Virus record (IMG/VR): IMGVR_UViG_3300014208_000030
Location: 104,076 to 168,075 of that record
DNA length: 64,000 nucleotides
From: a virus
Lineage: Duplodnaviria > Heunggongvirae > Uroviricota > Caudoviricetes
Reading direction: 5' to 3' (one strand)
In this document: positions 1 through 64,000 of the stretch, one piece after another
How the letters are laid out: each line of letters begins with the position of its first letter
Numbering within the stretch: the first letter of the stretch is position 1
Program-made: the position numbers and the translations under genes
The notes under the pieces: model-generated
Seen by the model: the letters and a program-made list of their open reading frames with translations, nothing else
Databases searched by the model: none
Told to the model about the DNA's origin: nothing

Positions 1-178
1 GGAAATTGATACAAATCAATGAGTTATGTAAAGAGCATCATAAGCCTATAAGAATCAATAACTTACAGGCACGGCAATAAATGCGCATAAAATCAGATAC
101 TTACAAGGCGCAAAATTACTGGCTACCAGCATAACACAAAAACCAGAAAAGCAAGCATTTTTATTTCAAAATAAAAAA

Positions 179-208
179 TTGACAATTAATAAAAAAGCCT
201 GATATGCT
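179..208 (+). promoter_or_regulatory. sigma70-like early promoter (TTGACA-18nt-TATGCT)
   Basis: TTGACA 179-184, 18-nt spacer, TATGCT 203-208; followed by leader aggaaccgcagaaATG similar to the conserved early-cassette leader. Confidence 0.45.
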
Positions 209-247
209 TTACCCAGACCAAAAAACAAATTAATAGGAACCGCAGAA

Positions 248-370
248 ATGAAAAACTCAAAAGTCAAGCTTATTAACAAGCAAGAAAAAATTGTTTCTTA
301 TATAGATATCAAGAATCTACCTAGACAAAAGATGATAGAGTTTTTAAGCTTGGGATATAGATTCGAATAA
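248..370 (+). CDS. small hypothetical early protein (40 aa; not in the supplied track, below its size cut-off)
   Basis: ATG 248 preceded by aggaacc SD-like leader; open to TAA 368-370; sits behind a sigma70-like promoter. Confidence 0.35.
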   Translation: MKNSKVKLINKQEKIVSYIDIKNLPRQKMIEFLSLGYRFE

Positions 371-390
371 TTCTTATTTTAAAATAAGAA

Positions 391-428
391 TTGACTTCAA
401 CGGGTTCACTTTGATATATTGAACCCGT
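391..428 (+). promoter_or_regulatory. early promoter cassette (PeSL-like): TTGACT-18-TATATT with 9-bp inverted repeat flanking the -10
   Basis: TTGACT 391-396, TATATT 415-420; acgggttca (400-408) / tgaacccgt (420-428) inverted repeat; conserved leader accaaaaaccac...aaaagg..ATG. Confidence 0.65.
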
Positions 429-468
429 ACCAAAAACCACTAATTAAACCACGTTAAAAGGGACCGTC

Positions 469-660
469 ATGCAAAACGAATATACACAATCCGAATTACT
501 GGCCTTATGGGATGCTTTAGGGGATATAGCTATTGATGATGATGAATGTATTGAAAGTGATTTTATTCATTTTGAGGCTGGTACTGATAGGTATATTATA
601 TGGCATTGGTTCGATGAAAAATATTCGTTAGGTGTTGCTCACTTACAAGGCTTATTTTAA
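469..660 (+). CDS. hypothetical early protein (63 aa)
   Basis: ORF directly downstream of early promoter cassette with SD aaaaggg 8 nt before ATG. Confidence 0.5.
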   Translation: MQNEYTQSELLALWDALGDIAIDDDECIESDFIHFEAGTDRYIIWHWFDEKYSLGVAHLQGLF

Positions 661-668
661 AATAAGAA

Positions 669-696
669 TTGACGCGGCCTAAAAATTCATTATTAT
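669..696 (+). promoter_or_regulatory. early promoter, variant cassette (TTGACG-16-TATTAT) with gcggc/gccgc inverted repeat
   Basis: TTGACG 669-674, TATTAT 691-696; preceded by palindromic ttattttaaaataaga; leader aaaaggaaaattaaccATG. Confidence 0.55.
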
Positions 697-737
697 AGCC
701 GCTCACCACAAAACAAAATTTAAAAGGAAAATTAACC

Positions 738-1247
738 ATGTCAAACATTACTTTTTATTCATTATCCGACTATAACAACGGCGCACTAATTCCATTTACT
801 ATTGAGCTTGACAACATATCAGAGGATGAGTTCAACATTGAAATACAAGAAAATCTAAAGAGAATAACCGAGGAAAAGCACGACGGTGAAGTAAGAGAAG
901 AATTAATTGTATGTGATTATGAGGATATCCCAGAACAGTATGTGAACGAATGGTCACTATCTAGTGAATTTTTTGAATATCAAAGATTAATACAAGATGA
1001 ACAGTTAGAGCCAGAAATGGTGCAAGCTGGCCTATATCTTGGAATACCAATCGAATCAATACAAGATTCATATCAAGGGCAGTTTGATAATGACAAAGAT
1101 TTTGCCTATGACGTGGCTGATTCTATGGGCGCGATAAATGAGAATGCTTCTTGGCCTAATGATTGTATAGACTGGAAAAGCGCTGCACGCGAATTAATGT
1201 GTGACTTCAATGAACACAACGGTTATTATTTTTCTAATAATTATTAA
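738..1247 (+). CDS. hypothetical acidic early protein (169 aa)
   Basis: ORF with SD aaaagga upstream; acidic composition. Confidence 0.55.
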   Translation: MSNITFYSLSDYNNGALIPFTIELDNISEDEFNIEIQENLKRITEEKHDGEVREELIVCDYEDIPEQYVNEWSLSSEFFEYQRLIQDEQLEPEMVQAGLYLGIPIESIQDSYQGQFDNDKDFAYDVADSMGAINENASWPNDCIDWKSAARELMCDFNEHNGYYFSNNY

Positions 1248-1250
1248 TAA

Positions 1251-1279
1251 TTGACACGGCTATAAAAATTCATTATAAT
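1251..1279 (+). promoter_or_regulatory. early promoter, variant cassette (TTGACA-17-TATAAT)
   Basis: TTGACA 1251-1256, TATAAT 1274-1279; near-identical to the 669 cassette incl. hairpin cggctat/ataggccg around -10 and leader aaaaggaaaattgaccATG. Confidence 0.6.
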
Positions 1280-1315
1280 AGGCCGCTTACAAACAATAAT
1301 AATTTAAAAGGAAAA

Positions 1316-1993
1316 TTGACCATGCTACGCTATCATTTAACGCCGTTTTCTGCGAATGCCAAAACGGGCCATATGCCCGTATCAACCTCAAGCGCGTTAA
1401 CGTGCCCACAAGCATGCCCACTAAAAGACAAGGGATGCTATGCAAAGTCTGGGCCGCTTGCTTTACACTGGCAAAAAGTTACCAATGGGGATCGCGGCTT
1501 AACTTTCGATGATTTTTGTACACTGATAAAAAAATTGGCGCGTGGTTCAATCTGGCGTCACAATCAAGCGGGGGACCTATCGGGTTCAAATGATATAATT
1601 GATACTAAAAAACTGGAACAATTAACCCAAGCCAATAAAGGCAAAAAAGGCTTTACATATACACATTATCCAATGAATTGTGAAAACAATATTAATGCGG
1701 TTAAGAATGCCAATAAAAACGGCTTTACAATCAATTTATCAGCCAATAACATTAAAGAAGCTGATACACTGAAAGCCTTGAATATTGCGCCGATTGTCAC
1801 TATCATGCCAATGGATGCAAAAAAAGTGAGCTATACGCCGCAAGGCAATAAAATTGTAATATGCCCAGCTCAAACAAGCGATAAAACCACGTGCAGTAAA
1901 TGCCAATTATGTCAAGTATCAGACCGCGCCTATATAATAGGCTTTTTGGCGCACGGATCAGCAAAAAAACACGTTAACAGTATAGCGGCCTAA
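1316..1993 (+). CDS. hypothetical Cys-rich early protein (225 aa)
   Basis: ORF behind promoter cassette; multiple Cys pairs (CPQACP...C, CSKCQLC). Confidence 0.55.
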   Translation: MTMLRYHLTPFSANAKTGHMPVSTSSALTCPQACPLKDKGCYAKSGPLALHWQKVTNGDRGLTFDDFCTLIKKLARGSIWRHNQAGDLSGSNDIIDTKKLEQLTQANKGKKGFTYTHYPMNCENNINAVKNANKNGFTINLSANNIKEADTLKALNIAPIVTIMPMDAKKVSYTPQGNKIVICPAQTSDKTTCSKCQLCQVSDRAYIIGFLAHGSAKKHVNSIAA

Positions 1994-2002
1994 AATAAAA
2001 GC

Positions 2003-2032
2003 TTGACTTCAACGGTTCTAGTTTGATAGACT
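2003..2032 (+). promoter_or_regulatory. early promoter cassette (PeSL-like), stem variant acggttctagt/actagaaccgt
   Basis: TTGACT 2003-2008; -10 TAGACT 2027-2032 inside hairpin; stem sequence differs from copy at 391 but complementarity is preserved. Confidence 0.6.
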
Positions 2033-2083
2033 AGAACCGTACCAAAAAACCACTTTAACCACGCTTTAAAAGGAACCGCGAAA

Positions 2084-2728
2084 ATGAAAACTCAAAAAGC
2101 CAAAAAAATCACTTTAGCCACTGTTAAAAGCTTTATCCGTAAAAATCAAGGTAAATTGTTTATAAAGACACAATCAAGCTTTTCAGGATATACGGATTGT
2201 GTTGAACAAATAGCGGGCGCAAAATTTGAACCCGCCGTTTTAACATCCGATAATATACAGCATACTATTGGTATTTCCGGCGCGTGGTTCGTGGGTTCGA
2301 GTCGTGATTATTTCAGACCGTTTGAAGACTCATTATATACTGGTATAGAAGTCGTTAATTCTTGCGGCTGTTTTACAATTGCCATTGAAAAGAACCAAAA
2401 AGAGAAGCCTTTTATTAGTTTCTATAGCAATGGAAATGTTATCTATTTTGGCACTAACGATAATAGAACAGGTTCGGAACCATTGACGGAACCATTCAAC
2501 ACGCATATAGAGAAAATAATAAAATCACTTGGGTTAGAAAATCCAGAGGTTGAAGTATTAAACAGACCTTTAATAGATAAAGGCTCAATTGCTGATATCT
2601 ATAACGTGAAACAATCAATTTTAGAGTTTCTCGCAGTCAATCGCATAAAAGACAAAGATAAAAAGAATATAATTGCCGATATTGAGCGCATAGTATATGC
2701 GGCGGTACAGAATGCAAAACAAAAATAA
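2084..2728 (+). CDS. hypothetical early protein (214 aa)
   Basis: ORF behind promoter cassette with conserved leader/SD. Confidence 0.55.
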   Translation: MKTQKAKKITLATVKSFIRKNQGKLFIKTQSSFSGYTDCVEQIAGAKFEPAVLTSDNIQHTIGISGAWFVGSSRDYFRPFEDSLYTGIEVVNSCGCFTIAIEKNQKEKPFISFYSNGNVIYFGTNDNRTGSEPLTEPFNTHIEKIIKSLGLENPEVEVLNRPLIDKGSIADIYNVKQSILEFLAVNRIKDKDKKNIIADIERIVYAAVQNAKQK

Positions 2729-2737
2729 AATAAAAGC

Positions 2738-2766
2738 TTGACTTTTACGGTTCTAGTTTGATATAT
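2738..2766 (+). promoter_or_regulatory. early promoter cassette (PeSL-like)
   Basis: TTGACT 2738-2743, TATATT 2761-2766; hairpin acggttctagt/tagaaccgt. Confidence 0.6.
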
Positions 2767-2816
2767 TAGAACCGTACCAAAAACCACAATCAACCACGTT
2801 AAAAGGAACCGCAAAA

Positions 2817-3011
2817 ATGAAAAACTTAAAATTGATTGAAAACTTTGTTAATGGCAATATCAGCGACGCGAAAAAAGCCGCAAAACGTGTAACCTTTGAA
2901 GCCTTAAAAGAATCATTTACAGAATATGGATTTTCAGATAATAAGGCTCAAGCATCAATGATGTTTTTGAAAAATAAAGGCTCTTTTCAGGATGCTTGCG
3001 ACGCTGAATAA
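2817..3011 (+). CDS. hypothetical early protein (64 aa)
   Basis: ORF behind promoter cassette. Confidence 0.5.
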   Translation: MKNLKLIENFVNGNISDAKKAAKRVTFEALKESFTEYGFSDNKAQASMMFLKNKGSFQDACDAE

Positions 3012-3017
3012 AAAGAC

Positions 3018-3047
3018 TTGACTTCAACGGGTTCACTTTGATATATT
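3018..3047 (+). promoter_or_regulatory. early promoter cassette (PeSL-like)
   Basis: TTGACT 3018-3023, TATATT 3042-3047, hairpin identical to copy at 391. Confidence 0.65.
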
Positions 3048-3094
3048 GAACCCGTACCAAAAAACCACAATCAACCACGTTAAAAGGAACCGTC

Positions 3095-3697
3095 ATGCCT
3101 AGAACAATTACTGAAACTTTTCAAGTTTTCACCATAGCCGAATTATCCGAATCAGCCAAGCAAAAAGCCTATGAAGAATTTTTAGAAAATTGCCTTTTTG
3201 AAGACTGGGCAGAATTCATTATTGCCGACGCCAAAACAATCGGCGCGTTAATCGGCATTAACATAGATAAAGTTTATTTTTCTGGGTTCTCTTCTCAAGG
3301 GGATGGTGCCTGTTTTGAAGGCTCTTATGAGTATAAAAAAGGCTGGAAAAAAGCGCTTAAAGAATACGCGCCAAATTGTAAAGAAGTTCTAGAAATTGCC
3401 CAAGGCTTGCAAGCTTTACAGTCAACAAATTTCTATAAATTGTCGGCTCAAGTAGTTCAGAGCGGCCACTATAACCATTCAGGATGTACAAGTATTGAAG
3501 TAACAGAGAAAGAAACCGGCTATTCTATAGGGGATGATATAGAAGAAGAAATGAAAAGCCTTTTACGTGATTTTATGGATTGGATATATAAGAGCCTTGA
3601 AACTGAATATGAGTATCAGACAAGTGAAAAAGCCTTTTTAGATGATGCCGAAGCAAACGAAAGAGAATACTACGAAAACGGCACCATGTATTTTTAA
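3095..3697 (+). CDS. hypothetical early protein (200 aa)
   Basis: ORF behind promoter cassette. Confidence 0.55.
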   Translation: MPRTITETFQVFTIAELSESAKQKAYEEFLENCLFEDWAEFIIADAKTIGALIGINIDKVYFSGFSSQGDGACFEGSYEYKKGWKKALKEYAPNCKEVLEIAQGLQALQSTNFYKLSAQVVQSGHYNHSGCTSIEVTEKETGYSIGDDIEEEMKSLLRDFMDWIYKSLETEYEYQTSEKAFLDDAEANEREYYENGTMYF

Positions 3698-3703
3698 AAA
3701 AGC

Positions 3704-3733
3704 TTGACTTCAACGGGTTCAGTTTGATGTATT
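3704..3733 (+). promoter_or_regulatory. early promoter cassette (PeSL-like)
   Basis: TTGACT 3704-3709; -10 TGTATT 3728-3733; hairpin acgggttcag/tagaacccgt. Confidence 0.55.
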
Positions 3734-3773
3734 AGAACCCGTACCAAAAACCACGTTAAAAGGAACCGCGAAA

Positions 3774-3980
3774 ATGAATCATTTAAACTATACTGATAAA
3801 GACAATAATAACTTTGTTCTAGTCTTTCATCCTTATGTAAAAGGAAATAGCGCGTGTGCTGGTTGTGCGTTTAAATTCGCTAATAGTTCAGCATGTCAAG
3901 CAGCAAAAACCTGCACGCCGAAAGACAATGACGGGAACCGATTAGTATCGGCAGGTTATGTGTGGAAGCTGGTAGATTAA
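3774..3980 (+). CDS. hypothetical early protein (68 aa, Cys-containing)
   Basis: ORF behind promoter cassette. Confidence 0.5.
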   Translation: MNHLNYTDKDNNNFVLVFHPYVKGNSACAGCAFKFANSSACQAAKTCTPKDNDGNRLVSAGYVWKLVD

Positions 3981-4067
3981 CCCATAAAAATGCATTCTAA
4001 GGCACGAAAACAAAAAACTGATACAATCATAAGCCTAACACCATAAACCACGCATAAAGGAACGAAA

Positions 4068-4277
4068 ATGACCGTTATCTATCAAACTGAAGTGATTAAA
4101 CAGGGAAATGATTTAATCCAAGTGAAAGTCAATTATCAAAAAATTTATTCAGAGTACCAATGCAAAGTCTATGTGAATGGATTAGTGAGAACCCAAGCAA
4201 CATATTATACGCCGGATGAAACCGACGCATTGAGCACGGCAAAAAGAATGCTCTTTGATTATAATCCAGAAAAATAA
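4068..4277 (+). CDS. hypothetical early protein (69 aa)
   Basis: ORF with SD aaagga; only partial cassette upstream. Confidence 0.45.
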   Translation: MTVIYQTEVIKQGNDLIQVKVNYQKIYSEYQCKVYVNGLVRTQATYYTPDETDALSTAKRMLFDYNPEK

Positions 4278-4281
4278 AAGC

Positions 4282-4311
4282 TTGACTTTCGTTAAGGCTC
4301 TTTGATACACT
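4282..4311 (+). promoter_or_regulatory. early promoter cassette (divergent copy)
   Basis: TTGACT 4282-4287, TACACT 4306-4311; conserved leader accaaaaaaccac...aaaggaaccgcgaaaATG. Confidence 0.5.
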
Positions 4312-4352
4312 AGACCCGTACCAAAAAACCACAACCAAAAGGAACCGCGAAA

Positions 4353-4772
4353 ATGTCAAACATAACCATAAGTCTAGCCAGTTTAGTTAAGAACAATAAA
4401 GGATTATTCAAAAGTGAAAAGCAAGCTACGTTCCTATTAAGCATGTGTGATTCTAACCATGAATACTACGCACAGAATTTAGCCGGTAGTACACTTGTCT
4501 ACTTGCTAGATGATAAAGGCATCCTCAAGGTTACTAAAATTACACCTAAAAACAATACAGTGACTTTTGACCGTAACATAAACCCTAATATTGAGATAGG
4601 TAAGAAGTTAAAACGATTAATTAATGCCATTAAGAAAAGTATTGATGAAAGAGAAGCGCAAAAAGATAGCTATAATACGCCAGAACTGTTAGAATTATAT
4701 AATAATTGTGCGGCAATTGAAGCCAAGAACCTTGCAAGCTACGAACAACAATTAAATGAGTTAGAGTTATGA
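4353..4772 (+). CDS. hypothetical early protein (139 aa)
   Basis: ORF behind promoter cassette. Confidence 0.55.
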   Translation: MSNITISLASLVKNNKGLFKSEKQATFLLSMCDSNHEYYAQNLAGSTLVYLLDDKGILKVTKITPKNNTVTFDRNINPNIEIGKKLKRLINAIKKSIDEREAQKDSYNTPELLELYNNCAAIEAKNLASYEQQLNELEL

Positions 4773-4961
4773 TTAGTTATGCATACTGCATTGTTATCCG
4801 CCCTGTTAGACGTTATGAATCTAATCCCAGGGGTACAATATATCACCGATATGCAACATTAGAGCAAGCTAAACAGGACGCCAAAGAGTTAAGCGCTAAT
4901 GATCGCCTAAATGATTACTGGGCAATGTCTGTTAGTGAATTTTAAAAAGGAACCACAAAAA

Positions 4962-5441
4962 ATGAAAATCATACATAATAAATTGTGCTCTTTCGTACAA
5001 GGCAAACCAAGCGAGTCACGCAAAATTAATGAGTGGTGCGCCAATATGAAAAAATTGAATAACGATTTTATGATAATGGTAGATGATAGCGATGATCAGG
5101 AAATAAGCTTGACAATCATAATCAGCCACACTACACAAAAAGAAAGAAGCGAATATGCAGCTAGAGCTAAAGCAATGTTAAAGGAACTCACAAATAAACA
5201 AGAAAAAGAAACCATCAAGCAGATAGAAGAAAGAATTAAAAGTATAAAGTCTATCGCAATACGTACACTAGCATTAACGTTATTAGAAGAAAATAATCTT
5301 GTCGGATTAACATACTATGTGTTAGGCGTATTCAATACCATGTCTAGCCGCAATATTGATGAGTTAACCCTTAATGCAATCATTAAGCTAATGAAAACAC
5401 TAGAGCCATCTAGTACCATATTAAAAAAGCTGAAAACTTGA
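4962..5441 (+). CDS. hypothetical protein (159 aa; start moved to ATG 4962)
   Basis: Internal ATG preceded by aaaaggaaccacaaaaa SD/leader matching other early genes; track start 4911 lacks RBS. Confidence 0.5.
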   Translation: MKIIHNKLCSFVQGKPSESRKINEWCANMKKLNNDFMIMVDDSDDQEISLTIIISHTTQKERSEYAARAKAMLKELTNKQEKETIKQIEERIKSIKSIAIRTLALTLLEENNLVGLTYYVLGVFNTMSSRNIDELTLNAIIKLMKTLEPSSTILKKLKT

Positions 5442-5632
5442 GAATCTAACAGGCAAAAAATGCCTTACATGCCACGTATATTCTCAAGGTATATGATGGC
5501 ATGGCTTTTCTGAATACGTGGCATAGTGAGCCTTATATGATGTTACCAAATAGCATAAAAATGGATGTTATAATATAACATTGCAAAAATTCTGCTATGG
5601 TGTAAAAGTAGGGTTTCTGGCCTTTTATGAAC

Positions 5633-5672
5633 ATATGCCCGTATATGCCCGTATATGCCCGTATATGCCCGT
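5633..5672. repeat. tandem 10-bp repeat ATATGCCCGT x4, followed by atgccc/gggcat hairpin
   Basis: four perfect head-to-tail copies read directly. Confidence 0.9.
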
Positions 5673-5833
5673 AAGGGCATGCTTGCGCCCACGCACATTC
5701 CCAAGGTTTTGTCAACATTTTCCCAAAAACCCGCCAACATTTTCCCAAAATCTACCAATTTTCCACCAAAATCCACTCCAAAGAACCCTCAAAACACATT
5801 TCTAACCATTTGTCAAGGAGTTTTCCCAAAAAC

Positions 5834-5912
5834 CCACTTTTCATAAGTCTTTGATTCTGTTCAACAAAAGTAACTTTTTACCTAATAGGTTTTTTGAAAT
5901 ATTAGCTTGACA
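5834..5912. repeat. ~78-bp direct repeat copy 1 (ccacttttcataagt...cctaataggttttttga)
   Basis: near-identical second copy at 6103-6180. Confidence 0.85.
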
Positions 5913-6102
5913 AAAGCGCGGGAATATGCCTCAAAAACTACCTGTTTGCCATATGTGACACATTATTTTTGCTAAAAGCTTGACAATTGTCTCAAAATCT
6001 GCCTAAGAACCAATTTTTGCATCGCGTGTGTAGTTCTTGAGCATGTTTTTGGTTGTTTGTCAAGCATATTAGCAAGAAATATGGCCTAGGTTACCAAAAA
6101 AG

Positions 6103-6180
6103 CCACTTTTCATAAGTGATTGATTATAAACGATAAAAGTTACTTTTTACCTAATAGGTTTTTTGATATTTTGCTTGTCT
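6103..6180. repeat. ~78-bp direct repeat copy 2
   Basis: matches 5834-5912 with a few substitutions. Confidence 0.85.
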
Positions 6181-6227
6181 TATTTGTAGTTTTGTGTTAT
6201 ACTATTCTGTTAACAAATTTCTAAAAT

Positions 6228-6608
6228 ATGGGAGTATCAATGGCTAAACAAGATTATACAAAATCAAGATGTTACATAGACGGGAGAAGCAACCACAAAA
6301 ATTATGCCATATACATATCAATGATAGCAAGGTGCTACAACAAAGACTGCAAACAATACAAGAACTATGGATGGCGTGGGATAAGGATATGTGACAGCTG
6401 GTTAAATGATTTTTGGGAGTTTGTCAAGGATATGGGAGAAAAGCCATACAAAATGACCTTAGATAGAATAGATAACGATGGCAATTACTGCCCAAGCAAT
6501 TGCAAATGGAGTACACAAAAGGAGCAAGCAAACAACACGAGAACGACTAGCAAAACGAGTGCAAGAAACAGATATAGGCGGCTATTCCCGCAAGTTAAGT
6601 TCAAATGA
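6228..6608 (+). CDS. small basic protein with HNH_3-type homing-endonuclease-associated motif (LDRIDNDGNYCPSNCKWST); catalytic His pair not evident
   Basis: Motif YKNYGWRGI..C..W....F...MG.......LDRIDNDGNY.P.NC.W.T..EQ is common in free-standing phage HNH-family genes; embedded in repeat-rich non-coding DNA. Confidence 0.5.
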   Translation: MGVSMAKQDYTKSRCYIDGRSNHKNYAIYISMIARCYNKDCKQYKNYGWRGIRICDSWLNDFWEFVKDMGEKPYKMTLDRIDNDGNYCPSNCKWSTQKEQANNTRTTSKTSARNRYRRLFPQVKFK

Positions 6609-6609
6609 A

Positions 6610-6870
6610 ATATTAGCTTGACAACCTACTGGCAATATGCTTGCCAGTGATTATTAAGAAAATGCTTGACAAATAGCTTGGGAAATGCTTGAGAATCTGT
6701 TTAGACTAGGCGGGATGCTTGGCAGGTGTTTAGCAAAAAGCTTGCCAAAATGATTTGTCAAGTAATATTTTGAAGCAGGTTGATGCATAGTTTTTATTGT
6801 TTGTCAAGTAGTTTTCGCTTGGGTTATTTGCGGGGAGTGGTTCGAAAAAGCTTGACAAAGTGAGAAAAAA
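6610..6870. repeat. cluster of ~12 GCTTGnnA (mostly GCTTGACA) motifs in both orientations
   Basis: gcttgaca/gcttgcca/gcttggga/gcttgaga/tgtcaagt copies counted by eye in a 260-bp non-coding stretch; more copies at 5906, 5980, 6055. Confidence 0.7.
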
Positions 6871-7037
6871 CAGTATAGGGAGCTTGGATGGAGCGCGTCA
6901 GCGCGAGCCCTAGCTCACGCCAGTCTATCTGTTTGAAAAATTTTTCCGACCAAATATTCTGGCACCAAAAACCATTCCTGTAAAGTCACTTCCAAAATTT
7001 TTTTCTCCAGGATATTCCATACCAAATTTTCAACCCT

Positions 7038-8849
7038 TCAGTATCCCACAGCCTCTTCAAAAGTGCAACCAAAATTATTCCATGACTGTATCTCCAATCG
7101 CATGGTATCCAGCCGCTCAAAATTTGCCATAATATATTCCATATCAGACTCAAAAAATGGTGTAATCTCACCAGTGGTTTCACAGACAGTATATGGCATG
7201 TGATTTCGCTTCTCCCAATTCTTTCCTTTCAATGTCGGGCGAAAATTTGTATAATGATTAAGTGCAAGCACTTGCTCTATAGTCGTCGCGCAAGATACCG
7301 GAAAATAATGATCATAATGCCAGTCTCCTTGATTGTGCCAACCAATACCATCAGTGAATTGACTCTCAATAAACTCATAAAATACTTCCATAGAGCAGCC
7401 CAATATGGCTTCCGTCTTTTCTGTTTTTGGGTGTCCCGTTCGTCTGATACCGGAACTTATTAGTGATCGAACTCGTGTGGTGAACATAGCAACCGGATCA
7501 GATCGTCGTCGCTGGCGCTCTCTAGCATACTTGCGTTTCCTTGCTTCTGGTGATAGGTTTTTATTATTTTCTCTGGCAGTTTCCTTAGCCTCCTGTCGCT
7601 TCTTATCGGCATGCTCGGCGAGTTCATCTGGAGTCATTCCGAGTAGTGGGTTTCTGCAAATTGGACATTTGCCTCCGGCAATATGTGATGCTGGCATCTG
7701 CTCGAACTCTCCATGTACTTTACATACGATAATGACTTTAGCTGTCGCTTTGATTACCACAGACTTCGAGTAGTCATATAACTCTCCATGTTGTGCTGTG
7801 GCTCGCTTGATGAACTCGCCTTGGCTCATCGTCCGTGATGCTAGGGCACACTTTGGGCAGTTTGATCCGGATGAGTGTGCGGAAGCGGTTTGGTTAAACT
7901 CACCGTGTATTTTGCATATGATGGTAATCTGCTGCCCAATAGCTACGTAATCTACTTTTGAGTAATCGTACCGATCGCCATGCGTCAGTTGCGATCGCCT
8001 AATAAACTCTTCACATGCTATTGTCTGTAGCGACATTGAGCAAGCCGCACAACCCTTACCTCGGATATGCGCATTTGCTCGTTGACTGAACTCACCATGA
8101 TCCGGACAAATTATTATTACGTTGGCCTGAGTGTGTTTGTAGTCTACTTTAGAATAATCATATCGGTCGCCGTGCACCTCCTTTGAGCGTGCAATGAAAT
8201 CTTCGTGTGAGAGTTTATTTGGCGGCTCGATCCCAGCGCCGATCCGGCTACCTTCCTTGGCGCACTCGCTACACCCAGCACCTTTGGTGTGGTTTGATGG
8301 TCTCTGCGAAAATACACCATGCGTTTTGCATATGATCTTCACCGGTGTATTGGCATCTACATACACAACATTAGAATAATCGTATCGATCGCCATGCTTT
8401 TTGGTCACTCTCTTAATGAATTCTTCGGTTGATATTGGCTGCACTCTCTTGCAATTTTCTCTTGCGCACTTGCTACACCCAGAACTCTTTATGTGCCCAT
8501 ACATAAGCTGCGAAAAGGCCCCATGCACTTTGCATATAATGGTTACTGGCGTTTTAGCGTCAACGTAATCAACTTGCGAGTAATCGAAGCGATCACCATG
8601 TACGGCAATGGCCTTCTGTACCATAGTTTCCGTCTTCTGCTTCGGTTGTTTCGGCGTGGGTGTCTTCTGTGGCACCTTCGGTACATATCTATAATACCCA
8701 GCAACCTTTTCGCTATTATTTGCGATCCATTCGGTACTATAGGCTTTGGCGCATGTTTTGCACTTATTAGAAATGCCACTTTTCATAGATGGCTGTTTAT
8801 AATACTCACCCAATGACTTCTCAATACCGCATGCTTTACATTTCTTCAT
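7038..8849 (-). CDS. HNH endonuclease with six tandem ~47-aa Cys/His repeat modules (start moved to MKKCKACG)
   Basis: C-terminal DWHYDHYFPVS...NHYTNFRPTLKGKNWEKRNH = HNH motif; six repeats of F..R...HGDRYDYS.V.Y......V.IICK.HG.F.Q....H..G.GC..C. Confidence 0.75.
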   Translation of the reverse strand: MKKCKACGIEKSLGEYYKQPSMKSGISNKCKTCAKAYSTEWIANNSEKVAGYYRYVPKVPQKTPTPKQPKQKTETMVQKAIAVHGDRFDYSQVDYVDAKTPVTIICKVHGAFSQLMYGHIKSSGCSKCARENCKRVQPISTEEFIKRVTKKHGDRYDYSNVVYVDANTPVKIICKTHGVFSQRPSNHTKGAGCSECAKEGSRIGAGIEPPNKLSHEDFIARSKEVHGDRYDYSKVDYKHTQANVIIICPDHGEFSQRANAHIRGKGCAACSMSLQTIACEEFIRRSQLTHGDRYDYSKVDYVAIGQQITIICKIHGEFNQTASAHSSGSNCPKCALASRTMSQGEFIKRATAQHGELYDYSKSVVIKATAKVIIVCKVHGEFEQMPASHIAGGKCPICRNPLLGMTPDELAEHADKKRQEAKETARENNKNLSPEARKRKYARERQRRRSDPVAMFTTRVRSLISSGIRRTGHPKTEKTEAILGCSMEVFYEFIESQFTDGIGWHNQGDWHYDHYFPVSCATTIEQVLALNHYTNFRPTLKGKNWEKRNHMPYTVCETTGEITPFFESDMEYIMANFERLDTMRLEIQSWNNFGCTFEEAVGY

Positions 8850-8891
8850 AATTTCTATTGTTATTTTAAAACAAGACTTCCGCCACATTTA

Positions 8892-9212
8892 CTACATTTC
8901 TTCATAACTTATTCCAAACAACCAAAATGTGAGAAACAGATGTGAGAAACAGATGTGAGAAACACGGGCAAAAATCCGGCAAAGGTTCTCACATCTGTTT
9001 CCATAACTTACTCCTCCGGTTTGACCCCCAACAAGTGCCTCGATATCCAGTTCGATAGTGGCAATGAGGGTGATGGAAAATCCTTCGGCTTGCGCAATCA
9101 GTCCATGCGATTCCATATCATGCAGCAAGTCGCCGTCGAAGGATTCGTAGAACCATTTTTTCATCGCAGCAATCGCCTGATCTTTTGTAATTAATTCAGA
9201 CCCAACGTCCAT
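8892..9212 (-). CDS. hypothetical protein (106 aa); C-terminal part reads through the 13-bp repeat array
   Basis: ORF on the gene-dense - strand; 3' end overlaps iteron-like repeats so the true extent is uncertain. Confidence 0.3.
   Translation of the reverse strand: MDVGSELITKDQAIAAMKKWFYESFDGDLLHDMESHGLIAQAEGFSITLIATIELDIEALVGGQTGGVSYGNRCENLCRIFARVSHICFSHLFLTFWLFGISYEEM
8927..9001. repeat. 13-bp motif ATGTGAGAAACAG x3 direct (8927-8965) plus inverted copy (8987-9001)
   Basis: read directly; located between the HNH gene start and the next - strand gene. Confidence 0.8.
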
Positions 9213-9215
9213 AGA

Positions 9216-9596
9216 TTATTCCAAACCCTCTTCCACAGCACTCTTCTTATGCCACATCAAACCAACATGAGAAACAGGTTCGAAACCAGCTTCGCGCAAC
9301 TCGTTCTCGTCAGATGCATTTGCAAGCAAGTCAGCGAACAGGTTCCCACCCATCGGCTGAATAGAAGCCAACTCAGCCATCATCTTGGGAATATCCACTC
9401 GCCGCAAGTTTGCAACCAGTTCTGCCTCCTTGGAAAATGATGGCGAAGCATAGATTTCATTGAAGTTTTTCATATTCATCTCCTGTTTCAGGTCGTTCCG
9501 GATGCCTTCCCATAGTTTATCCAAGGCGGCTTCGTCGTCATCGTTCAGGTCTTTATTCATAGCTTCATTCCTATTATTTTTTGTTGCGTATTCCAT
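9216..9596 (-). CDS. hypothetical acidic protein (126 aa)
   Basis: ORF, co-directional with neighbours. Confidence 0.5.
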   Translation of the reverse strand: MEYATKNNRNEAMNKDLNDDDEAALDKLWEGIRNDLKQEMNMKNFNEIYASPSFSKEAELVANLRRVDIPKMMAELASIQPMGGNLFADLLANASDENELREAGFEPVSHVGLMWHKKSAVEEGLE

Positions 9597-9757
9597 TTAC
9601 ATATTGCTTTGTGTCTTGTTAAGCATTTTCCCGTGGCCACATGATTTTTATCGCAAATAACTCTATAGAGCATATTAAAATCCCAGTCTATGCAGCTTGC
9701 CCGAGAGCCACATTTGGCGCATTTCTCTATCTCAGGTGTTTTTATTTTTTGATCCAT
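9557..9757 (-). CDS. hypothetical small Cys-rich (Zn-ribbon-like) protein (66 aa)
   Basis: CAKCGS...C...C pattern; overlaps next gene start by 40 nt. Confidence 0.35.
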   Translation of the reverse strand: MDQKIKTPEIEKCAKCGSRASCIDWDFNMLYRVICDKNHVATGKCLTRHKAICKWNTQQKIIGMKL

Positions 9758-9970
9758 ACTGCGCTAGAACTCTACATGGGTTCTTGCTGATGCCCACTCA
9801 ATTTGATCCCCATCACTCATTATTAACTTACCGCTTTCTACTTCTCCCTCAACGTGGTCTACAACTCTAGACAACATTCCTCTGAGAGTATCAATACTAA
9901 GAGACTCCATTTTTATTGTTACGATAACCTTATCTGCTTTCATTTTTAAATTCCTCTTTAGTTTATCTTA

Positions 9971-10783
9971 TTAAATCGCAAATGTCGTTGAGCTAAACCC
10001 AGCCGCATTCTTGTGGCCTCCACCTCCAAACTCCAGCGCTATCTTGGATACATCGAAATCTTCTATAGAGCGCAGAGAGTACAGCCATAAATTACTTGCT
10101 CCATCGAAGCAATAGGTAGCGCCAAATGTCCCAGATTCTTTGGCAAGGACATTGCCAAGTTCAGATGAATATTTTGGCGGAACATTGCAGGCCAGTCCTT
10201 CTATACCGGAAAGAGTTATTTTATGACTGTTCTTGGCAAATCCTTCAATGTCCTGATTGAAAACTTGAAGTAGATCACGCCCTCTATCAGCCAGTTCATT
10301 TGCACCTAATTCACCTAAATTAAAACTCCACGACTCAAACTCCATTGGAATAAATGCTCTCAATGCAGCAGTAAATGCTTTCGTATTATCATGCTTAAAG
10401 AGCCACAAATCACGATCTTGAATAAGCTCAAGACCAACAGGGCAAGGATAGGAGTGAAAATACTCCCAAGCCATTATTGCGCCCGATCTACTCATATCGA
10501 AGATGGCATAATCTAGTCCATCCAAATCTTCCTGAGCAGACTTGTGATGATCCAGAACCAGCAATGACTTAGCACTGGCTTTCATTTCTTCAAGAACGGC
10601 TCTCTTGTAGCTGAAATCGAGTATATATACATCCCTGCCAGTAACAATAGGAGGTGAAATACCATATTGTACGGGAATGTATTCGGCAGAATCACCAAAC
10701 TTTACCCATGCTGCATAGGCGGCTCCAAATCCGTCTAGGCAGTTAGCATGGTATAACACTAAAATATTTTTATTTGCTTTCAT
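9971..10783 (-). CDS. DHH-family phosphoesterase (DHH + DHHA1; NrnA/nanoRNase-like)
   Basis: Motifs HANCLDGFGAA (I), ILDFSY (II), VLDHHK (DHH, III), GGGGHKNAAGF (DHHA1 GGGH); track start is TTG, ATG at 10783. Confidence 0.75.
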   Translation of the reverse strand: MKANKNILVLYHANCLDGFGAAYAAWVKFGDSAEYIPVQYGISPPIVTGRDVYILDFSYKRAVLEEMKASAKSLLVLDHHKSAQEDLDGLDYAIFDMSRSGAIMAWEYFHSYPCPVGLELIQDRDLWLFKHDNTKAFTAALRAFIPMEFESWSFNLGELGANELADRGRDLLQVFNQDIEGFAKNSHKITLSGIEGLACNVPPKYSSELGNVLAKESGTFGATYCFDGASNLWLYSLRSIEDFDVSKIALEFGGGGHKNAAGFSSTTFAI

Positions 10784-10784
10784 T

Positions 10785-11171
10785 TTATTTCTCAATGATC
10801 TTGCGGCCGTGGGTTAAGTTAAAAAATTTTTTGGTTGCTGGTATCCATTCTCGCCAAGTGTCTGCCCAAGGACTTCTTATGGTGAACAGCCACGTCACGC
10901 CGGTAGAATCCACTTTATGAAAATCGGTGCGGCGGGTGATGAACGGGCGAAATGGTTTATATTGCCTTACCTTACCATTAATCATGTGCTCTGTCAAGCT
11001 GCCTTTGATGATGAACGACCAACAATTGAAGGCGTGGGTGTGATAGGCTTGGCGGCTGTTCCCGTCAAACTTGAGCAGGGCAATGGAGAATAAGGATTTA
11101 CTCTCGATGAGCCAATAACCGGTGACGGTGGATTCGGCACCGCCGTCTTTGCCTTTGAATAATAATTTCAT
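10785..11171 (-). CDS. hypothetical protein (start moved to MKLLFKG)
   Basis: ATG 11171 follows the stop of the upstream gene by 1 nt. Confidence 0.45.
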   Translation of the reverse strand: MKLLFKGKDGGAESTVTGYWLIESKSLFSIALLKFDGNSRQAYHTHAFNCWSFIIKGSLTEHMINGKVRQYKPFRPFITRRTDFHKVDSTGVTWLFTIRSPWADTWREWIPATKKFFNLTHGRKIIEK

Positions 11172-11172
11172 G

Positions 11173-11841
11173 CTAGCCCTCGCAGTCTGGGAAGGCACAA
11201 AACGGAAAGCCCATTGTGCATCTACCATCGACCCTGTTGCTGCATGCTTTCTGTTCTGGTGGATCGATCAGCTCAAGTACGTCTAAATTATTGTATCTGG
11301 CAAACTCTGGGAAGATGAAATCCTCCTCGGTATGATTGGAGACAAACCCCATTGTATCGAAGTACGGGTGTTTCACGATCGCATAGAGACCATCGTAAAG
11401 GTAGATGCCAATCGGTGAATCATAGGGTTTAAACTCACGATTAAATCTTCTGGCACCGTCCTCTGTCTCCCGCCCAGCATAGAAATAGATATTGCCATAC
11501 CGGATGTTTGTCCCCCCGCGTCGGGTAACCCGTGCTACATTGTTTCTGGCCCGCTGGATATCCACGATATTACCCACATACACCTTTGGGAGTGTCTTCA
11601 GGATATTGACAACTACCTGATCGAGCTCAGCCTCAGTGTACTTGAAATCAGAGTATTGGATTGGGTATTTTTTGAGCTCAAGCGACATAGAGCCATCCCC
11701 ACCTTGCATCTCAAAAAACCACGCATGCTGGTTTGTATCCGGCAATACGAATGGCTTAAACACATCAGATATTCTCATTCCTCTTTCGGCTCCCAGGTGA
11801 ACTCTTCTTTGGTCATGTATCAGTTCTTTTTCTGCACTCAT
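11173..11841 (-). CDS. hypothetical protein (~222 aa)
   Basis: long ORF; start set to MSAEKEL overlapping upstream stop. Confidence 0.5.
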   Translation of the reverse strand: MSAEKELIHDQRRVHLGAERGMRISDVFKPFVLPDTNQHAWFFEMQGGDGSMSLELKKYPIQYSDFKYTEAELDQVVVNILKTLPKVYVGNIVDIQRARNNVARVTRRGGTNIRYGNIYFYAGRETEDGARRFNREFKPYDSPIGIYLYDGLYAIVKHPYFDTMGFVSNHTEEDFIFPEFARYNNLDVLELIDPPEQKACSNRVDGRCTMGFPFCAFPDCEG

Positions 11842-12227
11842 GCTGTTGGCTCCACATATTTTATGCAATGCTTCCACCCAATTCTTCTCGTCTCATTGTA
11901 GCTTGTTCTGCCATCAGCCCATACCTCCGCCTTTCCTGTCCTGCCCGTTCCGGCAAAGTATGATTTATATTGTCTAGTATCATCCTCCCACACCAGAACT
12001 TTGTCATCGATTTGAAAATCGGCATATGGCGAGACTTCGATTAGGTCATTAGTCGATGCAACTCCGCGCATAGCTTGACCGCCTTCTCCCCATGAAGCCA
12101 GTTGCCAACCAGAAGTTGTTTTGTATGCGCCATGTACAACATTTGTTAATAGCTCGCTTTCATAAACCTCATAAATCTTAACTTCTGTTCCATCAACTAA
12201 CGTGTACTTCTTGTTCTTGTCGATCAT
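11838..12227 (-). CDS. hypothetical protein, member of small paralog family (N-term MIDxNKKYTL, C-term W.HCIKY.E)
   Basis: shares N- and C-terminal blocks with 12511-12903 and C-terminus with 12900-13046. Confidence 0.55.
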   Translation of the reverse strand: MIDKNKKYTLVDGTEVKIYEVYESELLTNVVHGAYKTTSGWQLASWGEGGQAMRGVASTNDLIEVSPYADFQIDDKVLVWEDDTRQYKSYFAGTGRTGKAEVWADGRTSYNETRRIGWKHCIKYVEPTA

Positions 12228-12229
12228 GT

Positions 12230-12514
12230 TTATTCCTGATTGGTTTGTGTTAGTTGATCCTGACGAATATATCCAGATCCACCATTAATTCCGTAACAAT
12301 ATGCATGAGTGTCGTGATCTAATCCAACAACCTGTACGCTAGATCCTTCGGTAATTCTTCTACATATCCCAACTTTAGTAGTATATACGCCCATGTGAAC
12401 AATCTCTTTACCATCTGCATCTATTAGCATATTTGCTCCTGTTTGGTTTAGGTTATGTTGTGGGCTTTTTCGATGGCTCAGTACTTCGTTTATTTCTATT
12501 TCTAGTTTTCTCAT
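12230..12514 (-). CDS. hypothetical protein (~94 aa, start MRKLEIEI)
   Basis: ORF; track start overlaps upstream gene and was trimmed. Confidence 0.45.
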   Translation of the reverse strand: MRKLEIEINEVLSHRKSPQHNLNQTGANMLIDADGKEIVHMGVYTTKVGICRRITEGSSVQVVGLDHDTHAYCYGINGGSGYIRQDQLTQTNQE

Positions 12515-12903
12515 TTTGAGTCCTCTATGTATTTTATGCAATGATCCCAACTATTCTTAACACCATCTTTTGTACTAAATGAGGTTCTCCCATATTCCCA
12601 AGTTTGTGGTCTGCCGTGCTCAGTGACTCCGGCAAAATGCTGCCGGTGCATGCGCTGTGGGAGGTATTCGTCCCACACAATCACTTTGTCGTCGATGACG
12701 AAATCGGCATATGGGCTCACTTCGATCATGTCGAAGTTTGATGTGTCCTTGTTGTTATAAAATGCTCCATCTTCTGCGCAGCATGTTATTGCGCATCTGG
12801 CATTCCTGTGCCTGTATGAGCCAATAACAAACCCATCTAAGATTGCGTGGAGATCAACAGGTATTCCGTTTCTTAGGGTATATTTTTTGTTTAGATCAAT
12901 CAT
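12511..12903 (-). CDS. hypothetical protein, paralog of 11838-12227 (start MIDLNKKYTL)
   Basis: SPYADF.IDDKV.VW and W.HCIKY.E blocks conserved between the paralogs. Confidence 0.55.
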   Translation of the reverse strand: MIDLNKKYTLRNGIPVDLHAILDGFVIGSYRHRNARCAITCCAEDGAFYNNKDTSNFDMIEVSPYADFVIDDKVIVWDEYLPQRMHRQHFAGVTEHGRPQTWEYGRTSFSTKDGVKNSWDHCIKYIEDSK

Positions 12904-13046
12904 GCTTCTGGCTCCACATATTTTTCGCAATGGTTCCAGAGCACTTTATGATTCGCACCATCTCCATCGATACTGAATGATGTGCCTTCGCCCATGTCAA
13001 TTAGTCTCGCAAACTCTCTGAATAAATCACTTCTTTTAATTGTCAT
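12900..13046 (-). CDS. small hypothetical protein (48 aa, below track cut-off) sharing C-terminus ...WNHCEKYVEPEA with the paralog family
   Basis: ATG 13046 preceded by gggaggag SD; stop overlaps next ATG (ATGA). Confidence 0.35.
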   Translation of the reverse strand: MTIKRSDLFREFARLIDMGEGTSFSIDGDGANHKVLWNHCEKYVEPEA

Positions 13047-13081
13047 CGGGTCTCCTCCCGTTGTTTTGTTTTAAAATAAGA

Positions 13082-13456
13082 TTAGGAGCGTAGCCGGTTG
13101 GCCTTTGCTACAGCGGCCTCGATAGCACGGGCGAACTCATATGAGCTGAGCCCCTGCACTGCTAAAATTTCCGACGCGATTTCGCACACTTCGTCTTCGC
13201 TGAGTGGAATCAGTTTTTGTGGTGATGTATAGAGCGGAATTTTATAGCCATCTTTGTGCTCAGGTCTAACAGGGTCAACCCAAACATCTGCTGTTTCATC
13301 ATCAAACCACGCGAATGGGTCAGGTTCTGGTTTCGCCAACTCTGCTCTAATCTCTTCTGCAATATCAATCATTTCGACATGTAGCTCCAGACCATACCCA
13401 AAATATTTTTCTTGGGTATCTAGTACATTCTTTAGTATTTCTCTTTCTTTACTCAT
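13082..13456 (-). CDS. hypothetical protein, copy 2 of tandemly duplicated gene (start MSKEREILK)
   Basis: N-terminus and ~100 nt of upstream DNA near-identical to 13701-14069 copy; shared block IRAELAKPEP. Confidence 0.55.
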   Translation of the reverse strand: MSKEREILKNVLDTQEKYFGYGLELHVEMIDIAEEIRAELAKPEPDPFAWFDDETADVWVDPVRPEHKDGYKIPLYTSPQKLIPLSEDEVCEIASEILAVQGLSSYEFARAIEAAVAKANRLRS

Positions 13457-13585
13457 CTCTTTATCTCCGGTAACGGTAGCCATGCAATAGCTTGAGAAAT
13501 TCCAACAACAGCACCACCTATAGGTGATACGACAGACCACCTTCCAAGTTGATATTCGGCTCTTAAAACATTTCCTGTTGCGCGT

Positions 13586-13786
13586 TTAATTAATATTATC
13601 TTTTCTATCGGCGCTGACTCCATAGGTTGCCACGGTGCAATATCCCACCATTCCTGCCCACTCCACTTGATCCGCTATGGCAATGGTGGGAAATAGATGC
13701 TTATTCAATTCCATGTGCCTTTTCGATAGCTCTTGCAAATAATATTTGTATATTGTCTTTGCTATTAAATTTTGGGATTCCTGCAT
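13586..13786 (-). pseudogene. frameshifted remnant of a duplicated copy of the 3' end of gene 14066-14680
   Basis: nt 13600-13650 match 14225-14285 (ataggttgccacggtgcaatatcccaccattcctgcccactcca) but the reading frame is shifted. Confidence 0.45.
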
Positions 13787-14069
13787 AGATTTTACGTATT
13801 TCGGAATCTGTTAGCGGAATCTGGTTTTGTGGTTCAGCATACAGTCGCACCGTGGTTTCGTCGGCATGCTCCTCATTTATCTGGATGTAGCTGAAGCCTC
13901 CTCGCTTACTTGGATACACATCAAAGTACCCAGACGGTGTTGGTTCTGGTTTTGCTAGCTCTGCTCTGATTTCAGCTAAGTACATCTCAGGAAAATACCA
14001 ATCACCCTCCACCAAATATGTCTCGATGCTGTCCGCTAATCGTTCTAATAATTCTCTTTCTTTGCTCAT
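13701..14069 (-). CDS. hypothetical protein, copy 1 of duplicated gene (start MSKERELLERL)
   Basis: paralog of 13082-13456. Confidence 0.55.
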   Translation of the reverse strand: MSKERELLERLADSIETYLVEGDWYFPEMYLAEIRAELAKPEPTPSGYFDVYPSKRGGFSYIQINEEHADETTVRLYAEPQNQIPLTDSEIRKIYAGIPKFNSKDNIQILFARAIEKAHGIE

Positions 14070-14680
14070 CTCTTTATCTCCGGTAACGGTAGCCACCCAA
14101 TTGGGCTTATGATAATTGTGTTGTCGGGCAGTGCCCAGTGCCCATCCCCAACATTGCGTGCGCCGTGGTAAATATACCCACCCATACTCTTGACCATTAT
14201 AGGTTCCCAATCATCCGGCGCACTATCCATAGGTTGCCACGGTGCAATATCCCACCATTCCTGCCCACTCCACTCTCTCGGCGATGGCGTAAACTCACTA
14301 ATCAACTCATCCAGAATTTGTTCTTTCGATATCAGGTCAGTATGGTCTGTGTTGATTTCTTCCCTGAGTTGCTTGATAGCATCGCTGGCCTCGGTGAGGA
14401 GCCGGTAAAGGCAGTTCTCGCCATGGTAGCGGATATCGGGTGTCTTGGTTAGGCAGGAGCATGCGCCCACCGATGCCAACAATAGTCTAAGTTTTAAGTT
14501 ACTCACTTCGGCATGCTCGCTATTGTGTAGTTCTAGCTCAGGGATTGCCAGCAATTGTGCTATACGATCACTTACTCTGTTCGCCTCGCCCCAGTCCATA
14601 CGCCCAGTCCGCTCGGCTTCTATGAGCTGCCGTGCCTGTTTCAGTAAATCTCTTTCTTCACTCACTTCGGTACTCCCCAT
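14066..14680 (-). CDS. hypothetical protein (~205 aa; start MGSTEVSEERDLL)
   Basis: ORF; its C-terminal coding DNA is partly duplicated at 13586-13680. Confidence 0.5.
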   Translation of the reverse strand: MGSTEVSEERDLLKQARQLIEAERTGRMDWGEANRVSDRIAQLLAIPELELHNSEHAEVSNLKLRLLLASVGACSCLTKTPDIRYHGENCLYRLLTEASDAIKQLREEINTDHTDLISKEQILDELISEFTPSPREWSGQEWWDIAPWQPMDSAPDDWEPIMVKSMGGYIYHGARNVGDGHWALPDNTIIISPIGWLPLPEIKR

Positions 14681-14891
14681 TGCGAAAAATTTGCCAACCA
14701 TATAGGAAGGAATGTATTATATCACCTTCCTCTGGTACTCTTGGTTCATCTGATATGTTTAAAGTATACACCTTCGGCGTGTAATTTGCAATAGGCTGAA
14801 CCCCAAATATTGCATCAGACATACCAGGAAGCCCTTGCATGCCTTTGAATAATGGTACTCGTACTACTGGATATTCCTGATTATTTTGCAT
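14658..14891 (-). CDS. hypothetical protein (77 aa)
   Basis: ORF only. Confidence 0.35.
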   Translation of the reverse strand: MQNNQEYPVVRVPLFKGMQGLPGMSDAIFGVQPIANYTPKVYTLNISDEPRVPEEGDIIHSFLYGWQIFRNGEYRSE

Positions 14892-15099
14892 TCGATTCTT
14901 TCTTTAATAGTTTCCGGTGGGATTTGTATCCACAGTTATCGCACTTTTTGCCAGCATACACCAAATTAGCATCGCAACCACAGCACCAATAGGCACCATG
15001 CTTGACCGGAGTCATTGCGGTCTGCCTATTGGTTTTAGTGAATGGTGTATCTGTTATTGAAGTTGCCATTATATTGATCCAGCGTGACGAATGATACAT
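14881..15099 (-). CDS. hypothetical Zn-ribbon protein (72 aa; CCGC...CDNCG)
   Basis: two Cys pairs. Confidence 0.4.
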   Translation of the reverse strand: MYHSSRWINIMATSITDTPFTKTNRQTAMTPVKHGAYWCCGCDANLVYAGKKCDNCGYKSHRKLLKKESNAK

Positions 15100-15196
15100 A
15101 TCTGTATGGTTATAATCAGAGCAGCAAGATCAAGATTGTACTGATACGACAGAATCCATTCTTCCCATAGGTGATTAAAATTTATTGAGGTTGCCA

Positions 15197-15556
15197 TTAT
15201 GCACCAATAACGCCATGACACATAGCTAGAATAAGCTGTTTTACAAACGCATTAGCTTCTTTGCTATCGTAAGAATTAACACAATCATCTTCGTCAAGTT
15301 CGCCTTTTAAATATCCATGCTTTATTAGCGGAGAAATTAATTCGTAATGCCATCCACTATTCCCAAACGGACGCTTGCCACTAAAGCCATCTTTTTCATA
15401 CCATAGCGTTTCTAGCAAAGATCTTAAGTAATCTCTTACGGTAATGTTGTTACCGGCATCACTATCAAACCGAATATCCAATGCGGATAATAAGCTCTTG
15501 TCCTGTGCCGGTTCAGTGAAGGGAACGTATAAAATACCATCTACTATTATTTCCAT
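15197..15556 (-). CDS. hypothetical protein (119 aa)
   Basis: ORF, overlaps next by 1 nt (operon-like). Confidence 0.5.
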   Translation of the reverse strand: MEIIVDGILYVPFTEPAQDKSLLSALDIRFDSDAGNNITVRDYLRSLLETLWYEKDGFSGKRPFGNSGWHYELISPLIKHGYLKGELDEDDCVNSYDSKEANAFVKQLILAMCHGVIGA

Positions 15557-15801
15557 TATTGTTCGCCTTGTTGCTCCGGAATATTGTTGTTTTTAATTAA
15601 GAGCCCGAATGCGGCCACATTGATGTCTCTCGATACGGTATTCGCCCCATCCATAATCAACCATCGAACTAAGTTTACCAAGTCACGTTTGCTATGTCGC
15701 TCCCCAACCAGTTTCATTGCCATAGAATCAGCATCATATGCCGCATCGCTATCGACCATAGTTGGGTGGCTATTTTCTATTTCTTTTTCGTAGGTCATCA
15801 T
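15556..15801 (-). CDS. hypothetical protein (81 aa)
   Basis: ORF, translationally coupled. Confidence 0.45.
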   Translation of the reverse strand: MMTYEKEIENSHPTMVDSDAAYDADSMAMKLVGERHSKRDLVNLVRWLIMDGANTVSRDINVAAFGLLIKNNNIPEQQGEQ

Positions 15802-16070
15802 TTCACCAAAATCACTTCGAAAAATTCGCGCATAGGGAATTCATAACGCTCAACATCTAAGATTTCGGACAAATATTCGGCAACAGTATCGGTACACAAG
15901 AGATACTTTACATCATCTGAGCTCTCAGATATGTGAAATTGTACTAGATCATATTGATCCGGCGACAGTTCTATAACTACGAATGTGCCATCAGTATAAA
16001 TTTTCATTTCTTTGTTCTCGCTAGTGGATGGTTTCATCATCAAAATCTCTCTTCGCCATAATAACTTCAC
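15798..16070 (-). CDS. hypothetical protein (90 aa)
   Basis: ORF, 4-nt overlap with neighbour. Confidence 0.45.
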   Translation of the reverse strand: MKLLWRREILMMKPSTSENKEMKIYTDGTFVVIELSPDQYDLVQFHISESSDDVKYLLCTDTVAEYLSEILDVERYEFPMREFFEVILVK

Positions 16071-16293
16071 CGGTCAGCTCTTCTTCTGTCCAGCCACACT
16101 CCAGCATGATTCCCAATACGTGCCTGAGCACACTATGGGTACAGACTATAAAATCAAATCCTTCCAGTGAGTTTTCCTCAAGATCAAAAAGGTCATCTAG
16201 TGCTTTTATCGCATGCCTATTGCAGACATCCAAATCTACGTCATATGGCTCGCCGTCATTATCATGCAATATCATAATATTCTTTTCTGTCAT
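16021..16293 (-). CDS. hypothetical acidic protein (90 aa)
   Basis: ORF. Confidence 0.45.
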   Translation of the reverse strand: MTEKNIMILHDNDGEPYDVDLDVCNRHAIKALDDLFDLEENSLEGFDFIVCTHSVLRHVLGIMLECGWTEEELTGEVIMAKRDFDDETIH

Positions 16294-16470
16294 GCTGCTA
16301 CCTCCTTTAAGTGTTTTGTTATTCTTAGCTTTGCAGCCACGATATTCTTAACTTGGTGGACATTATCCCCTATAAACACACGAGTTACTGTCCTAGGAGA
16401 GCCACTCATGCCCAAGTTGATAAAATCTACCTCTATTTTAAAACCTTTGTATTCTCTAACCATATTTTAC

Positions 16471-16740
16471 CTAACTTTTACTGGTGTATTGTTCGAACTC
16501 ACATTTGCCAAGCCTCGATATTACGATGTTTATGCTGTCGGTGAATGTATCGCCAGTTCTGGTATTCTTTAAAGTGACCTTCTGTGCGTATACGTGACCT
16601 CTGCGGCCACCGCTACGAAAAAATGGGGATGTGACTTCTATGATATCCCCAACTTGCAAATTTTTAAATAAATTGAATTTAGAAACACCGATATACGGTG
16701 CTTTTATTATGAGTGTTTGTTCTAAGTTTATTGCAGTCAT
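16471..16740 (-). CDS. hypothetical protein (89 aa)
   Basis: ORF. Confidence 0.45.
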   Translation of the reverse strand: MTAINLEQTLIIKAPYIGVSKFNLFKNLQVGDIIEVTSPFFRSGGRRGHVYAQKVTLKNTRTGDTFTDSINIVISRLGKCEFEQYTSKS

Positions 16741-16807
16741 GGATATACTCCGTCTTAGTGGCGATTAAAGATTAGAGTATATCATGGGGCGTGTTCTGTG
16801 TCAATAC

Positions 16808-17203
16808 TTAAGCATCTGGCAATTCATCCCAAACGGCCAATATGGCTAGTAAGTCCTCTTTTGTATATGCATCTTGCAAATATACCCCATATTGCCCAAG
16901 CTTTGGGCACTTACGGCTTTTCGCGAGCAATTTCCATGCATCTTCTTTGGTGAGTGCTGGGTCTGGTAATAATATAGTCTCATCAGTCTTGCCATAATGT
17001 CCGTCTACAATCCAATCTCTCGCATCAATAAAAGTCGAATTCGTCAGCGTAATTAATTTGCTATCGCCGCTATCGAGAACTATAGAGTAGTGTTCGTCTT
17101 TGACATTTGGTATTGCTTCATATCTTTTTCCGAACGTTAGTTGCGCCTCTCGCCCATGCGGTACCATTGGTGGAGTCACCCATATTGTTTTGTTGTTATT
17201 CAT
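16808..17203 (-). CDS. hypothetical protein (131 aa)
   Basis: ORF. Confidence 0.5.
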   Translation of the reverse strand: MNNNKTIWVTPPMVPHGREAQLTFGKRYEAIPNVKDEHYSIVLDSGDSKLITLTNSTFIDARDWIVDGHYGKTDETILLPDPALTKEDAWKLLAKSRKCPKLGQYGVYLQDAYTKEDLLAILAVWDELPDA

Positions 17204-17426
17204 ACTTATTCTTCTTCGTCCCGCTCAAATTCATCATCAAAAAATCCATCGGAGGAGCCATCGTAAATCTTATTCGCGCAACTTTGCAAGCTACTCTTCA
17301 AGCACTTCACCGGTAACCGCCCAATTCCCAGTAGTCATCTCAATTATATCGGCCGCATCGTTCTGCAGATCAATGGCTAACATTTCTGCTGCAGTTGTGC
17401 AGTCAGGATAACTCTTTGGATTTGCT

Positions 17427-17888
17427 TCATATTCTATGGTGCATGTAACTACTAGTCGCAATTTTGCCATTATCCTTGATCCTCATTGTTGGTGCCAGTA
17501 ACGCTGCCCTGTGCTTCAGTGCATTTTCTTCGGTCAGGTGAATGACTCCAAAATCCAACCACATGTACTCGGCACCAAAGTCCTTCCACTGATATTTTGC
17601 AACCCCAGTATCCATCAATGATGCTACATAATAGGTTTCGCCCAGCTTCAGAGGATTTCTGTGTGGCTCCGGAACTTCTATACCATTGATTGTCACTGTA
17701 TTCATCTTAATCTCAAAATTTCCAAATCCACCTATATCGCTGAATGCCTCACCAGCAAACCCGAATAGTGACTTCACAATAATTATGTTTCCACTTGCAC
17801 CATCATACTTTATTTCTACACCATTAGTCTTGCTCTCCAGCGTGTCGCCATTAAGCAATGCCAGCATAAATTCTTTATGATTTTTCAT
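17427..17888 (-). CDS. hypothetical protein (~153 aa; start MKNHKEF)
   Basis: ORF. Confidence 0.5.
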   Translation of the reverse strand: MKNHKEFMLALLNGDTLESKTNGVEIKYDGASGNIIIVKSLFGFAGEAFSDIGGFGNFEIKMNTVTINGIEVPEPHRNPLKLGETYYVASLMDTGVAKYQWKDFGAEYMWLDFGVIHLTEENALKHRAALLAPTMRIKDNGKIATSSYMHHRI

Positions 17889-17987
17889 ATTAATCCCACG
17901 ATGCTGTAATAATAACAAATTCAACCACAACAAGAAGCCATTCTCCTAGTGCGGCACCACCCCATTTAATCTCTTCCCATATTACCT

Positions 17988-18332
17988 TCATAATTCTGTT
18001 CCTTTAATTTGTCTATACTGCACTTCAGTACCAAAGAATTCATCACACCACATATCCAGTTCTTCTCTAACACTAGTGCTCAGGTGCACTTCGCTAGTAA
18101 TTCTGAACTTTGGCTCGATGCTCTCTATTGCGTCGATCTTTTTTATGAAAATTTTGTTCTTATGGTCTGCTCGGTAGTATTCGGAGCAAAATGGTAGCTC
18201 GTGGCACTCTACACCACTATTGTCGCACTCATCGCTACCAACACACCCAATACATTGCGCATTGGTGCTATCTACAGGTACGTACTGAGTTCCTCTTATT
18301 GTCACGGTACCCATTTCTTTTGTAATATCCAT
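17988..18332 (-). CDS. hypothetical Cys-rich protein (114 aa)
   Basis: ORF; CIGCVGSDECDNSGVECHELPFC. Confidence 0.5.
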   Translation of the reverse strand: MDITKEMGTVTIRGTQYVPVDSTNAQCIGCVGSDECDNSGVECHELPFCSEYYRADHKNKIFIKKIDAIESIEPKFRITSEVHLSTSVREELDMWCDEFFGTEVQYRQIKGTEL

Positions 18333-18391
18333 AATCTTTCTCTCTGTGGTTTGCTTAATGTGCAGAAATTATAGCAGATTAATCGCAAAAG

Positions 18392-18913
18392 TCAATCTTT
18401 AATGTTTGCTGGGCAGCAATTAAATGGGTCGCCAATATCATCTGACCGCCCATCAGACTCAGCAATATCGATAACACCAGCCGATATTAAATGTTGCTCA
18501 AATTCCTTGGTGCTCATTGTATCGGTGGTTGCCTTCGCAATTTCAGCCATCGCATTCATCTGGTTGTGCAAGATTTCCCTAGCCATAACACTTTGATTTT
18601 TGTACGCCGTGCGGTCAAGCCCATTAGCGGCACACCAAACATTATTCATCTGGTGCATAACACCCAGCAAGAAACGGCGCAGATCATTCGGAGTAAGGAT
18701 GTCGCCACAAATCAGGTCTCTACCTTCATGTATGGTTTCTAAGTCAGCAATACATGCATGGATGGTTTCTAGGTTATCATCGGTAAGGTTAAATTCGTTC
18801 ATGTCCGCCAAGATTTTCACTCTATCTTTCATCCCATATCCCATTCGGCAAATGCTGCATTTATTTTGGCCATCAATATCGTTCCGCACGCGGCACCATC
18901 GGTGGTTTCCCAT
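18392..18913 (-). CDS. hypothetical protein (173 aa, start uncertain)
   Basis: ORF. Confidence 0.45.
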   Translation of the reverse strand: MGNHRWCRVRNDIDGQNKCSICRMGYGMKDRVKILADMNEFNLTDDNLETIHACIADLETIHEGRDLICGDILTPNDLRRFLLGVMHQMNNVWCAANGLDRTAYKNQSVMAREILHNQMNAMAEIAKATTDTMSTKEFEQHLISAGVIDIAESDGRSDDIGDPFNCCPANIKD

Positions 18914-19006
18914 AAGCCATCGGGAGACTCGGCCTTCGTCTCATACATTCCACACAAGATATCGTTTATTTCCATTCGGAGGTCTTCTATTAACGGGTTT
19001 GCCATA

Positions 19007-19270
19007 CTAACCTCTCTGATGATCAGGGAAGGAATCCCTAGGAATTGTTAAATAATCTTTCTTAGCTAGTGGTGGCGTTGGGAATGATACGCCAATCTTG
19101 AAATTCGACCCATAACTTTCGTAAAGATTTGTTTCTGTGTTGTACACAGGAGGCACTGAGACGTAAATTGGCTCAAGTGACGACATCTGAATGTGATGCA
19201 ATTCACACAGTGCCTGTAAATCTACCAAAAATCGTTTCTCAACTTCGTTGTGAGTTAGGCATTTAGGCAT
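19007..19270 (-). CDS. hypothetical protein (87 aa)
   Basis: ORF. Confidence 0.4.
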   Translation of the reverse strand: MPKCLTHNEVEKRFLVDLQALCELHHIQMSSLEPIYVSVPPVYNTETNLYESYGSNFKIGVSFPTPPLAKKDYLTIPRDSFPDHQRG

Positions 19271-19360
19271 CTTTCCCCCATTTCGCTAACTTCAATCCAA
19301 ATAAAATTCCGCCAATAAAAATTGCCGATGTATATGAGCAAAATACTATTAGCTCTACCA

Positions 19361-19861
19361 TCATGACGGAAAATCCCCTCGGTCGGTGAGGTGCAAATTG
19401 CGCTTGATCGTCTCTACCTCATATAGGTGAGCTAGCATCATCTGAATACAGTCCGTTGGGGTATTCTTTTTCCAAAGATAGTTACAGTAGAATTCCACAC
19501 CGACAGAATTCTGTACAGCAAGGTAAATCTCAACATCTTTTTTCATAATCGCCTGTATGCAGCCATAGTACATTACCGTATATGTGGTACCATCACCATA
19601 TTCTGCTTCTGATCGTTTACCGGCTGGCATGAATGGGCTATCCTCCGGCTCCGATGTCTCCCCATAATCCTTCGGCCTAAACCCCAATTCTATGAGATAT
19701 TGCACAGTATCTGGGTAAAATTCGGTTACAAAATCAACATCGGTGCCGTCCTCCAGTGGGATCATAACCGGATCGATAGAATTCCAATATCTCGATCCGG
19801 TTAGGTGAAAGCGGCTATCTCCCCATAATTTTGTAACTACATCTCTTTCTTCACTTGTCAT
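19361..19861 (-). CDS. hypothetical protein (166 aa)
   Basis: ORF. Confidence 0.5.
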   Translation of the reverse strand: MTSEERDVVTKLWGDSRFHLTGSRYWNSIDPVMIPLEDGTDVDFVTEFYPDTVQYLIELGFRPKDYGETSEPEDSPFMPAGKRSEAEYGDGTTYTVMYYGCIQAIMKKDVEIYLAVQNSVGVEFYCNYLWKKNTPTDCIQMMLAHLYEVETIKRNLHLTDRGDFPS

Positions 19862-19892
19862 AATAAATTTCTCATTATATAATTGTTAAAGG

Positions 19893-20573
19893 TTAATCCA
19901 AAAATCCTACAGTCGGCGGGATATCATCCGCATATTCTAACTCATCTGACTGCGTAATGTCAATCATTTGTTTCAATTCTTCTGCTGCGATATGTTTCTT
20001 CAGGGCAATTTCTTCCGCTAGCGCTTCATGCTTTGCCTGCATTTTCGCATCATATTCCTCGTATTCATTACCGGACATCTCTTGTAAAATGCCTTTCAAC
20101 TCTTCTGTAAAGTTTTCGGTGTCATGTTCCTGTATATCGACAAACACATCCCAGCTCTGGGCAATATACTTCTGTTTTCGGTACATGACTCGCTTTTCTA
20201 TGCCAATGCGCTTAACAAAGGCTTGACAAATAATTTGCGTAAGGTAGCCGAAGGCACCCGCAGTCTTTTTGCCAGTCCGTTTGGATATGGTGTTTTCATC
20301 GTAATTGTGAAAATAGCGGAAGGCTATTTCGATGCCATCGCTGATCATTTCGTCTTTGAAACTGTAGTTGACAAAGCTTGGCATGTTGGAGGATTTTTGT
20401 GCAATGAGGATGATGCATTCGCCTAGATAGTTCGACATCTGAGGCTTTGGGAGTCCATTAGCCTTACTATCGTTGTATTGGCGCACATACTCCGTTGCTT
20501 CTAGGTTGAGCTTTACTTTGTCTACATAATAACGCTTTTTCTGATCGGTTGGTGTAGTATTGTCCGTCGGCAT
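19893..20573 (-). CDS. 55: late-transcription sigma factor, T4 gp55 homolog
   Basis: Recalled alignment to T4 gp55: LGECIILIAQ...SFKDEMISDGIEIAFRYFHNYDEN...ICQAFVKRIGIEKR vs T4 IGLAIMLIAE...[24 protein letters not shown]...CFNAFVQRIKKERK; RBS gaaggaacag upstream. Confidence 0.7.
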   Translation of the reverse strand: MPTDNTTPTDQKKRYYVDKVKLNLEATEYVRQYNDSKANGLPKPQMSNYLGECIILIAQKSSNMPSFVNYSFKDEMISDGIEIAFRYFHNYDENTISKRTGKKTAGAFGYLTQIICQAFVKRIGIEKRVMYRKQKYIAQSWDVFVDIQEHDTENFTEELKGILQEMSGNEYEEYDAKMQAKHEALAEEIALKKHIAAEELKQMIDITQSDELEYADDIPPTVGFLD

Positions 20574-20589
20574 AGCTGGCTGTTCCTTC

Positions 20590-20640
20590 TTGTTTTAAAA
20601 TAAGAGAGAATTGTGCGCAAGTTTCCTACACGCACAATTC
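20590..20640 (-). terminator. rho-independent terminator (10-bp stem gaattgtgcg/cgcacaattc + U-tract) just upstream of gene 55
   Basis: stem 20608-20617 / 20631-20640, U-run on - strand (ctctcttatttt). Confidence 0.6.
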
Positions 20641-20704
20641 AGAACAACCATTATAACACAATACAAAAAAATGTCAATGATTATTAATCATTTGTCAAGT
20701 CTTT

Positions 20705-20992
20705 TTATGTGTGCATATATAATGAGTCGTAGTCGGCACTGAATACAACACCACAGCGCAGCAGATAGATAACATCATCTTCGGTAGCGACTTCGGCAAA
20801 GTCATCACAGCTGGTTGAGAGATAGATAACATCATGCTCTGCTGCAGTAACCATATCGCCTTTTTCTGGGACTATCTGGTCTAGCTTAATAAACGCACAT
20901 ATATCTGGGCGGTGATGCAGCTTGTCCTCAACTCTATCAAATTCCAGATACTCACTTTCGTGGGTCTCGAATAACGCATATACATCAATCAT
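20705..20992 (-). CDS. hypothetical acidic protein (95 aa)
   Basis: ORF, 4-nt overlap with ligase gene end. Confidence 0.45.
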   Translation of the reverse strand: MIDVYALFETHESEYLEFDRVEDKLHHRPDICAFIKLDQIVPEKGDMVTAAEHDVIYLSTSCDDFAEVATEDDVIYLLRCGVVFSADYDSLYMHT

Positions 20993-22845
20993 TTAATCAT
21001 CTCCAAATATTCATCTTCTGTTAGTACTACCACACCATGTTTTACTGCGGCATTTGTTTTTGCTGCACCTACGTTTGCGCCACAGACCAGATAGTCTGTT
21101 TTACTGCTAACTGAGCTGCCCACATTTGCGCCGAGTGCTTTTGCCTGTCTCGTCATCTCATCACGAGAGCCACGCACCATTGTGCCAGTAAAGCATATGG
21201 ATTTACCGGCTACTGACCCCGATACGACTGTTTCTGATGTGAGTGGCGTTTCCGATAGGTTGAATCCCAGTCTCATCAACCAATCAAACTCTGGCTTGAT
21301 CTTTGCGAGTGAGCTCACCAAATATTCCGCAGTTAACTCAGCGAAGCCATCGATCTTGATGATGTCTTCGACCGTCAATGCAAACACATCTGCGAGTTTG
21401 TGGTGACGTAAAAGCTTTTCGCAGCCACCCTTGCCAATGTTATTCAGAGAAAATGATGCCAAAAACCGCCAGTCTTCAATTTCTCGCAAAATGCTTTGTG
21501 ATAATTCATTAAACAGATTCTCTGACGTCTTCCCACCAAAACCTGCCTCGTCAAAATCATTTACATCCATAGCGTAAATTGATCGTACGGAGTTATATCC
21601 TGCTGAGTTTAGTTGTTCAATTACTTTTGGCCCAAACCCATCGATGTTGCCAAGTGTCTTAAAGAAGAACTCTATGGTGCGCTCTACCTGAGCTGGGCAG
21701 TCAATTGTATTGCTGCAAAAGAGATTATCACCATCTACTTCAGTAGGTGCTCCGCAGCTTGGGCATGCTTCTGGAGGATATACTGCTTCGGCTCCTTTGA
21801 CGACGCCAACAATATAGGGTATTACGAGGCCACTACGACACACTCTGACAATTGCGCCAGCGTCTATCATCTTACTCATAACGTTGCCAAAATTATGCCC
21901 AGTGGCCTTGGAAACTGTTGCACCAGAGATTTCTGTCGGCTCCAGATGCACAACTGGCGTCAGCCTACCAGTTTTTGCCGTTTGCCATATTAAGCCAAGT
22001 ACCGGTATATCAAAAAACTCCTCATTTTTCTTATAGGCAATTTGCCAGCGGTGGTGATGGTTAGTTGCGCCCATTTCTTCTTTAATTGCTGGGTGAACTG
22101 CCTCGATAACAAGACCATCTGTATCGAATTCACAATCGCGCACTACCTCATCCCACATGAGCTCAAGGTCGCGAAGAAGTTCAGTCTTCGTCTTGGTGAA
22201 ACTATGAATTTCTGAGAATGTGCAGAACACGACCGCACCATAGGCCACCGCATTCTTGATGCGCTCATCTAACTCGCCTTCTTTTATAACACCAGCAATG
22301 ATGTTTCTGGTATTTTTGTAGTATGGTGCCAACTCTTCTTCAAAATACTCTTTATTGACAACGATCTCACCGGCACCTTCTCTGCGGATAATTAAGCCGC
22401 GATGGAATGCTCTGGTAATGTCTGTGCCGCGCACACCATTGCCGCGAGTATACAGTGCCTTGCCATCATTATACGCAGCAAATCCGTCGAGCTTTGGCGT
22501 AACGCGAAAAACAACTTCGGACTCACCCATGCGCATCTGGCTGGCGACCGCTAATACATCAGTTGCCCATTTTTCTATTTCGGCAATAGAGTAGGCTTTG
22601 TCTGTAGACAACATCTTCTGTGGCAAGGTTACTGTCTTACCTTCTATTGCCTCTAAGTCAGATTCAACCTCAGACTCGGCGAAGAATTTGTTGTTGGGGA
22701 ATTGCTCTGCGTAAGTGGCTTTCATTGCATCGTATGCTGCATCAGTTACAATAGGATGCCCACCCCTATAGCGTGCATTGAGCTCTCTTGCATAAGCTTC
22801 GGCATCAGCCTCGCTAATATCCACTGCTGTGGTCATTTCAATCAT
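20989..22845 (-). CDS. ligA: NAD+-dependent DNA ligase (LigA family)
   Basis: Adenylation motif VTPKLDGFAAYNDG; C4 zinc finger CPSCGAPTEVDGDNLFCSNTIDCPAQ; C-terminal BRCT (SICFTGTMVRG...LVCGANVGAAK); 618 aa. Confidence 0.9.
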   Translation of the reverse strand: MIEMTTAVDISEADAEAYARELNARYRGGHPIVTDAAYDAMKATYAEQFPNNKFFAESEVESDLEAIEGKTVTLPQKMLSTDKAYSIAEIEKWATDVLAVASQMRMGESEVVFRVTPKLDGFAAYNDGKALYTRGNGVRGTDITRAFHRGLIIRREGAGEIVVNKEYFEEELAPYYKNTRNIIAGVIKEGELDERIKNAVAYGAVVFCTFSEIHSFTKTKTELLRDLELMWDEVVRDCEFDTDGLVIEAVHPAIKEEMGATNHHHRWQIAYKKNEEFFDIPVLGLIWQTAKTGRLTPVVHLEPTEISGATVSKATGHNFGNVMSKMIDAGAIVRVCRSGLVIPYIVGVVKGAEAVYPPEACPSCGAPTEVDGDNLFCSNTIDCPAQVERTIEFFFKTLGNIDGFGPKVIEQLNSAGYNSVRSIYAMDVNDFDEAGFGGKTSENLFNELSQSILREIEDWRFLASFSLNNIGKGGCEKLLRHHKLADVFALTVEDIIKIDGFAELTAEYLVSSLAKIKPEFDWLMRLGFNLSETPLTSETVVSGSVAGKSICFTGTMVRGSRDEMTRQAKALGANVGSSVSSKTDYLVCGANVGAAKTNAAVKHGVVVLTEDEYLEMIK

Positions 22846-22859
22846 AATATATCCCTCTT

Positions 22860-22896
22860 GTTTTAAAATAAGAAGGGTATCGTGACGATACCCTTC
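22860..22896 (-). terminator. rho-independent terminator (11-bp stem gaagggtatcg/cgatacccttc, loop tga, U-tract)
   Basis: perfect hairpin 22872-22896; followed on - strand by cttatttt then the ligase RBS gaggga. Confidence 0.7.
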
Positions 22897-22905
22897 TATG
22901 GTTAC

Positions 22906-23241
22906 TTAGTCACACCCACAGCTACTACTCCCACAATCGCTACTGGATGATGAACTGCAATCACTGCTGCTACCATAATACGATGGTGTATAATCATATG
23001 ATGGTGACTCACTGCGTTTGCTTGGTTCAGCATTGGTAGTGTTGTATGTATCTGGAACATACGTACTGATCGGCACCGGTTTTGGCACATGTCGCGAAGC
23101 GCGACCAACAGCCTGTGGATTTTTACTAGGCGTAGTTGAAGCTTTCGGGACAGCTATCTGTACATTACCACTCCCCAATATACTGACTTGGGTAACCGGT
23201 TTCTTATCGCCAAAAAAGAACGACATAATTCTTTTGAACAT
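22906..23241 (-). CDS. hypothetical Ser/Cys-rich protein (start MFKRIMSFFF)
   Basis: ORF ending just before the terminator hairpin; C-terminal SSSDCSSSSSSDCGSSSCGCD. Confidence 0.4.
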   Translation of the reverse strand: MFKRIMSFFFGDKKPVTQVSILGSGNVQIAVPKASTTPSKNPQAVGRASRHVPKPVPISTYVPDTYNTTNAEPSKRSESPSYDYTPSYYGSSSDCSSSSSSDCGSSSCGCD

Positions 23242-23534
23242 AGATTCTCCTAACAATGGAAGCAATTTGTGTGGGTTCTTTTAATATCCCAAAATAACCA
23301 AAAAAGGTCGATTGACAAAAGATACTGCTGACCAGTATCGTACGAGGCGCATTGGACTATCTGCTATGTCGCAGTCCGCAAGGGTAGCGCGGTGTTTAAG
23401 GTGACCCAAAATAATGGCTCCTTCATCCAAAAACTATTCCCAATATCTTTCTTTAGCGTGTGCCCTCTGTCGTTCAGTACCGCTGCTGTAACTGAAATGA
23501 TAGTATATCAGCTTTACCATATTGTGTCAATGTG

Positions 23535-24557
23535 TTATTTCTCTTTTAGCAAAAATTCGTTGTTAATAATCTTGAAGCTGAACTCACCATCGAGACGCTT
23601 AAGGACAATTCCTTCTCGCACGGGATGGCGCAATGATGCACCCTCAGCAAGTTTCAGGAGCTCATCGATATTATCCGTTGGAAGCACAAACTCATAATCT
23701 AACACCGGAACATGGTGCCCATTGTATCCAAGATCAAATAGGGCATCTAAGACCGCATGGCGCTCCATCGGTGCCAAATACTTTTGCGCATCAATATCCC
23801 AAATTTTGTAGGTGAATAGCGTATGATCTTCCAAATTTTCTCGGTTTGATTGCACACCAATTCCCATCAACTCACTCTGAACAGCAATATTCCTACCAAA
23901 TGCAGTTAGTGCTTGGATTAGGCCAGATGTATGCGCAGCAGTTACAAATGCATTACCTTCCTGCTCAACAACCAGCTCAATATTTCTGCTACAAACACCA
24001 TTAGCACCATCTTTGTGGTATACGGTGCATGAGCTACCATCAAGCTTCAGAGTCATTTCGAAAACATCACCATTGGCAAACGCTTGGGTAATTTCTTTCT
24101 TGATGTTCTGGATGCGCTCTTCGTCAGTCTTCCTGATGAAATACGGAAAATTCCCACGCTGCTTGCCAGCAAGCTGTGCATTAACTGGTGCTTCCCATTT
24201 CATGATGCCAAGCACATCGGTTAGATCATCGCCACCGGCAACTTCCCCAAAATCAAACTGGCTCAGTGGGAATAGCAAGCCCTGGGAAAGCTGTTTCTTA
24301 AGCTTGATGCTTCTCAGCTTCTCACCCTTAACACCAAGATATTCCCTTGGTTCTTTGCCTTTTGACAAGAACGGTGCCATCTCGGTGGGAATCCAGCTGT
24401 CAGGCTCCGCATACACTACTAACTCGCCGACCGCGTATTTCCCAACCGAGTCAATAACCCACCACCCATCTACTCGGTAGGCACATATTCTGTCTGCGCC
24501 ATCAATTGCCTTAATTTCTGCAATGGTTCTTACCGTAACTAATTTTCTATCACTCAT
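23535..24557 (-). CDS. ATP-dependent RNA ligase, Rnl5/DraRnl-like (N-terminal OB-like domain + nucleotidyltransferase)
   Basis: KxDG adenylation motif KLDGSSCTVYHKDG at ~aa 172 after a ~170-aa N-terminal domain, as in Deinococcus/Naegleria Rnl5; 340 aa. Confidence 0.6.
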   Translation of the reverse strand: MSDRKLVTVRTIAEIKAIDGADRICAYRVDGWWVIDSVGKYAVGELVVYAEPDSWIPTEMAPFLSKGKEPREYLGVKGEKLRSIKLKKQLSQGLLFPLSQFDFGEVAGGDDLTDVLGIMKWEAPVNAQLAGKQRGNFPYFIRKTDEERIQNIKKEITQAFANGDVFEMTLKLDGSSCTVYHKDGANGVCSRNIELVVEQEGNAFVTAAHTSGLIQALTAFGRNIAVQSELMGIGVQSNRENLEDHTLFTYKIWDIDAQKYLAPMERHAVLDALFDLGYNGHHVPVLDYEFVLPTDNIDELLKLAEGASLRHPVREGIVLKRLDGEFSFKIINNEFLLKEK

Positions 24558-24571
24558 TAAACCTCCAATTA

Positions 24572-24778
24572 TTATAAAGACCTTCCCAACAACCTAGCCA
24601 AATTAAGCCAGTAATCATATCCCTGTGGAGTATCAGGCCACACAAATGCAAATGCCAGTATGTTTGTCTCTTCGAAAGTAGCAAGTAGCCTTGCATCGCC
24701 ACGCATATACAATGCCGCATAGACATCAAGTTCGGCAACTTGTCCGATCAAGTTTAAATACTGCTCAGATGTGCCCAT
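24572..24778 (-). CDS. hypothetical small protein, tandem paralog (start MGTSEQYLNL)
   Basis: shares ..LIG.VA..DV.AALYMRG....FVW...PQG.DYW with 24765-25007. Confidence 0.4.
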   Translation of the reverse strand: MGTSEQYLNLIGQVAELDVYAALYMRGDARLLATFEETNILAFAFVWPDTPQGYDYWLNLARLLGRSL

Positions 24779-25007
24779 GTTCTCTCCGATATAGTTCTTC
24801 CGAAATGGATTCCCAGTAATCCCGCCCTTGGGGAGCCATATACCATACAAATGCTCCAGCTAAGCAGTCACTATAGCAGAAGCTGATACTGTATCTGCTG
24901 GAATAGGACTCGGCATCGAGTGCCACACCACGCATATATAGAGCCGCCACGACATCAACTTTAGCGACTCGACCAATTAGGTCGTAGTACCCTTCAACAC
25001 CAATCAT
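24765..25007 (-). CDS. hypothetical small protein, tandem paralog
   Basis: paralog of 24572-24778. Confidence 0.4.
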   Translation of the reverse strand: MIGVEGYYDLIGRVAKVDVVAALYMRGVALDAESYSSRYSISFCYSDCLAGAFVWYMAPQGRDYWESISEELYRREHGHI

Positions 25008-25038
25008 ATTTCTCTCTCTTATTTTAGAATAAAAACGG

Positions 25039-25302
25039 CTACCACAAGTCTAGGGTGGTTAGCTCGCGTGGTTGCCAGCGCACCTGACCGGCTCGATAGG
25101 CAATCTCTGCTGCGTCTGCCCGATTAACAAAGACGCCTTCGTTGGTGAGGAATCCCTCAACAGCAGGAGCCGCGTTATCTGCATATATCATTGACCTGAT
25201 AGCAGTGTGTCGTGCCGGTTGTTCTCTGGTTCGTAATACATCATTGGAATCTATGATAGCCGCAGCTACAATAAATGGCTCTACTATTTTTGGTGTAGTC
25301 AT
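25039..25302 (-). CDS. hypothetical protein (87 aa)
   Basis: ORF. Confidence 0.45.
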   Translation of the reverse strand: MTTPKIVEPFIVAAAIIDSNDVLRTREQPARHTAIRSMIYADNAAPAVEGFLTNEGVFVNRADAAEIAYRAGQVRWQPRELTTLDLW

Positions 25303-25535
25303 AGCACTATCTCATCTGCTGTGATGCAATCGTTGTTGAATTGCGAAAGCTCATGGCAATATTTTGCTTTGGTGCGCTTTCTCTCTCGCTTGGCGACAGC
25401 TTTTGCCAATCGTTCTGGATCATCTTTCCAGTCGGATACCGATGGCTCTCCAACAATGGCATCCATACTGATACCCATAGATGCGGAAATTAATGCCATA
25501 GTGGCTACGCTCGGTTTAATGTTTGGTGCATTCAT
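25299..25535 (-). CDS. hypothetical protein (78 aa)
   Basis: ORF, 4-nt overlap. Confidence 0.45.
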   Translation of the reverse strand: MNAPNIKPSVATMALISASMGISMDAIVGEPSVSDWKDDPERLAKAVAKRERKRTKAKYCHELSQFNNDCITADEIVL

Positions 25536-25621
25536 ATATTATGTCCTCTGTATTGTTGTAATCTCTTTAGGTGAAGTCGACATTATACATTATTTCTGGC
25601 TATTGTCAATATTTGCAGAAG

Positions 25622-25629
25622 TATAAATA
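25622..25629 (+). promoter_or_regulatory. T4-type late promoter TATAAATA
   Basis: gTATAAATAaaggatacacaaccaatataaaggactactaaATG; identical cassette upstream of 31766 and 37271. Confidence 0.75.
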
Positions 25630-25661
25630 AAGGATACACAACCAATATAAAGGACTACTAA

Positions 25662-27593
25662 ATGCCTATTTCTGCCCACGAACGCCACCTGATGAACGGT
25701 GGCTTGTTGCGCCCTGTCTCAAAGTCACTTGCAGACACCACAATTCACCCATTCGCAACCCTTGCCGCAAGACCGACTGCGTCGGAATTCGGAGTTGGTC
25801 ATGCGAGTATTGTTACAGCAACATACCGCATCAACTGTTCATCGGATGGCGTTAGCTGGGATAGTCACGGATCGAGTAGCTCAATTGCGGACAGGCCGAG
25901 TGCTGCTGCGCTTGGGAAAGGGAGTTGGCAGGATGGAGCGAATATTTATAGCTGCGATGGAGTAGGCTATGCATTAGTTGGTAGTGCAGACCCATCTACT
26001 TTTACAAATATTTTAGTAAATGGTGATAGCACATCAGTTAGGAATATTTTGGACGGTTGGTGGAAAACATCGGGCGGAGGAACGATAGCGATCAATGTCA
26101 CGGTAGGTGATATTCAGCAGTCATGTCACGCTGATTTAACGGCTGGCTCAGTAGGATATTTAAACTTCCGTGCATCAGACCAGAGCTACCAGTGGAGAGC
26201 GCCAGGCGATGACAGTTACGGCCCGTGGGTTGCTACTGTGCCAAACACGCGAGTAAGACTGGAGTCATCAAGCGCCAATAAATCGTGTTTTGTGGGTGTT
26301 ACTGGACTATCTGCTATTGACGTAAATGCACAAGCCATCACGATATCTTCAGGTTCTCCAACTATAACTGTGTCGGACGATGGCCTTGAGTCTATTCTAA
26401 GATATTTTAGGATTGACTTATCAAATGTCGCGAAACACGGAGTGGGCGGAACAACTATAGCGACTATGCTGCAATCACTGCCCTATATCAACTTAAATTA
26501 CGGCGGAGCTGGGCTAGATATAACCAGTTTAGGAATAAATGATGGCGCCACGACAACCGACGAAGCAACCACAAAATTAGCGCAGTATGCAGCATATATC
26601 GATTCAAGACTTGCGAATGGCAGGACTATTATATGGGTTGGAGTTAAGGGAAGAACTACGGGGGCAGGTGCTGCATATAACGCTTGGGGGACTACATTCC
26701 TAACTTCCTTCAATCTTGAATTTCAGCGTAGATTACATGGATTATTGCTAGAATACGCAAGAAACTTTCCGAGCACATTTAAGTATGTAAATACACTAAG
26801 TGATTTCATGGATGCGGGGTATTTGGATTTCAGACCTAAGGTATCAACCGATAACTGGGTTACTACAGATACTGTACACCAATCAGCACTCGGAGGACAG
26901 TTGATTGCTATTAATGCAGTAACCACAGCTAAGGACATCATTAAATACGGCGATGATTACTCCGATAATAGTAATAATTTACTCGGCACAATGGGTATTT
27001 ATACTGGCACAACAGCCGTAGTATCGGCGGCATCGGGACAGTCGGGTGTATTGCCAACTGGGATAATCGCCAATCCTGGCGGCTCGATTGATGGGACATG
27101 CGTTTATAGTGTAGTGCAAAGATCAACTAATATTGCCAGTTATGCGGCTATAACCGGGAAGAAACAGTTCAATGCTATAAAAATGGTTATGTCAAATGGA
27201 GTTGCAGCGCCACTTGGATTCTATGGGATAAAGGGAAGCACTGCATCGTGGACAGGTACGCTTATTGGGTTAGCAGCTGGAGATTTAATCAGGGTTGGTG
27301 TTTATCTCGACTCACTAAGCGCTGAAGTTCATGGTATTGCATTTAAGTGGAATTATGTTGGTGTAACTCCGCAAAATAATATATATACTCCAGACCAAGG
27401 TGGACAGACTAACTCACCCGGTATGCTGGCCTTCTCTGATACAAGATTATATGTTAGTCCATGGTTTGCTGTTTCTGCTAATTTTCTAGCAACAAATAGT
27501 TTTTTACCTGATTTTAGAGTATATCCAAAAGCTGGTGCAACTGGGGTAGAGTTAAATATTGGGCCTATGTTTATTGAAAAATACCCCGTATAA
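25662..27593 (+). CDS. receptor-binding / tail-fibre-like protein, paralog 1 (643 aa)
   Basis: N-terminal ~90 aa (MPISAHERHLMNGGLLRPVSKSLADTTIHPF...GKGSWQ) near-identical to two other genes; divergent Gly/Thr/Ser-rich C-terminus; late promoter. Confidence 0.65.
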   Translation: MPISAHERHLMNGGLLRPVSKSLADTTIHPFATLAARPTASEFGVGHASIVTATYRINCSSDGVSWDSHGSSSSIADRPSAAALGKGSWQDGANIYSCDGVGYALVGSADPSTFTNILVNGDSTSVRNILDGWWKTSGGGTIAINVTVGDIQQSCHADLTAGSVGYLNFRASDQSYQWRAPGDDSYGPWVATVPNTRVRLESSSANKSCFVGVTGLSAIDVNAQAITISSGSPTITVSDDGLESILRYFRIDLSNVAKHGVGGTTIATMLQSLPYINLNYGGAGLDITSLGINDGATTTDEATTKLAQYAAYIDSRLANGRTIIWVGVKGRTTGAGAAYNAWGTTFLTSFNLEFQRRLHGLLLEYARNFPSTFKYVNTLSDFMDAGYLDFRPKVSTDNWVTTDTVHQSALGGQLIAINAVTTAKDIIKYGDDYSDNSNNLLGTMGIYTGTTAVVSAASGQSGVLPTGIIANPGGSIDGTCVYSVVQRSTNIASYAAITGKKQFNAIKMVMSNGVAAPLGFYGIKGSTASWTGTLIGLAAGDLIRVGVYLDSLSAEVHGIAFKWNYVGVTPQNNIYTPDQGGQTNSPGMLAFSDTRLYVSPWFAVSANFLATNSFLPDFRVYPKAGATGVELNIGPMFIEKYPV

Positions 27594-27614
27594 GCGCTTA
27601 TGTAATGAAATAAA

Positions 27615-27716
27615 TTGCTGCTAGTCGCCCGATTAGCAGCAAGCTTTCAAACTCGGAAAACCCAGCAAATTCACAGTTCGGCAAGGCTTAGAATTAACAA
27701 CATCCGGAAACAAAGC
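27615..27716. repeat. ~100-bp conserved 3' flank of RBP cassette (hairpin ttgctgcta/tagcagcaa + tttcaaactcggaaaacccagcaaattc...agaattaacaacatccgg), copy 1
   Basis: second copy at 38723-38812 downstream of paralog 3. Confidence 0.8.
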
Positions 27717-27724
27717 TCCCAACA

Positions 27725-30160
27725 CTATTTTAAATTGTAGCTTATGACTTTATAATCGAATTGATCTTTTGCATAATATCCTACTCGTTTCTCGAAATGG
27801 TCTAGGGTATGATTTTTGTAAGATTTATACGACATATCGTCCGCCAAATCGAACAGGTTACAAACATATTTCCCATTCCCCTTTCGCAGACCACGCCCAA
27901 CTGACTGCAAAACTTTTATCTTGCTCTTGTATGGTGATGCAAAAATAATATTGTCAATCCGCTTGATCGAAACACCGGTAGAAAATGTGCCATATGATGC
28001 AACTATCGTACAGTCATCTGTAGTCTCGGCAATCTGCCTAACAGCATCTCTGGACTCAACATCAACCTTGCCATGTATAAAGTGACAGTTACCAGCATCT
28101 TTTAGCAAATTGTAGATAGGCAGACCCTGCTTCCCGACGAATGTGAACAGTATTAGCGTATTACCTTTCAGAGAGTTCGCCAATCCGGCAATGAAGGCAT
28201 TTCTGCGCTCACTGGTGCATAGATAATCCATTTCTTGAGCATACGTAGCCTTGCTCCGAGCCATTGCCTTAGCAACTTCCTCGCGGTGCTTAATCAGGAT
28301 GCAGCTGATCTTCAGATTAGCGGCCTGACCGTTATCAATCAGTTCTCTGGTAGTTATAGTCTTAAATGCTTTCCCAAACAAACCCTCGATGACCAACCGG
28401 TTACATTTGCTGTCCTGCAAACTTCCGGTGAACCCGACTCGATAGGCGACATTGTGAGCCCTCTCCATAATATCGGTAATTGACTTAGATTTTGCAGTGT
28501 GGCAATTGCCTACTACAACAACAAAACCTTTTCTACGGACAATAATATTCCCAGACGGCACAGTAACGCAATGCACATTACCAGAATATTGGACGCGCTC
28601 TTTTTGCATCCCTTGCGTCCCTATGATATTGGTCTTCCGGATATATAATCTATGCACATCGGAAAACTTATCGCTCCTGCTATCTATCTGAATAGTTTTT
28701 CTTGCTATATATCCCGCTAGTACAGCAACGGTCTGATAAAAATCAACCGAGCACTCGGATGTGTTCGAATAGTAGTATCGATTCTCGCTGGATATGCTGC
28801 CATCCCAAATAACCATATACTCTATGATTTCTTTCGCCGTTTCGCTAGATAGTGTTGATACGTCAAAAAATGTAGATACATCCTTTGTCGCATAATCAAT
28901 ATTATATATACTAAACCGACGTTTTTCTTTGGTTTTCCCGTATGCTGGTATACTCTTCAGCTCATTATATGAAAACCCACCCTCAGCCATCAGTGCTAGG
29001 AACTCAGTTATTTTTCTTTCTTTAGAAAACTTAAACTGTAATACTTGTTTTCCGCCATCCCGACCAACAATACATCCGTCTGCTTGGAGTGCAATCATAA
29101 GCTTTTGTTTTGGTGTAAGTGGTCCAGAATCGCCTACGGCAAGCCCAGCCCCATATAGATTACATAAGGCATTAAAATTAACTTCTGCCGCAGTTACTTT
29201 TTTGTCAACATAGCCGTGCTTCTGTGTTCGCCTAATTAGCATATCATGGTTTGGAGTTACTAAAAGGTCTATTCTACTATCACTACTTATATGTACTAGC
29301 TCACCATCATAGTGCTTAGTGATATATCTAAGTGGCTTAACGAATGATATATTACCACAATCGTACTGAGCAACATCCGCAACCTCGCTCAATTCATCGA
29401 ATCGAACAAATCCTCTGTTTGTCAATATTTCTGTATCTGGAGAGAAGCACTCATCCTGAACAATCATATCGAACTGCTCATAATATGAGATTGGCATTTT
29501 TGCCATCGATTGGTAGGTAGTGAAGGTCAGTTGCTTATCGGTCTGCTTCTCCTGCCCAGAGTAGATCATGTGGCTTCTACCCTCAACATCCCATCCGCTT
29601 ACGCTAGAATAGTCAATGAAATCGGACTTCATTTGCGCCACCAGACCGACGGTTGGGAATATCAATAATACACGCTTCACTTCACCGATAGCTATCAGAT
29701 ATCTGATTGTGCTAAAGATAATCAGAGATTTCCCCGACGAAGTGGGGCTCTCGATGGTCGCCCTACGGTTGTCTAGAATATGTTTTATGGCGTCGACTTG
29801 GTAGTCATATACTGTGATAGGGTTTCCGGCAGAGTGCAACCGAAGAACATCGGCAATGTATTTTTCGATGATGGCTCTATCGTTGTCCACGACAGGATGT
29901 ACATCCTCATCATACTCTACTGTATAGCCAGCCTGCGCAGCGAATTCGAGAATGTGATAGAACAGGCCAGCATAAATGTTGCGAGTACCGGCGTTGAGGA
30001 GCCTGATTGTGCCATTCCACAACCCATGCTTATATGCCGGTGTAAACTTTGCACCTTCAACATCAAACGTGAAATGCGCAGCCATTTCGACAATAACACA
30101 TTTCTCGGCATCAATGTGCACATATACTTCGTTAAGTTTTCGAATTCGGATATCAGCCAT
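27725..30160 (-). CDS. uvsW: UvsW-like DExH (SF2) DNA helicase interrupted by an in-frame intein
   Basis: Walker A SPTSSGKS; extein blocks recalled to match T4 UvsW (KCNRLVIEGLFGKAFKTITTRELIDNGQAANLKI, TIVASYGTFSTGVSIKRI, VLQSVGRGLRK); motif II reads IVQDE|C...N|CHTAKS. Confidence 0.9.
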   Translation of the reverse strand: MADIRIRKLNEVYVHIDAEKCVIVEMAAHFTFDVEGAKFTPAYKHGLWNGTIRLLNAGTRNIYAGLFYHILEFAAQAGYTVEYDEDVHPVVDNDRAIIEKYIADVLRLHSAGNPITVYDYQVDAIKHILDNRRATIESPTSSGKSLIIFSTIRYLIAIGEVKRVLLIFPTVGLVAQMKSDFIDYSSVSGWDVEGRSHMIYSGQEKQTDKQLTFTTYQSMAKMPISYYEQFDMIVQDECFSPDTEILTNRGFVRFDELSEVADVAQYDCGNISFVKPLRYITKHYDGELVHISSDSRIDLLVTPNHDMLIRRTQKHGYVDKKVTAAEVNFNALCNLYGAGLAVGDSGPLTPKQKLMIALQADGCIVGRDGGKQVLQFKFSKERKITEFLALMAEGGFSYNELKSIPAYGKTKEKRRFSIYNIDYATKDVSTFFDVSTLSSETAKEIIEYMVIWDGSISSENRYYYSNTSECSVDFYQTVAVLAGYIARKTIQIDSRSDKFSDVHRLYIRKTNIIGTQGMQKERVQYSGNVHCVTVPSGNIIVRRKGFVVVVGNCHTAKSKSITDIMERAHNVAYRVGFTGSLQDSKCNRLVIEGLFGKAFKTITTRELIDNGQAANLKISCILIKHREEVAKAMARSKATYAQEMDYLCTSERRNAFIAGLANSLKGNTLILFTFVGKQGLPIYNLLKDAGNCHFIHGKVDVESRDAVRQIAETTDDCTIVASYGTFSTGVSIKRIDNIIFASPYKSKIKVLQSVGRGLRKGNGKYVCNLFDLADDMSYKSYKNHTLDHFEKRVGYYAKDQFDYKVISYNLK
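28505..29449 (-). mobile_element. intein (~315 aa) with LAGLIDADG-like homing endonuclease domain, inserted in helicase motif II (DE^CH)
   Basis: starts CFSPDTEILTNRGFV, ends ...GFVVVVGN followed by extein Cys; internal LYGAGLAVGDSG LAGLIDADG-like motif; extein junction rebuilds DECH. Confidence 0.8.
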
Positions 30161-30191
30161 AATATAAATAGTCTCTCGGTTTGATTATCTA

Positions 30192-30656
30192 CTATTTATA
30201 CTGGCCTGCTGCCTCATCTATAATAATAACGTGGTTGCTGTGCGAGACTAGCTCATAATTCACATAACCTATTGCGCCGTCGTGGCTGCGAATGGCTGCG
30301 ATCATAGCTTGGTCATTCGGCACTTCGTGCACGCCAACATGACCGGTATATCGAGTGGATACGCTAAGTTCTCGCAAGTACCTATATAAGGTCATACCCA
30401 AAGTACTCGACACAAACAATTTATGTTCTGGTGAATTAAGTGGCTTGGTGTACACAATAATTGCTTGCCCATCATCCCACACGACATCTTGCCGAGTAAA
30501 AATTCGCTGAATATCTACCCTATCCAGAAACATGGTATTATCTGAGTTATATCTGGAGTACATTATCTGCGGCTTGAAAGTTTCCCGTGATGTTAGCGTC
30601 GGTGCAGCTACTAACAACATGATGCAGAATAATGAGATGATCAGGCACTTTTTCAT
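30192..30656 (-). CDS. hypothetical secreted protein (signal peptide MKKCLIISLFCIMLLVAAPT)
   Basis: N-terminal signal sequence; last gene of a late operon. Confidence 0.5.
   Translation of the reverse strand: MKKCLIISLFCIMLLVAAPTLTSRETFKPQIMYSRYNSDNTMFLDRVDIQRIFTRQDVVWDDGQAIIVYTKPLNSPEHKLFVSSTLGMTLYRYLRELSVSTRYTGHVGVHEVPNDQAMIAAIRSHDGAIGYVNYELVSHSNHVIIIDEAAGQYK
30193..30200 (-). promoter_or_regulatory. late promoter TATAAATA upstream of uvsW
   Basis: - strand agTATAAATAgtag ~32 nt before ATG; T4 uvsW is late-transcribed. Confidence 0.6.
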
Positions 30657-30661
30657 TGTGG

Positions 30662-31111
30662 CTATTTATTTACTCGATTGTAAATTTGGTTAATGGAGTT
30701 ATCCAGTTGCTCAACGTGCTGCATGAGCTCTTTAAATGATGATGCAATCTCTACTTTCGTATCTGCGATGCTTTTTTCGGTATCTTTTGTCGCAGTTTTT
30801 TGCGATTCCAAGTCCTTTTTCATCTGGTCTATAATCAACTCGGTACTCACTTTTTGTGTGGCTAACTGATTATTTATGCTAACCCATGCGCCGATCAGTG
30901 AGCCGCTCAGGGTGATGATGACCACCAGACCCGATAATATTTGGGTTATCGTATAGGTTCCGCTATTCTTTGTTGGTGTCGCATCCACTTGCGGTGTCGA
31001 TGAGCTCATATGCAAGGTAGTTAGATGATCTAGTCTGGCTAGCACTACATCGATCAACTCGTCATTGGTGTTAGGATTACAGGCAGAAGGTGGCTGGTGT
31101 CGTCTGGTCAT
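30662..31111 (-). CDS. hypothetical type-II membrane protein with periplasmic coiled coil (spanin/antiholin-like?)
   Basis: single TM ITQILSGLVVIITLSGSLIGAWVSI, then heptad-like polar C-terminus. Confidence 0.45.
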   Translation of the reverse strand: MTRRHQPPSACNPNTNDELIDVVLARLDHLTTLHMSSSTPQVDATPTKNSGTYTITQILSGLVVIITLSGSLIGAWVSINNQLATQKVSTELIIDQMKKDLESQKTATKDTEKSIADTKVEIASSFKELMQHVEQLDNSINQIYNRVNK

Positions 31112-31123
31112 GGTGGATGTCCG

Positions 31124-31657
31124 TTAAATAAACTTGAAATTAGAATACTTGAACACTGCTGTGCAGGTCAGGTAGCTAATATCATTTATGGTGGTTGAAA
31201 ACTTTAACCCCGATAGCTTGACTGGAAACATGTCGACAAAATTTATTGTGTTGTGGTTCAGATTACTGTTATTAGTAAGGATTGCTAATGTGCCGTCGGA
31301 GTAAAGCGAGGAATGGTTTTGTGGATTGTATGAGGCCAGAAGACGATGACTTTCGAGTTGATGGAATTCTGCATACTGATCGAGTGATTCTGGGTGCCCT
31401 ACGCCAACCATCCACGAGAAAATTTCTTTATATGACTTCATATCTTCGTCAACAACGAAATTCAGGACGAATTCGCCGAAATCCAATTTATCACCAAGCA
31501 CCGGTATATCCAGCATGGGTGTATTCTGCGCAGCACTCCCGAATGATACGGATGGTAGCTCAACTTCCTGTGCGAAAAATACCGTCGTAGGGAGTTTCTC
31601 GATAGTTAATTGGAAGCCAGTTGGCGATAGAAAATTGATGTTAGTTGGTGTTGCCAT
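31124..31657 (-). CDS. hypothetical late (probably structural) protein (177 aa)
   Basis: ORF preceded on - strand by cTATATAAATAcaac late promoter (31688-31695). Confidence 0.55.
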   Translation of the reverse strand: MATPTNINFLSPTGFQLTIEKLPTTVFFAQEVELPSVSFGSAAQNTPMLDIPVLGDKLDFGEFVLNFVVDEDMKSYKEIFSWMVGVGHPESLDQYAEFHQLESHRLLASYNPQNHSSLYSDGTLAILTNNSNLNHNTINFVDMFPVKLSGLKFSTTINDISYLTCTAVFKYSNFKFI

Positions 31658-31687
31658 AGGTGATTCCAGTTATTTTTGCTGTTGTTG

Positions 31688-31695
31688 TATTTATA
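31688..31695 (-). promoter_or_regulatory. late promoter TATAAATA (- strand)
   Basis: seen in sequence. Confidence 0.6.
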
Positions 31696-31725
31696 TAGAT
31701 GGGTTAATTGTAATTTTCTTTAAAG

Positions 31726-31733
31726 TATAAATA
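31726..31733 (+). promoter_or_regulatory. late promoter TATAAATA (RBP cassette copy 2)
   Basis: same 40-nt promoter-leader as at 25622. Confidence 0.75.
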
Positions 31734-31765
31734 AAGGATACACAACCCATATAAAGGACTAATAA

Positions 31766-33324
31766 ATGCCTATTTCTGCCCACGAACGCCACCTGATGAA
31801 CGGTGGCCTGTTGCGCCCTGTCTCAAAGTCACTTGCAGACACCACAATTCACCCATTCGCAACCCTTGCCGCAAGACCGACTGCGTCGGAATTCGGAGTT
31901 GGTCATGCGAGTATTGTTACTGCAACATACCGCATCAACTGTTCATCAGATGGCGTTAGCTGGGATAGTCACGGATCGAGTGATTCAATTGCAGATAGGC
32001 CAAGTGCTGCTGCGCTTGGGAAAGGGAGTTGGCAGGTAGGTGATTTATTATACCATTCCGCTGGCGCATCATGGAAAACAGAAAAACTAGCAAAAAGAAC
32101 AAATGTATTAACCCGTTGCCCTACTGGAACTACACAAAACTACACTGGTAAAGGTGGTTTCACATTTAATATTCAGGCTGAGTTGGCTGGCGTTCCAATG
32201 GCGGTGCGTATTGCCATTCCAAATCACACAGCGGGAACACCAACTATTGCTGGTAGTTTTGGTTTTGATACTGCTATGGGTGATATTAATTCTGTGCAAT
32301 CGCGGGGGGCAATGTAGCTACATGGTATCCACTGACATTTGGTGGTGCTGCTTCTGGGACACATGCTGCAAGAGTTAGTGCTACCGAACCATCGTGGTTA
32401 TGGTCTGATTTAATTCCTTGCTCTGCATTACCTCGCGTGGACAGTGAAAGTGGGGCAATTATTCATACTAGGCTTATACAAGGCACAGCTGGTGGTGATG
32501 CCACTTCGTGGTCTGCAATGTGGGCACCTCACGCACTTGTTGCAGATATTATTAAGCATCAATGGAGGGGATGTGCTTCTGCTGCTGCTGTTGACTATGC
32601 AACAACTAACCAAGCAGCTTTTACTACAGGCTCAAACTCTGGAACGGCTAATACAACACACTTACCCTGTATGATTCAATATGTTTCGCTCACACAAGGG
32701 CAGACATTATTAACAATTGGTGATTCCATAACTGCTGGGTTAAATACAGGTACGGGTGGAGCCGCAGCAAATGGTTATGGGTGGACGGCTAAGTTACGTG
32801 ATCTATTATCTACTCCAGAAGTTCCAGTTGAATTATGTAATCTTGGGTATTCTGGGGCAACTATGGCTATGATAACTGGAATATACACTAGAAATGCTAG
32901 TGAACTAAAGAATTGCTTATTACTACATACTATGTATACACCAAATAGTATAGATGTAGTATTGGCCAAAAAAGAGCTAGTAAAATCATTAGCCATTATG
33001 GATAGTATGGGTCATGTTCCTATTTACTGGACAGGGTTGCCTAGAAATGCAACTGTAGCTGGTGGAGGTTTAGGTGGTACTAGTGCAGCTAATCTAGGCG
33101 CGTATGAGGCACAACGAGTAGAATATAATATAGAAATTTTAAGTGCTAATGAAAATGTACTGGATTTATCATCGGCTGTATCTGGCTCAGTTGTTGCTAG
33201 TGGTACAGCGGCAGGCCAAATGGAATATGCGATAGGAAATAGTGATGATGGATTACATCCTAATAATACAGCGCATGATGATATTGCCAATTACGCATAC
33301 CCGTACTTACTTAACAGAATATAA
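31766..33324 (+). CDS. receptor-binding/tail-fibre paralog 2 with C-terminal SGNH/GDSL esterase domain, split by a frameshift in a G6 tract (parts 31766-32317 and 32290-33324)
   Basis: N-terminal 183 aa identical family domain ends at TAG 32315; frame +1 is open from 32290 and encodes LLTIGDSITAGL (GDSL motif) to 33324; adding one G at 32304-32309 (cgcGGGGGGc) fuses the two. Confidence 0.6.
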
Positions 33325-33387
33325 TTCGAATAGTGGCGGCGTCATTAGGCCAAGGGCATTACCAGCAACAGTATTATCATTTGCCAC

Positions 33388-33416
33388 TTGACAAACAACC
33401 ACCAAGGTGGTATACT
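33388..33416 (+). promoter_or_regulatory. strong sigma70 promoter TTGACA-17-TATACT
   Basis: perfect -35, 17-nt spacer, TATACT; points into a 730-bp region with no ORF. Confidence 0.6.
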
Positions 33417-33599
33417 AGTCAATTAATCGCATCAGCTGACAGGAAGTTAGCGAAAGCGTCTGGAGAATTCACTCCGGCAAAGAGCGCACCTCTATCATAG
33501 CCTAGTATGGCAGTTAGAGTCACCAACGATGAAGCTATATGCCTCTGTAGTGTTGAGCATGCACCCCGTGGAATCTTTTGATTCATTATTGAGTTCGGC

Positions 33600-34147
33600 A
33601 ATAATGTTAATTCCCAAATAACCGTTCATGATGCACCCTAGAGGTGCAGCCAGTTGCAGTTAGTGATTCCGTTTTGCAACTGGTGCCGCTATGATACCAG
33701 CAAACAGATGTAAAGGCAACCGCATAGCCATGCCTACCTCATTATATGGGGTTTTCTCGGAATATCTTACGACAGTCTTTTCTGTAATAAGATTTTGTCT
33801 GCAAGGCAAAATCTTTCTCTTGTCTTTTTAAAATCTTTTATAAAAGCTTTTTTAAAAAATATCTTTATGGCCTTCGGCGGTGCTACGCACCAGTACCTTA
33901 ATGGCTTTTATAAAAATAGCTTTTCTTATTTAAACAACATTGAACCGCGCGAAGCGCCGCCGTAGGCGTTTCTATAATAACTTTTTATAAAAGATTTTAT
34001 ATTAACTGCTATAACAGTGGTTATAGAAAGCCTCCGGCGGTGCTGCGCACCAGTCATAATATGTTGTTATTTAAAAATAATACATGAACCACACGAAGCG
34101 AAGCGACGTAGGAGCTTCCTATAACCACTGCTATAAAAGCTTTTATA
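33600..34147 (+). ncRNA. candidate structured non-coding RNA region: two tandem ~130-nt repeat units (33870-33990, 34000-34140) plus upstream hairpins
   Basis: units share cggcggtgct[ag]cgcaccagt...tgaacc..gaagcg..cgtagg...ataaaag.tttt; internal inverted repeats ccttcggcgg/ccgccgtagg, ggtgc/gcacc; 12-bp imperfect IR gcagccagttgca/tgcaactggtgc at 33640-33690; no ORF >60 aa on +. Confidence 0.35.
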
Positions 34148-34155
34148 TATAAATA
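34148..34155 (+). promoter_or_regulatory. late promoter TATAAATA
   Basis: tatTATAAATAaaggatacagaaccaatataaagggctataaaATG. Confidence 0.7.
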
Positions 34156-34187
34156 AAGGATACAGAACCAATATAAAGGGCTATAAA

Positions 34188-34565
34188 ATGTCACAAAAAG
34201 AGTATCCAGTATCAAGCACTTCTCTAAGCGGTGGGACTATACCGGCTGTTGTTATTATGCAGCTAGATGGTGACGGAAATCCTCAGCCAGCCGCTATTGG
34301 GGCATCGGTCACATCAACGCCATATACATTAATAGCAACAACACTAATAATAGCTGTAGGTACAAAAAACCCGCCATTCACGGTGACATTAAAATCGGCA
34401 GATGCAACTAGAAAGATTGAATTTTCTACGGATGGCGGCACTGAATATTTTATACCGGCAATCGATATAACAAGCGCAACCATGCTAATCACTTATGCAT
34501 CGGCACCAATTACCCATATAAAAGTAACTGGTCTTATTAATGATACCCTGATAATAGTTGGTTAA
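34188..34565 (+). CDS. hypothetical late/structural protein (125 aa, Thr/Ala/Ile-rich)
   Basis: ORF behind late promoter. Confidence 0.5.
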   Translation: MSQKEYPVSSTSLSGGTIPAVVIMQLDGDGNPQPAAIGASVTSTPYTLIATTLIIAVGTKNPPFTVTLKSADATRKIEFSTDGGTEYFIPAIDITSATMLITYASAPITHIKVTGLINDTLIIVG

Positions 34566-34566
34566 T

Positions 34567-35373
34567 ATGGGATTTCCAGATAGAAGCAAACTAAGACATA
34601 CATTATGGGCAAATAGAGGTCCAGCTGATGCTCAGGGTTCACAGATTCTAATTACAGACATTGGAGAATATGGTGCAGTCTATACTAGTAATGGTATTGA
34701 GTGGGCACATAGTGGCGAGATAGAGATTATACAAAAAGCCAAAGGCTGGTTATGCCCATCTCTCGCAGCAGCAAATGCAGCATCATATGCTCAATCTGGT
34801 AATGTAATTACGGTCACATCGACTGGGCATAATATTCCAGATGTTGTTTATAACTCTAAGGATGTTTACCTGAACATGGGCGCAGCGGCTACCGGAGCAA
34901 CTATATCGGCAGGGTGGTTTAGCAACTTTCAATATGTTAGCGCAGATTCATTCACTTGCACATCTACATTGTCTCAAACCAGCACCGGAACGGTCAATAC
35001 CAACACAGCTGAAACTGTTGTTGGCGACTTAAGTGCTACTATTTTAGGTGGATTGCTGGACTTAAATGGGAAATTAAGCTTCTCTTTCTTATCATCAAAT
35101 AATAACAGCGTAAATAACAAAACTGTTAGGTTTAAGTTTGGTACTAATCCTATAAACTATAACAATACGACTGTGCTGTTTAGAAGCTTGAAGTCAGAAC
35201 CAATTAGCAATAGAAACAGTCAGACAAGTCAAGTGCTTGAATATGGTGGTGCCCCATATGTTTATTCAGTAGACACCTCAGCCGATTTTAGCTGTGGATT
35301 TGCTTTATTATGTGATGCCGCAAATAATTATGTAGCTATACATTCCGCCTCTTTTTACATATCGCCGAGTTGA
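34567..35373 (+). CDS. structural (fibre-associated?) protein, paralog of 39550-40290
   Basis: shared blocks ASYAQSGNVITVTSTGHNIP / TLSQTSTGTVNTNTAETVVGDL / SSNNNS.NNKTV; track start is TTG, ATG at 34567. Confidence 0.55.
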   Translation: MGFPDRSKLRHTLWANRGPADAQGSQILITDIGEYGAVYTSNGIEWAHSGEIEIIQKAKGWLCPSLAAANAASYAQSGNVITVTSTGHNIPDVVYNSKDVYLNMGAAATGATISAGWFSNFQYVSADSFTCTSTLSQTSTGTVNTNTAETVVGDLSATILGGLLDLNGKLSFSFLSSNNNSVNNKTVRFKFGTNPINYNNTTVLFRSLKSEPISNRNSQTSQVLEYGGAPYVYSVDTSADFSCGFALLCDAANNYVAIHSASFYISPS

Positions 35374-35389
35374 TATGATGCGCGTAATG

Positions 35390-35397
35390 TATAAATA
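35390..35397 (+). promoter_or_regulatory. late promoter TATAAATA
   Basis: gTATAAATAaaggatatacaacc...ATG. Confidence 0.7.
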
Positions 35398-35425
35398 AAG
35401 GATATACAACCATTCGGGAATACCC

Positions 35426-36307
35426 ATGAAAATAACTTTTAAGCAACTGGTTGAGAGTCACTACGGTGTGCTTACAGAGGAGCTACATCAGGAGCTGAAA
35501 GATGTACTAAATGCACCGGAAACAGATCGTAGCGGTACTTCCGGTAAGCTTTACCAGCGCAAATTGACCAACTTTTCGGCGAAGGTAAAGGATTTATCCA
35601 AGCGTGGCGAAGATACTGGCCTAGAGGGTGGTACACCAAAACGTGGCAGCAGCCGCGCAGTATACTTTCCAACAGAACCAAAACACATCACAATCGATGG
35701 TGCACCAGCACAGCAACATACTGCGGTAAAAGTGGCTTTTGCCGGTGCTCTCGACAAACATACTGGCGACTCACATTTACTAGGTGAGCACCAGAACATA
35801 ATTGAGTCTGATCATTTTACCCGCGACAATCACTCTATGTTGAGGCATACCAATGATCACCATTACGAATATAACCCAGATGGAGTTACTGCTCCAGTAT
35901 TGGACCACCATGAGGACGGGCATTGGCTAGAGATGGCTCATGCCGACAAATTAACCGGTAAGAAATTTACAGAACTGACAAAAACAGAATCTCACCCAAA
36001 AGGTCTGAAGTTTGACCACTTTCATGAGGCGCTGAAAAATGATCATGCTGCTGCACATGGAGAACATAGCGGTACCGATGATCATGATCATTTACGGGAA
36101 CACCCACTATATCAGAACACACAAGACTTCATTTATAACACAGGAAATCATCCTGTTGACTTGAGGTTGCAGAGCATGGGCGTCTGGCGGCATCCGGTGA
36201 CGGGCAAAGAGCATCCTGTTATTCGCGATTATGGCTATAGCAACGATATCGCCAAACTATATTCAAAGGGCGGACAGAACTCAATGAAAGCCAATCGTGG
36301 CTGGTAA
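35426..36307 (+). CDS. hypothetical His-rich late protein (293 aa)
   Basis: ORF behind late promoter; many HH/DH pairs. Confidence 0.5.
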   Translation: MKITFKQLVESHYGVLTEELHQELKDVLNAPETDRSGTSGKLYQRKLTNFSAKVKDLSKRGEDTGLEGGTPKRGSSRAVYFPTEPKHITIDGAPAQQHTAVKVAFAGALDKHTGDSHLLGEHQNIIESDHFTRDNHSMLRHTNDHHYEYNPDGVTAPVLDHHEDGHWLEMAHADKLTGKKFTELTKTESHPKGLKFDHFHEALKNDHAAAHGEHSGTDDHDHLREHPLYQNTQDFIYNTGNHPVDLRLQSMGVWRHPVTGKEHPVIRDYGYSNDIAKLYSKGGQNSMKANRGW

Positions 36308-36340
36308 TTTTGGTCTTAATTTAAAATAAGAGGAGCAGTA

Positions 36341-36790
36341 ATGGAGTATTTAATACCATTAGCATATATAGTATTGGGATTGATTGGTGGAAGTTTCCAC
36401 TACATCAAAAAACGCTATATCGATGAGACGACTCAACAAAGTTTTTGGGCATACCTAAAAAATGATTTCCGCGCAACAAAGAGAGCAACATTCACCATCA
36501 TCACTACCGAAATTGCGCTTGCAGCGGCATCCGGAGGTGTTTTGGGTATGAATGGCATAATTGGTGCGCTGACATTAGGGTACTCTGCAGACAGTGCGAC
36601 GAACATTGCTTCGGATGCAGAATTAGTCGCAGCAGCAAAGGCAGCAGGAGAAATATTCTCAAAACCAGCTGCTCCGGAGTCAGCACAACCAGTTGTTATT
36701 TTAAAACAAGAGCATAAGATAGAGGAAATTGTCAACCATGATAAAAAAACGAGTATTGCTGATTTGCTTTCTGCTGATAAGTCTCTGTAG
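36341..36790 (+). CDS. hypothetical membrane protein (149 aa, two hydrophobic segments)
   Basis: TM-like LIPLAYIVLGLIGGSF and AAASGGVLGMNGIIGALTLGY; RBS aagaggag. Confidence 0.5.
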   Translation: MEYLIPLAYIVLGLIGGSFHYIKKRYIDETTQQSFWAYLKNDFRATKRATFTIITTEIALAAASGGVLGMNGIIGALTLGYSADSATNIASDAELVAAAKAAGEIFSKPAAPESAQPVVILKQEHKIEEIVNHDKKTSIADLLSADKSL

Positions 36791-37040
36791 TTGCGCACCA
36801 GCATTAGTAAATTTTCAAGGTGTTGCCAGACCGGCAGCGAAAGACTGCCCAACCCTAACACCAAAGCCTATCTGCCAAACTGTTACGTGCCCCGCTCTGG
36901 ACATCCCATCACGGGTACCAGATAACGTAGTTATTGAGATTGCTGACGGCAAAATCGTCACACTGAATACCGGTGGCGAGGAACTACTGCGCAATTATAT
37001 GGCAACACGAAAAGCTATTTCAGAGTCGTGGAAAAAGTAA
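36729..37040 (+). CDS. putative lipoprotein overlapping the 3' end of the upstream membrane-protein gene (spanin-like arrangement?)
   Basis: MIKKRVLLICFLLISLCSCAP signal with Cys; 62-nt out-of-frame overlap with 36341-36790. Confidence 0.4.
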   Translation: MSTMIKKRVLLICFLLISLCSCAPALVNFQGVARPAAKDCPTLTPKPICQTVTCPALDIPSRVPDNVVIEIADGKIVTLNTGGEELLRNYMATRKAISESWKK

Positions 37041-37216
37041 TATTTCTGGTAATGTCCCTTTATGGCTGCACTTATACGGCACATGAAGGGAGCCCACCAG
37101 ATTTTTCGTGCTCACCAACGCTGATACCAATGATTGCATCACCACCACAACAACAGCAGAAAATTCCAAAACAGCGACTCGATGGTGTCATTGTTGGAAT
37201 AGACTGCGAATACTAG
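37028..37216 (+). CDS. hypothetical small protein (62 aa)
   Basis: ORF only. Confidence 0.3.
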   Translation: MEKVIFLVMSLYGCTYTAHEGSPPDFSCSPTLIPMIASPPQQQQKIPKQRLDGVIVGIDCEY

Positions 37217-37230
37217 GAATTTTCTAGAAG

Positions 37231-37238
37231 TATAAATA
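37231..37238 (+). promoter_or_regulatory. late promoter TATAAATA (RBP cassette copy 3)
   Basis: same promoter-leader as 25622 and 31726. Confidence 0.75.
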
Positions 37239-37270
37239 AAGGATACACAACCCATATAAAGGACTACTAA

Positions 37271-38653
37271 ATGCCTATTTCTGCACATGAACGCCACCTG
37301 ATGAACGGTGGCCTGTTGCGCCCTGTCTCAAAGACACTGACCGACACCACAATTCATCCCTTCGCATCCCTTGCCGCTAGACCGACTGCGTCGGAATTCG
37401 GAATTGGGCATGCGAGTATTGTTACTGCAACATACAGAATCAATTGTTCATCGGATGGTGTTAGCTGGGATAGTCACGGGTCGAGTGACAGCATTGCAGA
37501 TAGGCCGAGTGCGGCTGCATTGGGGAAAGGGAGTTGGCAGGTTGGCAATTCGGTTGAATATAGTGACGGAGTTGCTTATGTAAATCCAGCAAACACAAAG
37601 CAACCGACCTTAGTATGGGACGCTGCTAAAGCTAAAGCATCTTCTGGGTTTGGAAATGCTAAAGTTTTATTCCTTGGCGATAGCATTACGGCAGGCGCAT
37701 TTGCAACCAACGGAACGAGTTACGCTAATGCAAAAATAAACGCAACGCCAGCACACATAGCAGCAAAAATGGCAGCAAATGGGTTTGCAACATCAAAAAG
37801 CAGCTGGTTTGGCATGCAAAATCAAGGTACTGTTGCTGCCTTAGCTACATACGACCCACGTTTATCTTTCGGGGCAGATTGGGCTTCTATTAATGGCACA
37901 AAGAGCCTTGGCGGAGATCTTGTAGTAAATGCGGCAAGTGCGTCTACAACGGCTCTTTCGTTTACTCCCACCGAAGCATTCGACACTATCGACATATATT
38001 ATGTAAGAAACACCTCGTACGGTAGTTTTACAGTCGATATTGGAGCAGGAGTAATAGCAACTCAGTCAGCAACAGGATCAACAGGAGTACTTGTTTTAAG
38101 TCTTACTGTTGCTAGTGGACTGCATACTGTTAATATTTCTCACGTTGCCGGGACTGGATCTGCAGCAATAGTTGGGATGAGTTGCTATACAAATAACTCA
38201 GAAGTGCAAGTTATAAATGCTGGCTTGCCTGGCGCACTCGCTACCACACTTTTCACTGGTACTGGATTTTCTCCGGAAGCGGCTATTAATACATTAAACC
38301 CTGATTTAACAGTTATAAATCTTACTACTAATGACGCTCAAGCTTTGATAGCTACAGCAACTGCAATGGCAAGCTTGCAAGTAATAATTGATAGATGCTT
38401 ATTATCAGGAGATGTTGTACTGTGCGTCCCTAATCCAGTCAGTTCGAACGTAGCGACAGCAGAAGAATATTATACTGCTATTCGCTTGCTTGGTTCAGAA
38501 AACTCATTAAATGTTTTTGATTACTCTACTGGTCTTGGCGTTGACTGGGCCGTGGTTAACGCCAATGGACTGATGAAAGATGCTTTACATCCAAAACAAG
38601 CAGGTTATAAGGCAATTGCTGATATAGCTGGGAGCTATGGTGTTTTATATTAA
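37271..38653 (+). CDS. receptor-binding/tail-fibre paralog 3 with SGNH/GDSL esterase domain (460 aa)
   Basis: conserved N-terminal 90 aa; KVLFLGDSITAGAF GDSL motif; C-terminal ...DALHP(K) block as in paralog 2. Confidence 0.7.
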   Translation: MPISAHERHLMNGGLLRPVSKTLTDTTIHPFASLAARPTASEFGIGHASIVTATYRINCSSDGVSWDSHGSSDSIADRPSAAALGKGSWQVGNSVEYSDGVAYVNPANTKQPTLVWDAAKAKASSGFGNAKVLFLGDSITAGAFATNGTSYANAKINATPAHIAAKMAANGFATSKSSWFGMQNQGTVAALATYDPRLSFGADWASINGTKSLGGDLVVNAASASTTALSFTPTEAFDTIDIYYVRNTSYGSFTVDIGAGVIATQSATGSTGVLVLSLTVASGLHTVNISHVAGTGSAAIVGMSCYTNNSEVQVINAGLPGALATTLFTGTGFSPEAAINTLNPDLTVINLTTNDAQALIATATAMASLQVIIDRCLLSGDVVLCVPNPVSSNVATAEEYYTAIRLLGSENSLNVFDYSTGLGVDWAVVNANGLMKDALHPKQAGYKAIADIAGSYGVLY

Positions 38654-38722
38654 TAAAATTCATTACTTTGCACGTATTAGAATTAACAATACTAATAGTT
38701 TATAGTTTTAATATCTACATCC

Positions 38723-38812
38723 TTGCTGCCAGTCACCCTCTAGCAGCAATTTCAAACTCGGAAAACCCAGCAAATTCGCATTTGTCCAAGTCTCAGAATT
38801 AACAACATCCGG
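38723..38812. repeat. conserved 3' flank of RBP cassette, copy 2
   Basis: matches 27615-27716. Confidence 0.8.
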
Positions 38813-38828
38813 TCAGGCCGGAACAAAC

Positions 38829-39119
38829 ATGGGAATAATTATGAATTCAGAAAGATTTTGCTATTGGTTACGGGGATTTGCTGAACTATCTCAGGAACGC
38901 CCAACTCCAGAACAGTGGAAATCTATACATGAGCACCTCAACTTAGTTTTTGAAAAGGTAACTCCACCAGCACTAACATCAAAAAAGCTCAGTGATATTT
39001 TTGATCAGCCGAGCTGTGCGCCACCAGTGCACATACCACCGATGCCGAACCCAGAGCCAATATATATACCAAGACCGAACCCAATTCCACCATACACCCA
39101 ACCCACAATCACTTGCTAA
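38829..39119 (+). CDS. hypothetical protein with Pro-rich C-terminus (96 aa)
   Basis: ORF. Confidence 0.45.
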   Translation: MGIIMNSERFCYWLRGFAELSQERPTPEQWKSIHEHLNLVFEKVTPPALTSKKLSDIFDQPSCAPPVHIPPMPNPEPIYIPRPNPIPPYTQPTITC

Positions 39120-39433
39120 AGGACTATATGAACATCAATATCAACATTAAGAAATACGCAATTGAAGCGGCATCAAAACTGCTGATCTCATCACATCTTT
39201 GGAAAACTGTAAAGAAACTCTGTATCGATGCTGCCAATGATGCAAATTTAGACAATGCTGCCAAACAAGCTGCAGTCAAGGCCGACTTGAAGATAATTTT
39301 CTCGGATACTGCATCAATCGTTTTGAATCTGGCTATTGAGCTGGGTGCATTATATGTGAATATCGTATTCCCACAATTCGCCGCCATTGCCAATGCCGCT
39401 GCTGCCGCACTGAAGGATGAGCCAACCAAATAA
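39113..39433 (+). CDS. hypothetical Ala-rich protein (106 aa)
   Basis: ORF; an almost co-extensive - strand ORF exists, + chosen for co-direction. Confidence 0.35.
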   Translation: MLKDYMNININIKKYAIEAASKLLISSHLWKTVKKLCIDAANDANLDNAAKQAAVKADLKIIFSDTASIVLNLAIELGALYVNIVFPQFAAIANAAAAALKDEPTK

Positions 39434-39549
39434 TTTGTCTAAATATAAGGCAATGAGAAATGGATTCCACTAAAGGAATTTGTGTAAATTAGCTTACAGA
39501 TCGCCGGTAGAAATGCCGGTAACCATTATCAAATTAAGGATATCATAAG

Positions 39550-40290
39550 ATGGGCACAAAAGCAAAAAATTCAGCTGTTCGTAACTTCCTGCATGTTGGG
39601 TTGTCATGGGCACAAGCCAGCGAATTGGCAAAATCTCCGTATGTAGAGCTAAAAAATGCTGGCGGCTATATCGTTCCAGCACATCAAGCCGGTAACGCAG
39701 CCACTTGGTCGCAGTCTGGTACTGTTGTTACTGTCACTTCAACAGCACACACAATCCCAGCAACAACATATGATGGCTATAAAGTTTATTTCTCATCTGC
39801 GACAACAACTGGCATGCCACTGGCTGCTGGTCTGTATGAGAATTTTACTCGCACAGGCACAGGCACATACACATTTACAGTACCGGCAACATTGTCGCAA
39901 ACAGCGACTGGAACTGCTACTACAAACACTACGGAAACAGTTATTCCTGACCTGACTGCAGCAATGCCAGCCAATACAATGGGCGTAACCAGCAAGCTGA
40001 AATATACCGTAGCATCGTCAAACAACAACAACGCTGGCACAAAGACTGTGAAGTTGTACGTCAGCACTGCTGTTCTTGGCACCATTACCACAACAACTGC
40101 TATATTCGGTAATATGGTAACAGATTACTGGTTCAATAGAAACAGCTTGGCGAAAAACGTTGTGCAATCTACTGGTGTATCGACAACAATCAATATGGGT
40201 GCTGCCCAGAACATTACGGTATCGGTCACAAACTCAGCTGCCGATCAGTTTGTCGCAGTGGATTCCGTCATAGTTGAATTGTTAGTCTAA
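39550..40290 (+). CDS. structural protein, paralog of 34567-35373 (246 aa)
   Basis: shared sequence blocks (see 34567). Confidence 0.55.
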   Translation: MGTKAKNSAVRNFLHVGLSWAQASELAKSPYVELKNAGGYIVPAHQAGNAATWSQSGTVVTVTSTAHTIPATTYDGYKVYFSSATTTGMPLAAGLYENFTRTGTGTYTFTVPATLSQTATGTATTNTTETVIPDLTAAMPANTMGVTSKLKYTVASSNNNNAGTKTVKLYVSTAVLGTITTTTAIFGNMVTDYWFNRNSLAKNVVQSTGVSTTINMGAAQNITVSVTNSAADQFVAVDSVIVELLV

Positions 40291-40305
40291 TCACTGAATT
40301 TTTTA

Positions 40306-40345
40306 GCAACCAAAAAATGCTGCGCCCCGTAAGGGTGTGGCATTT
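40306..40345 (+). terminator. putative rho-independent terminator
   Basis: imperfect GC-rich hairpin tgcgcccc-gtaa-gggtgtggca followed by TTTTTT. Confidence 0.45.
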
Positions 40346-40365
40346 TTTATATAGGAGAATAAATT

Positions 40366-40908
40366 ATGAGCTCTCGTAGAGTAAAACCGATGGTTCGCCG
40401 CCTAAATGTGGTTTCATCAACATATGCCTCTGGGGTGACAACAGTGGTAGCTGACGCAACGCACTACCTTGTAAGTGGTGATCTGGTCACGTTGCGCCTC
40501 CCAAACAATCCATGCCTGCTGACCGATGTGGCAGTTACGGTAGTTTCGGCAACGAGCTTTTCCGTGCTTACGCCAATGGATTACAGACTAGATGAAAAGG
40601 CCGAGGTTGAGATTAAATATTTCCGTACAGGACTTACCGGTGGAATGCCTTGGATCACGCTGGCAAACGCCACCGGCGCTCCAACAGTATTACAAAGCTG
40701 GGTTAGTGGTTCTGGTGGCGCAAGCTACACCGTCGAGGGGAGTTTGGATAAACTGCACCCTACGCCGGACGCCGGTGGCACAGTGACACATGCTGCTGCC
40801 GATGGGGATACTCAGGCAGTCATAATCGTACCAGCCTGGACATGGGTCAGAATCAATATAATTTCCGTAGGTGCCGGAACCAAACTACATGTGAACGTAG
40901 CATCATAA
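40366..40908 (+). CDS. hypothetical protein (180 aa)
   Basis: ORF, SD aggaga. Confidence 0.5.
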   Translation: MSSRRVKPMVRRLNVVSSTYASGVTTVVADATHYLVSGDLVTLRLPNNPCLLTDVAVTVVSATSFSVLTPMDYRLDEKAEVEIKYFRTGLTGGMPWITLANATGAPTVLQSWVSGSGGASYTVEGSLDKLHPTPDAGGTVTHAAADGDTQAVIIVPAWTWVRINIISVGAGTKLHVNVAS

Positions 40909-41007
40909 ACACCTTGACATACACATCCTAATGTTGTATAGTATGCCTTCATGAAATTGGAGGCATAACATGCAAAACATCAAAACATCACCCCAACCAG
41001 ACTCTTT

Positions 41008-41448
41008 ATGCTGACATTAGCTGAGCTAAAAGCAGAATGGTCAATAGATTGCAATATAAACAAAGATGATATCGGGCTTGAATCTATCAAGACGGCATCT
41101 CTGCACGCCAAATATATCAACGAATGGGCATCGTATAAATCTAGGCAAGTAAAGCTTGCATCAGATTTTGCTGCAATGAGAAAGTTGCGTACAAGATATT
41201 ACCGTGGGGAACTGACTCAGGCCGAACTCATCGAAAATAATTGGGAGCAGTATCAGGGCGTTAAATTGCCAAAGACTGAAACCGAAACGTTTCTGGCTGG
41301 CGATGCCCACCTAATCGATTTAAACAACAAACTGGAATATTGCAGATTAACGATAGGCTATTTGGATCAAGTGCTTAAGCTGATCTATAACCGGTCTTTC
41401 TTAATCCGTGATTATATCGAAGACAGAAAATTTCAAATGGGATATTAA
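41008..41448 (+). CDS. hypothetical protein (146 aa)
   Basis: ORF. Confidence 0.5.
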   Translation: MLTLAELKAEWSIDCNINKDDIGLESIKTASLHAKYINEWASYKSRQVKLASDFAAMRKLRTRYYRGELTQAELIENNWEQYQGVKLPKTETETFLAGDAHLIDLNNKLEYCRLTIGYLDQVLKLIYNRSFLIRDYIEDRKFQMGY

Positions 41449-41634
41449 ATGCACGAAGAATTTGATTTTACTGATGCTGGCTACCGGTCGGCATTTGAAT
41501 GGCTGAGCCAAATTGGTGAAGTTGCTAAAGATACACACAAATACCAAACAATGGATCGCATCCAGCTTATTGTAGAAGCCAATAACATAAAGGCCAGACA
41601 AGTTATTCTGAATGGCTGATTTAAAAATTACCGG

Positions 41635-41662
41635 TTGACATATACGTAAAAGTACGTATAAT
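41635..41662 (+). promoter_or_regulatory. sigma70 promoter TTGACA-16-TATAAT with 8-bp inverted repeat (tatacgta/tacgtata) in the spacer
   Basis: perfect consensus hexamers. Confidence 0.6.
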
Positions 41663-41706
41663 TTACCACTCTAACAACAACAACAAAACGGATAAAATAA
41701 CAACAT

Positions 41707-41964
41707 ATGCCACACGCTAAAAAAAGATTTGAAGTAGAATTACAAATAAATGATCTCTCTACACAACGTGGCGCAATACTGGCGCATGCATCTATGCTGT
41801 ACCGAGAGCTTGACGATGTCTGCGCAGAATATTCGATGCTGATGGAGCGAATGGAAGATTTAGAAGATGCCATCGAGTATTTTGATTTCTGTGCCACCAG
41901 AGCAATGGTTAGCGAAGAAAAACTGATCAGCGGTATCGTAAAGCTTTGCCAAACCGGTAAATAA
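41707..41964 (+). CDS. hypothetical protein (85 aa)
   Basis: ORF downstream of the 41635 promoter. Confidence 0.45.
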   Translation: MPHAKKRFEVELQINDLSTQRGAILAHASMLYRELDDVCAEYSMLMERMEDLEDAIEYFDFCATRAMVSEEKLISGIVKLCQTGK

Positions 41965-42000
41965 GAACCTTTTAATAATGTATACGGTGAGAAAACAATA

Positions 42001-42501
42001 ATGAATAATGAATACACATTTTTTTGGCGAGGCGTGTTCTCGCAGTGGAGCCCATCAAGATTCGTCTTTGAGGCGAAAGAATTTAACTGCGCCGAACAGG
42101 CAATGATGTACCATAAGGCAGTACTCTTTGGTGACTTCAATACTGCTGGCAAAATCATGGCAACACCATCCCCAAAAGACCAACAGGCACTTGGCCGCGA
42201 AGTAGCCAATTTCTGCCAAGCTACTTGGAATGCATTTGCCAGACAGCTAGTTGTCGACATCAGCGTTGCCAAATTTTCACAGAACAAAGGCTTGTGGGAA
42301 ATACTGGATGCTACCGGTAACACCACCTTGGTAGAAGCATCTCCAAAAGACAAAATCTGGGGAATTGGGTTGGCAGAAGAAGTTGCGAAGAAAACTCCTG
42401 CAGATCAGTGGGTCGGTACTAACTGGCTTGGTCTGGCGTTGACGGAAGCTAGAGAGATCATTCGCGAAAACAATTCGCAACAAAGCGATGGTATGAGCTA
42501 A
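42001..42501 (+). CDS. NADAR-domain (YbiA/DUF1768) protein
   Basis: FFWRGVFSQWSPS.F.......F...EQAMMYHKA.LFGD......I......P...K.LGREV..F....W.......V.......KF.QN..LWE.L..TG...LVEASP.D.IWGIGL matches the NADAR signature. Confidence 0.7.
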   Translation: MNNEYTFFWRGVFSQWSPSRFVFEAKEFNCAEQAMMYHKAVLFGDFNTAGKIMATPSPKDQQALGREVANFCQATWNAFARQLVVDISVAKFSQNKGLWEILDATGNTTLVEASPKDKIWGIGLAEEVAKKTPADQWVGTNWLGLALTEAREIIRENNSQQSDGMS

Positions 42502-43439
42502 TGGCGGATATCCATTACGGACGAAAACGTAAGGGCATGGTGAGAGAGCTTAATAGCAAGCTCTCTGCTTGGATCGATACTATCGATGATGAGGATGTCG
42601 TAGCTGCTGTTAAGCGTGATACTATCGTTACCGGTGGTTCCATCGCATCAATGTTGCTTGGCGAACCTATCAACGATTTTGATATCTATTTTCGCACTAA
42701 AGAGACAACATTGTTAGTTGCTCATTATTATGTCCGAAAATTCAATGATGCAATAGCGGAGAAGGCTGTGGTAATGCATAAGCCTTATGTTACCGAAAAA
42801 CCTATTATCAACTGCAAGGGTGTCGAGGAAGATCGGGTACTGATCTATATCAAGTCCGCTGGTGTTGCTGCCGAAGAGCAAAATACATACCAGTATTTTG
42901 AGATGCAGCCAAAGGAAATGGCAGAGGAATTTGCCAAATCGTTGGAAGAAAATAAAGCATCTGGTAAGGCACCATATCGCCCAGTGTTTCTGTCGGCTAA
43001 TGCAATAACATTGAGCAATGATGTTCAGCTAATTATCCGATTCTTTGGCGAGCCAGATAAGATTCATGATAACTTTGACTTCATGCATGCAATGTCCTAT
43101 TACGATTACGCTGCGCGAAACTTAGTGTTGCCAGCATCTGCATTAGAATGTTTGCTATCGCGCACTCTGGTATATGCTGGGTCACTATATCCAATGTGCT
43201 CAATATTCCGAATGAGGAAGTTTCTCGACCGAGGGTGGCGAATTAGTGCTGGTGAAATATTGAAGATCATGTGGCAAATCTCTGAACTTGATTTAAAAGA
43301 TCAAGCTGTTCTCCATGAACAGCTCACCGGTGTCGACGCAGCATACATGCACGAATTGCTCGATGCACTGAAGGATGTTGATGCAGATAAAATAAACTCT
43401 ACCTACGTGGCAGAGATAATTGACCGTATATTTAATTGA
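42501..43439 (+). CDS. Pol-beta superfamily nucleotidyltransferase-domain protein (312 aa)
   Basis: TGGSIASMLLGEPINDFDIYF = [GS]-x10-D-x-D NTase motif; no further assignment possible by eye. Confidence 0.5.
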   Translation: MADIHYGRKRKGMVRELNSKLSAWIDTIDDEDVVAAVKRDTIVTGGSIASMLLGEPINDFDIYFRTKETTLLVAHYYVRKFNDAIAEKAVVMHKPYVTEKPIINCKGVEEDRVLIYIKSAGVAAEEQNTYQYFEMQPKEMAEEFAKSLEENKASGKAPYRPVFLSANAITLSNDVQLIIRFFGEPDKIHDNFDFMHAMSYYDYAARNLVLPASALECLLSRTLVYAGSLYPMCSIFRMRKFLDRGWRISAGEILKIMWQISELDLKDQAVLHEQLTGVDAAYMHELLDALKDVDADKINSTYVAEIIDRIFN

Positions 43440-43446
43440 GGGGAAT

Positions 43447-43620
43447 ATGAAGATTTATTTCAAGTTTATTGGTCTGCTGTTGTTTTTGTTCGTCGATTGC
43501 GGCCTACTTATGCCATATCTATTCTCTCAGGAATCTGATATGGCGGTGATGCTTGGGGTGGTAGTTGCTATAGTCAACCCAGTAATTGTTTATTTGTATA
43601 TTAAATGGAGTCTTAAGTGA
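43447..43620 (+). CDS. small two-TM membrane protein (57 aa; start moved to MKIYFKF)
   Basis: SD gagggg before ATG 43447; overlaps SPFH gene start. Confidence 0.4.
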   Translation: MKIYFKFIGLLLFLFVDCGLLMPYLFSQESDMAVMLGVVVAIVNPVIVYLYIKWSLK

Positions 43621-44468
43621 AAAAAATATTATTAGTGATTATGGTAACGTTTCTGGCAGCATGCTCTTATGTAGAACCAGGATACGTCGGCATTAAAGTA
43701 AACAAATTGGGTGGCGACAAGGGCGTCAATTCTCAAGAGTTGGGCGTAGGCAGATATTGGATTGGTATGAACGAAGAGCTGTACACATTCCCAACATTTT
43801 CACAGAGTCAGATGTGGACTAAGGCTAAGACAGACGGCTCACCCAATGACGATTCATTCACATTTCAGACGAGAGAAGGCTTAAGCGTTAATGCTGATCT
43901 TGGTATCACATATGCAATTGATCCATCTAAGGTAACCGTTATCTTCCAGAAATATCGGAAAGGTATCGATGAAATTACCCATGTATACTTACGCAATATG
44001 GTTCGGGATGCTATTGTTACCGAGGCATCCAGCAGACCGATTGAGAGTGTGTATGGTGCCGGTAAAGCTGAGCTGATCGAATCAGTCCAGCGCCGAGTTG
44101 TCGCCGAAACACAATCTATCGGAATCATCATTGAGAAGATTTATCTCGTGGGTGATCTTAGACTTCCCGATGTAGTTACTGACGCTATCAATGCTAAGAT
44201 TGGCGCAACCCAGAAAGCAGCCCAGCGCGAAAACGAGGTTGCTCAATCTAGAGCCGAGGCAGAAAAGAAAATTGCAGAAGCCAAAGGTGAGGCAGACTCT
44301 AAACTCTTAGTGGCCGAAGCAGAAGCCAAAGCGATTAAGATCAAGGGTGATGCATTAAGCCAAAATCCTAAACTTGTAGAGCTCAGTGCTGTCGAAAAGT
44401 GGAATGGTGTATTACCAACATATATGATGGGGAACTCAACTCCTTTCGTAAATATCAAGCAGCAGTAA
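43617..44468 (+). CDS. SPFH/band-7 (stomatin/prohibitin-like) domain lipoprotein (GTG start)
   Basis: signal + lipobox LAACS; SPFH core YVGIKVNKLGG...; C-terminal Ala/Glu/Lys coiled coil. Confidence 0.65.
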   Translation: MKKILLVIMVTFLAACSYVEPGYVGIKVNKLGGDKGVNSQELGVGRYWIGMNEELYTFPTFSQSQMWTKAKTDGSPNDDSFTFQTREGLSVNADLGITYAIDPSKVTVIFQKYRKGIDEITHVYLRNMVRDAIVTEASSRPIESVYGAGKAELIESVQRRVVAETQSIGIIIEKIYLVGDLRLPDVVTDAINAKIGATQKAAQRENEVAQSRAEAEKKIAEAKGEADSKLLVAEAEAKAIKIKGDALSQNPKLVELSAVEKWNGVLPTYMMGNSTPFVNIKQQ

Positions 44469-44478
44469 CCAACCAAAA

Positions 44479-44505
44479 AGAGCCCGTTACGGGCTCTTTT
44501 CTTTT
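44479..44505 (+). terminator. rho-independent terminator (8-bp stem agagcccg/cgggctct, loop tta, U-tract)
   Basis: perfect hairpin followed by ttttctttt. Confidence 0.8.
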
Positions 44506-44521
44506 ATCCAAGAGGCATACA

Positions 44522-45070
44522 TTGAGAATTACAACAATATTAATTGCAATTTATTTTGCCATTATCAGTTCATGTGGTATTGTACAGGCAAATACAGATC
44601 GCCCACAGATGCATCCAGTAAATGCGGCAATTGACGGTACCAAACACGGAGCGCGAAACCCAGCAGTAACACAGGCAAATATAGATAGAACTATATGCAT
44701 ACCAAACTGGAGCGATTCGGTCAGGCCACCAACCAGCTACACAAATGGCCTAAAGCGCAAAGAGATGCTGTCTCTTAATATTGATTGGGATAGTCGGAAA
44801 CTATTTGAAGAAGATCACTGGATTTCTATTGGCATTGGCGGCGACCCAGCCGACCCACACAATTTAGTCCTGATGTCCTTTCTTGGCGCATGCAATGCCC
44901 ACAACAAAGACAGCCTAGAAGGAACTTTACATCGCATGGTATGCGCCAAACCGAAACCAAAGATTACTCTTGCTCAAGCACAGTACGAGATGAAAGCGGA
45001 TTGGGTGGCCTCATATAATTTGCATGTGGCCTCAGCAAAGTACCATAGACCAAAACTGGTTTGTAAATAA
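44522..45070 (+). CDS. putative lipoprotein (TTG start; signal ...IAIYFAIISSCG)
   Basis: SD aagagg 7 nt before TTG 44522; track start 44399 would run through the terminator. Confidence 0.4.
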   Translation: MRITTILIAIYFAIISSCGIVQANTDRPQMHPVNAAIDGTKHGARNPAVTQANIDRTICIPNWSDSVRPPTSYTNGLKRKEMLSLNIDWDSRKLFEEDHWISIGIGGDPADPHNLVLMSFLGACNAHNKDSLEGTLHRMVCAKPKPKITLAQAQYEMKADWVASYNLHVASAKYHRPKLVCK

Positions 45071-45072
45071 CT

Positions 45073-45687
45073 ATGCGAAAAGAATCGAGTAACCACATAT
45101 CGCCAATTCAAGGGTATAAACTCGACAAATCCATAAAGCTTATGTTTTGCTCCCCCAAATATAACATGTTCAAAAATGGACTTGTTAAGATCAAGGGAGA
45201 TACCTTTGACAAGCGCAAAGATGCCAAAGTTTATGCAGTAGTTACTACCAAACTTGCTGGCAAGGAGGTTCTCTATTATTTTCTTGGGAATACTCTTGCC
45301 GGTAACTATGGGAGCATATTCAATTTTGGCTACGAAGGCACCCAAATCTACAAAGACTATACGCGTAAACTCGCGTCAATCAGCCATATATTCTACGATG
45401 AACTGACGACCATCTCGTATGAGATTGACCACATCGAGCAGTTATATATCCCAGCCGGTGGAAGACCGCCACCCATTGTGCAGTTTCTCCTTGGAGGGCT
45501 CTTGTCTATCGAGACAGTAATGCTTATCCACCTGCATTGCCGCGATCTGTTTGCAATACCTTATTCGGATTATATCTGGGATCAGAAAAAAGAGCTGATC
45601 GAGAAATATACATGGTTCTTTATCAACAATTATATCAAATACAATGAAGCCAATATTTCGAAGCAATATGCCAAGATATTTTCTTGA
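45073..45687 (+). CDS. hypothetical protein (204 aa)
   Basis: ORF. Confidence 0.45.
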   Translation: MRKESSNHISPIQGYKLDKSIKLMFCSPKYNMFKNGLVKIKGDTFDKRKDAKVYAVVTTKLAGKEVLYYFLGNTLAGNYGSIFNFGYEGTQIYKDYTRKLASISHIFYDELTTISYEIDHIEQLYIPAGGRPPPIVQFLLGGLLSIETVMLIHLHCRDLFAIPYSDYIWDQKKELIEKYTWFFINNYIKYNEANISKQYAKIFS

Positions 45688-45741
45688 CAAAACATGACTT
45701 TACCTATACAATAATCAAATCATTCACTTAGGAGAAAATGG

Positions 45742-45960
45742 TTGAATACAGTAATAATGCAAGAAAAAGATATACCGCCATTGTTTATGGCAGCAGGAGA
45801 CAAAATAGTGGTCAGTCACACCGATGGCAGTGGCGAAACTACACAACTTATCGAGGCAACAATCGAAGAAGATTGTTTGTTTGATACCGTAAAGATAGTT
45901 AAATTTGAGGATGAGTTTGGACTTAAGTTTGGATATGCTGGAGTCATCGGTAAGAAATAA
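45742..45960 (+). CDS. hypothetical protein (72 aa)
   Basis: ORF, SD aggaga. Confidence 0.4.
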   Translation: MNTVIMQEKDIPPLFMAAGDKIVVSHTDGSGETTQLIEATIEEDCLFDTVKIVKFEDEFGLKFGYAGVIGKK

Positions 45961-45980
45961 TTTTAACAAGAGAATAGGAC

Positions 45981-46208
45981 ATGAGCAATATTAGTCGGAG
46001 AGATTGGCTGGTGCTGGAGCATGGCACCTTAGTTACTGTAAATACAAATGGTTATATTGCCTGTTGTGGTGACGTTAAACCATTTATTGGTACGCGGTGC
46101 CGGTTCGATAAGGTAACAAAAGCTGGTTTGGTAAGTATTTACATCGATGGTGATGTGAGAAAGAAAATAAGTGTTGCGAAAAGCAATGTTAATTTAATAA
46201 TGCAATAA
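45981..46208 (+). CDS. hypothetical protein (75 aa)
   Basis: ORF. Confidence 0.4.
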   Translation: MSNISRRDWLVLEHGTLVTVNTNGYIACCGDVKPFIGTRCRFDKVTKAGLVSIYIDGDVRKKISVAKSNVNLIMQ

Positions 46209-46223
46209 GGTGAAATTAAAATA

Positions 46224-46580
46224 ATGGAAACCACACAAGAAAAAACATTTGAGATACTGGATGTTGGTAATTCTCAGCACAGGCTTACTATTACGCCAAG
46301 CAGAATTACTATTAAATTCAAAAAAGATACACTGCGCGAAGAACGAGACGAAGTCATCAGTTTCTTTATCGCAGTCTCACAGGATGAAGATATGCAAAAC
46401 TGTGAGTGCTCATTCCGAGGTTCGGCGACAGTAACCGGTACCGGTAAGCTGCATATTATTATGCACGATGGTAGTCATGGTCGCAGTACGATGAACTATC
46501 ACTATTACTATGATAATGTTAATAAAAAATTAGACGATAGTCTGTTATTTAAAAATAAGAAAGCGAGGATTGCAGCATGA
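46224..46580 (+). CDS. hypothetical protein (118 aa)
   Basis: ORF, 4-nt overlap with next gene. Confidence 0.45.
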   Translation: METTQEKTFEILDVGNSQHRLTITPSRITIKFKKDTLREERDEVISFFIAVSQDEDMQNCECSFRGSATVTGTGKLHIIMHDGSHGRSTMNYHYYYDNVNKKLDDSLLFKNKKARIAA

Positions 46581-47848
46581 TTACAATTAATTACCCTACC
46601 AACAGTGACTTAGGCACCGATGAAGTAGTAACATTCCACACATTTTCTGGTGGCGAAGAGCACGTTAACTTGAAGCGCAGAGAGTTCGACACAGAACCAA
46701 CTATCATCATTATTGCTCAGATACTAAATTCTGCAGATGTAATGCGCCTCCTACTAACAACAGATGCGCTACGTCGCCTATACACCAACGATATTGCTCT
46801 GGTTATGCCATATCTGCCATATGCCCGTCAGGATAGAGCCTGTGTTGAAGGAGATGCGTTCAGTTTGCAAGTATTTGCTAAACTGATTAATGCACAAGAT
46901 TATGATCAGGTGACCGTAGTAGATGCTCATAGTAGTGTTGCTGGCGATCTGTTCCGCAACTTCAATAGTATCCCGCAGGCGTCAGTGCTAGCAAATGTGC
47001 GTATTGGAATTGATGAGCGCATTGCCTTTATTGTTGCGCCCGATGCTGGTGCTGCCAAAAAGGCGGTTGATTGGCAGACACAGTGGAACAATATCCCATC
47101 AAATTATGCACCAACATTCTTCCTACAAGCAACCAAGAAACGGGACGAAACTGGAAACATAGTGGCGACAGAACTTAATGGTGTTAGCGAAGGCGCACTG
47201 AATGGTGCAACATGCCTGATTGTCGATGACATAATTGACGGCGGTCGCACCTACATTGAGCTGGCTAAAGTTTTGAAATGGGCGGGTGCCGGTAATATCT
47301 ACCTATATGCAACGCATGGCATTTTTAGCCGAGGCATCCAAGTACTCCTAGATGCCGGTATTACGAAAGTATTCACTACCGACTCATTCCCAGAAAAGGA
47401 TGATGGGCGAGTTATTGTTAAACGATTTTCAACTGAGAGAAGTAACTATATTATGCAATCAACAAAGAAAAAAGTATTTCTGGGTGGTACCTGTAATGGC
47501 AGCACATGGCGAGATACACTGATCCCACTACTCAATATCGATTTCTTCAATCCGGTCGTTGCCGATTGGACAGAGGCAGCTTACGAAGAAGAGCTCAAAC
47601 AAAGGGAAGAGTGTGACTTCTGTCTATATGTAATCACGGCAGAATCGAGCAGCATATATTCCATTGCCGAAGTAGTTGATGGCAGCAATAAACGCCCAAC
47701 AAAGACGGTATTCTGCTTTCTTGAAGATATGTATACCGACCACGAAGTTAGCGCACTTGGTAGAGTTGCTAAGATGGTAGCAGAAAATGGCGGACAGTCT
47801 TTCAATACATTAGGTAGTGTCGCAAGATACTTAAACGGAGCAGCGTAA
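46577..47848 (+). CDS. ribose-phosphate pyrophosphokinase (Prs)-like protein with extra C-terminal Rossmann-like domain; candidate ADPR-pyrophosphate synthetase (Adps)
   Basis: Prs motifs LVMPYLPYARQDR and CLIVDDIIDGGRT; 423 aa, C-terminal ~120 aa (VFLGGTCNGSTW...) unlike canonical Prs. Confidence 0.7.
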   Translation: MITINYPTNSDLGTDEVVTFHTFSGGEEHVNLKRREFDTEPTIIIIAQILNSADVMRLLLTTDALRRLYTNDIALVMPYLPYARQDRACVEGDAFSLQVFAKLINAQDYDQVTVVDAHSSVAGDLFRNFNSIPQASVLANVRIGIDERIAFIVAPDAGAAKKAVDWQTQWNNIPSNYAPTFFLQATKKRDETGNIVATELNGVSEGALNGATCLIVDDIIDGGRTYIELAKVLKWAGAGNIYLYATHGIFSRGIQVLLDAGITKVFTTDSFPEKDDGRVIVKRFSTERSNYIMQSTKKKVFLGGTCNGSTWRDTLIPLLNIDFFNPVVADWTEAAYEEELKQREECDFCLYVITAESSSIYSIAEVVDGSNKRPTKTVFCFLEDMYTDHEVSALGRVAKMVAENGGQSFNTLGSVARYLNGAA

Positions 47849-47850
47849 TC

Positions 47851-49653
47851 ATGCAATCAACAGCAATAAACCAAAAAGACGGCTATAAAATTGGTCACAA
47901 ACCATTTTACCCAGACCTGACAGAAGAAATTTATGGCAATCTTACTGCACGGTCGGGTCGACTGTCAAATATCAAGGGCACCAAAGGCGTCTATTTTGTC
48001 GGTTTACAGGCTCTATTAGCCGAATATTTTGTCAAAGAATGGAATGAAACATTTTTCCAGCGACCAAAAGAAGAAGTACTCGAAAAATATCAACGTCGGG
48101 TATCGAATTTCTTTGGGTATGAGATCGATATTTCGCACATTGCCGCACTACATGATTTGGGTTTCTTGCCAATACAGGTGAAGGCGATCCCAGAAGGCTC
48201 TTTCGTTCCATATGGTGTCCCAATGGTCACCTACAAAAACACGGTCAAGAACTTTGGCTGGGTTGCGCAGATGTGTGAAACCGTATTGTCATCAGAAACA
48301 TGGCAGGGGATCACATCGGCAACGACCTATATGGAGTTCAAAAAACTCTTTACCAAATTTGCCCTGAAAACAGGCACCCATTTGGCGTTTGTCCCGTACC
48401 AAGGTCATGACTTCAGTTTCCGAGGAATGGCTGGCAGACACGCTGCAGCGAAGTCTGGTTATGCAATATTAGCCTGTGGTAGCTTCGGAACCGATTGTTT
48501 ACCGGCAATTGACTTGGCGGAAGACTATTATTATGCAGATGTTACAAAAGAGATTGTCGGGCTGTCAATTACGGGAACTGAACACTCGGTAGCATCGGCA
48601 AACATCATCACTATTGAGGAGGCTTTCCGCAAAACTGGTGAGTGGGGTGGGCTTAGGTTTGAAGACCTTATTGATGATAGTTCGGATACAGATTATAAAA
48701 ACATCGCCGAAACAGCATTTATCCATCGTGTCATATCACAGGTTGCCCCAAGCGGCAAGGTAGCGTTAGTGTGTGACACATATAATTTTTGGAACGTAGT
48801 GACAAACAGCTTGCCAATACTCAAGGGAGAAATTATGGCAAGAGATGGTCAGGTGGTTATTCGCCCGGATTCTGGCGACCCAGTTCGCATGATCTGCGGT
48901 GGCGATTACGAAGTTATACGCCATGCTGATAATATAGAACAAGCAAAGCGGTATGCCTTAGATTCATTGGAAGAGTATGTTCGTGAAGATGCCGGTCATG
49001 GCGAATGTGGAATGATAGATTACGGTGACATCTTCAACTGGAATGGAAAATACTACCGAGCTGAGGCCGAATTTGAGTGGAACCGGTACGGCAAACAGTA
49101 CTACTTCATTGACGGCAGCAAGTTGCTATCATTTGAAGAAGTTGAGCTAAGTGCTGACCAGAAAGGTCTGATCGAATGTTTGTGGGAAACTTTTGGCGGC
49201 ACATTGACCGAAACAGGCCACAGAATGCTCGATTCACATATAGGTGCTATCTACGGTGATTCAATCACATATGAACGCGCCACTGAGATTCTGACGCGAC
49301 TAGAGGCCAAAAACTTTGCCAGTGGTAACATAGTTCTAGGCTTGGGCTCCTATTTGTTTCAGCTAGTGACGCGGGACACGCACGGTATGGCAATTAAAGG
49401 CACCCACATTGTAGTGGATGGCAAAGACGTACCGATTTTCAAAGACCCAATCACTGATGACGGTACTAAAAAGTCCGCAAAAGGATATATGGTCGTGGAG
49501 ACCGATGAGAATGGCGAATATTGCATGCGCGACATGGTATCCAGAAAAGAAGAGAAATATGGTGCATTACGAGTTGTATTCCGTGATGGCATACTGTATA
49601 ATGAAACAACCTTAGCAGAAACAAGAAAATTAACCGAGTTGAAACTATCATGA
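47851..49653 (+). CDS. nicotinamide phosphoribosyltransferase (Nampt/NadV)-like protein; candidate Namat
   Basis: N-terminal DGYKIGHKPFYP resembles the Nampt DSYK.tHy block; length 600 aa; immediately follows the Prs-like gene with 2-nt spacing. Confidence 0.65.
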   Translation: MQSTAINQKDGYKIGHKPFYPDLTEEIYGNLTARSGRLSNIKGTKGVYFVGLQALLAEYFVKEWNETFFQRPKEEVLEKYQRRVSNFFGYEIDISHIAALHDLGFLPIQVKAIPEGSFVPYGVPMVTYKNTVKNFGWVAQMCETVLSSETWQGITSATTYMEFKKLFTKFALKTGTHLAFVPYQGHDFSFRGMAGRHAAAKSGYAILACGSFGTDCLPAIDLAEDYYYADVTKEIVGLSITGTEHSVASANIITIEEAFRKTGEWGGLRFEDLIDDSSDTDYKNIAETAFIHRVISQVAPSGKVALVCDTYNFWNVVTNSLPILKGEIMARDGQVVIRPDSGDPVRMICGGDYEVIRHADNIEQAKRYALDSLEEYVREDAGHGECGMIDYGDIFNWNGKYYRAEAEFEWNRYGKQYYFIDGSKLLSFEEVELSADQKGLIECLWETFGGTLTETGHRMLDSHIGAIYGDSITYERATEILTRLEAKNFASGNIVLGLGSYLFQLVTRDTHGMAIKGTHIVVDGKDVPIFKDPITDDGTKKSAKGYMVVETDENGEYCMRDMVSRKEEKYGALRVVFRDGILYNETTLAETRKLTELKLS

Positions 49654-49812
49654 TTATATTCGTAAGTATATCGACAGCTATTTTCTTTCTTCTTGCCATC
49701 ATGCTGCCTACTGGGAGTAGTATGGTGAATGTTGTGTGGAAGGTTATCTTTTCCGTATTGGCTGTATCTGGAGTGTTCCTGCTCGGTACATATTTTGGCT
49801 ACATTATCAAGG

Positions 49813-49820
49813 TATAAATA
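49813..49820 (+). promoter_or_regulatory. late promoter TATAAATA
   Basis: ggTATAAATAaaaATGgaagatATG. Confidence 0.6.
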
Positions 49821-49832
49821 AAAATGGAAGAT

Positions 49833-50066
49833 ATGTACTTGAACGAGCTAATCAAATATATTGACGATACAACAGTATTCGTTGGGGCTGGTAAAAAACA
49901 CAAAATTAAAAACATAACCAGAGAGCTCTATGTTTATTGCGGGACACTTAAGATCGATGGCTTGCTTGGAACTTATGTCATTTTTGATGATCTACCTTGT
50001 GGCATCTATCGTGGTGAGAACTGGATCATCGGCAGTATTAGTTCCATTATTAGTATAAATAAATAA
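49833..50066 (+). CDS. hypothetical late protein (77 aa; second ATG used)
   Basis: first ATG lies 3 nt after TATAAATA and would precede the transcript 5' end; ATG 49833 has SD ggaaga. Confidence 0.4.
   Translation: MYLNELIKYIDDTTVFVGAGKKHKIKNITRELYVYCGTLKIDGLLGTYVIFDDLPCGIYRGENWIIGSISSIISINK
50054..50061 (+). promoter_or_regulatory. late promoter TATAAATA
   Basis: tagTATAAATAaataaATGagagaagtgATG. Confidence 0.6.
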
Positions 50067-50078
50067 ATGAGAGAAGTG

Positions 50079-50303
50079 ATGACAAAGAAAGAAAGCTATG
50101 CTATATTGGTCGAGCAGATTAATGCTAAGTACCATTATACATGGACAGATATTTTTTACAGCAGGGAGGAATTTGATGATGTTATTGAAATCCTCGGTAT
50201 CCATGATATTGGCGATGAGTGGCATGAGTTCGGATACACACTTATTGAGGTGACCGATAATGAGGGCAGAGTTGGCTGTGCAGCCATCACTTCAAGTTTC
50301 TGA
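50079..50303 (+). CDS. hypothetical late protein (74 aa; start MTKKESYAIL)
   Basis: second ATG with SD gagaag, same reasoning as 49833. Confidence 0.45.
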   Translation: MTKKESYAILVEQINAKYHYTWTDIFYSREEFDDVIEILGIHDIGDEWHEFGYTLIEVTDNEGRVGCAAITSSF

Positions 50304-50312
50304 AAATAAAGC

Positions 50313-50340
50313 TTGACACATTTTAAAAATGCTGTATACT
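50313..50340 (+). promoter_or_regulatory. sigma70 promoter aaagcTTGACA-16-TATACT
   Basis: consensus hexamers; upstream of tRNA cluster. Confidence 0.6.
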
Positions 50341-50470
50341 GTATCACAAGTTAAGCAGTAAGGCGGTAAAGAAGTAAATCAGTATAGTTGTTCCTTTGTG
50401 GTGGTTTCTAGGATGCTGGGAAAGGTTTTGTGGTTATTACCTACTCAGTGATCCTAGCTTTTTTGGTGGG

Positions 50471-50515
50471 GTACCGTTGGTTGTGGTGATTATTGGTACC
50501 CCACTCTTTTTTAAA
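50471..50515 (+). terminator. hairpin (8-bp stem ggggtacc/ggtacccc, 19-nt loop) followed by ctctttttt
   Basis: seen in sequence; loop large so terminator call is tentative. Confidence 0.4.
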
Positions 50516-50606
50516 TTTGTCTAAATGGTTATAACGGGGTACTCATTATATGCCGATTTTGGTTCGATTCCAAATACGACAAATTTAAAAAAGATTAAAG
50601 AATAAT

Positions 50607-50680
50607 GCGGGTATAGCAAAACGGTTATGCAACTGGCTTCCACCCAGTTCACGGGAGTTCGACCCTCCCTACCCGCTCCA
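50607..50680 (+). tRNA. tRNA-Gly (anticodon TCC)
   Basis: hand-folded cloverleaf: acceptor gcgggta/tacccgc, anticodon stem actgg/ccagt loop cTTCCAc, T-arm gggag-ttcgacc-ctccc, 3' CCA encoded. Confidence 0.8.
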
Positions 50681-50702
50681 AATAACATAGGGAAGCATAA
50701 TA

Positions 50703-50936
50703 ATGGCAGTAGAAGTGAGAGTATTTGAACCTGATCCGGCACACATCTGCATTAGGAATGCTGGGAAGTGGTCACTGAGTATGAATCCAAATATGTTTGG
50801 TCGCGTAACTCATATTAGATATTTGAATGAGTTTGAGTGTGACCTCATCAATGGAGCAATAAAAGCCGCGCAGCGTGCAATGGATATAGCATCTGGAGTA
50901 CCTTCTGAAGCTGATCCTAACCGGATAGATAATTAA
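50703..50936 (+). CDS. hypothetical small protein between tRNA genes (77 aa)
   Basis: ORF only. Confidence 0.3.
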   Translation: MAVEVRVFEPDPAHICIRNAGKWSLSMNPNMFGRVTHIRYLNEFECDLINGAIKAAQRAMDIASGVPSEADPNRIDN

Positions 50937-50945
50937 AAAGTTTTT

Positions 50946-51021
50946 GCGCCAGTAGCTCAATGGTAGAGCGTTCCCCTCATAAGGGATTGGTTTTTGGTTC
51001 GAATCCAAACTCGGCGCACCA
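50946..51021 (+). tRNA. tRNA-Met/Ile2-like (anticodon CAT), acceptor stem with one bulged C
   Basis: D-arm gctc-aatggta-gagc, anticodon loop cuCAUaa, T-arm tttgg-ttcgaat-ccaaa, CCA encoded; acceptor gcgccag pairs with ct(c)ggcgc only if one C is bulged. Confidence 0.55.
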
Positions 51022-51027
51022 AATAAT

Positions 51028-51101
51028 AAGTCATTAGCTCAACGATAGAGCGGCTAGGTGCACTAGTAGATGGTGGGTTTAACTCCCATCATGGCTTGCC
51101 A
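51028..51101 (+). tRNA. tRNA-like element (anticodon arm unresolved)
   Basis: acceptor aagtcat/atggctt + g + CCA, D-arm gctc-aacgata-gagc, T-arm-like gtggg-tttaact-cccat; central region ctaggtgcactag is palindromic and gives no canonical 7-nt loop. Confidence 0.35.
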
Positions 51102-51426
51102 AATTAAGACTAAGTAGAAGCCTTTCCCTACGCACTAAGGAGAGGCAACAAATAATACGATTAGCTTGTCAGACTTAGAACTGTATATTCAACTCTCGAA
51201 CATGGTTGCTTCTAGTCGTATTTTTTGTTAGTGAATGCGTAGGCTGATACGCTGAGATTTGTCTCTCGTCGCAATCCATTTAATTGTGGCTCTAGCAACA
51301 GACATTAACTGAAATGATAAGCATGGGATCAGTACATGCCACCAACTTCAAATACCGTAAGAGGATAGTATTGTGTCTAAATTTAAAATAAGAGGACGGT
51401 GCAATTTTCATTAGTATATTTAACTA

Positions 51427-51960
51427 ATGGAGGTAGCAATGTTAATCGTAACACAAAGAAGCTTCACAACAAAGCACGATCAGGTTATTGGGTATTTTCA
51501 GGACATTCGTGCCATCTACGACCACTTTAGTGGTTTGTTTGGCAAATATGGTTTAGAGAACAGATTCTCCCATAACCAATTTGAGGTCGTAGTAACCGGT
51601 AGATACTGGTTATCTTGGCGAGAAGATATTACCGGCACCGAGCATGCAATGGTTATTACTAACCGGCAGGGTATCCGGTATAGCAAAGAGTTTGTTGCTG
51701 GGATATTTGCAAAGTACCGTAAAACGAAGTTCCAGTGGGGCTGGATACGTGGTACGAAAAGAAATTACCGGTGCTGCTATCGTAGTATAAGAACAACCCA
51801 AGAAATAAGACTTTCAGTGGGTGTTCTGAAAGAAGAAGGTGAACCAGTTTGGCGAACATCTAGAAATTATCATAACTTACCCAACAAATGGGATGAGATA
51901 CAGCATTTGGATGTTTGCAACCGGAACTGGAAGCGGTTTAGAAAAACACAATATAAATAG
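51427..51960 (+). CDS. hypothetical protein (177 aa)
   Basis: ORF; SD ggagg. Confidence 0.45.
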   Translation: MEVAMLIVTQRSFTTKHDQVIGYFQDIRAIYDHFSGLFGKYGLENRFSHNQFEVVVTGRYWLSWREDITGTEHAMVITNRQGIRYSKEFVAGIFAKYRKTKFQWGWIRGTKRNYRCCYRSIRTTQEIRLSVGVLKEEGEPVWRTSRNYHNLPNKWDEIQHLDVCNRNWKRFRKTQYK

Positions 51961-51979
51961 TATATAATGAGGCAGTGAA

Positions 51980-52168
51980 ATGAAAACCCTTTTCGTATGG
52001 ATGAAGTATTCTTGGCAAATCGTGGGACAATCCCTCGCAACTAAGAAGCATCGCAGACCAATAGTAAATGAGGCAGGATTCGTGGCACCGATTATCGTAC
52101 CACTTGGGTATATTGGTGTTATTTTGCAGATAGTTGTTGCGGCATATGTATTAAAAGTTATTTTTTGA
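51980..52168 (+). CDS. hypothetical small membrane protein (62 aa)
   Basis: hydrophobic C-terminus. Confidence 0.35.
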   Translation: MKTLFVWMKYSWQIVGQSLATKKHRRPIVNEAGFVAPIIVPLGYIGVILQIVVAAYVLKVIF

Positions 52169-52177
52169 AAATAAAGC

Positions 52178-52205
52178 TTGACAAGATGTAAAAAGTGTGT
52201 ATAAT
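52178..52205 (+). promoter_or_regulatory. sigma70 promoter aaagcTTGACA-16-TATAAT
   Basis: perfect hexamers upstream of tRNA-Ser. Confidence 0.65.
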
Positions 52206-52283
52206 GGTTGAATAGTTTGCATCACATATAAAGACGGCAATCTTTGTGGTGCGAGCCTTAGTTAAAAAATGATTTGATACGTG

Positions 52284-52291
52284 TATAAATA
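52284..52291 (+). promoter_or_regulatory. late promoter TATAAATA upstream of tRNA-Ser
   Basis: gtgTATAAATAaaag 12 nt before tRNA 5' end. Confidence 0.5.
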
Positions 52292-52302
52292 AAAGTAGAT
52301 AT

Positions 52303-52392
52303 GGAAATGTGGCAGAGCGGTTTATTGCACTGGTCTTGAAAACCAGCGGGGCTTAATCGCCTCCCAGAGTTCGAATCTCTGCGTTTCCGCCA
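52303..52392 (+). tRNA. tRNA-Ser (anticodon TGA), long variable arm
   Basis: acceptor ggaaatg/cgtttcc, anticodon stem ctggt/accag loop cuUGAaa, variable arm, T-arm cagag-ttcgaat-ctctg, CCA; similar in layout to E. coli tRNA-Ser. Confidence 0.8.
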
Positions 52393-52450
52393 TACAATGG
52401 CACGGTTTGTCAGTTTCTAGGTCTAAAAATGAGAAACTTCCACGAATAAT

Positions 52451-52525
52451 TGCGGTGTACATCAGAGGTAGATGAACTGGCTCATAACCAGAAAGACGGG
52501 AGTTCGAGTCTCTCCACCGCTACCA
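52451..52525 (+). tRNA. tRNA (anticodon CAT; Met or Ile-lysidine), U1-U72 mismatch
   Basis: acceptor tgcggtg/caccgct, D-arm catc-agaggta-gatg, anticodon loop cuCAUaa, T-arm gggag-ttcgagt-ctctc, CCA encoded. Confidence 0.6.
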
Positions 52526-52544
52526 GTTTTAAAGTAGTAAATTT

Positions 52545-52621
52545 CGGAATGTATTTCAGTCTGGTAGAATGAACCGTTTGGGGCGGTTCGGTCGTGGGTT
52601 CAAATCCCTCCATTCCGACCA
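52545..52621 (+). tRNA. tRNA-Pro (anticodon TGG)
   Basis: acceptor cggaatg/cattccg perfect, anticodon stem aaccg/cggtt loop uuUGGgg (G37), T-arm gtggg-ttcaaat-ccctc, CCA. Confidence 0.75.
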
Positions 52622-52639
52622 AACAAGGGATATCACGCT

Positions 52640-52735
52640 TAGTTACGTGCCATTTGGCATCGCGCACCCAGATATCCCACCAAATAAGTGTTATCACGCC
52701 TATTGCCAAATGGCTCGCGCACCATGATAGCACGA
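52640..52735. repeat. two ~35-bp direct repeats each containing palindrome tgccatttggca / tgccaaatggc + cgcgcac
   Basis: gatatcacgcttagttacgtgccatttggcatcgcgcaccc vs gttatcacgcctattgccaaatggctcgcgcacc. Confidence 0.6.
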
Positions 52736-53042
52736 TTAACACCAGCCATTACTCTTGGGCGTTATAATTAAGAGAGGTCTTAAGCTCATACCAGAATGAG
52801 AATTGGTACATATCGCATACCAGACAAACATCCGTGTAGAGGAGAGGTTACAAAATCGATATCGTGCCTGTATGTGTACGTAAACATCCCACTGGCTAGC
52901 AAATAGGGCTCTTGGGTGAAGCATACTAGACGGAGAATAAACAGCCTAGATGGGGGAGCGTTGGTGACGTTTAGCCCATCACTCTTATTTTAAAATAAGA
53001 GATAAATATAGCAAAATGAGTGAAGTATTTTCTCCAGCTAAG

Positions 53043-53114
53043 GCACAAGGTGTGCCGCCATCCTGTTAAGATGTGTGAGTTTGGTCCGATTCCAAAAGCT
53101 GGAGAAAATACTTT
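53043..53114 (+). tRNA. tRNA-Asn-like (anticodon GTT) embedded in a 16-bp extended inverted repeat; no CCA
   Basis: acceptor tccagct/agctgga, D-arm ggca-caaggtg-tgcc, anticodon loop cuGUUaa, T-arm tttgg-tccgatt-ccaaa; flanks gaagtattttctccagc / gctggagaaaatactt extend pairing. Confidence 0.5.
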
Positions 53115-53126
53115 ATATACAAAGAG

Positions 53127-54002
53127 TTACGGGTTAATATAATTCTCAACGAGTTTCACTAATTCTGAGTACTCGATACTAGATATTGTTTTCTTTTTAT
53201 TATTTTCTGTGTGCTGCATCAATTCACAATTTAGTGGGTGTGTGATATAAAATGCATCATAGTTATATTTTAGTGCATCATGCACGGATACTCTATGGTC
53301 TCTCGATATCCCATCTGGGTTCCACTTTTGGCCTTTGAAATTATTCGGCGAGAACCACCCGAATTTATCTATTAAGGTCAGATCGAACAGGTCTGGATAG
53401 TGGTACACATTGAATGTAAACTTATATCGTTGCTTTTCTGCTGGTGAATATATGGTAACGCACTTTGTACAGTATTTCGTCGCCCTCCTTTGGGATATGA
53501 TAATGCCACAGTGCTGACATTTGCACATATATAACTTAGAAAATACACCAGATGCGGTTTTGTTAGTTTCTCGGTTTCGTACTGGACTGCGGCGTTGCGC
53601 TACTCGCTTACGTACAGGCTTTGGTAATTTAGCTTTGCGTTCTGGCTTGCTCTTGATTTTGTGTGCAGATTTATGATAGGCCGATACGCTTTTAGATACT
53701 TTATCCTTGTGGGCATCAGTAATAACATAGCCATGTTTTATTCTGTCGGTATTATTAAATGTAGCTGCACATGATGCATTACAAAATTTTCGATTAGAAT
53801 CTAATGGCATATTACAATGAATGCAGTATTTAATATTAGATTGAAATCTAGGAAGCCGATCGACCGATATCTCTTTCTTAGTAATAATACAGCAGCATCT
53901 TAGTTGTGGAAGTTTACCAGCTGATATGCCGTGAATACGAGAATGCCCATTAAGAGAGCGAATTGATGGAAATATTTTACTACAGTGTTCGCATTTGAAC
54001 AT
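53127..54002 (-). CDS. HNH endonuclease with N-terminal C2H2 zinc finger (homing-endonuclease-like) in the tRNA region
   Basis: FKCEHCSKIFPSIRSLNGHSRIH = C2H2; C-terminal GISRDHRVSVHDA...HPLNCELMQHTENNKK = HNH; basic KxK-rich linker. Confidence 0.7.
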   Translation of the reverse strand: MFKCEHCSKIFPSIRSLNGHSRIHGISAGKLPQLRCCCIITKKEISVDRLPRFQSNIKYCIHCNMPLDSNRKFCNASCAATFNNTDRIKHGYVITDAHKDKVSKSVSAYHKSAHKIKSKPERKAKLPKPVRKRVAQRRSPVRNRETNKTASGVFSKLYMCKCQHCGIIISQRRATKYCTKCVTIYSPAEKQRYKFTFNVYHYPDLFDLTLIDKFGWFSPNNFKGQKWNPDGISRDHRVSVHDALKYNYDAFYITHPLNCELMQHTENNKKKTISSIEYSELVKLVENYINP

Positions 54003-54108
54003 TGGATACCCGATATAAATAATATTGTGTAGGACAGTTCAGTTACCCGATACTGAATTGATTAATATTGGTCGTATTAATCTAACTGCATATATTTATA
54101 TAAATATG

Positions 54109-54137
54109 TTGACAATATATCGAATATGGTATATACT
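54109..54137 (+). promoter_or_regulatory. sigma70 promoter TTGACA-17-TATACT (overlapping TATAAATA boxes on both strands at 54095-54106)
   Basis: seen in sequence. Confidence 0.55.
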
Positions 54138-54203
54138 CTTAAAAGTTAACAATATACCGGACAAGCATGCGAAAGCTGCTCAAATCGTTCCGGTTTTTAT
54201 TAT

Positions 54204-54284
54204 TGTCATGTAGCTCAGTGGTAGAGCAGTGGCGTAGTCGCACTACGCTTCCGTACGGTGGGTCAACACCACCCATGACAGCCC
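54204..54284 (+). tRNA. tRNA-like element (perfect acceptor stem tgtcatg/catgaca, canonical D-arm), anticodon arm atypical
   Basis: D-arm gctc-agtggta-gagc; T-arm ggtgg-gtcaaca-ccacc; 29 nt between D- and T-arms form gcgtag-tcgca-ctacgc hairpin; anticodon not assignable by hand. Confidence 0.4.
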
Positions 54285-54300
54285 AATTTAGCGAAATAAC

Positions 54301-54373
54301 AATTGCATGTCGGACGCAAGAACCGTATATTCAATTTTCAAATATGATTGCATCAGTTGTTATTTCGGTAAAT
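54301..54373 (+). ncRNA. candidate stable RNA: 11-bp inverted repeat cgaaataacaa/ttgttatttcg enclosing ~50 nt
   Basis: between two tRNA genes, as for T4 small stable RNAs in its tRNA cluster. Confidence 0.25.
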
Positions 54374-54431
54374 CGCCACGCAAGTGGTCTTACAGATAGT
54401 GGATATCCAAGATGAACCCACTTAAAACAAT

Positions 54432-54506
54432 TCTTGGAATTGCTGGTGAAGCATAAGTGGCGATGCACATGACTTGTAATCATGAGAACGCGGGTCGGAA
54501 CCGCGC
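54432..54506 (+). tRNA. tRNA-Thr (anticodon TGT)
   Basis: acceptor gctggtg/caccagc, D-arm gcat-aagtggcg-atgc, anticodon stem catga/tcatg loop cuUGUaa, T-arm cgcgg-gtcggaa-ccgcg, CCA. Confidence 0.8.
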
Positions 54507-54580
54507 ACCAGCTCCAACCTTTAAATGTGTCTTAAATCATGTTTTAAATCAAACTTAAATCAAAACGGAATCAAAATTAT
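54507..54580 (+). promoter_or_regulatory. AU-rich repetitive leader of gene 32 (UUAAAUC(A) x4): candidate gp32 translational autoregulation site
   Basis: ctttaaatg / cttaaatca / tttaaatca / cttaaatca repeats between tRNA-Thr and ATG 54581. Confidence 0.45.
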
Positions 54581-55606
54581 ATGACAGGATCAGCATCATC
54601 TTTTCAAGCATTAAGAAATCGCGCATTAACATCTCCATTGTCTGGCGCAAAGACTCTCAGTGACCAATCCGGCGAATCTACTACCAAAAATTACGACGAC
54701 GAACGGTATTGGAAACTAGCTCGCAGTGCGGATGGCAACGGTGCCGCAGTAATTCGTTTTCTTGATGTTGGCGAAAAAGACTCTGGTGACAAAAACAATC
54801 TTCCATTTGTTAAAATCTATGATCACGCTTTCGCTGTTCTTGGCGGCAAAGTAGTACCGGCAAAAACAGCTGGCGCAAAATGGTACATCGAGAAATCATT
54901 GTCAACATTTGGCTTTGCAGAACAGGATATCGTAGGCATCAAGAATTCTGAGTTGTGGAACAGTGGCCTTGAATCGGACAAAGAGATTGCCCGTTCACGC
55001 AAACGTCGACTGAGATTCACATCAAACATTTTGGTCATCAACGATCCAGCAAATCCAGAAAACAACGGCAAATGCTTCCTGTTCGAGTACGGCAAACAAA
55101 TTGCCGACATGATCGACGAAGTGAAATGCCCAGCAGAAGACCCACTGGCTCTTGAGCCTGTTGTTGGATATGATCCATTCTGTTTCTGGAAAGGTGCAAA
55201 CTTTACGCTTAAAATCCGTAACAAAGAAGGCACCGGCAAGGACGTCTACCCATCATACGACAAGTCTGCATTCCAAGCACCCACCCCATTATTCGGCGGT
55301 GATGATGCAAAGATTGAGGCATTATGGAGCGAGTTATATTCTCTACAAGAATTACTCGACCGGAAGCATTTCAAGACTCAAGAGGAATTGAAAAAGCGCT
55401 TCGAGTACGTATATGGAATTACATCTGCTGCTCCGGCAGAAGCACCGGCTCCGACACAGGAAGCTGCTGACGAAGATGTACCGATGTTTGCCGACAAGAC
55501 TGCACCAAAGCCAAAGAAAGAAGAAGCTGCAGCACCGTTTAGTCTCGATGACGATGACGATGACCTGAAGTTTTTCGCTGACTTAGCTGGCGGTTCTGAC
55601 GAGTAA
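54581..55606 (+). CDS. 32: single-stranded DNA-binding protein gp32
   Basis: Recalled alignment to T4 gp32: WKLARSADGNGAAVIRFL vs WKLKLDNAGNGQAVIRFL; ILVINDPANPENNGKCFLFEYGKQI vs [25 protein letters not shown]; acidic C-terminal tail DDDDDDL. Confidence 0.9.
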   Translation: MTGSASSFQALRNRALTSPLSGAKTLSDQSGESTTKNYDDERYWKLARSADGNGAAVIRFLDVGEKDSGDKNNLPFVKIYDHAFAVLGGKVVPAKTAGAKWYIEKSLSTFGFAEQDIVGIKNSELWNSGLESDKEIARSRKRRLRFTSNILVINDPANPENNGKCFLFEYGKQIADMIDEVKCPAEDPLALEPVVGYDPFCFWKGANFTLKIRNKEGTGKDVYPSYDKSAFQAPTPLFGGDDAKIEALWSELYSLQELLDRKHFKTQEELKKRFEYVYGITSAAPAEAPAPTQEAADEDVPMFADKTAPKPKKEEAAAPFSLDDDDDDLKFFADLAGGSDE

Positions 55607-55677
55607 AACTTCTTTTGTATAAATAGAAGTAGGATATAGGAATTGGAACAAGGAAGTTCCGTAACATGGAAGTTAAA

Positions 55678-55712
55678 AGCCTCACAATTAAAAACTGTGA
55701 GGCTTTTTTTTG
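55678..55712. terminator. bidirectional rho-independent terminator (9-bp stem agcctcaca/tgtgaggct, T8 / A-rich)
   Basis: between convergent genes 32 and 55714-57633. Confidence 0.8.
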
Positions 55713-55713
55713 A

Positions 55714-57633
55714 CTAATTTATGACGAACCCTTGGCCGATCATTGTGCTTGATAGGCTAAGTCTGCGCAGGAACTCTGCTGTGGTATCCGGATTCCGTGT
55801 TGATAGCCGTATACCAGAATCGCCTCCACCGGCCTGAATGTTGTTGGTTGTGCTAGATGACTGAACAACAGTTGCTGCATCATCTTGTTTCTTCTCTCTC
55901 AATGTGCGCACTTCCTCATTTCTTTCTTGTGATGCTTCCAGCTGTCTGGTCATAGGTGTTACACCAGTTTTGGCAACCTTGAGCTTGGTCTGTCGCGCAA
56001 TATCAATATCATGCTTAATGAGCCATGCATCTGCACCAATAGAGGCTGCTGTGCCAATACCAGGTACTGTAGAAGCCAAACCAGAACCAACCTCTGCGGC
56101 AGCACCTTTATAGTCGCCGTGCATGGCTCTGTTTATGCCAAAACCAATACCGGCAGCCGCCCCAATAAACGGCACCTTCTTGAGTATGGATTTGCCTAAT
56201 GTTTTGGCAATACCTTTCGAACCAGCCTTTGCGCCAACTTTGGCGGCAATTTTGGATGCTGCACCTTTTGTCACATCCTTTGCAGTATCGGCAGCAGCGC
56301 CAACATAGGGCGCAGCTTTCTTCATTGCTGTGCCAACAGAGGCAACAAGCACTTTAGAAGATGCTGCCGCGGCCTTGGCTACAGGCAGTAGTGCATTCCG
56401 CGCCTTTGCCGTAGCCTGTGCGCCAGCGTTGATTAGTGCCATCGCCTTCGGTGATTTGGCGACAAACGATTTTAGTTTTGCAACATCCCGAGGAACCTGA
56501 TTCTTCAATGCAGCAGTAACAATTTGACCAGCGGCCTTGGCCTTAGCAATATCCCTCGGAACCTGTGCTCGCAAGGCCTTTCCGACAATACCAGAGCCAG
56601 CCTTAACTGCTTTTGCTGCAGCCGCAAGCATTGGTCTAGTCTTTGCCGCAACAACCTTACCAATAGACTTGGCAACGAGTGCACTTTTGGCAGCAGTTAC
56701 TGCAGCCTTTGCTTGGGTTGCCTTGGCACCGGCAGCAACCACCGGCTTCACTTTAGACACAACCTTGGCAGCTTCCTTGACAACTGTTTTGCCCACATCG
56801 GCGGCTTTGGCGCCAGCACCTTTTAGGAAGTCCATTGCGCCAACAGCCAGCTTAGACATCCCAGTGCCCAATGTAGTTGCCACAGATTTGCCGATATTCA
56901 AAATAACCGATGCAATACCACCCAATAGTTTTGTTGCGCCACTAACAAGACCAACAACAGCTAATTTTCCTACTGTCAGAATAGCGCCAGCAACACCACC
57001 CAGTATCGACTTGGTAGCACCAACAACTGAGGCAACCAACCCACCAACCAGTGCTCCGGCAGTAACGCCAAGCAATCCTGTTGCCAGATGCTTTGCCAAG
57101 TCTGATGTGAACCCTTTGCCGCTAGCCATTGATCTTGATGATCGCTTGCGAGTAGGTGCATTAACTCCTTGTTTAAGTGCAAGTTTTTTAAGCAACCTGA
57201 CGACTTCGGATTGCCATGCTGCAGTAGATGAGAGATGTCTCTGGGAGACAATCTTCTCTTTTGAGTCACCAGCAACCGCCAACATCGGGGATGCCTTTGG
57301 TACTGCTGTGGTACCAACTGGTTTTGTCGCTTTGTCCAGTTTCTTCGCAATAGACTTCAAATGCTTCTCTGAGTGTATCGCAATCCCCTTTACGATGGAT
57401 TGGATAGTTTTCAGTGAAGCATTCATCTCGCGCAGATTTTTGTTATCTGTACTTCCGGAGCTCTTTCCTTCTGGCTTTTCTTTGGCGGCAGATTCCTCCG
57501 TAGCCGCGCCACGCGCCAGCCGCTGCTGTACCTGATGGGCAAGATATTCAGAACGAGATTTGAATTCGTTTTCGCGAACTCCCTCGTTTATAGTTTTCAT
57601 TTTGCCCGATGCGGCACTCAGCCCTTCTGCCAT
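55714..57633 (-). CDS. Ala/Lys/Gly-rich low-complexity protein with Gly-zipper hydrophobic core (tape-measure / gp29-like?)
   Basis: 639 aa; repeats AAKAVKAGSGIVGKALRAQVPRDIAKAKAAGQIVTAALKNQVPRDVAKLK; hydrophobic GLLGVTAGALVGGLVASVVGA...; assignment to gp29 is tentative. Confidence 0.45.
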   Translation of the reverse strand: MAEGLSAASGKMKTINEGVRENEFKSRSEYLAHQVQQRLARGAATEESAAKEKPEGKSSGSTDNKNLREMNASLKTIQSIVKGIAIHSEKHLKSIAKKLDKATKPVGTTAVPKASPMLAVAGDSKEKIVSQRHLSSTAAWQSEVVRLLKKLALKQGVNAPTRKRSSRSMASGKGFTSDLAKHLATGLLGVTAGALVGGLVASVVGATKSILGGVAGAILTVGKLAVVGLVSGATKLLGGIASVILNIGKSVATTLGTGMSKLAVGAMDFLKGAGAKAADVGKTVVKEAAKVVSKVKPVVAAGAKATQAKAAVTAAKSALVAKSIGKVVAAKTRPMLAAAAKAVKAGSGIVGKALRAQVPRDIAKAKAAGQIVTAALKNQVPRDVAKLKSFVAKSPKAMALINAGAQATAKARNALLPVAKAAAASSKVLVASVGTAMKKAAPYVGAAADTAKDVTKGAASKIAAKVGAKAGSKGIAKTLGKSILKKVPFIGAAAGIGFGINRAMHGDYKGAAAEVGSGLASTVPGIGTAASIGADAWLIKHDIDIARQTKLKVAKTGVTPMTRQLEASQERNEEVRTLREKKQDDAATVVQSSSTTNNIQAGGGDSGIRLSTRNPDTTAEFLRRLSLSSTMIGQGFVIN

Positions 57634-57840
57634 GTCAATTCCTTAGTTATAAATTAGATTGTTGCCGTCATTGCTCATTTCGTCTATTGTCCTGCTCAAT
57701 GTGTTCTATTAGGAGAGCGACATATACATCTCTCTCCCAAGGTGCGAGATTTTCTATCGCATCCAGATTCCAGCCATGTGCATGCATTAAGTTAAAATTT
57801 AATTTGTAAAAATTAGATAGACTGTTATAACTTAATGCTA

Positions 57841-58560
57841 CTAAAAAAGTTCCTGTATTCCTTTTACGAGGTACTTGTTCTCATGTTGGCAATGTGGGCA
57901 TGTAAACTCGATGGTTTCGCTGATAGTTGGCATCTCGGTAAAGAACTCCTTGATATCACCCAGTTGCTTACCGGTAAGGCTATCGAAGAAGTCATAGATT
58001 TCTTCCTTGGTCTGGTCTTTCAGGTAATAGACACCATCTTCGTCATAGATGTATTCGGCATGCATCGCAATAGCATCATAGATAGCATTCGCCTCAGCGG
58101 TACCATCTGCATCCTCAATGACTGCGACGTAGTCGTAGGTACCAATAGTTGGGTATGTCAGCTTGATACCAATCGTATCGGAAAACTTCACCACATCGGC
58201 ACCCTTAACAACAACAGGTACGGCAATGTCATAGATGTTGGTTTTGTAGGCAATCTCTTCTTGGCAGTTTTCGCACATCACATCCAGATTAAGGATTTCG
58301 CCGACAGATTTTGCGATTATATTTAAAAATAAGAACTCAACATCATATATGGGTGCTGTCTCAGCATTGACCGTGCCTTCTGTGCAGTTTGCGATGATCT
58401 GCTTCAGCGACATGTTAATCTGGGCTGGGTCTTCCGACTGCATTGCCAGCAACAATATTTTCTCTTCCTTGCCCAGAAATCCTCTGTATGTTGCCATTTT
58501 GCCGGTAGACGGCAGGGCAATTTCATATAAAGGAACTGCGACGCGGGGTAATTTGCTCAT
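57841..58560 (-). CDS. hypothetical virion/assembly protein (239 aa) with C-terminal CPHCQHEN Zn motif
   Basis: ORF in the baseplate/head-completion cluster. Confidence 0.45.
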   Translation of the reverse strand: MSKLPRVAVPLYEIALPSTGKMATYRGFLGKEEKILLLAMQSEDPAQINMSLKQIIANCTEGTVNAETAPIYDVEFLFLNIIAKSVGEILNLDVMCENCQEEIAYKTNIYDIAVPVVVKGADVVKFSDTIGIKLTYPTIGTYDYVAVIEDADGTAEANAIYDAIAMHAEYIYDEDGVYYLKDQTKEEIYDFFDSLTGKQLGDIKEFFTEMPTISETIEFTCPHCQHENKYLVKGIQELF

Positions 58561-58598
58561 AATATTTCTCTCTGTTAATAATATTAATATTTAGTCGA

Positions 58599-59336
58599 TT
58601 ATTGTGCGTTTTTATTTGATATGGCGCCCAGGACAACAGGCAAAACCTTGTTGATTGCGCCCATAGTCTCGCTTGAAAGAATATCACCCAAAAGGTTGTC
58701 TTGGCCTTCTGCCGAGTACTGGAAGTCGAGTCTATGCCAGAAACGGTAGGTGAATGATACCGGCAACCTATGCGCAGTTGAGCCATGATAGGAGAGCTGC
58801 AGAGGATAGGTAGAATTCGGGAAACATTCCAGCACCTGAATGCCATAGGTTTCTATATCATTCCGGTCAAGCTGGAATATAGATATTGATGTAGAATATT
58901 GGTCTCTAAAATTTACGGCACCGGTATGTGGATTAATAATGGATGCGGCCCAGTCATCAAAGAATTTTTTTGCCGTCATCTCTTGCTCCAACAAGAAGAA
59001 CAGGAACAGTTCTCCAAATTGGACGCGTGTTGGCGCATTGACTTTGGCACCAGTTATATAGGTGCTCTTGACTTCAAATTTAGATGATGGGAATTCCGCA
59101 GATTCGCACAATAGCGACAGGGTTTTACCATACCCAGAATAGGCATTGCGCAAGGATATCGGAATCTTTATATCCACTCGGTAGCGATTATGAGTCGCAA
59201 CGCTGTGCTCTTTTATGTGGGCAATGAAATCGCTCAATCCTTGGCGTTTCGGTTTATTATCTTCCCCAAATGAGAATAGTACTTTGTTATCTAGTTTTAC
59301 TTGCATTATGCTCCATGCCCCATCGAATCTGACCAA
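58599..59336 (-). CDS. hypothetical structural protein (245 aa)
   Basis: ORF. Confidence 0.45.
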   Translation of the reverse strand: MVRFDGAWSIMQVKLDNKVLFSFGEDNKPKRQGLSDFIAHIKEHSVATHNRYRVDIKIPISLRNAYSGYGKTLSLLCESAEFPSSKFEVKSTYITGAKVNAPTRVQFGELFLFFLLEQEMTAKKFFDDWAASIINPHTGAVNFRDQYSTSISIFQLDRNDIETYGIQVLECFPNSTYPLQLSYHGSTAHRLPVSFTYRFWHRLDFQYSAEGQDNLLGDILSSETMGAINKVLPVVLGAISNKNAQ

Positions 59337-59923
59337 ACTTTGCTTGCAGAGAAGCCACGACCTTTCGATCTGAAATCCTGAACCGGTAACATAACACTCA
59401 GTAGCCAGTCGGAAGGATGAATTTTTAGAAACGTACCACCATTAAGCGGCATCACATGCCCATAGAGGTATTTGTGAATCGTCGGCTTCAGCAATGTAAA
59501 CTGAGCCGCACCTTTCAGTGATTGATAATCCATAGACAGTTTAGTGTCCTTGCTGAGCCTCCTAGCGGTCGATATCTCATCATTGCGCATAAGTTCCTTG
59601 AGTAATGCCCAACGTGCCTCTGGTGGCAGATAATGGAGGTTAAAACCGGTATATGAAGTGTTATCCCAACCAAATGGAAGCACGATTGGAAATGCATCCC
59701 AGTATGGGAGAGTATCCTTGAATTTTGCGTCATATACGAACATGTACATCGAACCAATCTCCAGCCTTGGTGTGATCATGCTCTTGTACTGAGTCAGTTT
59801 ATTCTTGGTTAACAGACCACGGCTTTTGACAATATTGATCTGATCTTTATACCACTGCATGCTTCTGATACGGCTCCCAGCGTTATTACTGATCTCCGTA
59901 AATATGTCTATCCGTTTAGTCAT
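59306..59923 (-). CDS. hypothetical structural protein (205 aa), possibly gp2/gp3-family
   Basis: position between gp4-like and other late genes mirrors T4 3-2-4 order; sequence evidence weak. Confidence 0.4.
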   Translation of the reverse strand: MTKRIDIFTEISNNAGSRIRSMQWYKDQINIVKSRGLLTKNKLTQYKSMITPRLEIGSMYMFVYDAKFKDTLPYWDAFPIVLPFGWDNTSYTGFNLHYLPPEARWALLKELMRNDEISTARRLSKDTKLSMDYQSLKGAAQFTLLKPTIHKYLYGHVMPLNGGTFLKIHPSDWLLSVMLPVQDFRSKGRGFSASKVWSDSMGHGA

Positions 59924-60357
59924 ATTATTTTTAGTCCTAGGGCTCTTAGTTCGTGTTCAGTCCAAATTTCAAATATCATGCCATTCTTTGCGCATAGTTC
60001 TCTGGCAGCAGCCCATTTGGATGTGTTCTTGATATATGCAAAACACTCGTTCACATATCGTTTAGTTTTTCGTTTCGGCACCTTTGGCTCACTACATTGG
60101 CGTTTTGGTTTCACTTCTACCAACATTTTGTGCCCAGTTCGCCAGAGGATATAGAAATCGACTAGGTATCTGTGTTCTCTCCCATCGGTGCCGCAGACAT
60201 ATTTGATCGGTACTTCAGATGCCCATTGAGTGACTGCAGCATTGCTGTCTAGCCAGCGCATCAATTGCCTTTCCCATAATGATAAAAATCTGATCTTATC
60301 CGGATTACCAAGATATTTCGAGAGGTTTCTCGGATAAAATTTTCCCTTATATGCCAT
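59920..60357 (-). CDS. 4: head completion protein gp4-like (145 aa)
   Basis: size, position divergent from gp53-gp5 cluster, and blocks SLWERQLM / VEVKP / IWTEHEL resemble T4 gp4 family as recalled. Confidence 0.5.
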   Translation of the reverse strand: MAYKGKFYPRNLSKYLGNPDKIRFLSLWERQLMRWLDSNAAVTQWASEVPIKYVCGTDGREHRYLVDFYILWRTGHKMLVEVKPKRQCSEPKVPKRKTKRYVNECFAYIKNTSKWAAARELCAKNGMIFEIWTEHELRALGLKII

Positions 60358-60365
60358 TAGATGAG

Positions 60366-60398
60366 TATAAATATAGAAAAGTAATACTACTATTTATA
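60366..60398. promoter_or_regulatory. divergent pair of late promoters: TATAAATA 60366-60373 (+) and TATAAATA on - strand 60391-60398
   Basis: both boxes within the 53-bp gap between gene 4-like (-) and 60411 (+). Confidence 0.65.
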
Positions 60399-60410
60399 TA
60401 GGGATAGGCA

Positions 60411-61517
60411 ATGGCGGGAAATCTGGGAAATACCATACTGGACGCGGTAACTGGTCGTGGCAGTAATGATGCGGTTGGCGTTTTGGTATATCCACCGCGC
60501 CTCAATGAAAGCAATCAGGTAAACACCATCCACTTCTATATTAATGGCATCGAGGATGTTGGTTTTGAGGCTGGCAACACAGGCTCCCAGCGCATGGCAA
60601 CAAAAGGTGCCGCTATAGCCAAGCGGACAATGGGCGGTGCACGGGAACTTACCGATGATGTGCATGATTCACTTAGCAGCCTGAGCGGCAGTAGCTTAGG
60701 TGCCGCAACCAATAAATTCTTTGGTGCTGTTGGAGATTCATTTAGCGGACTGGGTAGTGCCGCTACTGGGGCTGCGCATGCCATCGGCGATGATGTGACT
60801 TCATTTATGGAGAATGCTGGCAGCGCAGCAAACTTAAAGAATAAAGTTACCAGATTAAAGACCCATATTGTCTTACCTATGCCAGAGCATGGTGTGTCGG
60901 CAAAATATGGGATCAGCTATGATAGCACAGACATGGGATTGTTGGGTGCACTGGGTAATGCCGTAGCATCAGGCCAGAGTGTATCTGACTTTGCCAAGAA
61001 CAGTACAAGTGCACTTACCCGTGCTGCACTGGGCGGTGTTACCGAATTTGTTGGCGACAGGCATATTGGTGGGGTGAAGGCTGTTGGTGATCCGAATGGT
61101 TTCTTGAATGCTACTACCAGACAGACACTGAATCCACGCAAAGAGCAGTTGTTTACAGGTGTTGATTACCGACAGTTCTCGTACGAGTTCACAATGACTC
61201 CGGCCACGCCGGAAGAGTGTGTAACGGTGCGAAACATCATCTACACATTCAAGAAACATGCCCATCCCAGTTTGGAACTTAACGGCTTCTATTACAAATA
61301 CCCGAGTGAATTCCAAATTGAATATAACTTCGAGGGAAGTAAGAATCCGTGGCTGAACAATATCTCACCATGTGCACTGACGCACATTCATGTCAGCTAT
61401 GGTCACGGTGGGTGGTCAACGCTGGTCAACGGCTCGCCCACTGTTATCAGTCTCCGGCTACACTTCTTAGAGCTGCAACCACTAACGCGTCAGTTGGTAG
61501 AGCAAAACAAATATTAA
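60411..61517 (+). CDS. baseplate / tail-tube-associated structural protein (368 aa; gp48/gp54-like?)
   Basis: late promoter; Gly/Ala/Ser-rich N-half, beta-rich C-half; located upstream of gp53-gp27-gp5. Confidence 0.45.
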   Translation: MAGNLGNTILDAVTGRGSNDAVGVLVYPPRLNESNQVNTIHFYINGIEDVGFEAGNTGSQRMATKGAAIAKRTMGGARELTDDVHDSLSSLSGSSLGAATNKFFGAVGDSFSGLGSAATGAAHAIGDDVTSFMENAGSAANLKNKVTRLKTHIVLPMPEHGVSAKYGISYDSTDMGLLGALGNAVASGQSVSDFAKNSTSALTRAALGGVTEFVGDRHIGGVKAVGDPNGFLNATTRQTLNPRKEQLFTGVDYRQFSYEFTMTPATPEECVTVRNIIYTFKKHAHPSLELNGFYYKYPSEFQIEYNFEGSKNPWLNNISPCALTHIHVSYGHGGWSTLVNGSPTVISLRLHFLELQPLTRQLVEQNKY

Positions 61518-61526
61518 GGAAGAATA

Positions 61527-62096
61527 ATGTCAGAGTATTTTCAAAAGTTTCCGCTGGTCAAATATAACTTCGCAATAGCGGGCGAGGCAACGAGAGAGTA
61601 TCTAGTTACGGATATACTCCGACGCGTCAAGATATCCAATATGGACATCAGGGCGGCAGGTGCATTTGACATATATACAATAACAGAGGGAGATACTCCG
61701 GAGATAGTGTCGGACAAATATTACGGCACACCCTATTACCATTGGTTAATCCTTATGGTTAATGATGTTATCTATGGGCTGGATGGATTCCCGAAGGCAC
61801 AGTATGACCTTGAGCAGTATTGCATAGCCAAGTATGGCGAAATCGGTATGTATGGCACCCACCACTACGAAGATGCAGCTGGCAGTCAGGTTAATGCAAT
61901 TGTGGTTGGTGAGAGCCTCAATGTATTTGATCCGGTAACGATGACTTGGGTGCTGTCGCCAATCAGCACATATACTAATGTGAGTAACTATGAATATGAA
62001 GAACATTTGAATGAGAACAAGCGCATGATATATTTACTGAAGCCCGTGTTTGTTTCGGCTGTTGTTGACGAAGTATCAAGGCTAATGGCACTATAA
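61527..62096 (+). CDS. 53: baseplate wedge protein gp53
   Basis: GTPYYHWLILMVNDVIYGLDGFPKAQ vs T4 gp53 GNPQLYWVLLMCNDNYDPYYGWITSQ (recalled). Confidence 0.65.
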   Translation: MSEYFQKFPLVKYNFAIAGEATREYLVTDILRRVKISNMDIRAAGAFDIYTITEGDTPEIVSDKYYGTPYYHWLILMVNDVIYGLDGFPKAQYDLEQYCIAKYGEIGMYGTHHYEDAAGSQVNAIVVGESLNVFDPVTMTWVLSPISTYTNVSNYEYEEHLNENKRMIYLLKPVFVSAVVDEVSRLMAL

Positions 62097-63385
62097 TGGA
62101 AACCTTAGAGTTTGTAGGTCAGGTATTATTCAAGAAAGTAGTAATAACATCTGCTATCACCGATTTGTCTATAGATATTACCAGTATGATATTGGAGATG
62201 AATATCTATGAGGATTTGTTTTCGAATTATATGACCGGTACTATTACGGTATCGGATAGTATCGATTTAATAAACTATGTTCCTCTAGTTGGCGAAGAGA
62301 AATTAGAAATAGAATATAAGACACCCACTATGTCGGATGGTATTGGTCTGGTTAACAACAGGTTTTATATCCATAAAATATCAGACCGGATGCTCACCAA
62401 AGAAAATGCCCAAGTCTATATCATTCACTTTATGGCAGAAGAGGCATTTTCTGATTTGCATATGCGAATTGGGAAAGCATATAAAGGCCAGTATTCTGAG
62501 ATTGTTAAGAGACTGTTTTCCGAAGAGGATGCGCTCGGTGCTGCTGAGGATGTTATTAAAAAGTTTCGCGTAGAAGCAACATCCAATGCATTCAAGTTTG
62601 TAGTACCTGGGTGGTCACCACTGAAATGTATTAACTGGGTGGCATCGCGAAGCATATCGAATAAGTATAAGACAGCAAATTATGTGTTCTATCAGGATAC
62701 CCTTAAATATAATTTTGTCTCTCTCGATAGCCTGATGGATCAGGAGCCCTATATTACCTATATCAACAAAACGGTAAATACTCGCACCCTAGAAAATTCG
62801 GCAGACCTTAAGGGTGTTGCTGGGCTCCCATCGAAATACAGTATAGTCCGCAAAGCATCCGATGATGTATTGTTTGATACTGCAGACAGAATGATAAATG
62901 GTATGTATGCCGGTAAGATGATCAGTTATGATATTGTTGGCAAAAAAGTCAATATACAGTCATTTGACTATACTACTGAATTCGAAAAGACAAAACATTT
63001 AAACCCATACCCAGTAAATTCACCAAAATTTTTGCGAAACCCAAATAGCTTCGTCACCTATTATCCGACGCATTATTATATGCATGATGAATTTGATACC
63101 GATGATCCGGCAGCATGGGTACTACAAAGACGATCGCTGATGCAGCAATTAGACACCTATAAGGCAGAGATTGTGGTACCTGGGAGAACAGATATTCACG
63201 TAGGTCAAGTAATAACATATGAGTTCAATACTGTTCGTAGCCATAGCAATGATGAAGAGGCGGTAGAGACATTACATAAAGGTAATTATCTCATCACCGC
63301 AATAAATCATAGGTTCAGTGCCGGTGAGCATGAAATGTTACTAAGTATAGCTAAAGACTCAATTATAACCAAGTTAGGTAGATAA
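62096..63385 (+). CDS. 27: baseplate hub protein gp27
   Basis: YVFYQDTLKYNFVSLDSLMDQEPY vs T4 gp27 [25 protein letters not shown] (recalled); 429 aa; immediately upstream of gp5. Confidence 0.65.
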   Translation: METLEFVGQVLFKKVVITSAITDLSIDITSMILEMNIYEDLFSNYMTGTITVSDSIDLINYVPLVGEEKLEIEYKTPTMSDGIGLVNNRFYIHKISDRMLTKENAQVYIIHFMAEEAFSDLHMRIGKAYKGQYSEIVKRLFSEEDALGAAEDVIKKFRVEATSNAFKFVVPGWSPLKCINWVASRSISNKYKTANYVFYQDTLKYNFVSLDSLMDQEPYITYINKTVNTRTLENSADLKGVAGLPSKYSIVRKASDDVLFDTADRMINGMYAGKMISYDIVGKKVNIQSFDYTTEFEKTKHLNPYPVNSPKFLRNPNSFVTYYPTHYYMHDEFDTDDPAAWVLQRRSLMQQLDTYKAEIVVPGRTDIHVGQVITYEFNTVRSHSNDEEAVETLHKGNYLITAINHRFSAGEHEMLLSIAKDSIITKLGR

Positions 63386-63387
63386 AC

Positions 63388-64000
63388 ATGGCGGCAGCGA
63401 ATATATACATAGGCGTAGTTGAAGACAGGCACGACCCATTGATGCTAGGGAGGGTCAGAGTCAGGGTTATTGGCATCCATACAGATGACAAAACTACACT
63501 GCCAACTACAGATTTGCCGTGGGCGACAGTTATGGGTACCGTTACCAGTGCGGCACTATCTGGGGTCGGCGTTTCCCCGACCGGCATATTAGCTGGATCG
63601 TGGTGCGTAATCACGTTCCTGGATGGAAATTCATGTCAGATGCCGCTGATTCTCGGCACCTTCGGTGGTATTCCACAAGGTGGTGCCGCCCAAGACGCCA
63701 TAGGCGACACTACACCACAACCATTTTATAAGATCGGCGATAATGACTCTCCACTACCATCTACACCAGAGGAAGTCGCCAAATCAATACCACAAGATCA
63801 GGGTGGCGGTCAGATACCAGCAGTTCCGGATACCGACGCAGCAAAGGCAATTGGTCCGCTCGATGAGGACGATTACCTGAAATTAAGGGAAGCAATTGCC
63901 GCCCATGAGTCTAAGGGCAGTGGCGATTATCATGCGCTGAACAGGCTCGGCTACATCGGCAGATATCAGTTTGGCGCACCTGCGCTAGCCGATCAGGGAT
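63388..64000 (+). CDS. 5: baseplate central spike gp5-like, N-terminal OB domain + lytic transglycosylase/lysozyme-like domain (partial, runs off window)
   Basis: VGVVEDRHDPLMLGRVRVRVIGIHT OB-domain signature; ...HESKGSGDYHALNRLGYIGRYQFG resembles SLT ES...GxxGxxQ; frame open to window end. Confidence 0.65.
   Translation, partial: MAAANIYIGVVEDRHDPLMLGRVRVRVIGIHTDDKTTLPTTDLPWATVMGTVTSAALSGVGVSPTGILAGSWCVITFLDGNSCQMPLILGTFGGIPQGGAAQDAIGDTTPQPFYKIGDNDSPLPSTPEEVAKSIPQDQGGGQIPAVPDTDAAKAIGPLDEDDYLKLREAIAAHESKGSGDYHALNRLGYIGRYQFGAPALADQG

What the first reader, a model, noticed from the sequence alone, without database searches (positions are those of the whole stretch)
42001..43439. NADAR-domain protein next to a stand-alone nucleotidyltransferase in an accessory island
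42001-42501 carries the NADAR/YbiA (DUF1768) signature along its whole length. As I recall, NADAR domains have been reported to hydrolyse ADP-ribose from guanine bases in DNA, reversing DarT-type toxin modification. A phage-borne copy is therefore a plausible counter-defence against DarTG-like systems. The adjacent 312-aa protein has only a minimal Pol-beta NTase motif (GS-x10-DxD) and no recognisable partner domain. The pair is driven by a consensus sigma70 promoter (41635).
Basis: partly seen in the sequence, partly recalled or inferred. Interest (0 to 1): 0.75.

Follow-up and report, generated by a model that had tools for sequence, protein, structure and literature searches.

The report
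Two known-family phage counter-defence genes
A T4-like phage carries, side by side, an ADP-ribose-removing NADAR enzyme and a short relative of the anti-Gabija protein Gad2; both families are already known as phage counter-defences, and the two genes are neighbours by accident rather than a working pair.

Summary
Both ORFs sit at the stated coordinates. The first is a strong NADAR (Pfam E=8e-45) and a perfect sigma-70 consensus lies at 41635.

Phage NADARs that strip DarT1-type ADP-ribose from DNA were published in 2023-24 (T4 AdfN, NADAR-Bas32, NADAR-Bas60). This copy keeps all mapped active-site residues and is 32% identical to the validated Bas60-type enzyme.

The 312-aa "stand-alone NTase" is not an orphan. 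It belongs to the Gad2 family (PF26128, Gabija anti-defence 2). Its homology to an experimentally verified Gad2 is direct (BLASTP 1e-14, hhalign 98.4%). Its fold is class II CCA-adding/poly(A)-polymerase-like, not CD-NTase or MNT. It is a short form without Gad2's C-terminal half, and an intact short-form copy occurs in SBSphiC, a phage reported to be Gabija-sensitive. Anti-Gabija activity is therefore plausible but unproven.

The two genes are not a conserved pair: none of 87 other loci with the NTase has a NADAR nearby. They lie in a variable early region that also holds a NARP1-like NAD+ rebuilding operon. I rate this as new members of known kinds, of modest interest.

The parts
41635..41662 (+). 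Sigma-70-type promoter-like site, TTGACA-16-TATAAT, probably an early promoter of the unit
   Evidence: 12/12 match to consensus; sequence read directly. Function is inferred, not shown.
41707..41964 (+). 85-aa ORF of unknown function, first gene after the promoter
   Evidence: ORF list; no Pfam or PHROG hit; called as a gene on the identical public contigs.
42001..42501 (+). NADAR-domain protein (166 aa), YbiA-type subfamily; predicted ADP-ribosyl N-glycohydrolase
   Evidence: PF08719 E=8.1e-45; TIGR02464 141.7 bits against a 73.7 cut-off; phrog_1017. Aligns to solved NADAR 8bau with E32, K39, R66, W76, E112, D117 and W120 at the mapped ligand/catalytic positions. 32% identity, E=5e-23 to Bas61 NADAR.
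42501..43439 (+). Short-form Gad2-family nucleotidyltransferase (312 aa) with a class II NTase head+neck fold
43420..43620 (+). Small membrane protein (57-66 aa depending on start codon)
   Evidence: phrog_1130 'membrane protein' E=3.5e-10; gene calls on identical contigs.
43617..44468 (+). SPFH/Band 7 lipoprotein, last gene of the putative unit
   Evidence: PF01145 E=1.9e-22; phrog_200 'lipoprotein' E=1.3e-81.
44476..44500 (+). Intrinsic-terminator-like hairpin followed by a T run
   Evidence: 11-bp stem with 6 GC pairs, then CTTTTATCCA. Consensus match only.
46577..47848 (+). Context: PRPP-synthetase-like protein (Adps-like) with a fused C-terminal nucleoside 2-deoxyribosyltransferase-like domain
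   Evidence: PF13793, PF14572, PF00156 and PF15891; phrog_619. The layout matches the first gene of NARP1.
47851..49653 (+). Context: Nampt-like protein (Namat-like), second gene of a NARP1-like operon
   Evidence: PF04095 NAPRTase on the identical public gene. It directly follows the Prs-like gene, as in NARP1.

Best explanation
The region holds two independent phage counter-defence genes. They happen to be neighbours and are co-transcribed early, from a consensus promoter, in a variable stretch of a T4-like phage genome.

Gene 1 is a YbiA-type NADAR. Its most likely activity is hydrolysis of the N-glycosidic bond between ADP-ribose and guanine in DNA. That would undo the replication block imposed by DarT1-type toxins and release free ADP-ribose.

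Gene 2 is a short-form member of the Gad2 nucleotidyltransferase family. Its catalytic core has the head and neck of class II CCA-adding/poly(A) polymerases and keeps the metal-binding DxD. It most likely transfers a nucleotide onto a nucleic-acid 3' end or a small acceptor and so disables a host defence. Gabija is the only target documented for this family.

What is shown: family membership, fold, residue conservation, lack of conserved pairing and operon-like layout. What is inferred: both enzymatic activities, both defence targets and early expression.
For: NADAR: strong Pfam and NCBIfam hits. The seven residues that contact ADP-ribose or act in catalysis in the P. nicotianae NADAR structure (E43, K50, R79, W89, E125, D130, W133) align to E32, K39, R66, W76, E112, D117 and W120. 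It is 32% identical, E=5e-23, to the Bas61 NADAR. Bas60/61/62 are reported to encode the NADAR-Bas60 protein that restores plaquing on DarTG1 cells and neutralises DarT1. YbiA-subfamily NADARs also hydrolyse guanine-ADPr in vitro.

Independence: no NADAR within about 6 kb of the NTase in 84 loci by tblastn, nor by phmmer with both the window NADAR and T4 AdfN in 87 loci. The 80%-identical relative lacks it. Conversely, the gene beside Bas61's NADAR is unrelated to the NTase.

Context: perfect promoter and a terminator-like site, TAATG junction, and a NARP1-like operon 3 kb downstream.
Against: No activity was measured. The NADAR also scores above the cut-off for the riboflavin-intermediate N-glycosidase model TIGR02464. 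It carries the YbiA-type Glu rather than the Asp of DarG1 or the His of T4-type phage NADARs, so its physiological substrate could be a small molecule. Its host, and whether that host has DarT1, are unknown.

The NTase lacks Gad2's C-terminal ~190 residues, and nobody has tested a short form. Bacillus phage SBSphiC has an intact short-form copy yet is listed among phages that B. cereus Gabija protects against. Gad2's mechanism is itself unknown, so the proposed chemistry is inference from fold alone. tRNA genes lie within about 6 kb of the homologue in 16 of 50 loci, which hints at an RNA-related role.
Confidence: 0.6

Rival explanations
1. The NTase is a tRNA 3'-end repair or tailing enzyme: a minimal CCA-adding or A-adding enzyme. 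It would service phage or host tRNAs, for example after damage by tRNA-targeting defences, rather than act as a Gabija inhibitor.
For: All significant structural matches are class II tRNA nucleotidyltransferases or poly(A) polymerase. Some depositors annotate homologues as 'tRNA nucleotidyltransferase' or 'pcnB'. 16 of 50 related loci have tRNA genes within about 6 kb. The window has a tRNA cluster at 50.6-54.5 kb and an RNA ligase.
Against: No hit to PF01743 at any threshold. Only motif A aligns to E. coli Cca, at about 1% probability; motifs B-E were not recovered. The protein has 312 aa against about 400 or more, and only about 165 residues superpose, so the tRNA-binding body and tail are missing. 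All six Rfam-supported phage tRNAs already encode CCA. The temperate 42-kb phage NYA-2014a has a 49.5%-identical copy and no tRNA gene at all. The only tested relatives act against a DNA-targeting system. No matched control was run for the tRNA proximity.
Confidence: 0.2
2. The NADAR works on small molecules rather than DNA. It would hydrolyse ADP-ribose-derived immune signals or related N-glycosides (or reactive riboflavin intermediates), possibly feeding ADP-ribose to the nearby NARP1-like NAD+ rebuilding enzymes.
For: TIGR02464 'riboflavin biosynthesis intermediates N-glycosidase' scores 141.7 bits against a 73.7 cut-off. The protein has the YbiA-type diagnostic Glu. [quoted passage not shown] A NARP1-like operon lies 4 kb downstream, and the phage uses an NAD-dependent DNA ligase.
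Against: Every phage NADAR tested so far counters DarTG1 and is guanine-ADPr specific. YbiA-family members also hydrolyse guanine-ADPr. The two roles are not mutually exclusive. The NADAR is absent from the close relative, so it is not an integral part of a NAD+ pathway.
Confidence: 0.2
3. One reading: NADAR and NTase form a dedicated two-gene module that acts together against DarTG-like ADP-ribosylating defences.
For: One-base stop/start overlap (TAATG) and a shared promoter. Both are nucleic-acid or nucleotide-directed enzymes.
Against: Adjacency is confined to contigs identical to the window. It is absent in 87 other NTase loci, even with HMM-level searches for two NADAR types, and in the 80%-identical relative. 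NADARs occur in 717 phage records against 62 for the NTase. Validated NADARs work alone, and a validated Gad2 homologue inhibits Gabija when expressed alone with the system.
Confidence: 0.05

Closest known systems
NADAR^Bas60 / NADAR^Bas32 (phage NADARs shown to neutralise DarTG1; Johannesman et al. 2024, PMC11257639)
   Same: Same Pfam family PF08719. 32% identity, E=5e-23 over 164 residues to the Bas61 copy. Stand-alone single-domain protein in a large lytic phage.
   Different: Sequence is well diverged. This copy was not tested and its host is unknown. The Bas60-type protein was described as closest to non-YbiA-like bacterial NADARs, whereas this one scores above the YbiA/ribofla_fusion cut-off.
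AdfN (T4 gp30.3), the anti-DarT1 NADAR of T-even phages
   Same: Same predicted role and genomic setting: a T4-like phage with a non-essential early gene. Same superfamily fold according to the literature.
   Different: No significant pairwise similarity. AdfN belongs to a different Pfam family, PF08010. T4-type phage NADARs have His at the diagnostic position where this protein has Glu. It is not an orthologue.
Gad2 (Gabija anti-defence 2; SPbetaL7 ORF_159 and the B. laterosporus prophage homologue; Yirmiya et al., doi 10.1101/2023.05.01.538930)
   Same: Homologous NTase core: BLASTP 1e-14, hhalign 98.4% over 176 columns. Shared invariant GG, NDxDxYF, FDF, YP and RxxK. Same Pfam tag PF26128. 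Phage-borne.
   Different: 312 aa against 394-400 aa. It lacks the C-terminal ~190 residues, has an extra N-terminal helix and an insertion of roughly 75-100 residues in the head domain. It falls in sister PHROG 4400 rather than 18122. Activity is untested, and the SBSphiC datum argues for caution.
Class II tRNA nucleotidyltransferases / bacterial poly(A) polymerase I (PF01743)
   Different: No sequence-family membership. Motifs B-E were not recovered. There are no body or tail domains.
NARP1 (Adps + Namat NAD+ reconstitution pathway), for the neighbouring genes
   Same: A Prs-like gene immediately followed by a Nampt-like gene, the defining layout of NARP1.
   Different: The Prs-like protein here carries an additional C-terminal Nuc_deoxyri_tr2-like domain. 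Membership of the Adps clade was not tested.

Membership tests
NADAR superfamily (PF08719) | Profile match above the curated threshold over the whole domain | tested here: met
   153.4 bits against a 35.1 cut-off, residues 11-155 matched to profile 11-163 of 163.
NADAR superfamily (PF08719) | ADP-ribose-binding and catalytic residues (Pn NADAR E43, K50, R79, W89, E125, D130, W133) | tested here: met
   The alignment to 8bau places E32, K39, R66, W76, E112, D117 and W120 at those positions (residue list from PMC11543638; chain index is the paper's numbering + 2).
NADAR superfamily (PF08719) | Hydrolysis of guanine-linked ADP-ribose on DNA | not testable with these tools
   Needs a biochemical assay.
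YbiA subfamily of NADAR | Glu at the position of Pn E125 (Asp in the BC4488/DarG1 type, His in T4-type phage NADARs) | tested here: met
   E112 aligns there. TIGR02464 scores 141.7 bits against 73.7.
AdfN / T4 gp30.3 (PF08010) | Sequence similarity to gp30.3 | tested here: not met
   BLASTP finds only a 15-residue misaligned segment. The window protein hits PF08719, not PF08010, while T4 gp30.3 hits PF08010.
DarG1 antitoxin (DarT1-associated NADAR) | Encoded next to a DarT1 ADP-ribosyltransferase; Asp at the diagnostic position | tested here: not met
   The neighbours are UvsY, two small unknown ORFs and the NTase, with no ART domain. The diagnostic residue is Glu.
Gad2 (PF26128) | Profile membership | tested here: met
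   The precomputed PF26128 tag is on the identical protein and on all 120 listed homologues. The local Pfam copy lacks the model, so I could not re-score it.
Gad2 (PF26128) | Demonstrable homology to an experimentally verified Gad2 | tested here: met
   B. laterosporus Gad2: BLASTP 1e-14 and 6e-07; hhalign 98.4%, E=5e-15. Verified Gad2 proteins hit phrog_4400 at 5e-29 and 1.6e-26.
Gad2 (PF26128) | Conserved NTase catalytic carboxylates | tested here: met
   D59, D61 and D193 are invariant across short forms and both Gad2 sequences.
Gad2 (PF26128) | Full-length architecture (about 400 aa with the C-terminal domain) | tested here: not met
   The match covers only Gad2 residues 17-194/207. The window protein ends there.
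Gad2 (PF26128) | Inhibition of Gabija defence | not testable with these tools
   Indirect counter-hint: SBSphiC has an intact short-form copy but is listed as targeted by B. cereus VD045 Gabija.
Class II CCA-adding enzyme / poly(A) polymerase (PF01743) | Head+neck fold | tested here: met
Class II CCA-adding enzyme / poly(A) polymerase (PF01743) | Sequence profile and motifs B-E (ribose and base selection) | tested here: not met
   No PF01743 hit even at E<=10. No PDB sequence hit with single sequence or profile. hhalign to E. coli Cca aligns motif A only, at about 1% probability.
Class II CCA-adding enzyme / poly(A) polymerase (PF01743) | Body and tail domains that hold the tRNA | tested here: not met
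   The protein has 312 aa, and about 165 residues superpose on targets of 372-517 aa.
CD-NTase (cGAS/DncV-like) | CD-NTase fold | tested here: not met
MNT / MenT-type minimal NTases | Minimal NTase fold match | tested here: not met
NARP1 (neighbouring genes 46577-49653) | Prs-like gene adjacent to a Nampt-like gene | tested here: met
   PF13793, PF14572 and PF00156, then PF04095, 3 bp apart. Definition taken.
NARP1 (neighbouring genes 46577-49653) | Placement in the Adps clade / ADPR-PP chemistry | not tested
   No phylogeny or comparison with a verified Adps or Namat was made.

The most novel reading that the evidence does not exclude
The short-form Gad2-like proteins (phrog_4400; more than 2,400 homologues in public data, 441 confirmed stretches in viral contigs) may be a distinct enzyme class. 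They would use a stripped-down class II tRNA-nucleotidyltransferase core, without the usual base-selection motifs, to tag a nucleic-acid 3' end (tRNA or DNA) or to make a nucleotide product. That activity would disarm a defence other than the Gabija tested so far. The frequent proximity to tRNA genes and the Gabija sensitivity of SBSphiC would then both be explained.
Probability: 0.15. Interest if true: 0.6.

Novelty: new member of a known kind. Interest (0 to 1): 0.3.

Why it matters
As it stands, this is a tidy example of a phage stacking counter-defences in one variable early region: a NADAR against DNA ADP-ribosylation, a Gad2-type enzyme, and a NARP1-like NAD+ rebuilding operon. That is useful for annotation but adds no new principle.

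The practical value is a correction. Proteins of this short Gad2-like group are currently deposited as 'hypothetical', 'tRNA nucleotidyltransferase' or 'poly(A) polymerase I'. They should be read as Gad2-family NTases of unknown chemistry.

The open question worth an experiment is what Gad2-type enzymes do. The short form is abundant, compact and well modelled, so it may be the easier handle on a mechanism that the field still lists as unknown.

Tried and rejected
- Near-identical DNA in the phage collection: none, so no annotated reference genome exists for this phage.
- Local Pfam, NCBIfam and PADLOC scans of the NTase: no hits. This turned out to be a library gap, not a property of the protein, because validated Gad2 also gets no local Pfam hit.
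- Sequence searches of the PDB with the protein and with a 63-sequence profile: no hits. Only fold comparison placed it.
- CD-NTase and MNT/MenT readings: rejected on fold scores.
- Conserved NADAR-NTase pairing: rejected. I also checked whether the gene abutting the validated Bas61 NADAR is an NTase relative. It is not; it has CapR/T5orf172 domains.
- Orthology of the NADAR to T4 AdfN: rejected.
- The NADAR as part of a defence system: it hits PADLOC PDC-M42C (1.9e-36) and weakly the DS32_2 anti-phage NADAR model (41 bits against a 240 cut-off). I did not pursue this, because the gene sits in a lytic T4-like phage with no partner genes of such systems.
- Biosynthetic need for CCA addition: rejected, since all six Rfam-supported tRNAs encode CCA. 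The only CCA-less 'tRNA-Asn' from ARAGORN is not supported by Rfam.
- AFDB fold search: library unavailable. The viral library gave only uncharacterised matches.
- Literature search for a Gad2 mechanism or for phage CCA-adding-like counter-defences: nothing beyond 'mechanism yet to be elucidated'.

Full report
OBSERVATION. They share one base between the TAA stop and the ATG start (TAATG). The first is an unambiguous NADAR domain: PF08719, E=8.1e-45, covering residues 11-155. The site at 41635-41662 is a perfect TTGACA-16-TATAAT. An 85-aa ORF lies between that site and the NADAR. A small membrane protein and an SPFH lipoprotein follow the NTase before a terminator-like hairpin at 44476-44500. 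The likely transcription unit therefore has five genes, not two.

GENOME CONTEXT. The window comes from a T4-like phage. It encodes UvsY, a gp59-like helicase loader, gp32, a gp55-like late sigma factor, baseplate and tail genes, and a tRNA cluster. No isolate in the phage collection is close at the DNA level. gp32 is at most about 45-49% identical to cyanophage and Xanthomonas-phage proteins. The identical NTase is on public metagenomic contigs of about 168 kb. The host is unknown.

THE NADAR.
- Active site. It aligns with the solved P. nicotianae NADAR (8bau, E=1.2e-10) and more weakly with E. coli YbiA. The structural paper lists E43, K50, R79, W89, E125, D130 and W133 as the residues that hold ADP-ribose or act in catalysis. 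Allowing for a two-residue offset between the chain index and the paper's numbering, these align to E32, K39, R66, W76, E112, D117 and W120. The active site is intact.
- Subfamily. The position that distinguishes subfamilies is Glu in YbiA-type, Asp in DarT1-associated and His in T4-type phage NADARs. Here it is Glu. In agreement, the protein scores above the cut-off of the YbiA-type NCBIfam model.
- Relation to T4 AdfN. It has no significant similarity to T4 AdfN/gp30.3, which belongs to another Pfam family.
- Relation to a validated phage NADAR. It is 32% identical (E=5e-23) to bas61_0107 of BASEL phage EmilieFrey/Bas61. Johannesman et al. report that Bas60, Bas61 and Bas62 encode the NADAR-Bas60 protein. 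They also report that this protein, like NADAR-Bas32 and AdfN, restores phage growth on DarTG1 cells.
- Prevalence. NADARs are common in phages: 717 records match this one, and a survey found them in 27% of myoviruses.

THE 312-AA PROTEIN.
- Family tag. Local Pfam, NCBIfam and PADLOC gave nothing. PHROGs placed it in phrog_4400, of unknown function. A homologue search returned 2,401 proteins, all listed ones carrying a precomputed tag PF26128. The gene tables of the encoding contigs name that family 'Gad2'.
- What Gad2 is. Gad2 is Gabija anti-defence 2. Deleting it makes phage SPbetaL7 Gabija-sensitive, and a B. laterosporus prophage homologue abolishes Gabija defence. AlphaFold predicted a nucleotidyltransferase domain. 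A 2026 review still lists its mechanism as unknown.
- Direct test of the tag. I took the verified sequences from the paper's supplementary tables. BLASTP against the B. laterosporus protein gives E=1e-14 (residues 169-292 against 80-207) and 6e-07 over the catalytic strand. A profile of 63 homologues aligns to it with 98.4% probability over 176 columns. Both verified Gad2 proteins fall in phrog_18122 and cross-hit phrog_4400 at about 1e-26 to 1e-29. The window protein shows the mirror image.
- Why local Pfam was silent. Neither verified Gad2 hits anything in the local Pfam copy, which explains the initial negative.
- Shared core and differences. A joint alignment shows GG, N-D-x-D-x-Y-F, D193 (the 'FDF' motif), P231, R237 and K240 invariant in both forms. 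The window protein is a short form. It stops where Gad2's C-terminal ~190 residues begin, and it has an extra N-terminal helix and an insertion of roughly 75-100 residues.

IS IT A PAIR? No.
- Of 441 confirmed homologous stretches in viral contigs, I examined the best 80 plus four isolates. None has a NADAR within about 6 kb by tblastn.
- Repeating the test with phmmer over 8,465 ORFs, using both the window NADAR and T4 AdfN as queries, found NADARs only on the three contigs identical to the window.
- The 80%-identical relative has the NTase after UvsY and three small ORFs, with no NADAR. Three other T4-like loci have UvsY, then the NTase, then gp59.
- In the other direction, the gene beside Bas61's NADAR is unrelated to the NTase.

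The stop/start overlap shows co-expression, not co-function.

WHAT KEEPS THE NTASE INTERESTING. Two observations do not fit a simple 'it is Gad2' label.
- Bacillus phage SBSphiC has an intact 361-aa short-form copy with all motifs. Yet a review table lists SBSphiC among the phages that B. cereus VD045 Gabija protects against.
- 16 of 50 related loci carry tRNA genes within about 6 kb of the homologue. I had no matched control, and both features tend to lie in variable early regions, so this is only a hint.

Against a tRNA-servicing role:
- Sulfitobacter phage NYA-2014a (42 kb, with an integrase) has a 49.5%-identical copy and no tRNA genes.
- All six Rfam-supported tRNAs of this window already encode CCA.

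SURROUNDINGS. Three kilobases downstream, a Prs-like gene is directly followed by a Nampt-like gene. This is the layout of NARP1, which rebuilds NAD+ from ADP-ribose and nicotinamide. Here the Prs-like protein carries an extra nucleoside-2-deoxyribosyltransferase-like domain. The phage also has an NAD-dependent DNA ligase, an RNA ligase and an anti-restriction protein. The stretch from uvsY to the tRNA cluster is therefore best described as a variable early region enriched in counter-defence genes.

VERDICT. Both genes are new members of known counter-defence families: a YbiA-type phage NADAR and a short-form Gad2-family NTase. They are neighbours by accident. The residual novelty is the uncharacterised chemistry and target of the short Gad2-like form. 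Interest 0.3.

Noticed in passing
window 46577-49653: NARP1-like operon: a Prs-like gene directly followed by a 600-aa Nampt-like gene. The Prs-like protein carries an extra C-terminal Nuc_deoxyri_tr2 (PF15891) domain (residues 297-381) that the NARP1 description I read does not mention. The 80%-identical relative has a 286-aa Prs-like gene without this domain and without an adjacent Nampt-like gene.
   Followed up: partly
window 50607-54513: The tRNA callers disagree. ARAGORN reports 7 tRNAs. Rfam supports 5 of them and adds a tRNA (anticodon TGT by eye, Thr) at 54442-54513, but does not support ARAGORN's tRNA-Asn (53032-53105, no CCA) or its 83-nt tRNA-Ala(cgc) (54203-54285). All six Rfam-supported tRNAs encode CCA. 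By eye there are further tRNA-like stretches ending in CCA at about 51030-51103 and 52622-52720 that neither tool calls.
   Followed up: partly
loci L006, L009, L013, L016-L018, L020, L030, L031, L038, L045-L047, L051, L082, L086: tRNA genes lie within about 6 kb of the Gad2-like NTase homologue in 16 of 50 viral loci scanned. L020 has 10 tRNAs and a tmRNA-like gene. No matched control was possible.
   Followed up: partly
L090 1498-2583 (Bacillus phage SBSphiC, LT960610.1): An intact 361-aa short-form Gad2-like gene sits in an unannotated record of a phage that is listed as sensitive to B. cereus Gabija. It is a natural test case for whether the short form inhibits Gabija.
   Followed up: partly
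window 27725-30160 (- strand): An 810-aa helicase ORF whose N- and C-terminal parts hit DNA-helicase PHROGs. Residues ~207-553 instead hit families labelled ribonucleotide reductase and thymidylate synthase. That pattern suggests an intein or other inserted element.
   Followed up: no
window 20989-22845 and 23535-24557 (- strand): An NAD-dependent DNA ligase (phrog_3869, E=1.5e-116) and an RNA ligase (phrog_968, E=6.3e-79). T4 itself uses an ATP-dependent ligase. An NAD-dependent ligase would make this phage directly vulnerable to NAD+ depletion, which fits the NARP1-like operon.
   Followed up: no
window 53127-54002 (- strand): A 291-aa Cys-rich ORF (phrog_23051, unknown function) on the opposite strand inside the tRNA region, preceded by a TTGACA...TATACT promoter-like sequence near 54110 on the + strand for the next tRNA. 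It is possibly a mobile or homing element.
   Followed up: no
window 738-1247, 7038-8888, 9971-10795: An anti-restriction-like protein (phrog_2059), a 616-aa HNH/endonuclease VII-like protein with repeated internal modules, and a DHH phosphoesterase. These may be further counter-defence or nucleotide-signal-degrading genes elsewhere in the window.
   Followed up: no
tool libraries: The local Pfam-A copy does not contain PF26128 (Gad2), although the precomputed tables do. A 'no Pfam hit' from the scan is therefore not evidence that a protein is unclassified.
   Followed up: yes
window 40914-40942: A second near-perfect promoter-like site (TTGACA-17-TATAGT, 11/12) lies just upstream of uvsY. Closely spaced early-type promoters therefore run through this region.
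   Followed up: no

Follow-up and report, generated by a model that had tools for sequence, protein, structure and literature searches.

Among antiphage strategies, depletion of NAD+ is one of the most common, and phages counter it mainly through NARP1. The locus considered here, from an uncultured T4-like myovirus, encodes a Prs-like and a Nampt-like protein (P1 and P2) in tandem, and the first carries an additional C-terminal module. Does this pair rebuild NAD+ by the NARP1 route or serve classical salvage, and what would the module add? The comparisons indicate that the locus is probably a NARP1-type NAD+ reconstitution operon, in which the module, a member of the family PF15891, would assist. 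New here are a probable NARP1 member with a novel architecture and a lead toward what may be a third accessory enzyme.

Layout of the Gene Pair

The pair lies in the window, the whole 64-kb stretch of viral DNA that was analyzed, a part of the approximately 168-kb genome.

45684..45712, plus strand: best sigma-70-like promoter match (TTGACA-17-TACAAT, 11/12; consensus match only), upstream of the adps-namat unit
46577..47848, plus strand: adps-PF15891 fusion gene (P1, 423 aa; ORF list, Pfam/PHROG/NCBIfam)
47851..49653, plus strand: namat (P2, 600 aa; ORF list, Pfam/PHROG/NCBIfam)

A first, sequence-only reading of this DNA had described a 423-aa protein with the motifs PYLPYARQDR and DDIIDGGRT, followed 2 nt downstream by a 600-aa Nampt-like protein; both motifs are present, and the two genes lie on the same strand with the spacing TAA-TC-ATG. 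The start ATG of P1 overlaps the stop codon of the preceding ORF (ATGA) and has a GAGGA Shine-Dalgarno sequence upstream. Prs-family domains occupy aa 18-275 of P1, and P2 returns Nampt/NAPRTase matches, with E-values on the two proteins reaching 1e-166 (Pfam, PHROG, NCBIfam). Since the locus DNA is identical in three further assemblies (ENA ERZ27249449, Logan SRR6484324, and Logan SRR18595301), the fused P1 frame is no assembly error.

The same reading had raised NARP1 against classical Prs/NadV salvage, and NARP1 is favored by all sequence-level tests applied: the Namat clamp loop and, apart from two deviating positions, its motif, both phylogenies, the Adps discriminating residues, score calibration, and operon adjacency. 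Neither protein clusters with housekeeping Prs or canonical NadV; both fall on the NARP1 side.

The N-Terminal Part of P1

46577..47422, plus strand: Adps domain, resembling ADPR-pyrophosphate synthetase, from aa 1 to approximately 282 (alignment and conserved residues; roles from PMC13586617)

The evidence supports assignment of this part of P1 to NARP1-type Adps and not to housekeeping Prs. In the reference enzymes, the catalytic Lys is K185 in ICP1 and K162 in SpbetaL1, and R87, H121, D161, D212, D213, and F18' are acceptor residues (PMC13586617). P1 matches all catalytic and acceptor residues of the ICP1 Adps structure with K187, R84, H118, D156, D217, D218, and F23, and its PP loop (I220-T225) and Y226 are likewise among the conserved residues. 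Because Prs conserves the catalytic and acceptor residues too, they speak for competence and not for specificity. Adps is set apart by a remodeled PP loop and remodeled donor-adenine lid and by loss of the Prs α11-α12 C-terminal module (PMC13586617). The Adps part of P1 lacks the α11-12 tail, with about 45 aa between the TH motif and the Prs-like end, against a median of 43 in Adps and 67 in Prs. At the seven sites that discriminate Adps from Prs, P1 is Adps-like at six (C89, I195, I219, G222, R224, and Y226); the one Prs-like site is I220, a position generally occupied by Cys in Adps.

Score calibration gives the same placement. On the broad model TIGR01251, P1 scores 145.5 bits, compared with 138.5 for Bas63 Adps, 106 for SpbetaL1, 98 for ICP1, and 423 for E. 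coli Prs; it passes the cutoff of 113, like the validated Bas63 enzyme. It stays below every curated NCBIfam Prs equivalog or subfamily cutoff (76-124 bits vs. 296-536), a shortfall of 2- to 6-fold, while E. coli Prs scores 423-532 bits on the NCBIfam Prs models. With 29% identity to Prs, against 24-25% for validated Adps, P1 is slightly more Prs-like than these.

In neighbor-joining (NJ) trees with a Prs outgroup of Gammaproteobacteria only, a split between Prs and the Namat-linked phage proteins, P1 among them, is recovered in 100/100 bootstraps; P1 lies within the strict SpbetaL1-Bas63 bracket in only 45/100. The Adps tree is congruent with the Namat tree. Among Adps-clade genes 97% adjoin a Namat gene, which bacterial prs rarely does (Osterman et al., bioRxiv 10.1101/2024.02.11.579819), and P1 has its co-oriented namat across the 2-nt gap.

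P2 as a Probable Namat

P2 is likewise supported as a NARP1-type Namat and not a NadV. Its best solved relative is SpbetaL1 Namat (9W5X/9W5W, 398 bits), with human Nampt at about 157 bits. The catalytic core of the SpbetaL1 enzyme consists of F189, R192, D215, a catalytic His, R306, and D308; in P2, the catalytic residues F188, R191, D215, H245, R338, and D340 are invariant in the alignment.

Namat is recognized by a selectivity clamp made up of the SCL, a long β1-β2 loop with R/K/Y as third residue, and the SCH signature GS-X-φ1-X-φ2-X-φ3-TRD, whose X is aromatic at positions 3 and 7 and stacks against the adenine of NAD+ (PMC12774641). The P2 loop S35-G36-R37 aligns with SpbetaL1 T38-S39-R40, R37 being the R40 equivalent, and is similar in length to that of Bas63 and 5P1b and longer than in NadVs. 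The SCH motif of P2, GSYLFQLVTRD (aa 499-509), fits the signature at G, S, Y3, F5, Q6, V8, T, R, and D, and differs clearly from the NARP2 NadV motif GGGLLQxxDRD. Set against 74 Adps-linked Namats with an 11-residue motif, it deviates at two positions. Position 7, the usual site of the second adenine-stacking aromatic, is Leu, while the comparison set has Y/F/H in 59/74 and C/M/L in 14/74; Leu at position 4 is unique, as all 74 have T/S.

In a distance-based NJ tree of 87 sequences, P2 lies inside the Adps-linked clade bracketed by the validated Bas63 and SpbetaL1 enzymes, as sister to L143 and L099-101; the only two NARP2 references in the tree, the NadVs of Aeh1 and phi-pp2 (KVP40 species), branch far away as an outgroup. 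The sequence-only reading had seen extra domains on both proteins, which holds for the unusual module of P1; the added length of P2, in contrast, comes from insertions at about aa 252-290 and 352-436 and is ordinary, since the larger one also occurs in Bas63 gp80, a Namat of 593 aa that has been validated by experiment.

Relation to Known NAD+ Restoration Systems

With the NARP1 systems of Bas63, SpbetaL1, Fado, and ICP1 (bioRxiv 10.1101/2024.02.11.579819; PMC12774641; PMC13586617), the window locus shares the adjacent, co-oriented adps-to-namat order, the Adps-type catalytic, acceptor, and PP-loop residues, a Namat-type clamp (SCL Arg and a largely matching GS-aromatic...TRD helix), and the placement of both proteins in phage NARP1 groups; the large Namat insertion is shared with Bas63 gp80. 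It differs from them in the two Leu residues of the SCH motif, in Ile instead of Cys at position 220 of the PP loop, and in a C-terminal PF15891 domain, which the window Adps alone has among the homologs examined.

NARP2 (Nampt/NadV plus Nmnat, Vibrio phage KVP40) also combines a Nampt-family enzyme, a large T4-like phage, and NAD+ restoration. However, P2 is only 27-30% identical to the phi-pp2 and Aeh1 NadVs, lacks both GGGLLQxxDRD and the short SCL-equivalent loop, and adjoins an Adps, whereas these KVP40-type relatives of the window phage carry a NARP2-type NadV without one. P2 falls outside the NadV clade, and no CTP_transf_like/Nmnat domain was found among the scanned window ORFs of at least 75 aa, a greedy non-overlapping set from 64 kb of the approximately 168-kb genome that missed at least one real gene (NADAR). 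No Pfam match to a Macro or RyR domain was found in the same set.

Two further genes named in the sequence-only reading are confirmed, LigA at the coordinates given there:

20989..22845, minus strand: NAD+-dependent DNA ligase LigA (adenylation, OB, HhH, and BRCT domains)
42001..42501 (protein to 42498), plus strand: NADAR gene (PF08719, E 8e-45), ADP-ribose-related, 4 kb upstream of the pair

In the proposed mechanism, NADase defenses of the SIR2, TIR, or SEFIR type would supply ADP-ribose, which the Adps part of P1, roughly its first 285 aa, would pyrophosphorylate with ATP to ADPR-PP and AMP. On P2, nicotinamide would then replace the pyrophosphate of ADPR-PP to give NAD+ directly, both steps being predicted from homology to validated enzymes. 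The rebuilt NAD+ would sustain a phage whose own ligase requires it.

The Fused PF15891 Module and Its Origin

47423..47452, plus strand: linker, once the 3' end of adps with its stop codon and the spacer to namat (comparison with relatives)
47453..47848, plus strand: PF15891 (nucleoside 2'-deoxyribosyltransferase-fold) module, aa 293-423 (Pfam, alignments, AF2 model)
47453..47464, plus strand: copy 1 of a 12-nt direct repeat, ATGCAATCAACA (MQST), left boundary of the inserted module
47851..47862, plus strand: copy 2 of the repeat, the first four codons of namat

The C-terminal extension of P1, earlier taken for an unusual Rossmann-like domain of about 120 aa, is real but is more specifically a PF15891 (Nuc_deoxyri_tr2) module: aa 297-381 match the Pfam model above its gathering threshold (E 2.5e-10), and an AF2 model gives an NDT-like fold with a pLDDT of 91. 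As alignment with relatives shows, a free-standing PF15891 gene entered the adps-namat junction just behind codon 4 of namat and left a 12-nt duplication; a 1-nt deletion in a T-run then put the old adps stop codon out of frame, producing the Adps-PF15891 fusion. The repeat occurs just twice in the window. The former namat Shine-Dalgarno sequence, now upstream of the module, is weakened from GAGG to GAGA.

The module keeps the 16 invariant columns of its own PF15891 subfamily, and among its conserved features are FLGGT, W311/R312, E339/R343, Y351, E365, and NKRP. Residues that depart from the subfamily are S357, S359, G369, E390, S392, and A393. Position 369 is Asp in 120/120 relatives of this subfamily, and the changes M357S, G359S, Q390E, K392S, and S393A affect positions that are 91-99% conserved. 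Because such near-invariant sites have changed, the domain could be decaying. To our knowledge, no member of PF15891 has been characterized. A sequence-level comparison of the module with solved structures found no match, and its identity to NDT-fold N-glycosidases (NDT, Rcl/DNPH1, MilB, YtoQ, and BDI_0649/4mcj) is 10-20%. Relatives of these N-glycosidases include TIR domains and the retron-Eco1 effector.

PF15891 Genes in NARP1 Operons of Other Phages

Gene neighborhoods show that NARP1 operons repeatedly include, as a third gene, a member of a second PF15891 subfamily. Homology between this subfamily and that of the window module extends across the entire domain, and their Glu residues align. 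Of 80 subfamily-2 loci, 69 have adps and/or namat within 8 kb, 49 have both, and all linked loci are co-oriented. The subfamily-2 gene is at most 100 nt from a NARP1 gene in 24 loci, and the gene orders adps-namat-PF15891 and adps-PF15891-namat occur in 25 and 19 loci, respectively. Clustering at 70% identity leaves 17 of 22 clusters linked to NARP1, and 62/64 Namat-like genes beside subfamily-2 genes carry the Namat motif. In five isolate phages with distant subfamily-2 members, NARP1 was not found nearby. In the reverse direction, adps stands beside namat in 74 of 80 related Namat loci, and 12 of the 80 NARP1 loci (15%) hold a subfamily-2 gene, which makes it about as frequent in this sample as the 15% reported for Adpp. 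Macro genes lie between adps and namat in 7/80 comparison loci.

Additional genes are known from NARP1 operons. In NARP1-AP, the operon includes the Macro-domain ADPR-1''-phosphatase Adpp (bioRxiv 10.64898/2026.01.28.702374), and RyDEP is a cADPR glycosidase with a RyR domain (bioRxiv 10.64898/2026.05.28.727677). Both supply Adps with linear ADPR made from other NAD+-derived molecules, extending NARP1 to defense products beyond the reach of the two core enzymes (bioRxiv 10.64898/2026.01.28.702374; bioRxiv 10.64898/2026.05.28.727677). The PF15891 loci share with them an extra enzyme gene between or beside adps and namat; unlike Adpp and RyDEP, the window module has an NDT/N-glycosidase-like fold in place of Macro or RyR and is physically joined to Adps. 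A search of the accessible literature found no paper connecting PF15891 or the NDT fold with NARP1.

Since subfamily 2 recurs as a co-oriented third NARP1 gene, PF15891 enzymes may assist the pathway, most likely as N-glycosidases or transglycosidases. As feeders they would convert N-glycosidic ADPR derivatives into usable ADPR, in the manner of Adpp and RyDEP; alternatively, they could clear the by-product AMP, which inhibits Adps. We tentatively suggest that NDT-fold PF15891 proteins form a third NARP1 accessory class beside those two, a proposal about which doubt outweighs confidence. Such enzymes might convert N-glycosidic ADPR derivatives produced by defense systems, such as His-ADPR or N-linked cADPR isomers, to ADPR, exchange their bases with nicotinamide to give NAD+ directly, or free Adps from inhibition by its product AMP. 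On this view, the family would have been recruited a second time, independently, in the window phage and taken as far as covalent fusion to Adps (a "Rosetta stone"). A whole clade of uncharacterized NDT-fold proteins is embedded in NARP1 operons, with another lineage fused to Adps here, and the domain is a concrete and cheap experimental target, being small and having few candidate substrates; work on it could uncover a further layer in the arms race over NAD+ or a new defense product.

Alternative Readings

The NARP1 core may instead carry an irrelevant PF15891 passenger: a gene, either selfish or from unrelated nucleotide metabolism, that inserted at a permissive intergenic hot spot, was joined by a neutral frameshift, and adds nothing to NAD+ reconstitution or is decaying. 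This is rather unlikely, but several observations fit it. The adps-namat junction is often invaded, with a gap above 300 nt in 38/78 loci that also holds HNH genes and unknown ORFs (e.g., L012), and window-type PF15891 genes, which elsewhere sit in heterogeneous contexts, were found near NARP1 in 0/78 loci. No second Adps-PF15891 fusion was found in any set examined, validated NARP1 systems function without PF15891, and the loss of the invariant D369, the five other altered positions, and the weaker namat Shine-Dalgarno sequence point the same way. Against a passenger stand the tight and specific NARP1 linkage of an independent PF15891 subfamily, including the 19 loci with its gene between adps and namat, the intact invariant core with both aligned Glu residues, the confident fold, and a full-length fused ORF with no internal stop. 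If the domain is irrelevant, the locus would simply add another NARP1 operon to those known, from an uncultured T4-like phage whose ligase depends on NAD+ as well.

It is very improbable that the pair carries out classical salvage, with P1 as a genuine PRPP synthetase, P2 as a Nampt/NadV that makes NMN from PRPP and nicotinamide, and a phage or host Nmnat completing NAD+ as in NARP2. A corollary of such salvage is that the fused domain, as an NMP-glycosidase-like enzyme, would feed ribose-5-phosphate to Prs, for which it would be a logical fusion partner; P1 also passes TIGR01251 and shares with Prs an identical PYxxYARQDR and Ile220, Namats keep residual PRPP activity (PMC12774641), and the Nmnat scan covered 64 kb of the genome. 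What speaks against it is that P1 scores like validated Adps and far under the Prs equivalog cutoffs, groups with Namat-linked phage proteins in every bootstrap, and has Adps-type residues without the Prs C-terminal module, that P2 has a Namat-type clamp and no NadV motif, that 97% of Adps-clade genes adjoin Namat while NARP2 Nampts occur without Adps (Osterman et al.), and that no Nmnat was found among the ORFs scanned from the 64-kb window.

Hardly credible is an inactive remnant, a pathway disabled by the frameshift fusion or by the motif changes and being lost, as has happened in the sister phage. In the closest relative, an internal deletion has removed about 457 codons, most of namat, which shows that this lineage can do without the pathway, and the SCH motif and PF15891 domain of the window phage do deviate, but both of its ORFs are full-length with all catalytic residues intact and identical across several sequencing runs, and a C-terminal addition need not disrupt Adps assembly, because the C-terminal domains of the ICP1 Adps hexamer lie at its outer rim (PMC13586617).

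Assignment of the gene pair to NARP1

The Adps-PF15891 fusion described here is a new architectural variant, and its core pair is, by sequence, a new member of the known NARP1 system, in which Adps converts ADPR to ADPR-PP and Namat joins ADPR-PP with nicotinamide to give NAD+. The window derives from an uncultured T4-like myovirus and carries genes for UvsW, UvsY, gp32, T4 baseplate proteins, and seven tRNAs. No close relative was found among 50,697 phage genomes, and since the sole match in a DNA-level search of these genomes was 40 nt long, the phage has no cultured relative. The sequence-only reading had placed a Prs-like and a Nampt-like gene side by side and named a ligase and a NADAR protein in the same phage; all four were recovered, the pair at identical coordinates:

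46577-47848, plus strand, gene of the 423-aa fusion protein (P1)
47851-49653, plus strand, gene of the 600-aa Namat-type protein (P2)
20989-22845, minus strand, NAD+-dependent LigA
42001-42498, plus strand, NADAR gene (E 8e-45)

The pair is joined by the junction TAA-TC-ATG, while the P1 ATG overlaps the stop codon of an upstream 118-aa ORF and is preceded by a GAGGA Shine-Dalgarno. Pfam places the Prs N- and C-terminal domains at residues 18-274 of P1 and PF15891 (Nuc_deoxyri_tr2, of the nucleoside 2'-deoxyribosyltransferase, or NDT, fold) at residues 297-381 (E 2.5e-10, above threshold), and finds NAPRTase and NAMPT_N in P2. The pair is labeled phrog_619 and phrog_448 in PHROGs and TIGR01251 and PRK09198 in NCBIfam.

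The top solved relative of P2 is the SpbetaL1 Namat (9W5X/9W5W) at 398 bits, with mammalian Nampt at about 157 bits. The structure of this Namat defines a selectivity clamp made of the helix motif GS-X-phi-X-phi-X-phi-TRD, whose aromatics stack the adenine of ADPR-PP, and a variable beta1-beta2 loop that supplies Arg, Lys, or Tyr (PMC12774641, 2026). When P2 was aligned with validated or Adps-adjacent Namats (Bas63 gp80, SpbetaL1, ICP1, 5P1b) and NARP2 NadVs (KVP40-type phi-pp2, Aeh1), its helix motif read GSYLFQLVTRD, as against GS[YF][TS]YQYxTRD in Namats and GGGLLQxxDRD in NadVs. The clamp loop of P2 is long, and its R37 aligns with R40 of SpbetaL1. Of 74 Adps-linked Namats with the 11-residue motif, 59 have Y/F/H at position 7 and 14 have C/M/L, so the Leu of P2 at this site is uncommon but has precedent; at position 4, the Leu of P2 has no counterpart in this set. 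An NJ tree of 87 sequences puts P2 well inside the Adps-linked clade bracketed by Bas63 and SpbetaL1, beside ICP1, 5P1b, and the loci L143 and L099-101, and the two NadV references form a long outgroup branch. The additional 100 aa of P2 consist of two insertions, the larger of which is common to Bas63 gp80 (593 aa) and 5P1b, and are thus a normal feature of the subclade. Extra domains had been proposed for both proteins; this holds for P1, whose C-terminus is PF15891, and falls away for P2.

For P1, a sample of 79 phage proteins and 10 Prs sequences was used; all 100 NJ bootstraps separated phage proteins from Prs and grouped P1 with the former, the Prs outgroup being a narrow one from a genome-contig scan (only Gammaproteobacteria, 80-99% identity). 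The nearest branches (the relative P0002, L143, and L099/100) mirror the Namat tree, indicating that adps and namat have travelled together. With the broad Prs model TIGR01251, P1 scores 145.5 bits, compared with 138.5 for the validated Bas63 Adps, 106 for SpbetaL1, 98 for ICP1, and 423 for E. coli Prs, and P1 falls below every Prs equivalog cutoff. Structures of ICP1 Adps, reported in September 2026, name its acceptor and catalytic residues and show that the PP loop has been remodelled, that an aromatic lid covers the donor adenine, and that the Prs alpha11-12 module is missing (PMC13586617). The acceptor and catalytic residues are kept in P1 (F23, R84, H118, D156, K187, D217/218), and the Prs-like part ends after a tail of Adps length. 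At seven positions that discriminate the groups, P1 is Adps-like at six (C89, I195, I219, G222, R224, Y226) and Prs-like at I220. A different fusion occurs in the Adps-like P0052 (440 aa, ENA metagenome), which bears a GNAT acetyltransferase domain at its N-terminus (PF13673, E 2e-5).

Classical salvage by a Prs and a Nampt is an alternative to the NARP1 reading. As caveats on the latter, P1 is slightly nearer to Prs than the validated Adps enzymes are, and it falls within the strict SpbetaL1-Bas63 bracket in only 45 of 100 bootstraps. The Namat clamp loop, the clamp motif apart from its Leu at positions 4 and 7, both trees, the residues at the discriminating Adps positions, and the TIGR01251 calibration support NARP1; P1 groups with phage Adps and P2 with Namats, neither with Prs nor NadV, and we regard salvage as improbable. 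NARP3 (PnuC and NadR) was considered and dismissed as unrelated. A scan of ORFs of the 64-kb window, with a greedy ORF set that missed at least the NADAR gene, detected no Nmnat, Macro, or RyR domain. By homology, we conclude that the adps-namat pair is a putative NARP1 operon, as the sequence-only reading had suspected, with P1 and P2 predicted to catalyze the Adps and Namat reactions, respectively.

Origin of the fusion

The nearest relative is a 169.5-kb contig (JGI 3300037810 Ga0376277_0000679; L001:10001-11314) that encodes an intact Adps of 286 aa, 74% identical to that of the window. Its layout is ordinary, with a 16-nt spacer containing GAGG between the adps stop and the namat start codon. 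About 457 codons (46-502) have been deleted from within its namat, leaving only residues 1-45 and 503-597, so that NARP1 is being lost in this sister lineage. That the locus of the window is inactive is very improbable. The catalytic residues of P2 are all invariant in the alignment with Namats and NadVs, and identical DNA including the fused frame was recovered from ENA assembly ERZ27249449 (168,088 bp) and from two Logan runs. Contigs as long as 168,353 bp encode exactly the P1 protein, and other assemblies are 100% identical to the window at the nucleotide level.

Upstream of codon M293, the DNA of the window is homologous to the adps-namat spacer of the relative, and the loss of 1 nt in a T-run throws the old adps stop out of frame. 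The PF15891 module begins with ATGCAATCAACA, a 12-mer with just two occurrences in the window; the other one makes up namat codons 1-4, after which homology to the namat of the relative resumes. Read most simply, this means that a PF15891 gene entered behind namat codon 4, duplicating 12 nt, and that the frameshift subsequently joined it to adps. Since the sister lineages L143 and L099 are without the module, it was gained.

The PF15891 domain of P1

Residues ~293-423 of P1 have 4,248 database homologs, and among the matches listed essentially all are free-standing proteins of about 130 aa, annotated as PF15891 and 55-67% identical. Few cultured phages have the domain (21 genomes, largely of Lak megaphages and jumbo phages), and it has no PHROG. 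Sequence and profile searches of the domain against PDB sequences gave nothing meaningful, only the fold search having worked, and the YtoQ literature gave no functional clue. The invariants of this window-type subfamily are the FLGGT loop, W/R, E/R, Y, the Glu in YSIAE, and NKRP, all of which are kept in P1. The P1 domain deviates at M357S, G359S, D369G, Q390E, K392S, and S393A, position 369 being Asp in 120 of 120 relatives.

The neighborhoods of window-type genes at 78 loci are heterogeneous (terminase, portal, GIY-YIG) and lack an NAD signal, and NARP1 linkage was never seen among them. On three metagenomic large-phage contigs (L013, L016, L017), free-standing window-type genes have, within a few kb, neighbors for a PARP-like protein, an RNA ligase, a NUDIX protein of 313 aa, and a NAPRTase of the PncB type, along with a weak CTP_transf_like match. 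These contexts hint at a looser tie to NAD/ADPR metabolism, though three are too few to count. About 20 of the 78 window-type ORFs are long forms of 246-275 aa (e.g., L233:7810-8580, L217:7980-8807) that contain an internal insertion and are extended at the C-terminus by about 110 aa without a Pfam match.

A second PF15891 subfamily in NARP1 operons

The adps-namat junction often holds extra genes, with a gap of more than 300 nt in 38 of 78 loci. Clustering of these inserts yielded the known Macro (Adpp-like) family at seven loci and a 159-aa family that Pfam identifies as PF15891 (E 2e-36). This other clade of the fold, subfamily 2, carries the motif string 'IFLAGSIEMG...FNPRR...SPISLLELG' over about 159 aa (e.g., L169:6874-7353, L150, L162, L141; L264-L341) and is present at 12 of 80 NARP1 loci; at six of these it is within 250 nt of namat. 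A narrow HMM, limited to close relatives of the window domain, had found none in 80 NARP1 loci; the absence of association that this implied was a false negative, shown wrong by the clustering of the inserts and Pfam.

A reciprocal count was made on 80 viral contig loci chosen only for a subfamily-2 gene, these being the loci most similar to the NARP1-derived query. Namat and/or Adps was present within 8 kb in 69 of the 80 and both in 49; for loci of at least 14 kb, 41 of 48 were NARP1-linked, as were 17 of 22 clusters after de-replication at 70% identity. At the linked loci the subfamily-2 gene is always co-oriented with adps/namat, the order being adps-namat-PF15891 at 25 loci and adps-PF15891-namat at 19; at 24 loci, its distance from adps or namat is within 100 nt. 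The Namat motif is present in 62 of the 64 Namat-like genes adjoining subfamily-2 genes.

Subfamily 2 and the window-type subfamily share whole-domain homology (hhalign E 2e-5) with both conserved Glu aligned. In this register, S357 and S359 of the window match T/S and S/A of subfamily 2, a weak hint of possible convergence. Both subfamilies stand side by side, about 110 nt apart, in Lak megaphages (Prevotella phage Lak-A1, MK250016.1, 506139-507020).

Possible roles of the fused domain

We infer a helper function of the PF15891 part in the Adps and Namat reactions. It could carry out base exchange with nicotinamide, a reaction of the NDT type for which CD38 and TIR enzymes set a precedent. 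It may instead feed the pathway as an N-glycosidase acting on N-linked ADPR derivatives, in analogy to the NARP1 accessory enzymes Adpp, a Macro phosphatase, and RyDEP, a RyR-domain glycosidase (bioRxiv 10.64898/2026.01.28.702374, 10.64898/2026.05.28.727677). Another possible role would be the removal of AMP, which at 500 uM leaves Adps at about 35% activity (PMC13586617).

The domain might also be an irrelevant or decaying passenger, a reading that we consider unlikely though well worth weighing. The substitution at the otherwise constant Asp369 would fit decay; the retained invariants and the operon linkage of subfamily 2 speak against this reading. The linkage has limits: the validated NARP1 systems are entirely without a PF15891 gene, and NARP1 is absent near more distant subfamily-2 members in five cultured phages. 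No paper linking NARP1 with the PF15891 fold was found in the literature searched, and the fold is absent from the NARP1-neighbor tables of the aRES study. Together, the fusion and the operon linkage nominate an uncharacterized enzyme family as a possible third NARP1 accessory.

Other features of the window

Promoter and terminator scans performed at chance level overall, and their use was limited to suggesting unit boundaries. The seven-tRNA cluster (Gly, Met x2, Ser, Pro, Asn, Ala; 50607-54285, plus strand) lies just downstream of the operon, and a strong promoter-like site is present at 50313-50340. Some 3-5 kb upstream of the operon, the NADAR gene is followed at once by a 312-aa protein (42501-43439) and then by an SPFH/Band_7 protein (42001-44468 in all, plus strand), and the three may form a candidate anti-defence cluster. 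The 312-aa protein belongs to PHROG 4400, of unknown function, and is labeled PF26128 'Gad2' by precomputed annotation, a label for which a Pfam rescan gave no match. At 738-1993 (plus strand), an ArdA-like antirestriction protein (738-1247) adjoins a strong DUF7227 protein (1316-1993, E 2e-98).

In the 811-aa UvsW-type helicase (27725-30160, minus strand), the ResIII/DEAD part and Helicase_C are separated by an insertion of about 300 aa, reading ...QDE/CFSPDTEIL...VVVGN/CHTAKS..., that looks like an intein placed in the DExH motif. A 616-aa protein (7038-8888, minus strand) contains a tandem array of five or six modules, each about 60 aa long, as well as a distinct C-terminal region, the modules following the pattern 'HGDRYDYSKVDY...IC..HG.F.Q....H..G.GC..C' with weak DUF723 and treble-clef zinc-finger matches. 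Three plus-strand ORFs (25662-27593, 31766-32317, 37271-38653) are almost the same over their N-terminal 90 aa or so (MPISAHERHLMNGGLLRPVSK...) and may be paralogous tail-fibre or depolymerase-like cassettes; at least one of them, 37271-38653, has a C-terminal GDSL/SGNH hydrolase domain.

Follow-up and report, generated by a model that had tools for sequence, protein, structure and literature searches.

Is a phage tRNA cluster that includes RNAs apparently unfit to decode a set of genes in decay, a counter-defence, or a source of stable RNAs of another kind? The question is raised by a 64,000-nucleotide stretch of DNA (the window) from an uncultured T4-like phage, in which nine tRNA or tRNA-like genes occupy the + strand at 50607-54516, flanked by gp32, T4 baseplate, gp2, gp53 and UvsW genes. 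Six are canonical (Gly-UCC, Ser-UGA, Pro-UGG, Thr-UGU and two CAU tRNAs) and three irregular (Asn-GUU and the elements A, at 51028-51101, and B, at 54203-54285), much as in a preliminary description of the locus, which had counted about nine tRNA genes with non-canonical members. On the evidence of the observed structures, of how they are conserved and covary, and of promoters and synteny, we give a probability of about 0.7 to its being a tRNA and small-stable-RNA region built as in T4; the layout is known from T4, and part of the RNAs are new.

Canonical tRNAs, codon use and an inserted reading frame

With default settings, ARAGORN called seven genes (Gly tcc 50607-50680, CAT 50946-51021, Ser tga 52303-52392, CAT 52451-52525, Pro tgg 52545-52621, Asn gtt 53032-53105 and 'Ala cgc' 54203-54285, the last being element B), and six genes exceeded the gathering score (29 bits) of the Rfam tRNA model RF00005: Gly, both CAT, Ser, Pro and Thr tgt (matched at 54442-54513, gene 54442-54516), which default ARAGORN missed and called only at a relaxed threshold. 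Since default ARAGORN made no calls across thirty simulated 64-kb sequences, the Asn and 'Ala cgc' calls cannot be put down to chance; with the threshold relaxed to 80% it made ~26 false calls per 64 kb, and a relaxed call alone therefore carries no weight. The programs call more than the five tRNAs described as clean, and B is conserved in a relative. The Gly(TCC), Ser(TGA), Pro(TGG), Thr(TGT) and single CAT genes earlier described as clean are all canonical and above the gathering score.

tRNA-Gly(UCC) (Rfam 59.9 bits), class II tRNA-Ser(UGA) and tRNA-Thr(UGU) (46.2 bits) have an encoded CCA, and the copy of tRNA-Pro(UGG) in the sister phage L008 is identical. The first CAU tRNA (58.2 bits) is a T4-type tRNA-Ile(CAU), its anticodon arm, TCCCCTCATAAGGGA, being identical to that of T4 tRNA-Ile. 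The bulged C previously noted in the acceptor stem of one CAT tRNA is present here, in the 3' strand between pairs 5:68 and 6:67, and distant relatives L001 and L002 have a bulged T at the same position. The second CAU tRNA (57.5 bits) has an initiator-like U1xU72 mismatch, shared with its L008 copy, in which GGG/CCC is also present in the anticodon stem. Across 30 ORFs, Ser, Pro and Thr are most often encoded by UCA, CCA and ACA. The six canonical genes would supply the working tRNAs (Gly-UCC, T4-type Ile-CAU, Ser-UGA, initiator-like CAU, Pro-UGG and Thr-UGU), catering for the A-ending codons that the phage prefers.

The aberrant Asn-GUU tRNA (53032-53105), which may also be functional, sits, as had been described, in a 16-bp extended inverted repeat (53025-53113, + strand) and lacks an encoded CCA. 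It has a 6-bp hairpin in place of the D arm and a T loop UCCGAUU, folds with z = -4.1 and had no Rfam match at E<=10. Downstream on the - strand, at 53127-54002, lies a zinc-finger-rich ORF of 291 amino acids with a weak Pfam C2H2 zinc-finger match, assigned to PHROG 23051 (function unknown) and with no related solved structure beyond zinc fingers; it is intact in L008 and missing, along with Asn and B, from L105. This ORF may be a homing endonuclease, and the preliminary description was right to the extent that an endonuclease-like ORF is inserted in the cluster; its HNH label is putative, Pfam offering only the weak C2H2 match.

Elements A and B, the S RNA and smaller structured RNAs

It had been noticed before that in two elements the acceptor and D arms are sound and the anticodon region is unassignable, and their folds bear this out. 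In A and B, as in canonical tRNAs described by RF00005, the acceptor stem spans 7 bp, the D stem 4 bp (in a D arm of AGCUCA..UAGAGC type) and the T stem 5 bp, and the 3' end is CCA-like, but the anticodon arm of both is non-canonical. Element A (51028-51101, + strand; Rfam 26.4 bits, below 29, E=0.022; cloverleaf fold z = -2.4) combines an acceptor stem starting with A1-U72, G73-CCA and a D arm with the anticodon arm GCUAG-GUGCA-CUAGU, which closes on a loop of 5 nt or, alternatively, of 7 nt with G33; its T loop, UUUAACU, lacks C56, and the GG/C56 elbow contacts are lost. At the same position and between the same flanks L008 has a tRNA-Trp(CCA), with A1-U72, G73 and CCA kept and three compensatory stem pairs relative to A, all stems being perfect. 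On sequence grounds, A is derived from a tRNA. Because L008 is the sole informative relative for A and B, the changes between A and Trp are not assignable to either lineage, and A's stems might have been kept perhaps only on the Trp-bearing side.

Element B (54203-54285, + strand) has good acceptor, D and T arms and an 'anticodon' arm, GCGUAG-UCGCA-CUACGC, with a 6-7 bp stem and a 3-5 nt loop (G32...C38; position 37 is C, a pyrimidine, in L008). Three extra nucleotides precede the arm, the variable region has 8 nt and the 3' end reads GCC(C)A. B was not reported by RF00005 in the window at E<=10, and its L008 ortholog scored 36.5 bits. The 31-nt block GGCGTAGTCGC.CTACGCTTCCGTACGGTGG spanning the odd arm is identical in L008 save for one loop base, at a divergence at which gp32 is 69% identical and neighbouring non-coding DNA about 76-82%, while acceptor pair 2:71 changed from G-C to C-G between window and L008, and the D and T stems changed solely to G.U pairs. 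Because the odd arm is nearly identical in L008 while the other stems changed compatibly, B is, judged by this comparison, a selected, non-decoding RNA. Several tRNA-derived small RNAs of the cluster are probably unable to decode.

A three-helix RNA, which we call S, occurs in two + strand copies: S1 (51144-51228; covariance model R1 75.2 bits, E=4e-16), 43 nt after A, and S2 (54285-54370; 95.9 bits), which abuts B within a few nt and substantiates the candidate stable RNA proposed at 54301-54373, now extended to a family of eight sequences with strong covariation. In their alignment 90% of cells are paired, compared with 27-43% when partners are slid, 14 of the 21 pairs have changed on both sides and the observed values were reached in none of 500 shuffles; the only ORF frame through S is broken by a 1-nt indel. 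S had no match in Rfam and none among deposited phages. In L002 it lies ~7 nt after tRNA-Thr, and in L153, L146 and L167 it lacks an upstream tRNA. L008 lacks the S core, with the outer hairpin alone left, and B is conserved there; B is therefore more than a handle for S.

Smaller elements, all on the + strand, complete the region. Element Z (50515-50584) is predicted to fold as a tRNA-like RNA without D arm, with ATTTGTC/GACAAAT as its acceptor-like stem and TTTGG-TTCGATT-CCAAA as its T arm; the L008 T stem, GAAGG/CCTTC, differs by three compensatory pairs, and the acceptor-like stem covaries too. Two tandem copies of a predicted mini-helix of about 46-56 nt (52627-52682 and 52688-52733, together 52627-52733) each combine an outer stem with a GCCAwwTGGC hairpin and the block TCGCGCACC, and ACCA closes the first copy; L008 has a single copy with a compensatory change from C-G to T-A. 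Element E (52906-52978), a conserved structured RNA, has the hairpin AGCGT-TGGTG-ACGTT, which ends in ...TTAGCCCA and is replaced by ATTAT/ATAAT in L008 and ATCGT/ACGAT in L105.

Alternative readings of the irregular members

Could A, B, Asn, Z and the mini-helices be functionless tRNA pseudogenes decaying in a fast-changing cluster? Sister phages do vary widely in tRNA content (Trp, Leu, two Tyr and Arg occur in L008 and are all lacking in the window), A is restricted to the window lineage and its D and T loops lack the elbow contacts, the Asn genes of window and L008 are each irregular in a different way, and the anticodon loop of a Pro-like gene in L002 has 6 nt. Decay, however, predicts mismatched stems, whereas those of A, B and Z are perfect or compensated, the anticodon arm of A is a new perfect hairpin and not a damaged Trp arm, and the arm of B has stayed the same in L008, save that one base, amid more divergent non-coding DNA; we consider this explanation unlikely. 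Less probable still, and unsupported by the present results, is the function put forward in the preliminary description, whose descriptive part stands: that the irregular tRNAs are decoys for anticodon or other tRNA-targeting nucleases, or substrates for repair by the phage RNA ligase. It is a well-established theme that phage tRNAs counteract defences based on tRNA cleavage: T4 Pnkp and Rnl1 repair PrrC-cut tRNA-Lys, and other phages carry tRNAs with variant anticodon loops. The window shares with these systems tRNA-type RNAs with altered anticodon loops and, as had been stated, an RNA-ligase-family gene (23535-24557, - strand; PF09414), and the arm of B is under selection. But those phage tRNAs decode with 7-nt loops, whereas A and B are unlikely to decode and mimic no target tRNA. 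A decoy should mimic a real anticodon stem-loop, which the arms of A and B, with 5-nt loops, G33 and, in L008, the pyrimidine C37, do not; known nuclease targets include the Lys, Tyr, Arg and fMet tRNAs, neither A nor B resembles them, and mimics of Lys, Tyr or Arg are absent from the cluster. Among the 16 window ORFs, a minority, scanned against Pfam, there was no polynucleotide kinase-phosphatase partner for repair, and a literature search returned no case of a tRNA-like decoy.

That A (UGC, reading GCA) and B (CGC, reading GCG) are working Ala decoders with nuclease-resistant loops is highly improbable. ARAGORN assigns both to Ala, both loops terminate in GCAC, as does that of E. coli tRNA-Ala(UGC) (UUUGCAC), and GCA, the commonest Ala codon (39%), fits the A-ending pattern of the other phage tRNAs. 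Both nevertheless lack G3.U70, the alanine-identity pair that the 'Ala' anticodon of B would need, G33 is present in A, which favours a 5-nt loop, B has the additional nucleotides before its arm, the long variable region and, in L008, C37, and GCG makes up just 14% of Ala codons. As for S, it is improbable that it acts as DNA, be it a MotA-type middle promoter (GCTTGT, ~14 bp, TATATT), a protein-binding site or a recombination site. Its core does contain GCTTG and TATATT at roughly middle-promoter spacing, short direct repeats (ATTGCAT or ATTGCTT) flank the core in four of the eight copies, and its presence varies among close relatives (in L002 and not L001; hairpin without core in L008). Promoter spacers are unconserved, yet ~45 nt of S are nearly invariant; its three helices covary, several of their G.U pairs would turn into A.C mismatches if the other strand were read, and in T4-like phages every copy is on the tRNA strand.

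Promoters, proposed expression and comparison with T4

All the sigma70 promoters and late motifs that had been listed (50313, 52178 and 54109; 52284 and 54099) were found, the former near consensus at 11-12 of 12 positions. Early promoter 1 (TTGACA-16-TATACT, 50313-50340, + strand; 11/12) is conserved in L008, early promoter 2 (TTGACA-16-TATAAT, 52178-52205, + strand) matches at 12/12, and early promoter 3 (TTGACA-17-TATACT, 54109-54137, + strand; 11/12) belongs to a block (54093-54137) ~93% conserved in L008, in which the late-promoter motif TATAAATA at 54093-54100 (- strand) is divergent from that at 54099-54106 (+ strand). The motif also occurs on the + strand at 52284-52291, 12 nt upstream of tRNA-Ser, and at 51952 and 54014, among 20 copies in the window versus 5.4 expected. 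A tandem pair of leader hairpins, each with a T-run after it (50408-50465 and 50467-50512, together 50408-50512, + strand), is ~90% conserved in L008, the second hairpin with one compensatory pair, and a predicted hairpin followed by a U-run (54156-54202, + strand) lies between promoter 3 and B, where L008 has a different hairpin plus U-run. At two early promoters a hairpin with U-run sits between promoter and first RNA gene. Such leader hairpins and U-runs could stop much early transcription.

Transcription and processing of these RNAs, and any activity in trans, we infer as follows. Three strong predicted early promoters precede + strand stretches of structured RNA genes, with late motifs just upstream of Ser and B, and would yield long precursors, cut by host RNase P and matured by 3' trimming and CCA repair into several products. 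A, B, Z and perhaps the mini-helices would have retained the acceptor/T-arm module that processing and CCA enzymes recognise, with the decoding arm swapped for another hairpin, and would no longer decode. A and B are most likely natural tRNA scaffolds, each a defined, stable, CCA-ended RNA showing a selected hairpin, and would also provide a processing site releasing the S RNA that directly follows them, as might tRNA-Arg before rnaD and rnaC in T4; element E is one more structured RNA that is conserved. A design in which the acceptor/T-arm module is retained to serve processing and stability and another structure takes the place of the anticodon arm is seen in tmRNA, in YrlA (bacterial Y-RNA-like) and in engineered tRNA scaffolds. 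The window elements have neither a tag reading frame nor a Ro-binding helix, and Rfam matches to YrlA (19.4 and 17.4 bits, where the gathering score is 69) and, in L002, to beta-tmRNA (17.7 bits) were very weak; the likeness is a design analogy, not membership.

The T4 region has eight tRNA genes in two subclusters, segB, rnaC (species 1) and rnaD (species 2), in the order seven tRNAs, homing endonuclease segB, tRNA-Arg, rnaD, rnaC. Both regions are one-strand tRNA clusters with short spacers, share tRNA-Ile(CAU), Gly-UCC, Ser-UGA, Pro-UGG and Thr-UGU, have an endonuclease-type ORF inserted mid-cluster and place small stable RNAs directly 3' of a tRNA or tRNA-like gene. T4 rnaC is itself tRNA-like, with a T arm and acceptor-like ends, and the function of rnaC and rnaD is still unknown (PMC3014915; PMC9697503). 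By contrast, A, B, S, E, Z and the mini-helices have no sequence similarity to rnaC or rnaD, and the S model R1 found nothing in the T4 region; the window cluster contains two CAU tRNAs and Asn and no Gln, Leu or Arg, the ORF inserted in it lies on the other strand and does not encode a GIY-YIG protein, and it adjoins gene 32, whereas that of T4 adjoins gene e and ipI. The leader of gene 32 (gp32 by PF08804), at 54519-54580 on the + strand directly after tRNA-Thr, carries four TTAAAT repeats and presumably resembles the T4 gp32 translational operator.

The tRNA region and its ordinary tRNAs

The tRNA and small-RNA region lies directly upstream of a gene 32 homologue (PF08804, 54581-55606), with T4-type baseplate, gp2, gp53 and UvsW genes around the cluster. 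The encoded gp32 reaches only ~45% identity with gp32 of cultured phages and no more than 50% with IMG/VR proteins, and no near DNA match was found among 50,697 deposited phage records, the shared DNA being limited to single tRNAs. A gp32 search of a large protein collection led to the source contig, one sister phage (L008, gp32 69% identical to that of the window) and two short contigs (L105 and L106, 64-65% identical); in two more distant IMG/VR contigs (L001 and L002, ~48% identical), tRNAs likewise precede gene 32. The exact gp32 of the window is also present on ~168-kb contigs from one JGI and one ENA assembly, the source samples being JGI 3300037810 and ENA ERZ27249449. L011, the ENA contig, matches the window at 100% identity across 12 kb, and the sole difference in the JGI contig (L010, from the same sample as L008) is a 22-nt (TA)n insertion at 54102-54103, within the divergent late-promoter block, which reflects either a polymorphism in length or a difference between assemblies. 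Almost all of the 600-aa nicotinamide phosphoribosyltransferase-family gene of the window (PF04095, 47851-49653) is missing from L008, where only both gene ends align (1121-1537). L008 also has two identical tRNA-Tyr(GUA) genes (7280-7365 and 7591-7676), neither of them in the window, and a 701-aa ORF within its tRNA region (5035-7140) for which the window has no counterpart.

The irregular tRNA cluster reported in the preliminary description is confirmed, as is its size of about nine tRNA or tRNA-like genes: the union of ARAGORN and Rfam calls comprises nine elements, all on the plus strand. By default ARAGORN called Gly-tcc, CAT, Ser-tga, CAT, Pro-tgg, Asn-gtt and 'Ala-cgc', and the Rfam tRNA model scored Gly, both CAT genes, Ser, Pro and Thr-tgt above its gathering score. 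Default calls such as Asn and 'Ala-cgc' are meaningful, because ARAGORN made none in 30 simulated 64-kb sequences; relaxed-threshold calls were rejected as evidence, since at 80% each simulated sequence yielded ~26 of them.

Of the CAT genes, the one at 50946-51021 (CAU-1) has an anticodon arm identical to that of T4 tRNA-Ile and has C4 and C5 in the acceptor stem, as expected from the T4-type pairs C4-G69 and C5-G68, and is a predicted T4-type AUA-reading tRNA-Ile(CAU) of the lysidine type. The bulged C noted earlier in its acceptor stem is real and has a bulged T at the same spot in L001 and L002. No bulge occurs in L008 or in a Klebsiella phage homologue, and T4 has a U6xU67 mismatch there, which suggests a site that tolerates irregularity inside a functional family. 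The other CAT gene (CAU-2, 52451-52525) appears initiator-like: position 1:72 is a U1xU72 mismatch rather than a Watson-Crick pair in the window and L008 alike, but the foot of the anticodon stem has two G-C pairs in the window (UGG/CCA) versus the initiator-type three in L008 (GGG/CCC). Across 30 ORFs of the phage, the commonest Ser, Pro and Thr codons are UCA, CCA and ACA, and AUA accounts for 28% of its Ile codons. The predicted tRNAs thus fit phage-favoured codons, the usual logic of T4-type tRNA sets.

The three sigma-70-type promoters proposed for the cluster match the consensus at 12, 11 and 11 of 12 positions, and the late-promoter motif TATAAATA occurs on the plus strand at 52284 and 54099, as had been claimed, and also at 51952 and 54014. 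This motif is about fourfold enriched in the window (20 copies versus 5.4 expected), and a copy on the minus strand at 54093-54100 faces an ORF inserted in the cluster (53127-54002). Hairpins followed by U-runs, at 50408-50512 and 54156-54202, separate the early promoters at 50313 and 54109 from the first RNA gene after each. In L008, another hairpin with a U-run takes the place of the second, which in the window matches the abiF RNA weakly (22.5 bits versus a gathering score of 37). The inserted ORF had been described as an HNH gene, an assignment that Pfam does not bear out: no HNH match appeared, the C-terminal 97 aa searched at E<=10 gave none either, and the DH...N...H pattern is seen by eye only. 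The ORF is intact in L008, gives only weak C2H2 zinc-finger matches in Pfam, and belongs to PHROG 23051, of unknown function. L105 lacks this ORF, the Asn gene and 'Ala-cgc' together; since the boundaries of the block have a common repeat, AGCC(C/T)A, deletion or insertion are both possible.

The tRNA-like elements A and B

The element called 'Ala-cgc' (B, 54203-54285) folds into a cloverleaf in which the 7-bp acceptor stem is perfect, the D arm is standard and the T stem has 5 bp. The middle arm of B, GCGUAG-UCGCA-CUACGC, is preceded by three extra nucleotides and followed by an 8-nt variable region; in the preferred fold of this arm, 7-8 bp enclose a 3-nt loop, unlike a standard anticodon arm, in which 5 bp carry a 7-nt loop with a purine at 37, and the variable region is likewise not standard. 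Comparison with the L008 orthologue shows a 31-nt block, GGCGTAGTCGC.CTACGCTTCCGTACGGTGG, identical save for one loop base, whereas identity in the alignable non-coding DNA nearby is only 76-82%. Outside the block, acceptor pair 2:71 changes from G-C to C-G, and the D and T stems have changed solely to G.U pairs. Conservation of the arm together with stem changes compatible with pairing, against that background, indicates that B is selected and that its odd arm matters. The orthologue has the canonical T loop UUCGAAU and scores 36.5 bits with Rfam, which does not match B of the window, and it has C at position 37, so that B is implausible as a decoder. An alanine tRNA was ruled out, as position 3:70 is U3-A70 in the window and in L008 and the G3.U70 pair is absent. 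From this comparison, B is a predicted non-decoding tRNA-like RNA clearly under selection. No further B-type tRNA-like gene was found in scans of IMG/VR, GTDB genomes and JGI metagenomes.

Element A (51028-51101) occupies the exact place of tRNA-Trp(CCA) in L008, with the same flanks, and keeps A1-U72, G73 and CCA. Relative to that tRNA, compensatory changes have occurred at two acceptor pairs and one D-stem pair, and another hairpin, also perfect, forms the anticodon arm, with the 5-nt loop GUGCA (alternatively, a 7-nt loop with G33). Its T and D loops read UUUAACU and AACGAUA, and the GG/C56 elbow contacts are lost. A departs from the pattern of canonical decoding tRNAs, which combine a 7-nt anticodon loop having U33 and a purine at 37 with a UUCRANY T loop and D-loop GG, and the Rfam tRNA model gives 51029-51097 only 26.4 bits (E=0.022) versus the required 29 bits. 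Assignment as tRNA-Ala was rejected here too, the acceptor stem having G3-C70 and no G3.U70. Its perfect new hairpin argues against simple decay, although with a single relative selection may have acted on either lineage; A is probably a neo-functionalised tRNA-like RNA.

A and B have similar 5' halves and the common arm core UAG-NNGCA-CUA, a resemblance with weak statistics that may reflect common descent or convergence. The motif TAGNNGCACTA, common to both, was also found at two further sites in the window, each inside an ORF and judged to be due to chance, and the hits from a scan for the A arm lay within coding sequence and were all attributed to chance. Automatic annotation would call A and B tRNA-Ala, and the T4-type Ile tRNA tRNA-Met, and so misstate the decoding capacity of the phage.

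The exact 17-nt hairpin of B (54232-54248, GCGTAGTCGCTCTACGC) is present in 18 IMG/VR contigs and also in Lachnospiraceae-type prophages (together loci L014-L032, L047, L050, L053, L066, L071, L075 and L086), in at least four unrelated non-coding settings, such as the start of a conserved leader or a site 5-7 nt downstream of a tRNA. Calibration from the A-arm scan (~10 random hits per 15-mer) leads us to expect ~2-3 random hits for the 17-mer. Scanning GTDB genomes for the B arm gave 67 hits, mostly chance ones in GC-rich genomes, with Lachnospiraceae-type prophages as exceptions, and the B-specific version gave only chance hits in JGI metagenomes. Rfam found no family in the hairpin leaders of the other phages and has none that covers the hairpin sites, and a literature string search for the hairpin found nothing. 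The common loop base and the non-coding positions suggest that GCGTAGTCGCTCTACGC is a real motif, although its occurrence in B could be a coincidence.

The S RNA and other structured RNAs

A candidate stable RNA had been proposed at 54301-54373, and the sequence there is borne out as a structured RNA by homologues and covariation, with stability itself a prediction. This three-helix RNA, S, spans ~54285-54370 in the window (copy S2). Homologues precede tRNA-Thr and gene 32 in L105 and L106 and follow tRNA-Thr in L002; S is absent from L001, and only its outer stem is left in L008, closed by a tetraloop. The core also occurs in three unrelated IMG/VR contexts with different flanking arms each time. 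A covariance model built from seven sequences detected a second copy in the window, S1 (51144-51228; 75 bits, E=4e-16). S1 begins 43 nt after A, and S2 within a few nucleotides of the 3' end of B. The core of ~45 nt reads UGUC[G/A]GAC, 2-3 variable nucleotides, AGAAC[C/U]GUAUAUUCA.UU.UC[A/G]A..AUG..UGC.

In an eight-sequence alignment, 90% of cells are paired versus 27-43% when the partners are slid, 14 of the 21 pairs have changed on both sides, and none of 500 shuffles matched any observed measure. One inner pair of helix 3 appears as A-U, C-G and G-C and one pair of helix 2 as G-C and A-U, while several G.U pairs point to the plus strand. A protein-coding role was rejected: a 1-nt indel between homologues breaks the frame of the only ORF (30 aa, 54307-54399) while the nucleotides are conserved, so that S would be non-coding. 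None of the Rfam 15 covariance models matched a segment overlapping 51144-51228 or 54285-54370, even at E<=10. Against the 50,697 phage records, blastn with B, A plus S1, and S2 matched only the generic tRNA 5' half. S had no match in E. coli genomes, considered as a source of host sRNAs that it might mimic; a literature string search for the core found nothing, and degenerate scans added only the L002 contig. On sequence evidence, S is thus a well-supported candidate RNA family, with two copies in the window and no description found in the resources searched.

Other structured RNAs are located in the same region. Element Z (50515-50584), just before tRNA-Gly and outside the limits of the preliminary description, is tRNA-like without a D arm; its acceptor-like stem and canonical T arm both covary with L008, the T stem changing from TTTGG/CCAAA to GAAGG/CCTTC through three compensatory pairs. 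A mini-helix after tRNA-Pro (52627-52733), with an outer stem, an inner GCCAwwTGGC hairpin and a TCGCGCACC block, occurs in the window as two tandem copies, of which the first has the terminal ACCA typical of a tRNA, and in L008 as one copy, with one compensatory pair. Element E (window 52906-52978; L008 8352-8465; L105 30-125) is a conserved structured RNA with a hairpin whose loop TGGTG is invariant and whose stem is AGCGT/ACGTT, ATTAT/ATAAT or ATCGT/ACGAT, always paired; in L105 it is directly followed by S. IMG/VR scans gave chance hits or none for the mini-helix and no match for E. Conserved structured RNAs co-located in the region are thus S1, S2, E, Z, A and B. The Asn gene (53032-53105), called by default ARAGORN, has no Rfam hit up to E=10; a 6-bp hairpin stands in for its D arm, the T loop reads UCCGAUU, and the acceptor stem continues as part of a 16-bp inverted repeat. 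The Asn gene of L008 shows other irregularities, namely a long extra arm and mismatches in the acceptor stem.

Possible roles and comparison with T4

The tRNA region of phage T4 has been known since the 1970s to yield two stable RNAs whose function is unknown. The order there is Gln, Leu, Gly, Pro, Ser, Thr, Ile, segB, Arg, rnaD, rnaC, and rnaC includes a T arm and has ends like those of an acceptor stem. This architecture recurs in the window with different small RNAs: a search of the T4 region with the S covariance model gave no hit, and no homology of the small RNAs to rnaC or rnaD was found. The region is, as predicted from these features, a T4-type tRNA/stable-RNA region, of a kind already known. 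T4 rnaC and rnaD still have no known role (PMC3014915, PMC9697503).

We favour a reading in which A and B would be stable RNAs built on a tRNA scaffold and would also give processing sites for S, the tRNA-derived RNAs having kept the processing module and exchanged the decoding arm. It had been proposed instead that the unusual tRNAs are decoys or repair substrates for anticodon nucleases, and the phage does encode an RNA ligase, as had been noted (an RNA-ligase-family gene on the minus strand, 23535-24557). No polynucleotide kinase-phosphatase partner was found among the 16 window ORFs scanned against Pfam, and the arms of A and B are unlike natural anticodon stem-loops and mimic no nuclease-targeted host tRNA. 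Judged on this anatomy the decoy idea is unsupported and appears unlikely. Beside the ligase gene, whose product has PF09414 and PHA02142 OB domains, lies an NAD-dependent DNA ligase gene (20989-22845, minus strand).

S could alternatively be a new autonomous functional class, gained and lost within intergenic hairpin loops, with A-S1 and B-S2 as two-part modules in which A and B serve as natural tRNA scaffolds. S may then be a three-way junction with ~45 nearly invariant junction and loop nucleotides, possibly a self-cleaving ribozyme or a defence or counter-defence RNA, and B would display GCGUAG-UCGCN-CUACGC, which unrelated phages place at leader 5' ends or after tRNAs. We regard this as rather improbable. 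As a distant relative of T4, the phage indicates that such tRNA regions can house an entire set of predicted non-decoding RNAs: tRNA-derived ones, of which B is clearly under selection, and S, with strong covariation, absent from Rfam and found in several unrelated phage lineages. If expressed, these RNAs would offer a tractable route to the role of stable RNAs of phage tRNA regions and to whether phages use tRNA scaffolds to stabilise and deliver small functional RNAs.

The gene 32 leaders have short direct repeats, 4x TTAAAT in the window (54519-54580) and TTAATACAC repeated three or four times in L001 (9860-9930) and L002 (9950-9985), and are similar to the translational operator of T4 gp32; immediately before the leader stands tRNA-Thr in the window and S in L002, rather than a pseudoknot. 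L001 (9447-9595) and L002 (9474-9598) have a ~125-nt RNA with tRNA-like ends, TGGCTTC ... GATAGGTTCGATTCCTATC-AAAGCCA-CCA, and a large insert between them; it recalls T4 rnaC, and the L002 copy matches beta-tmRNA weakly. L002 also has a Pro(UGG)-like tRNA (9300-9375) with a 6-nt anticodon loop, TTTGGG, another irregular tRNA of this phage group.
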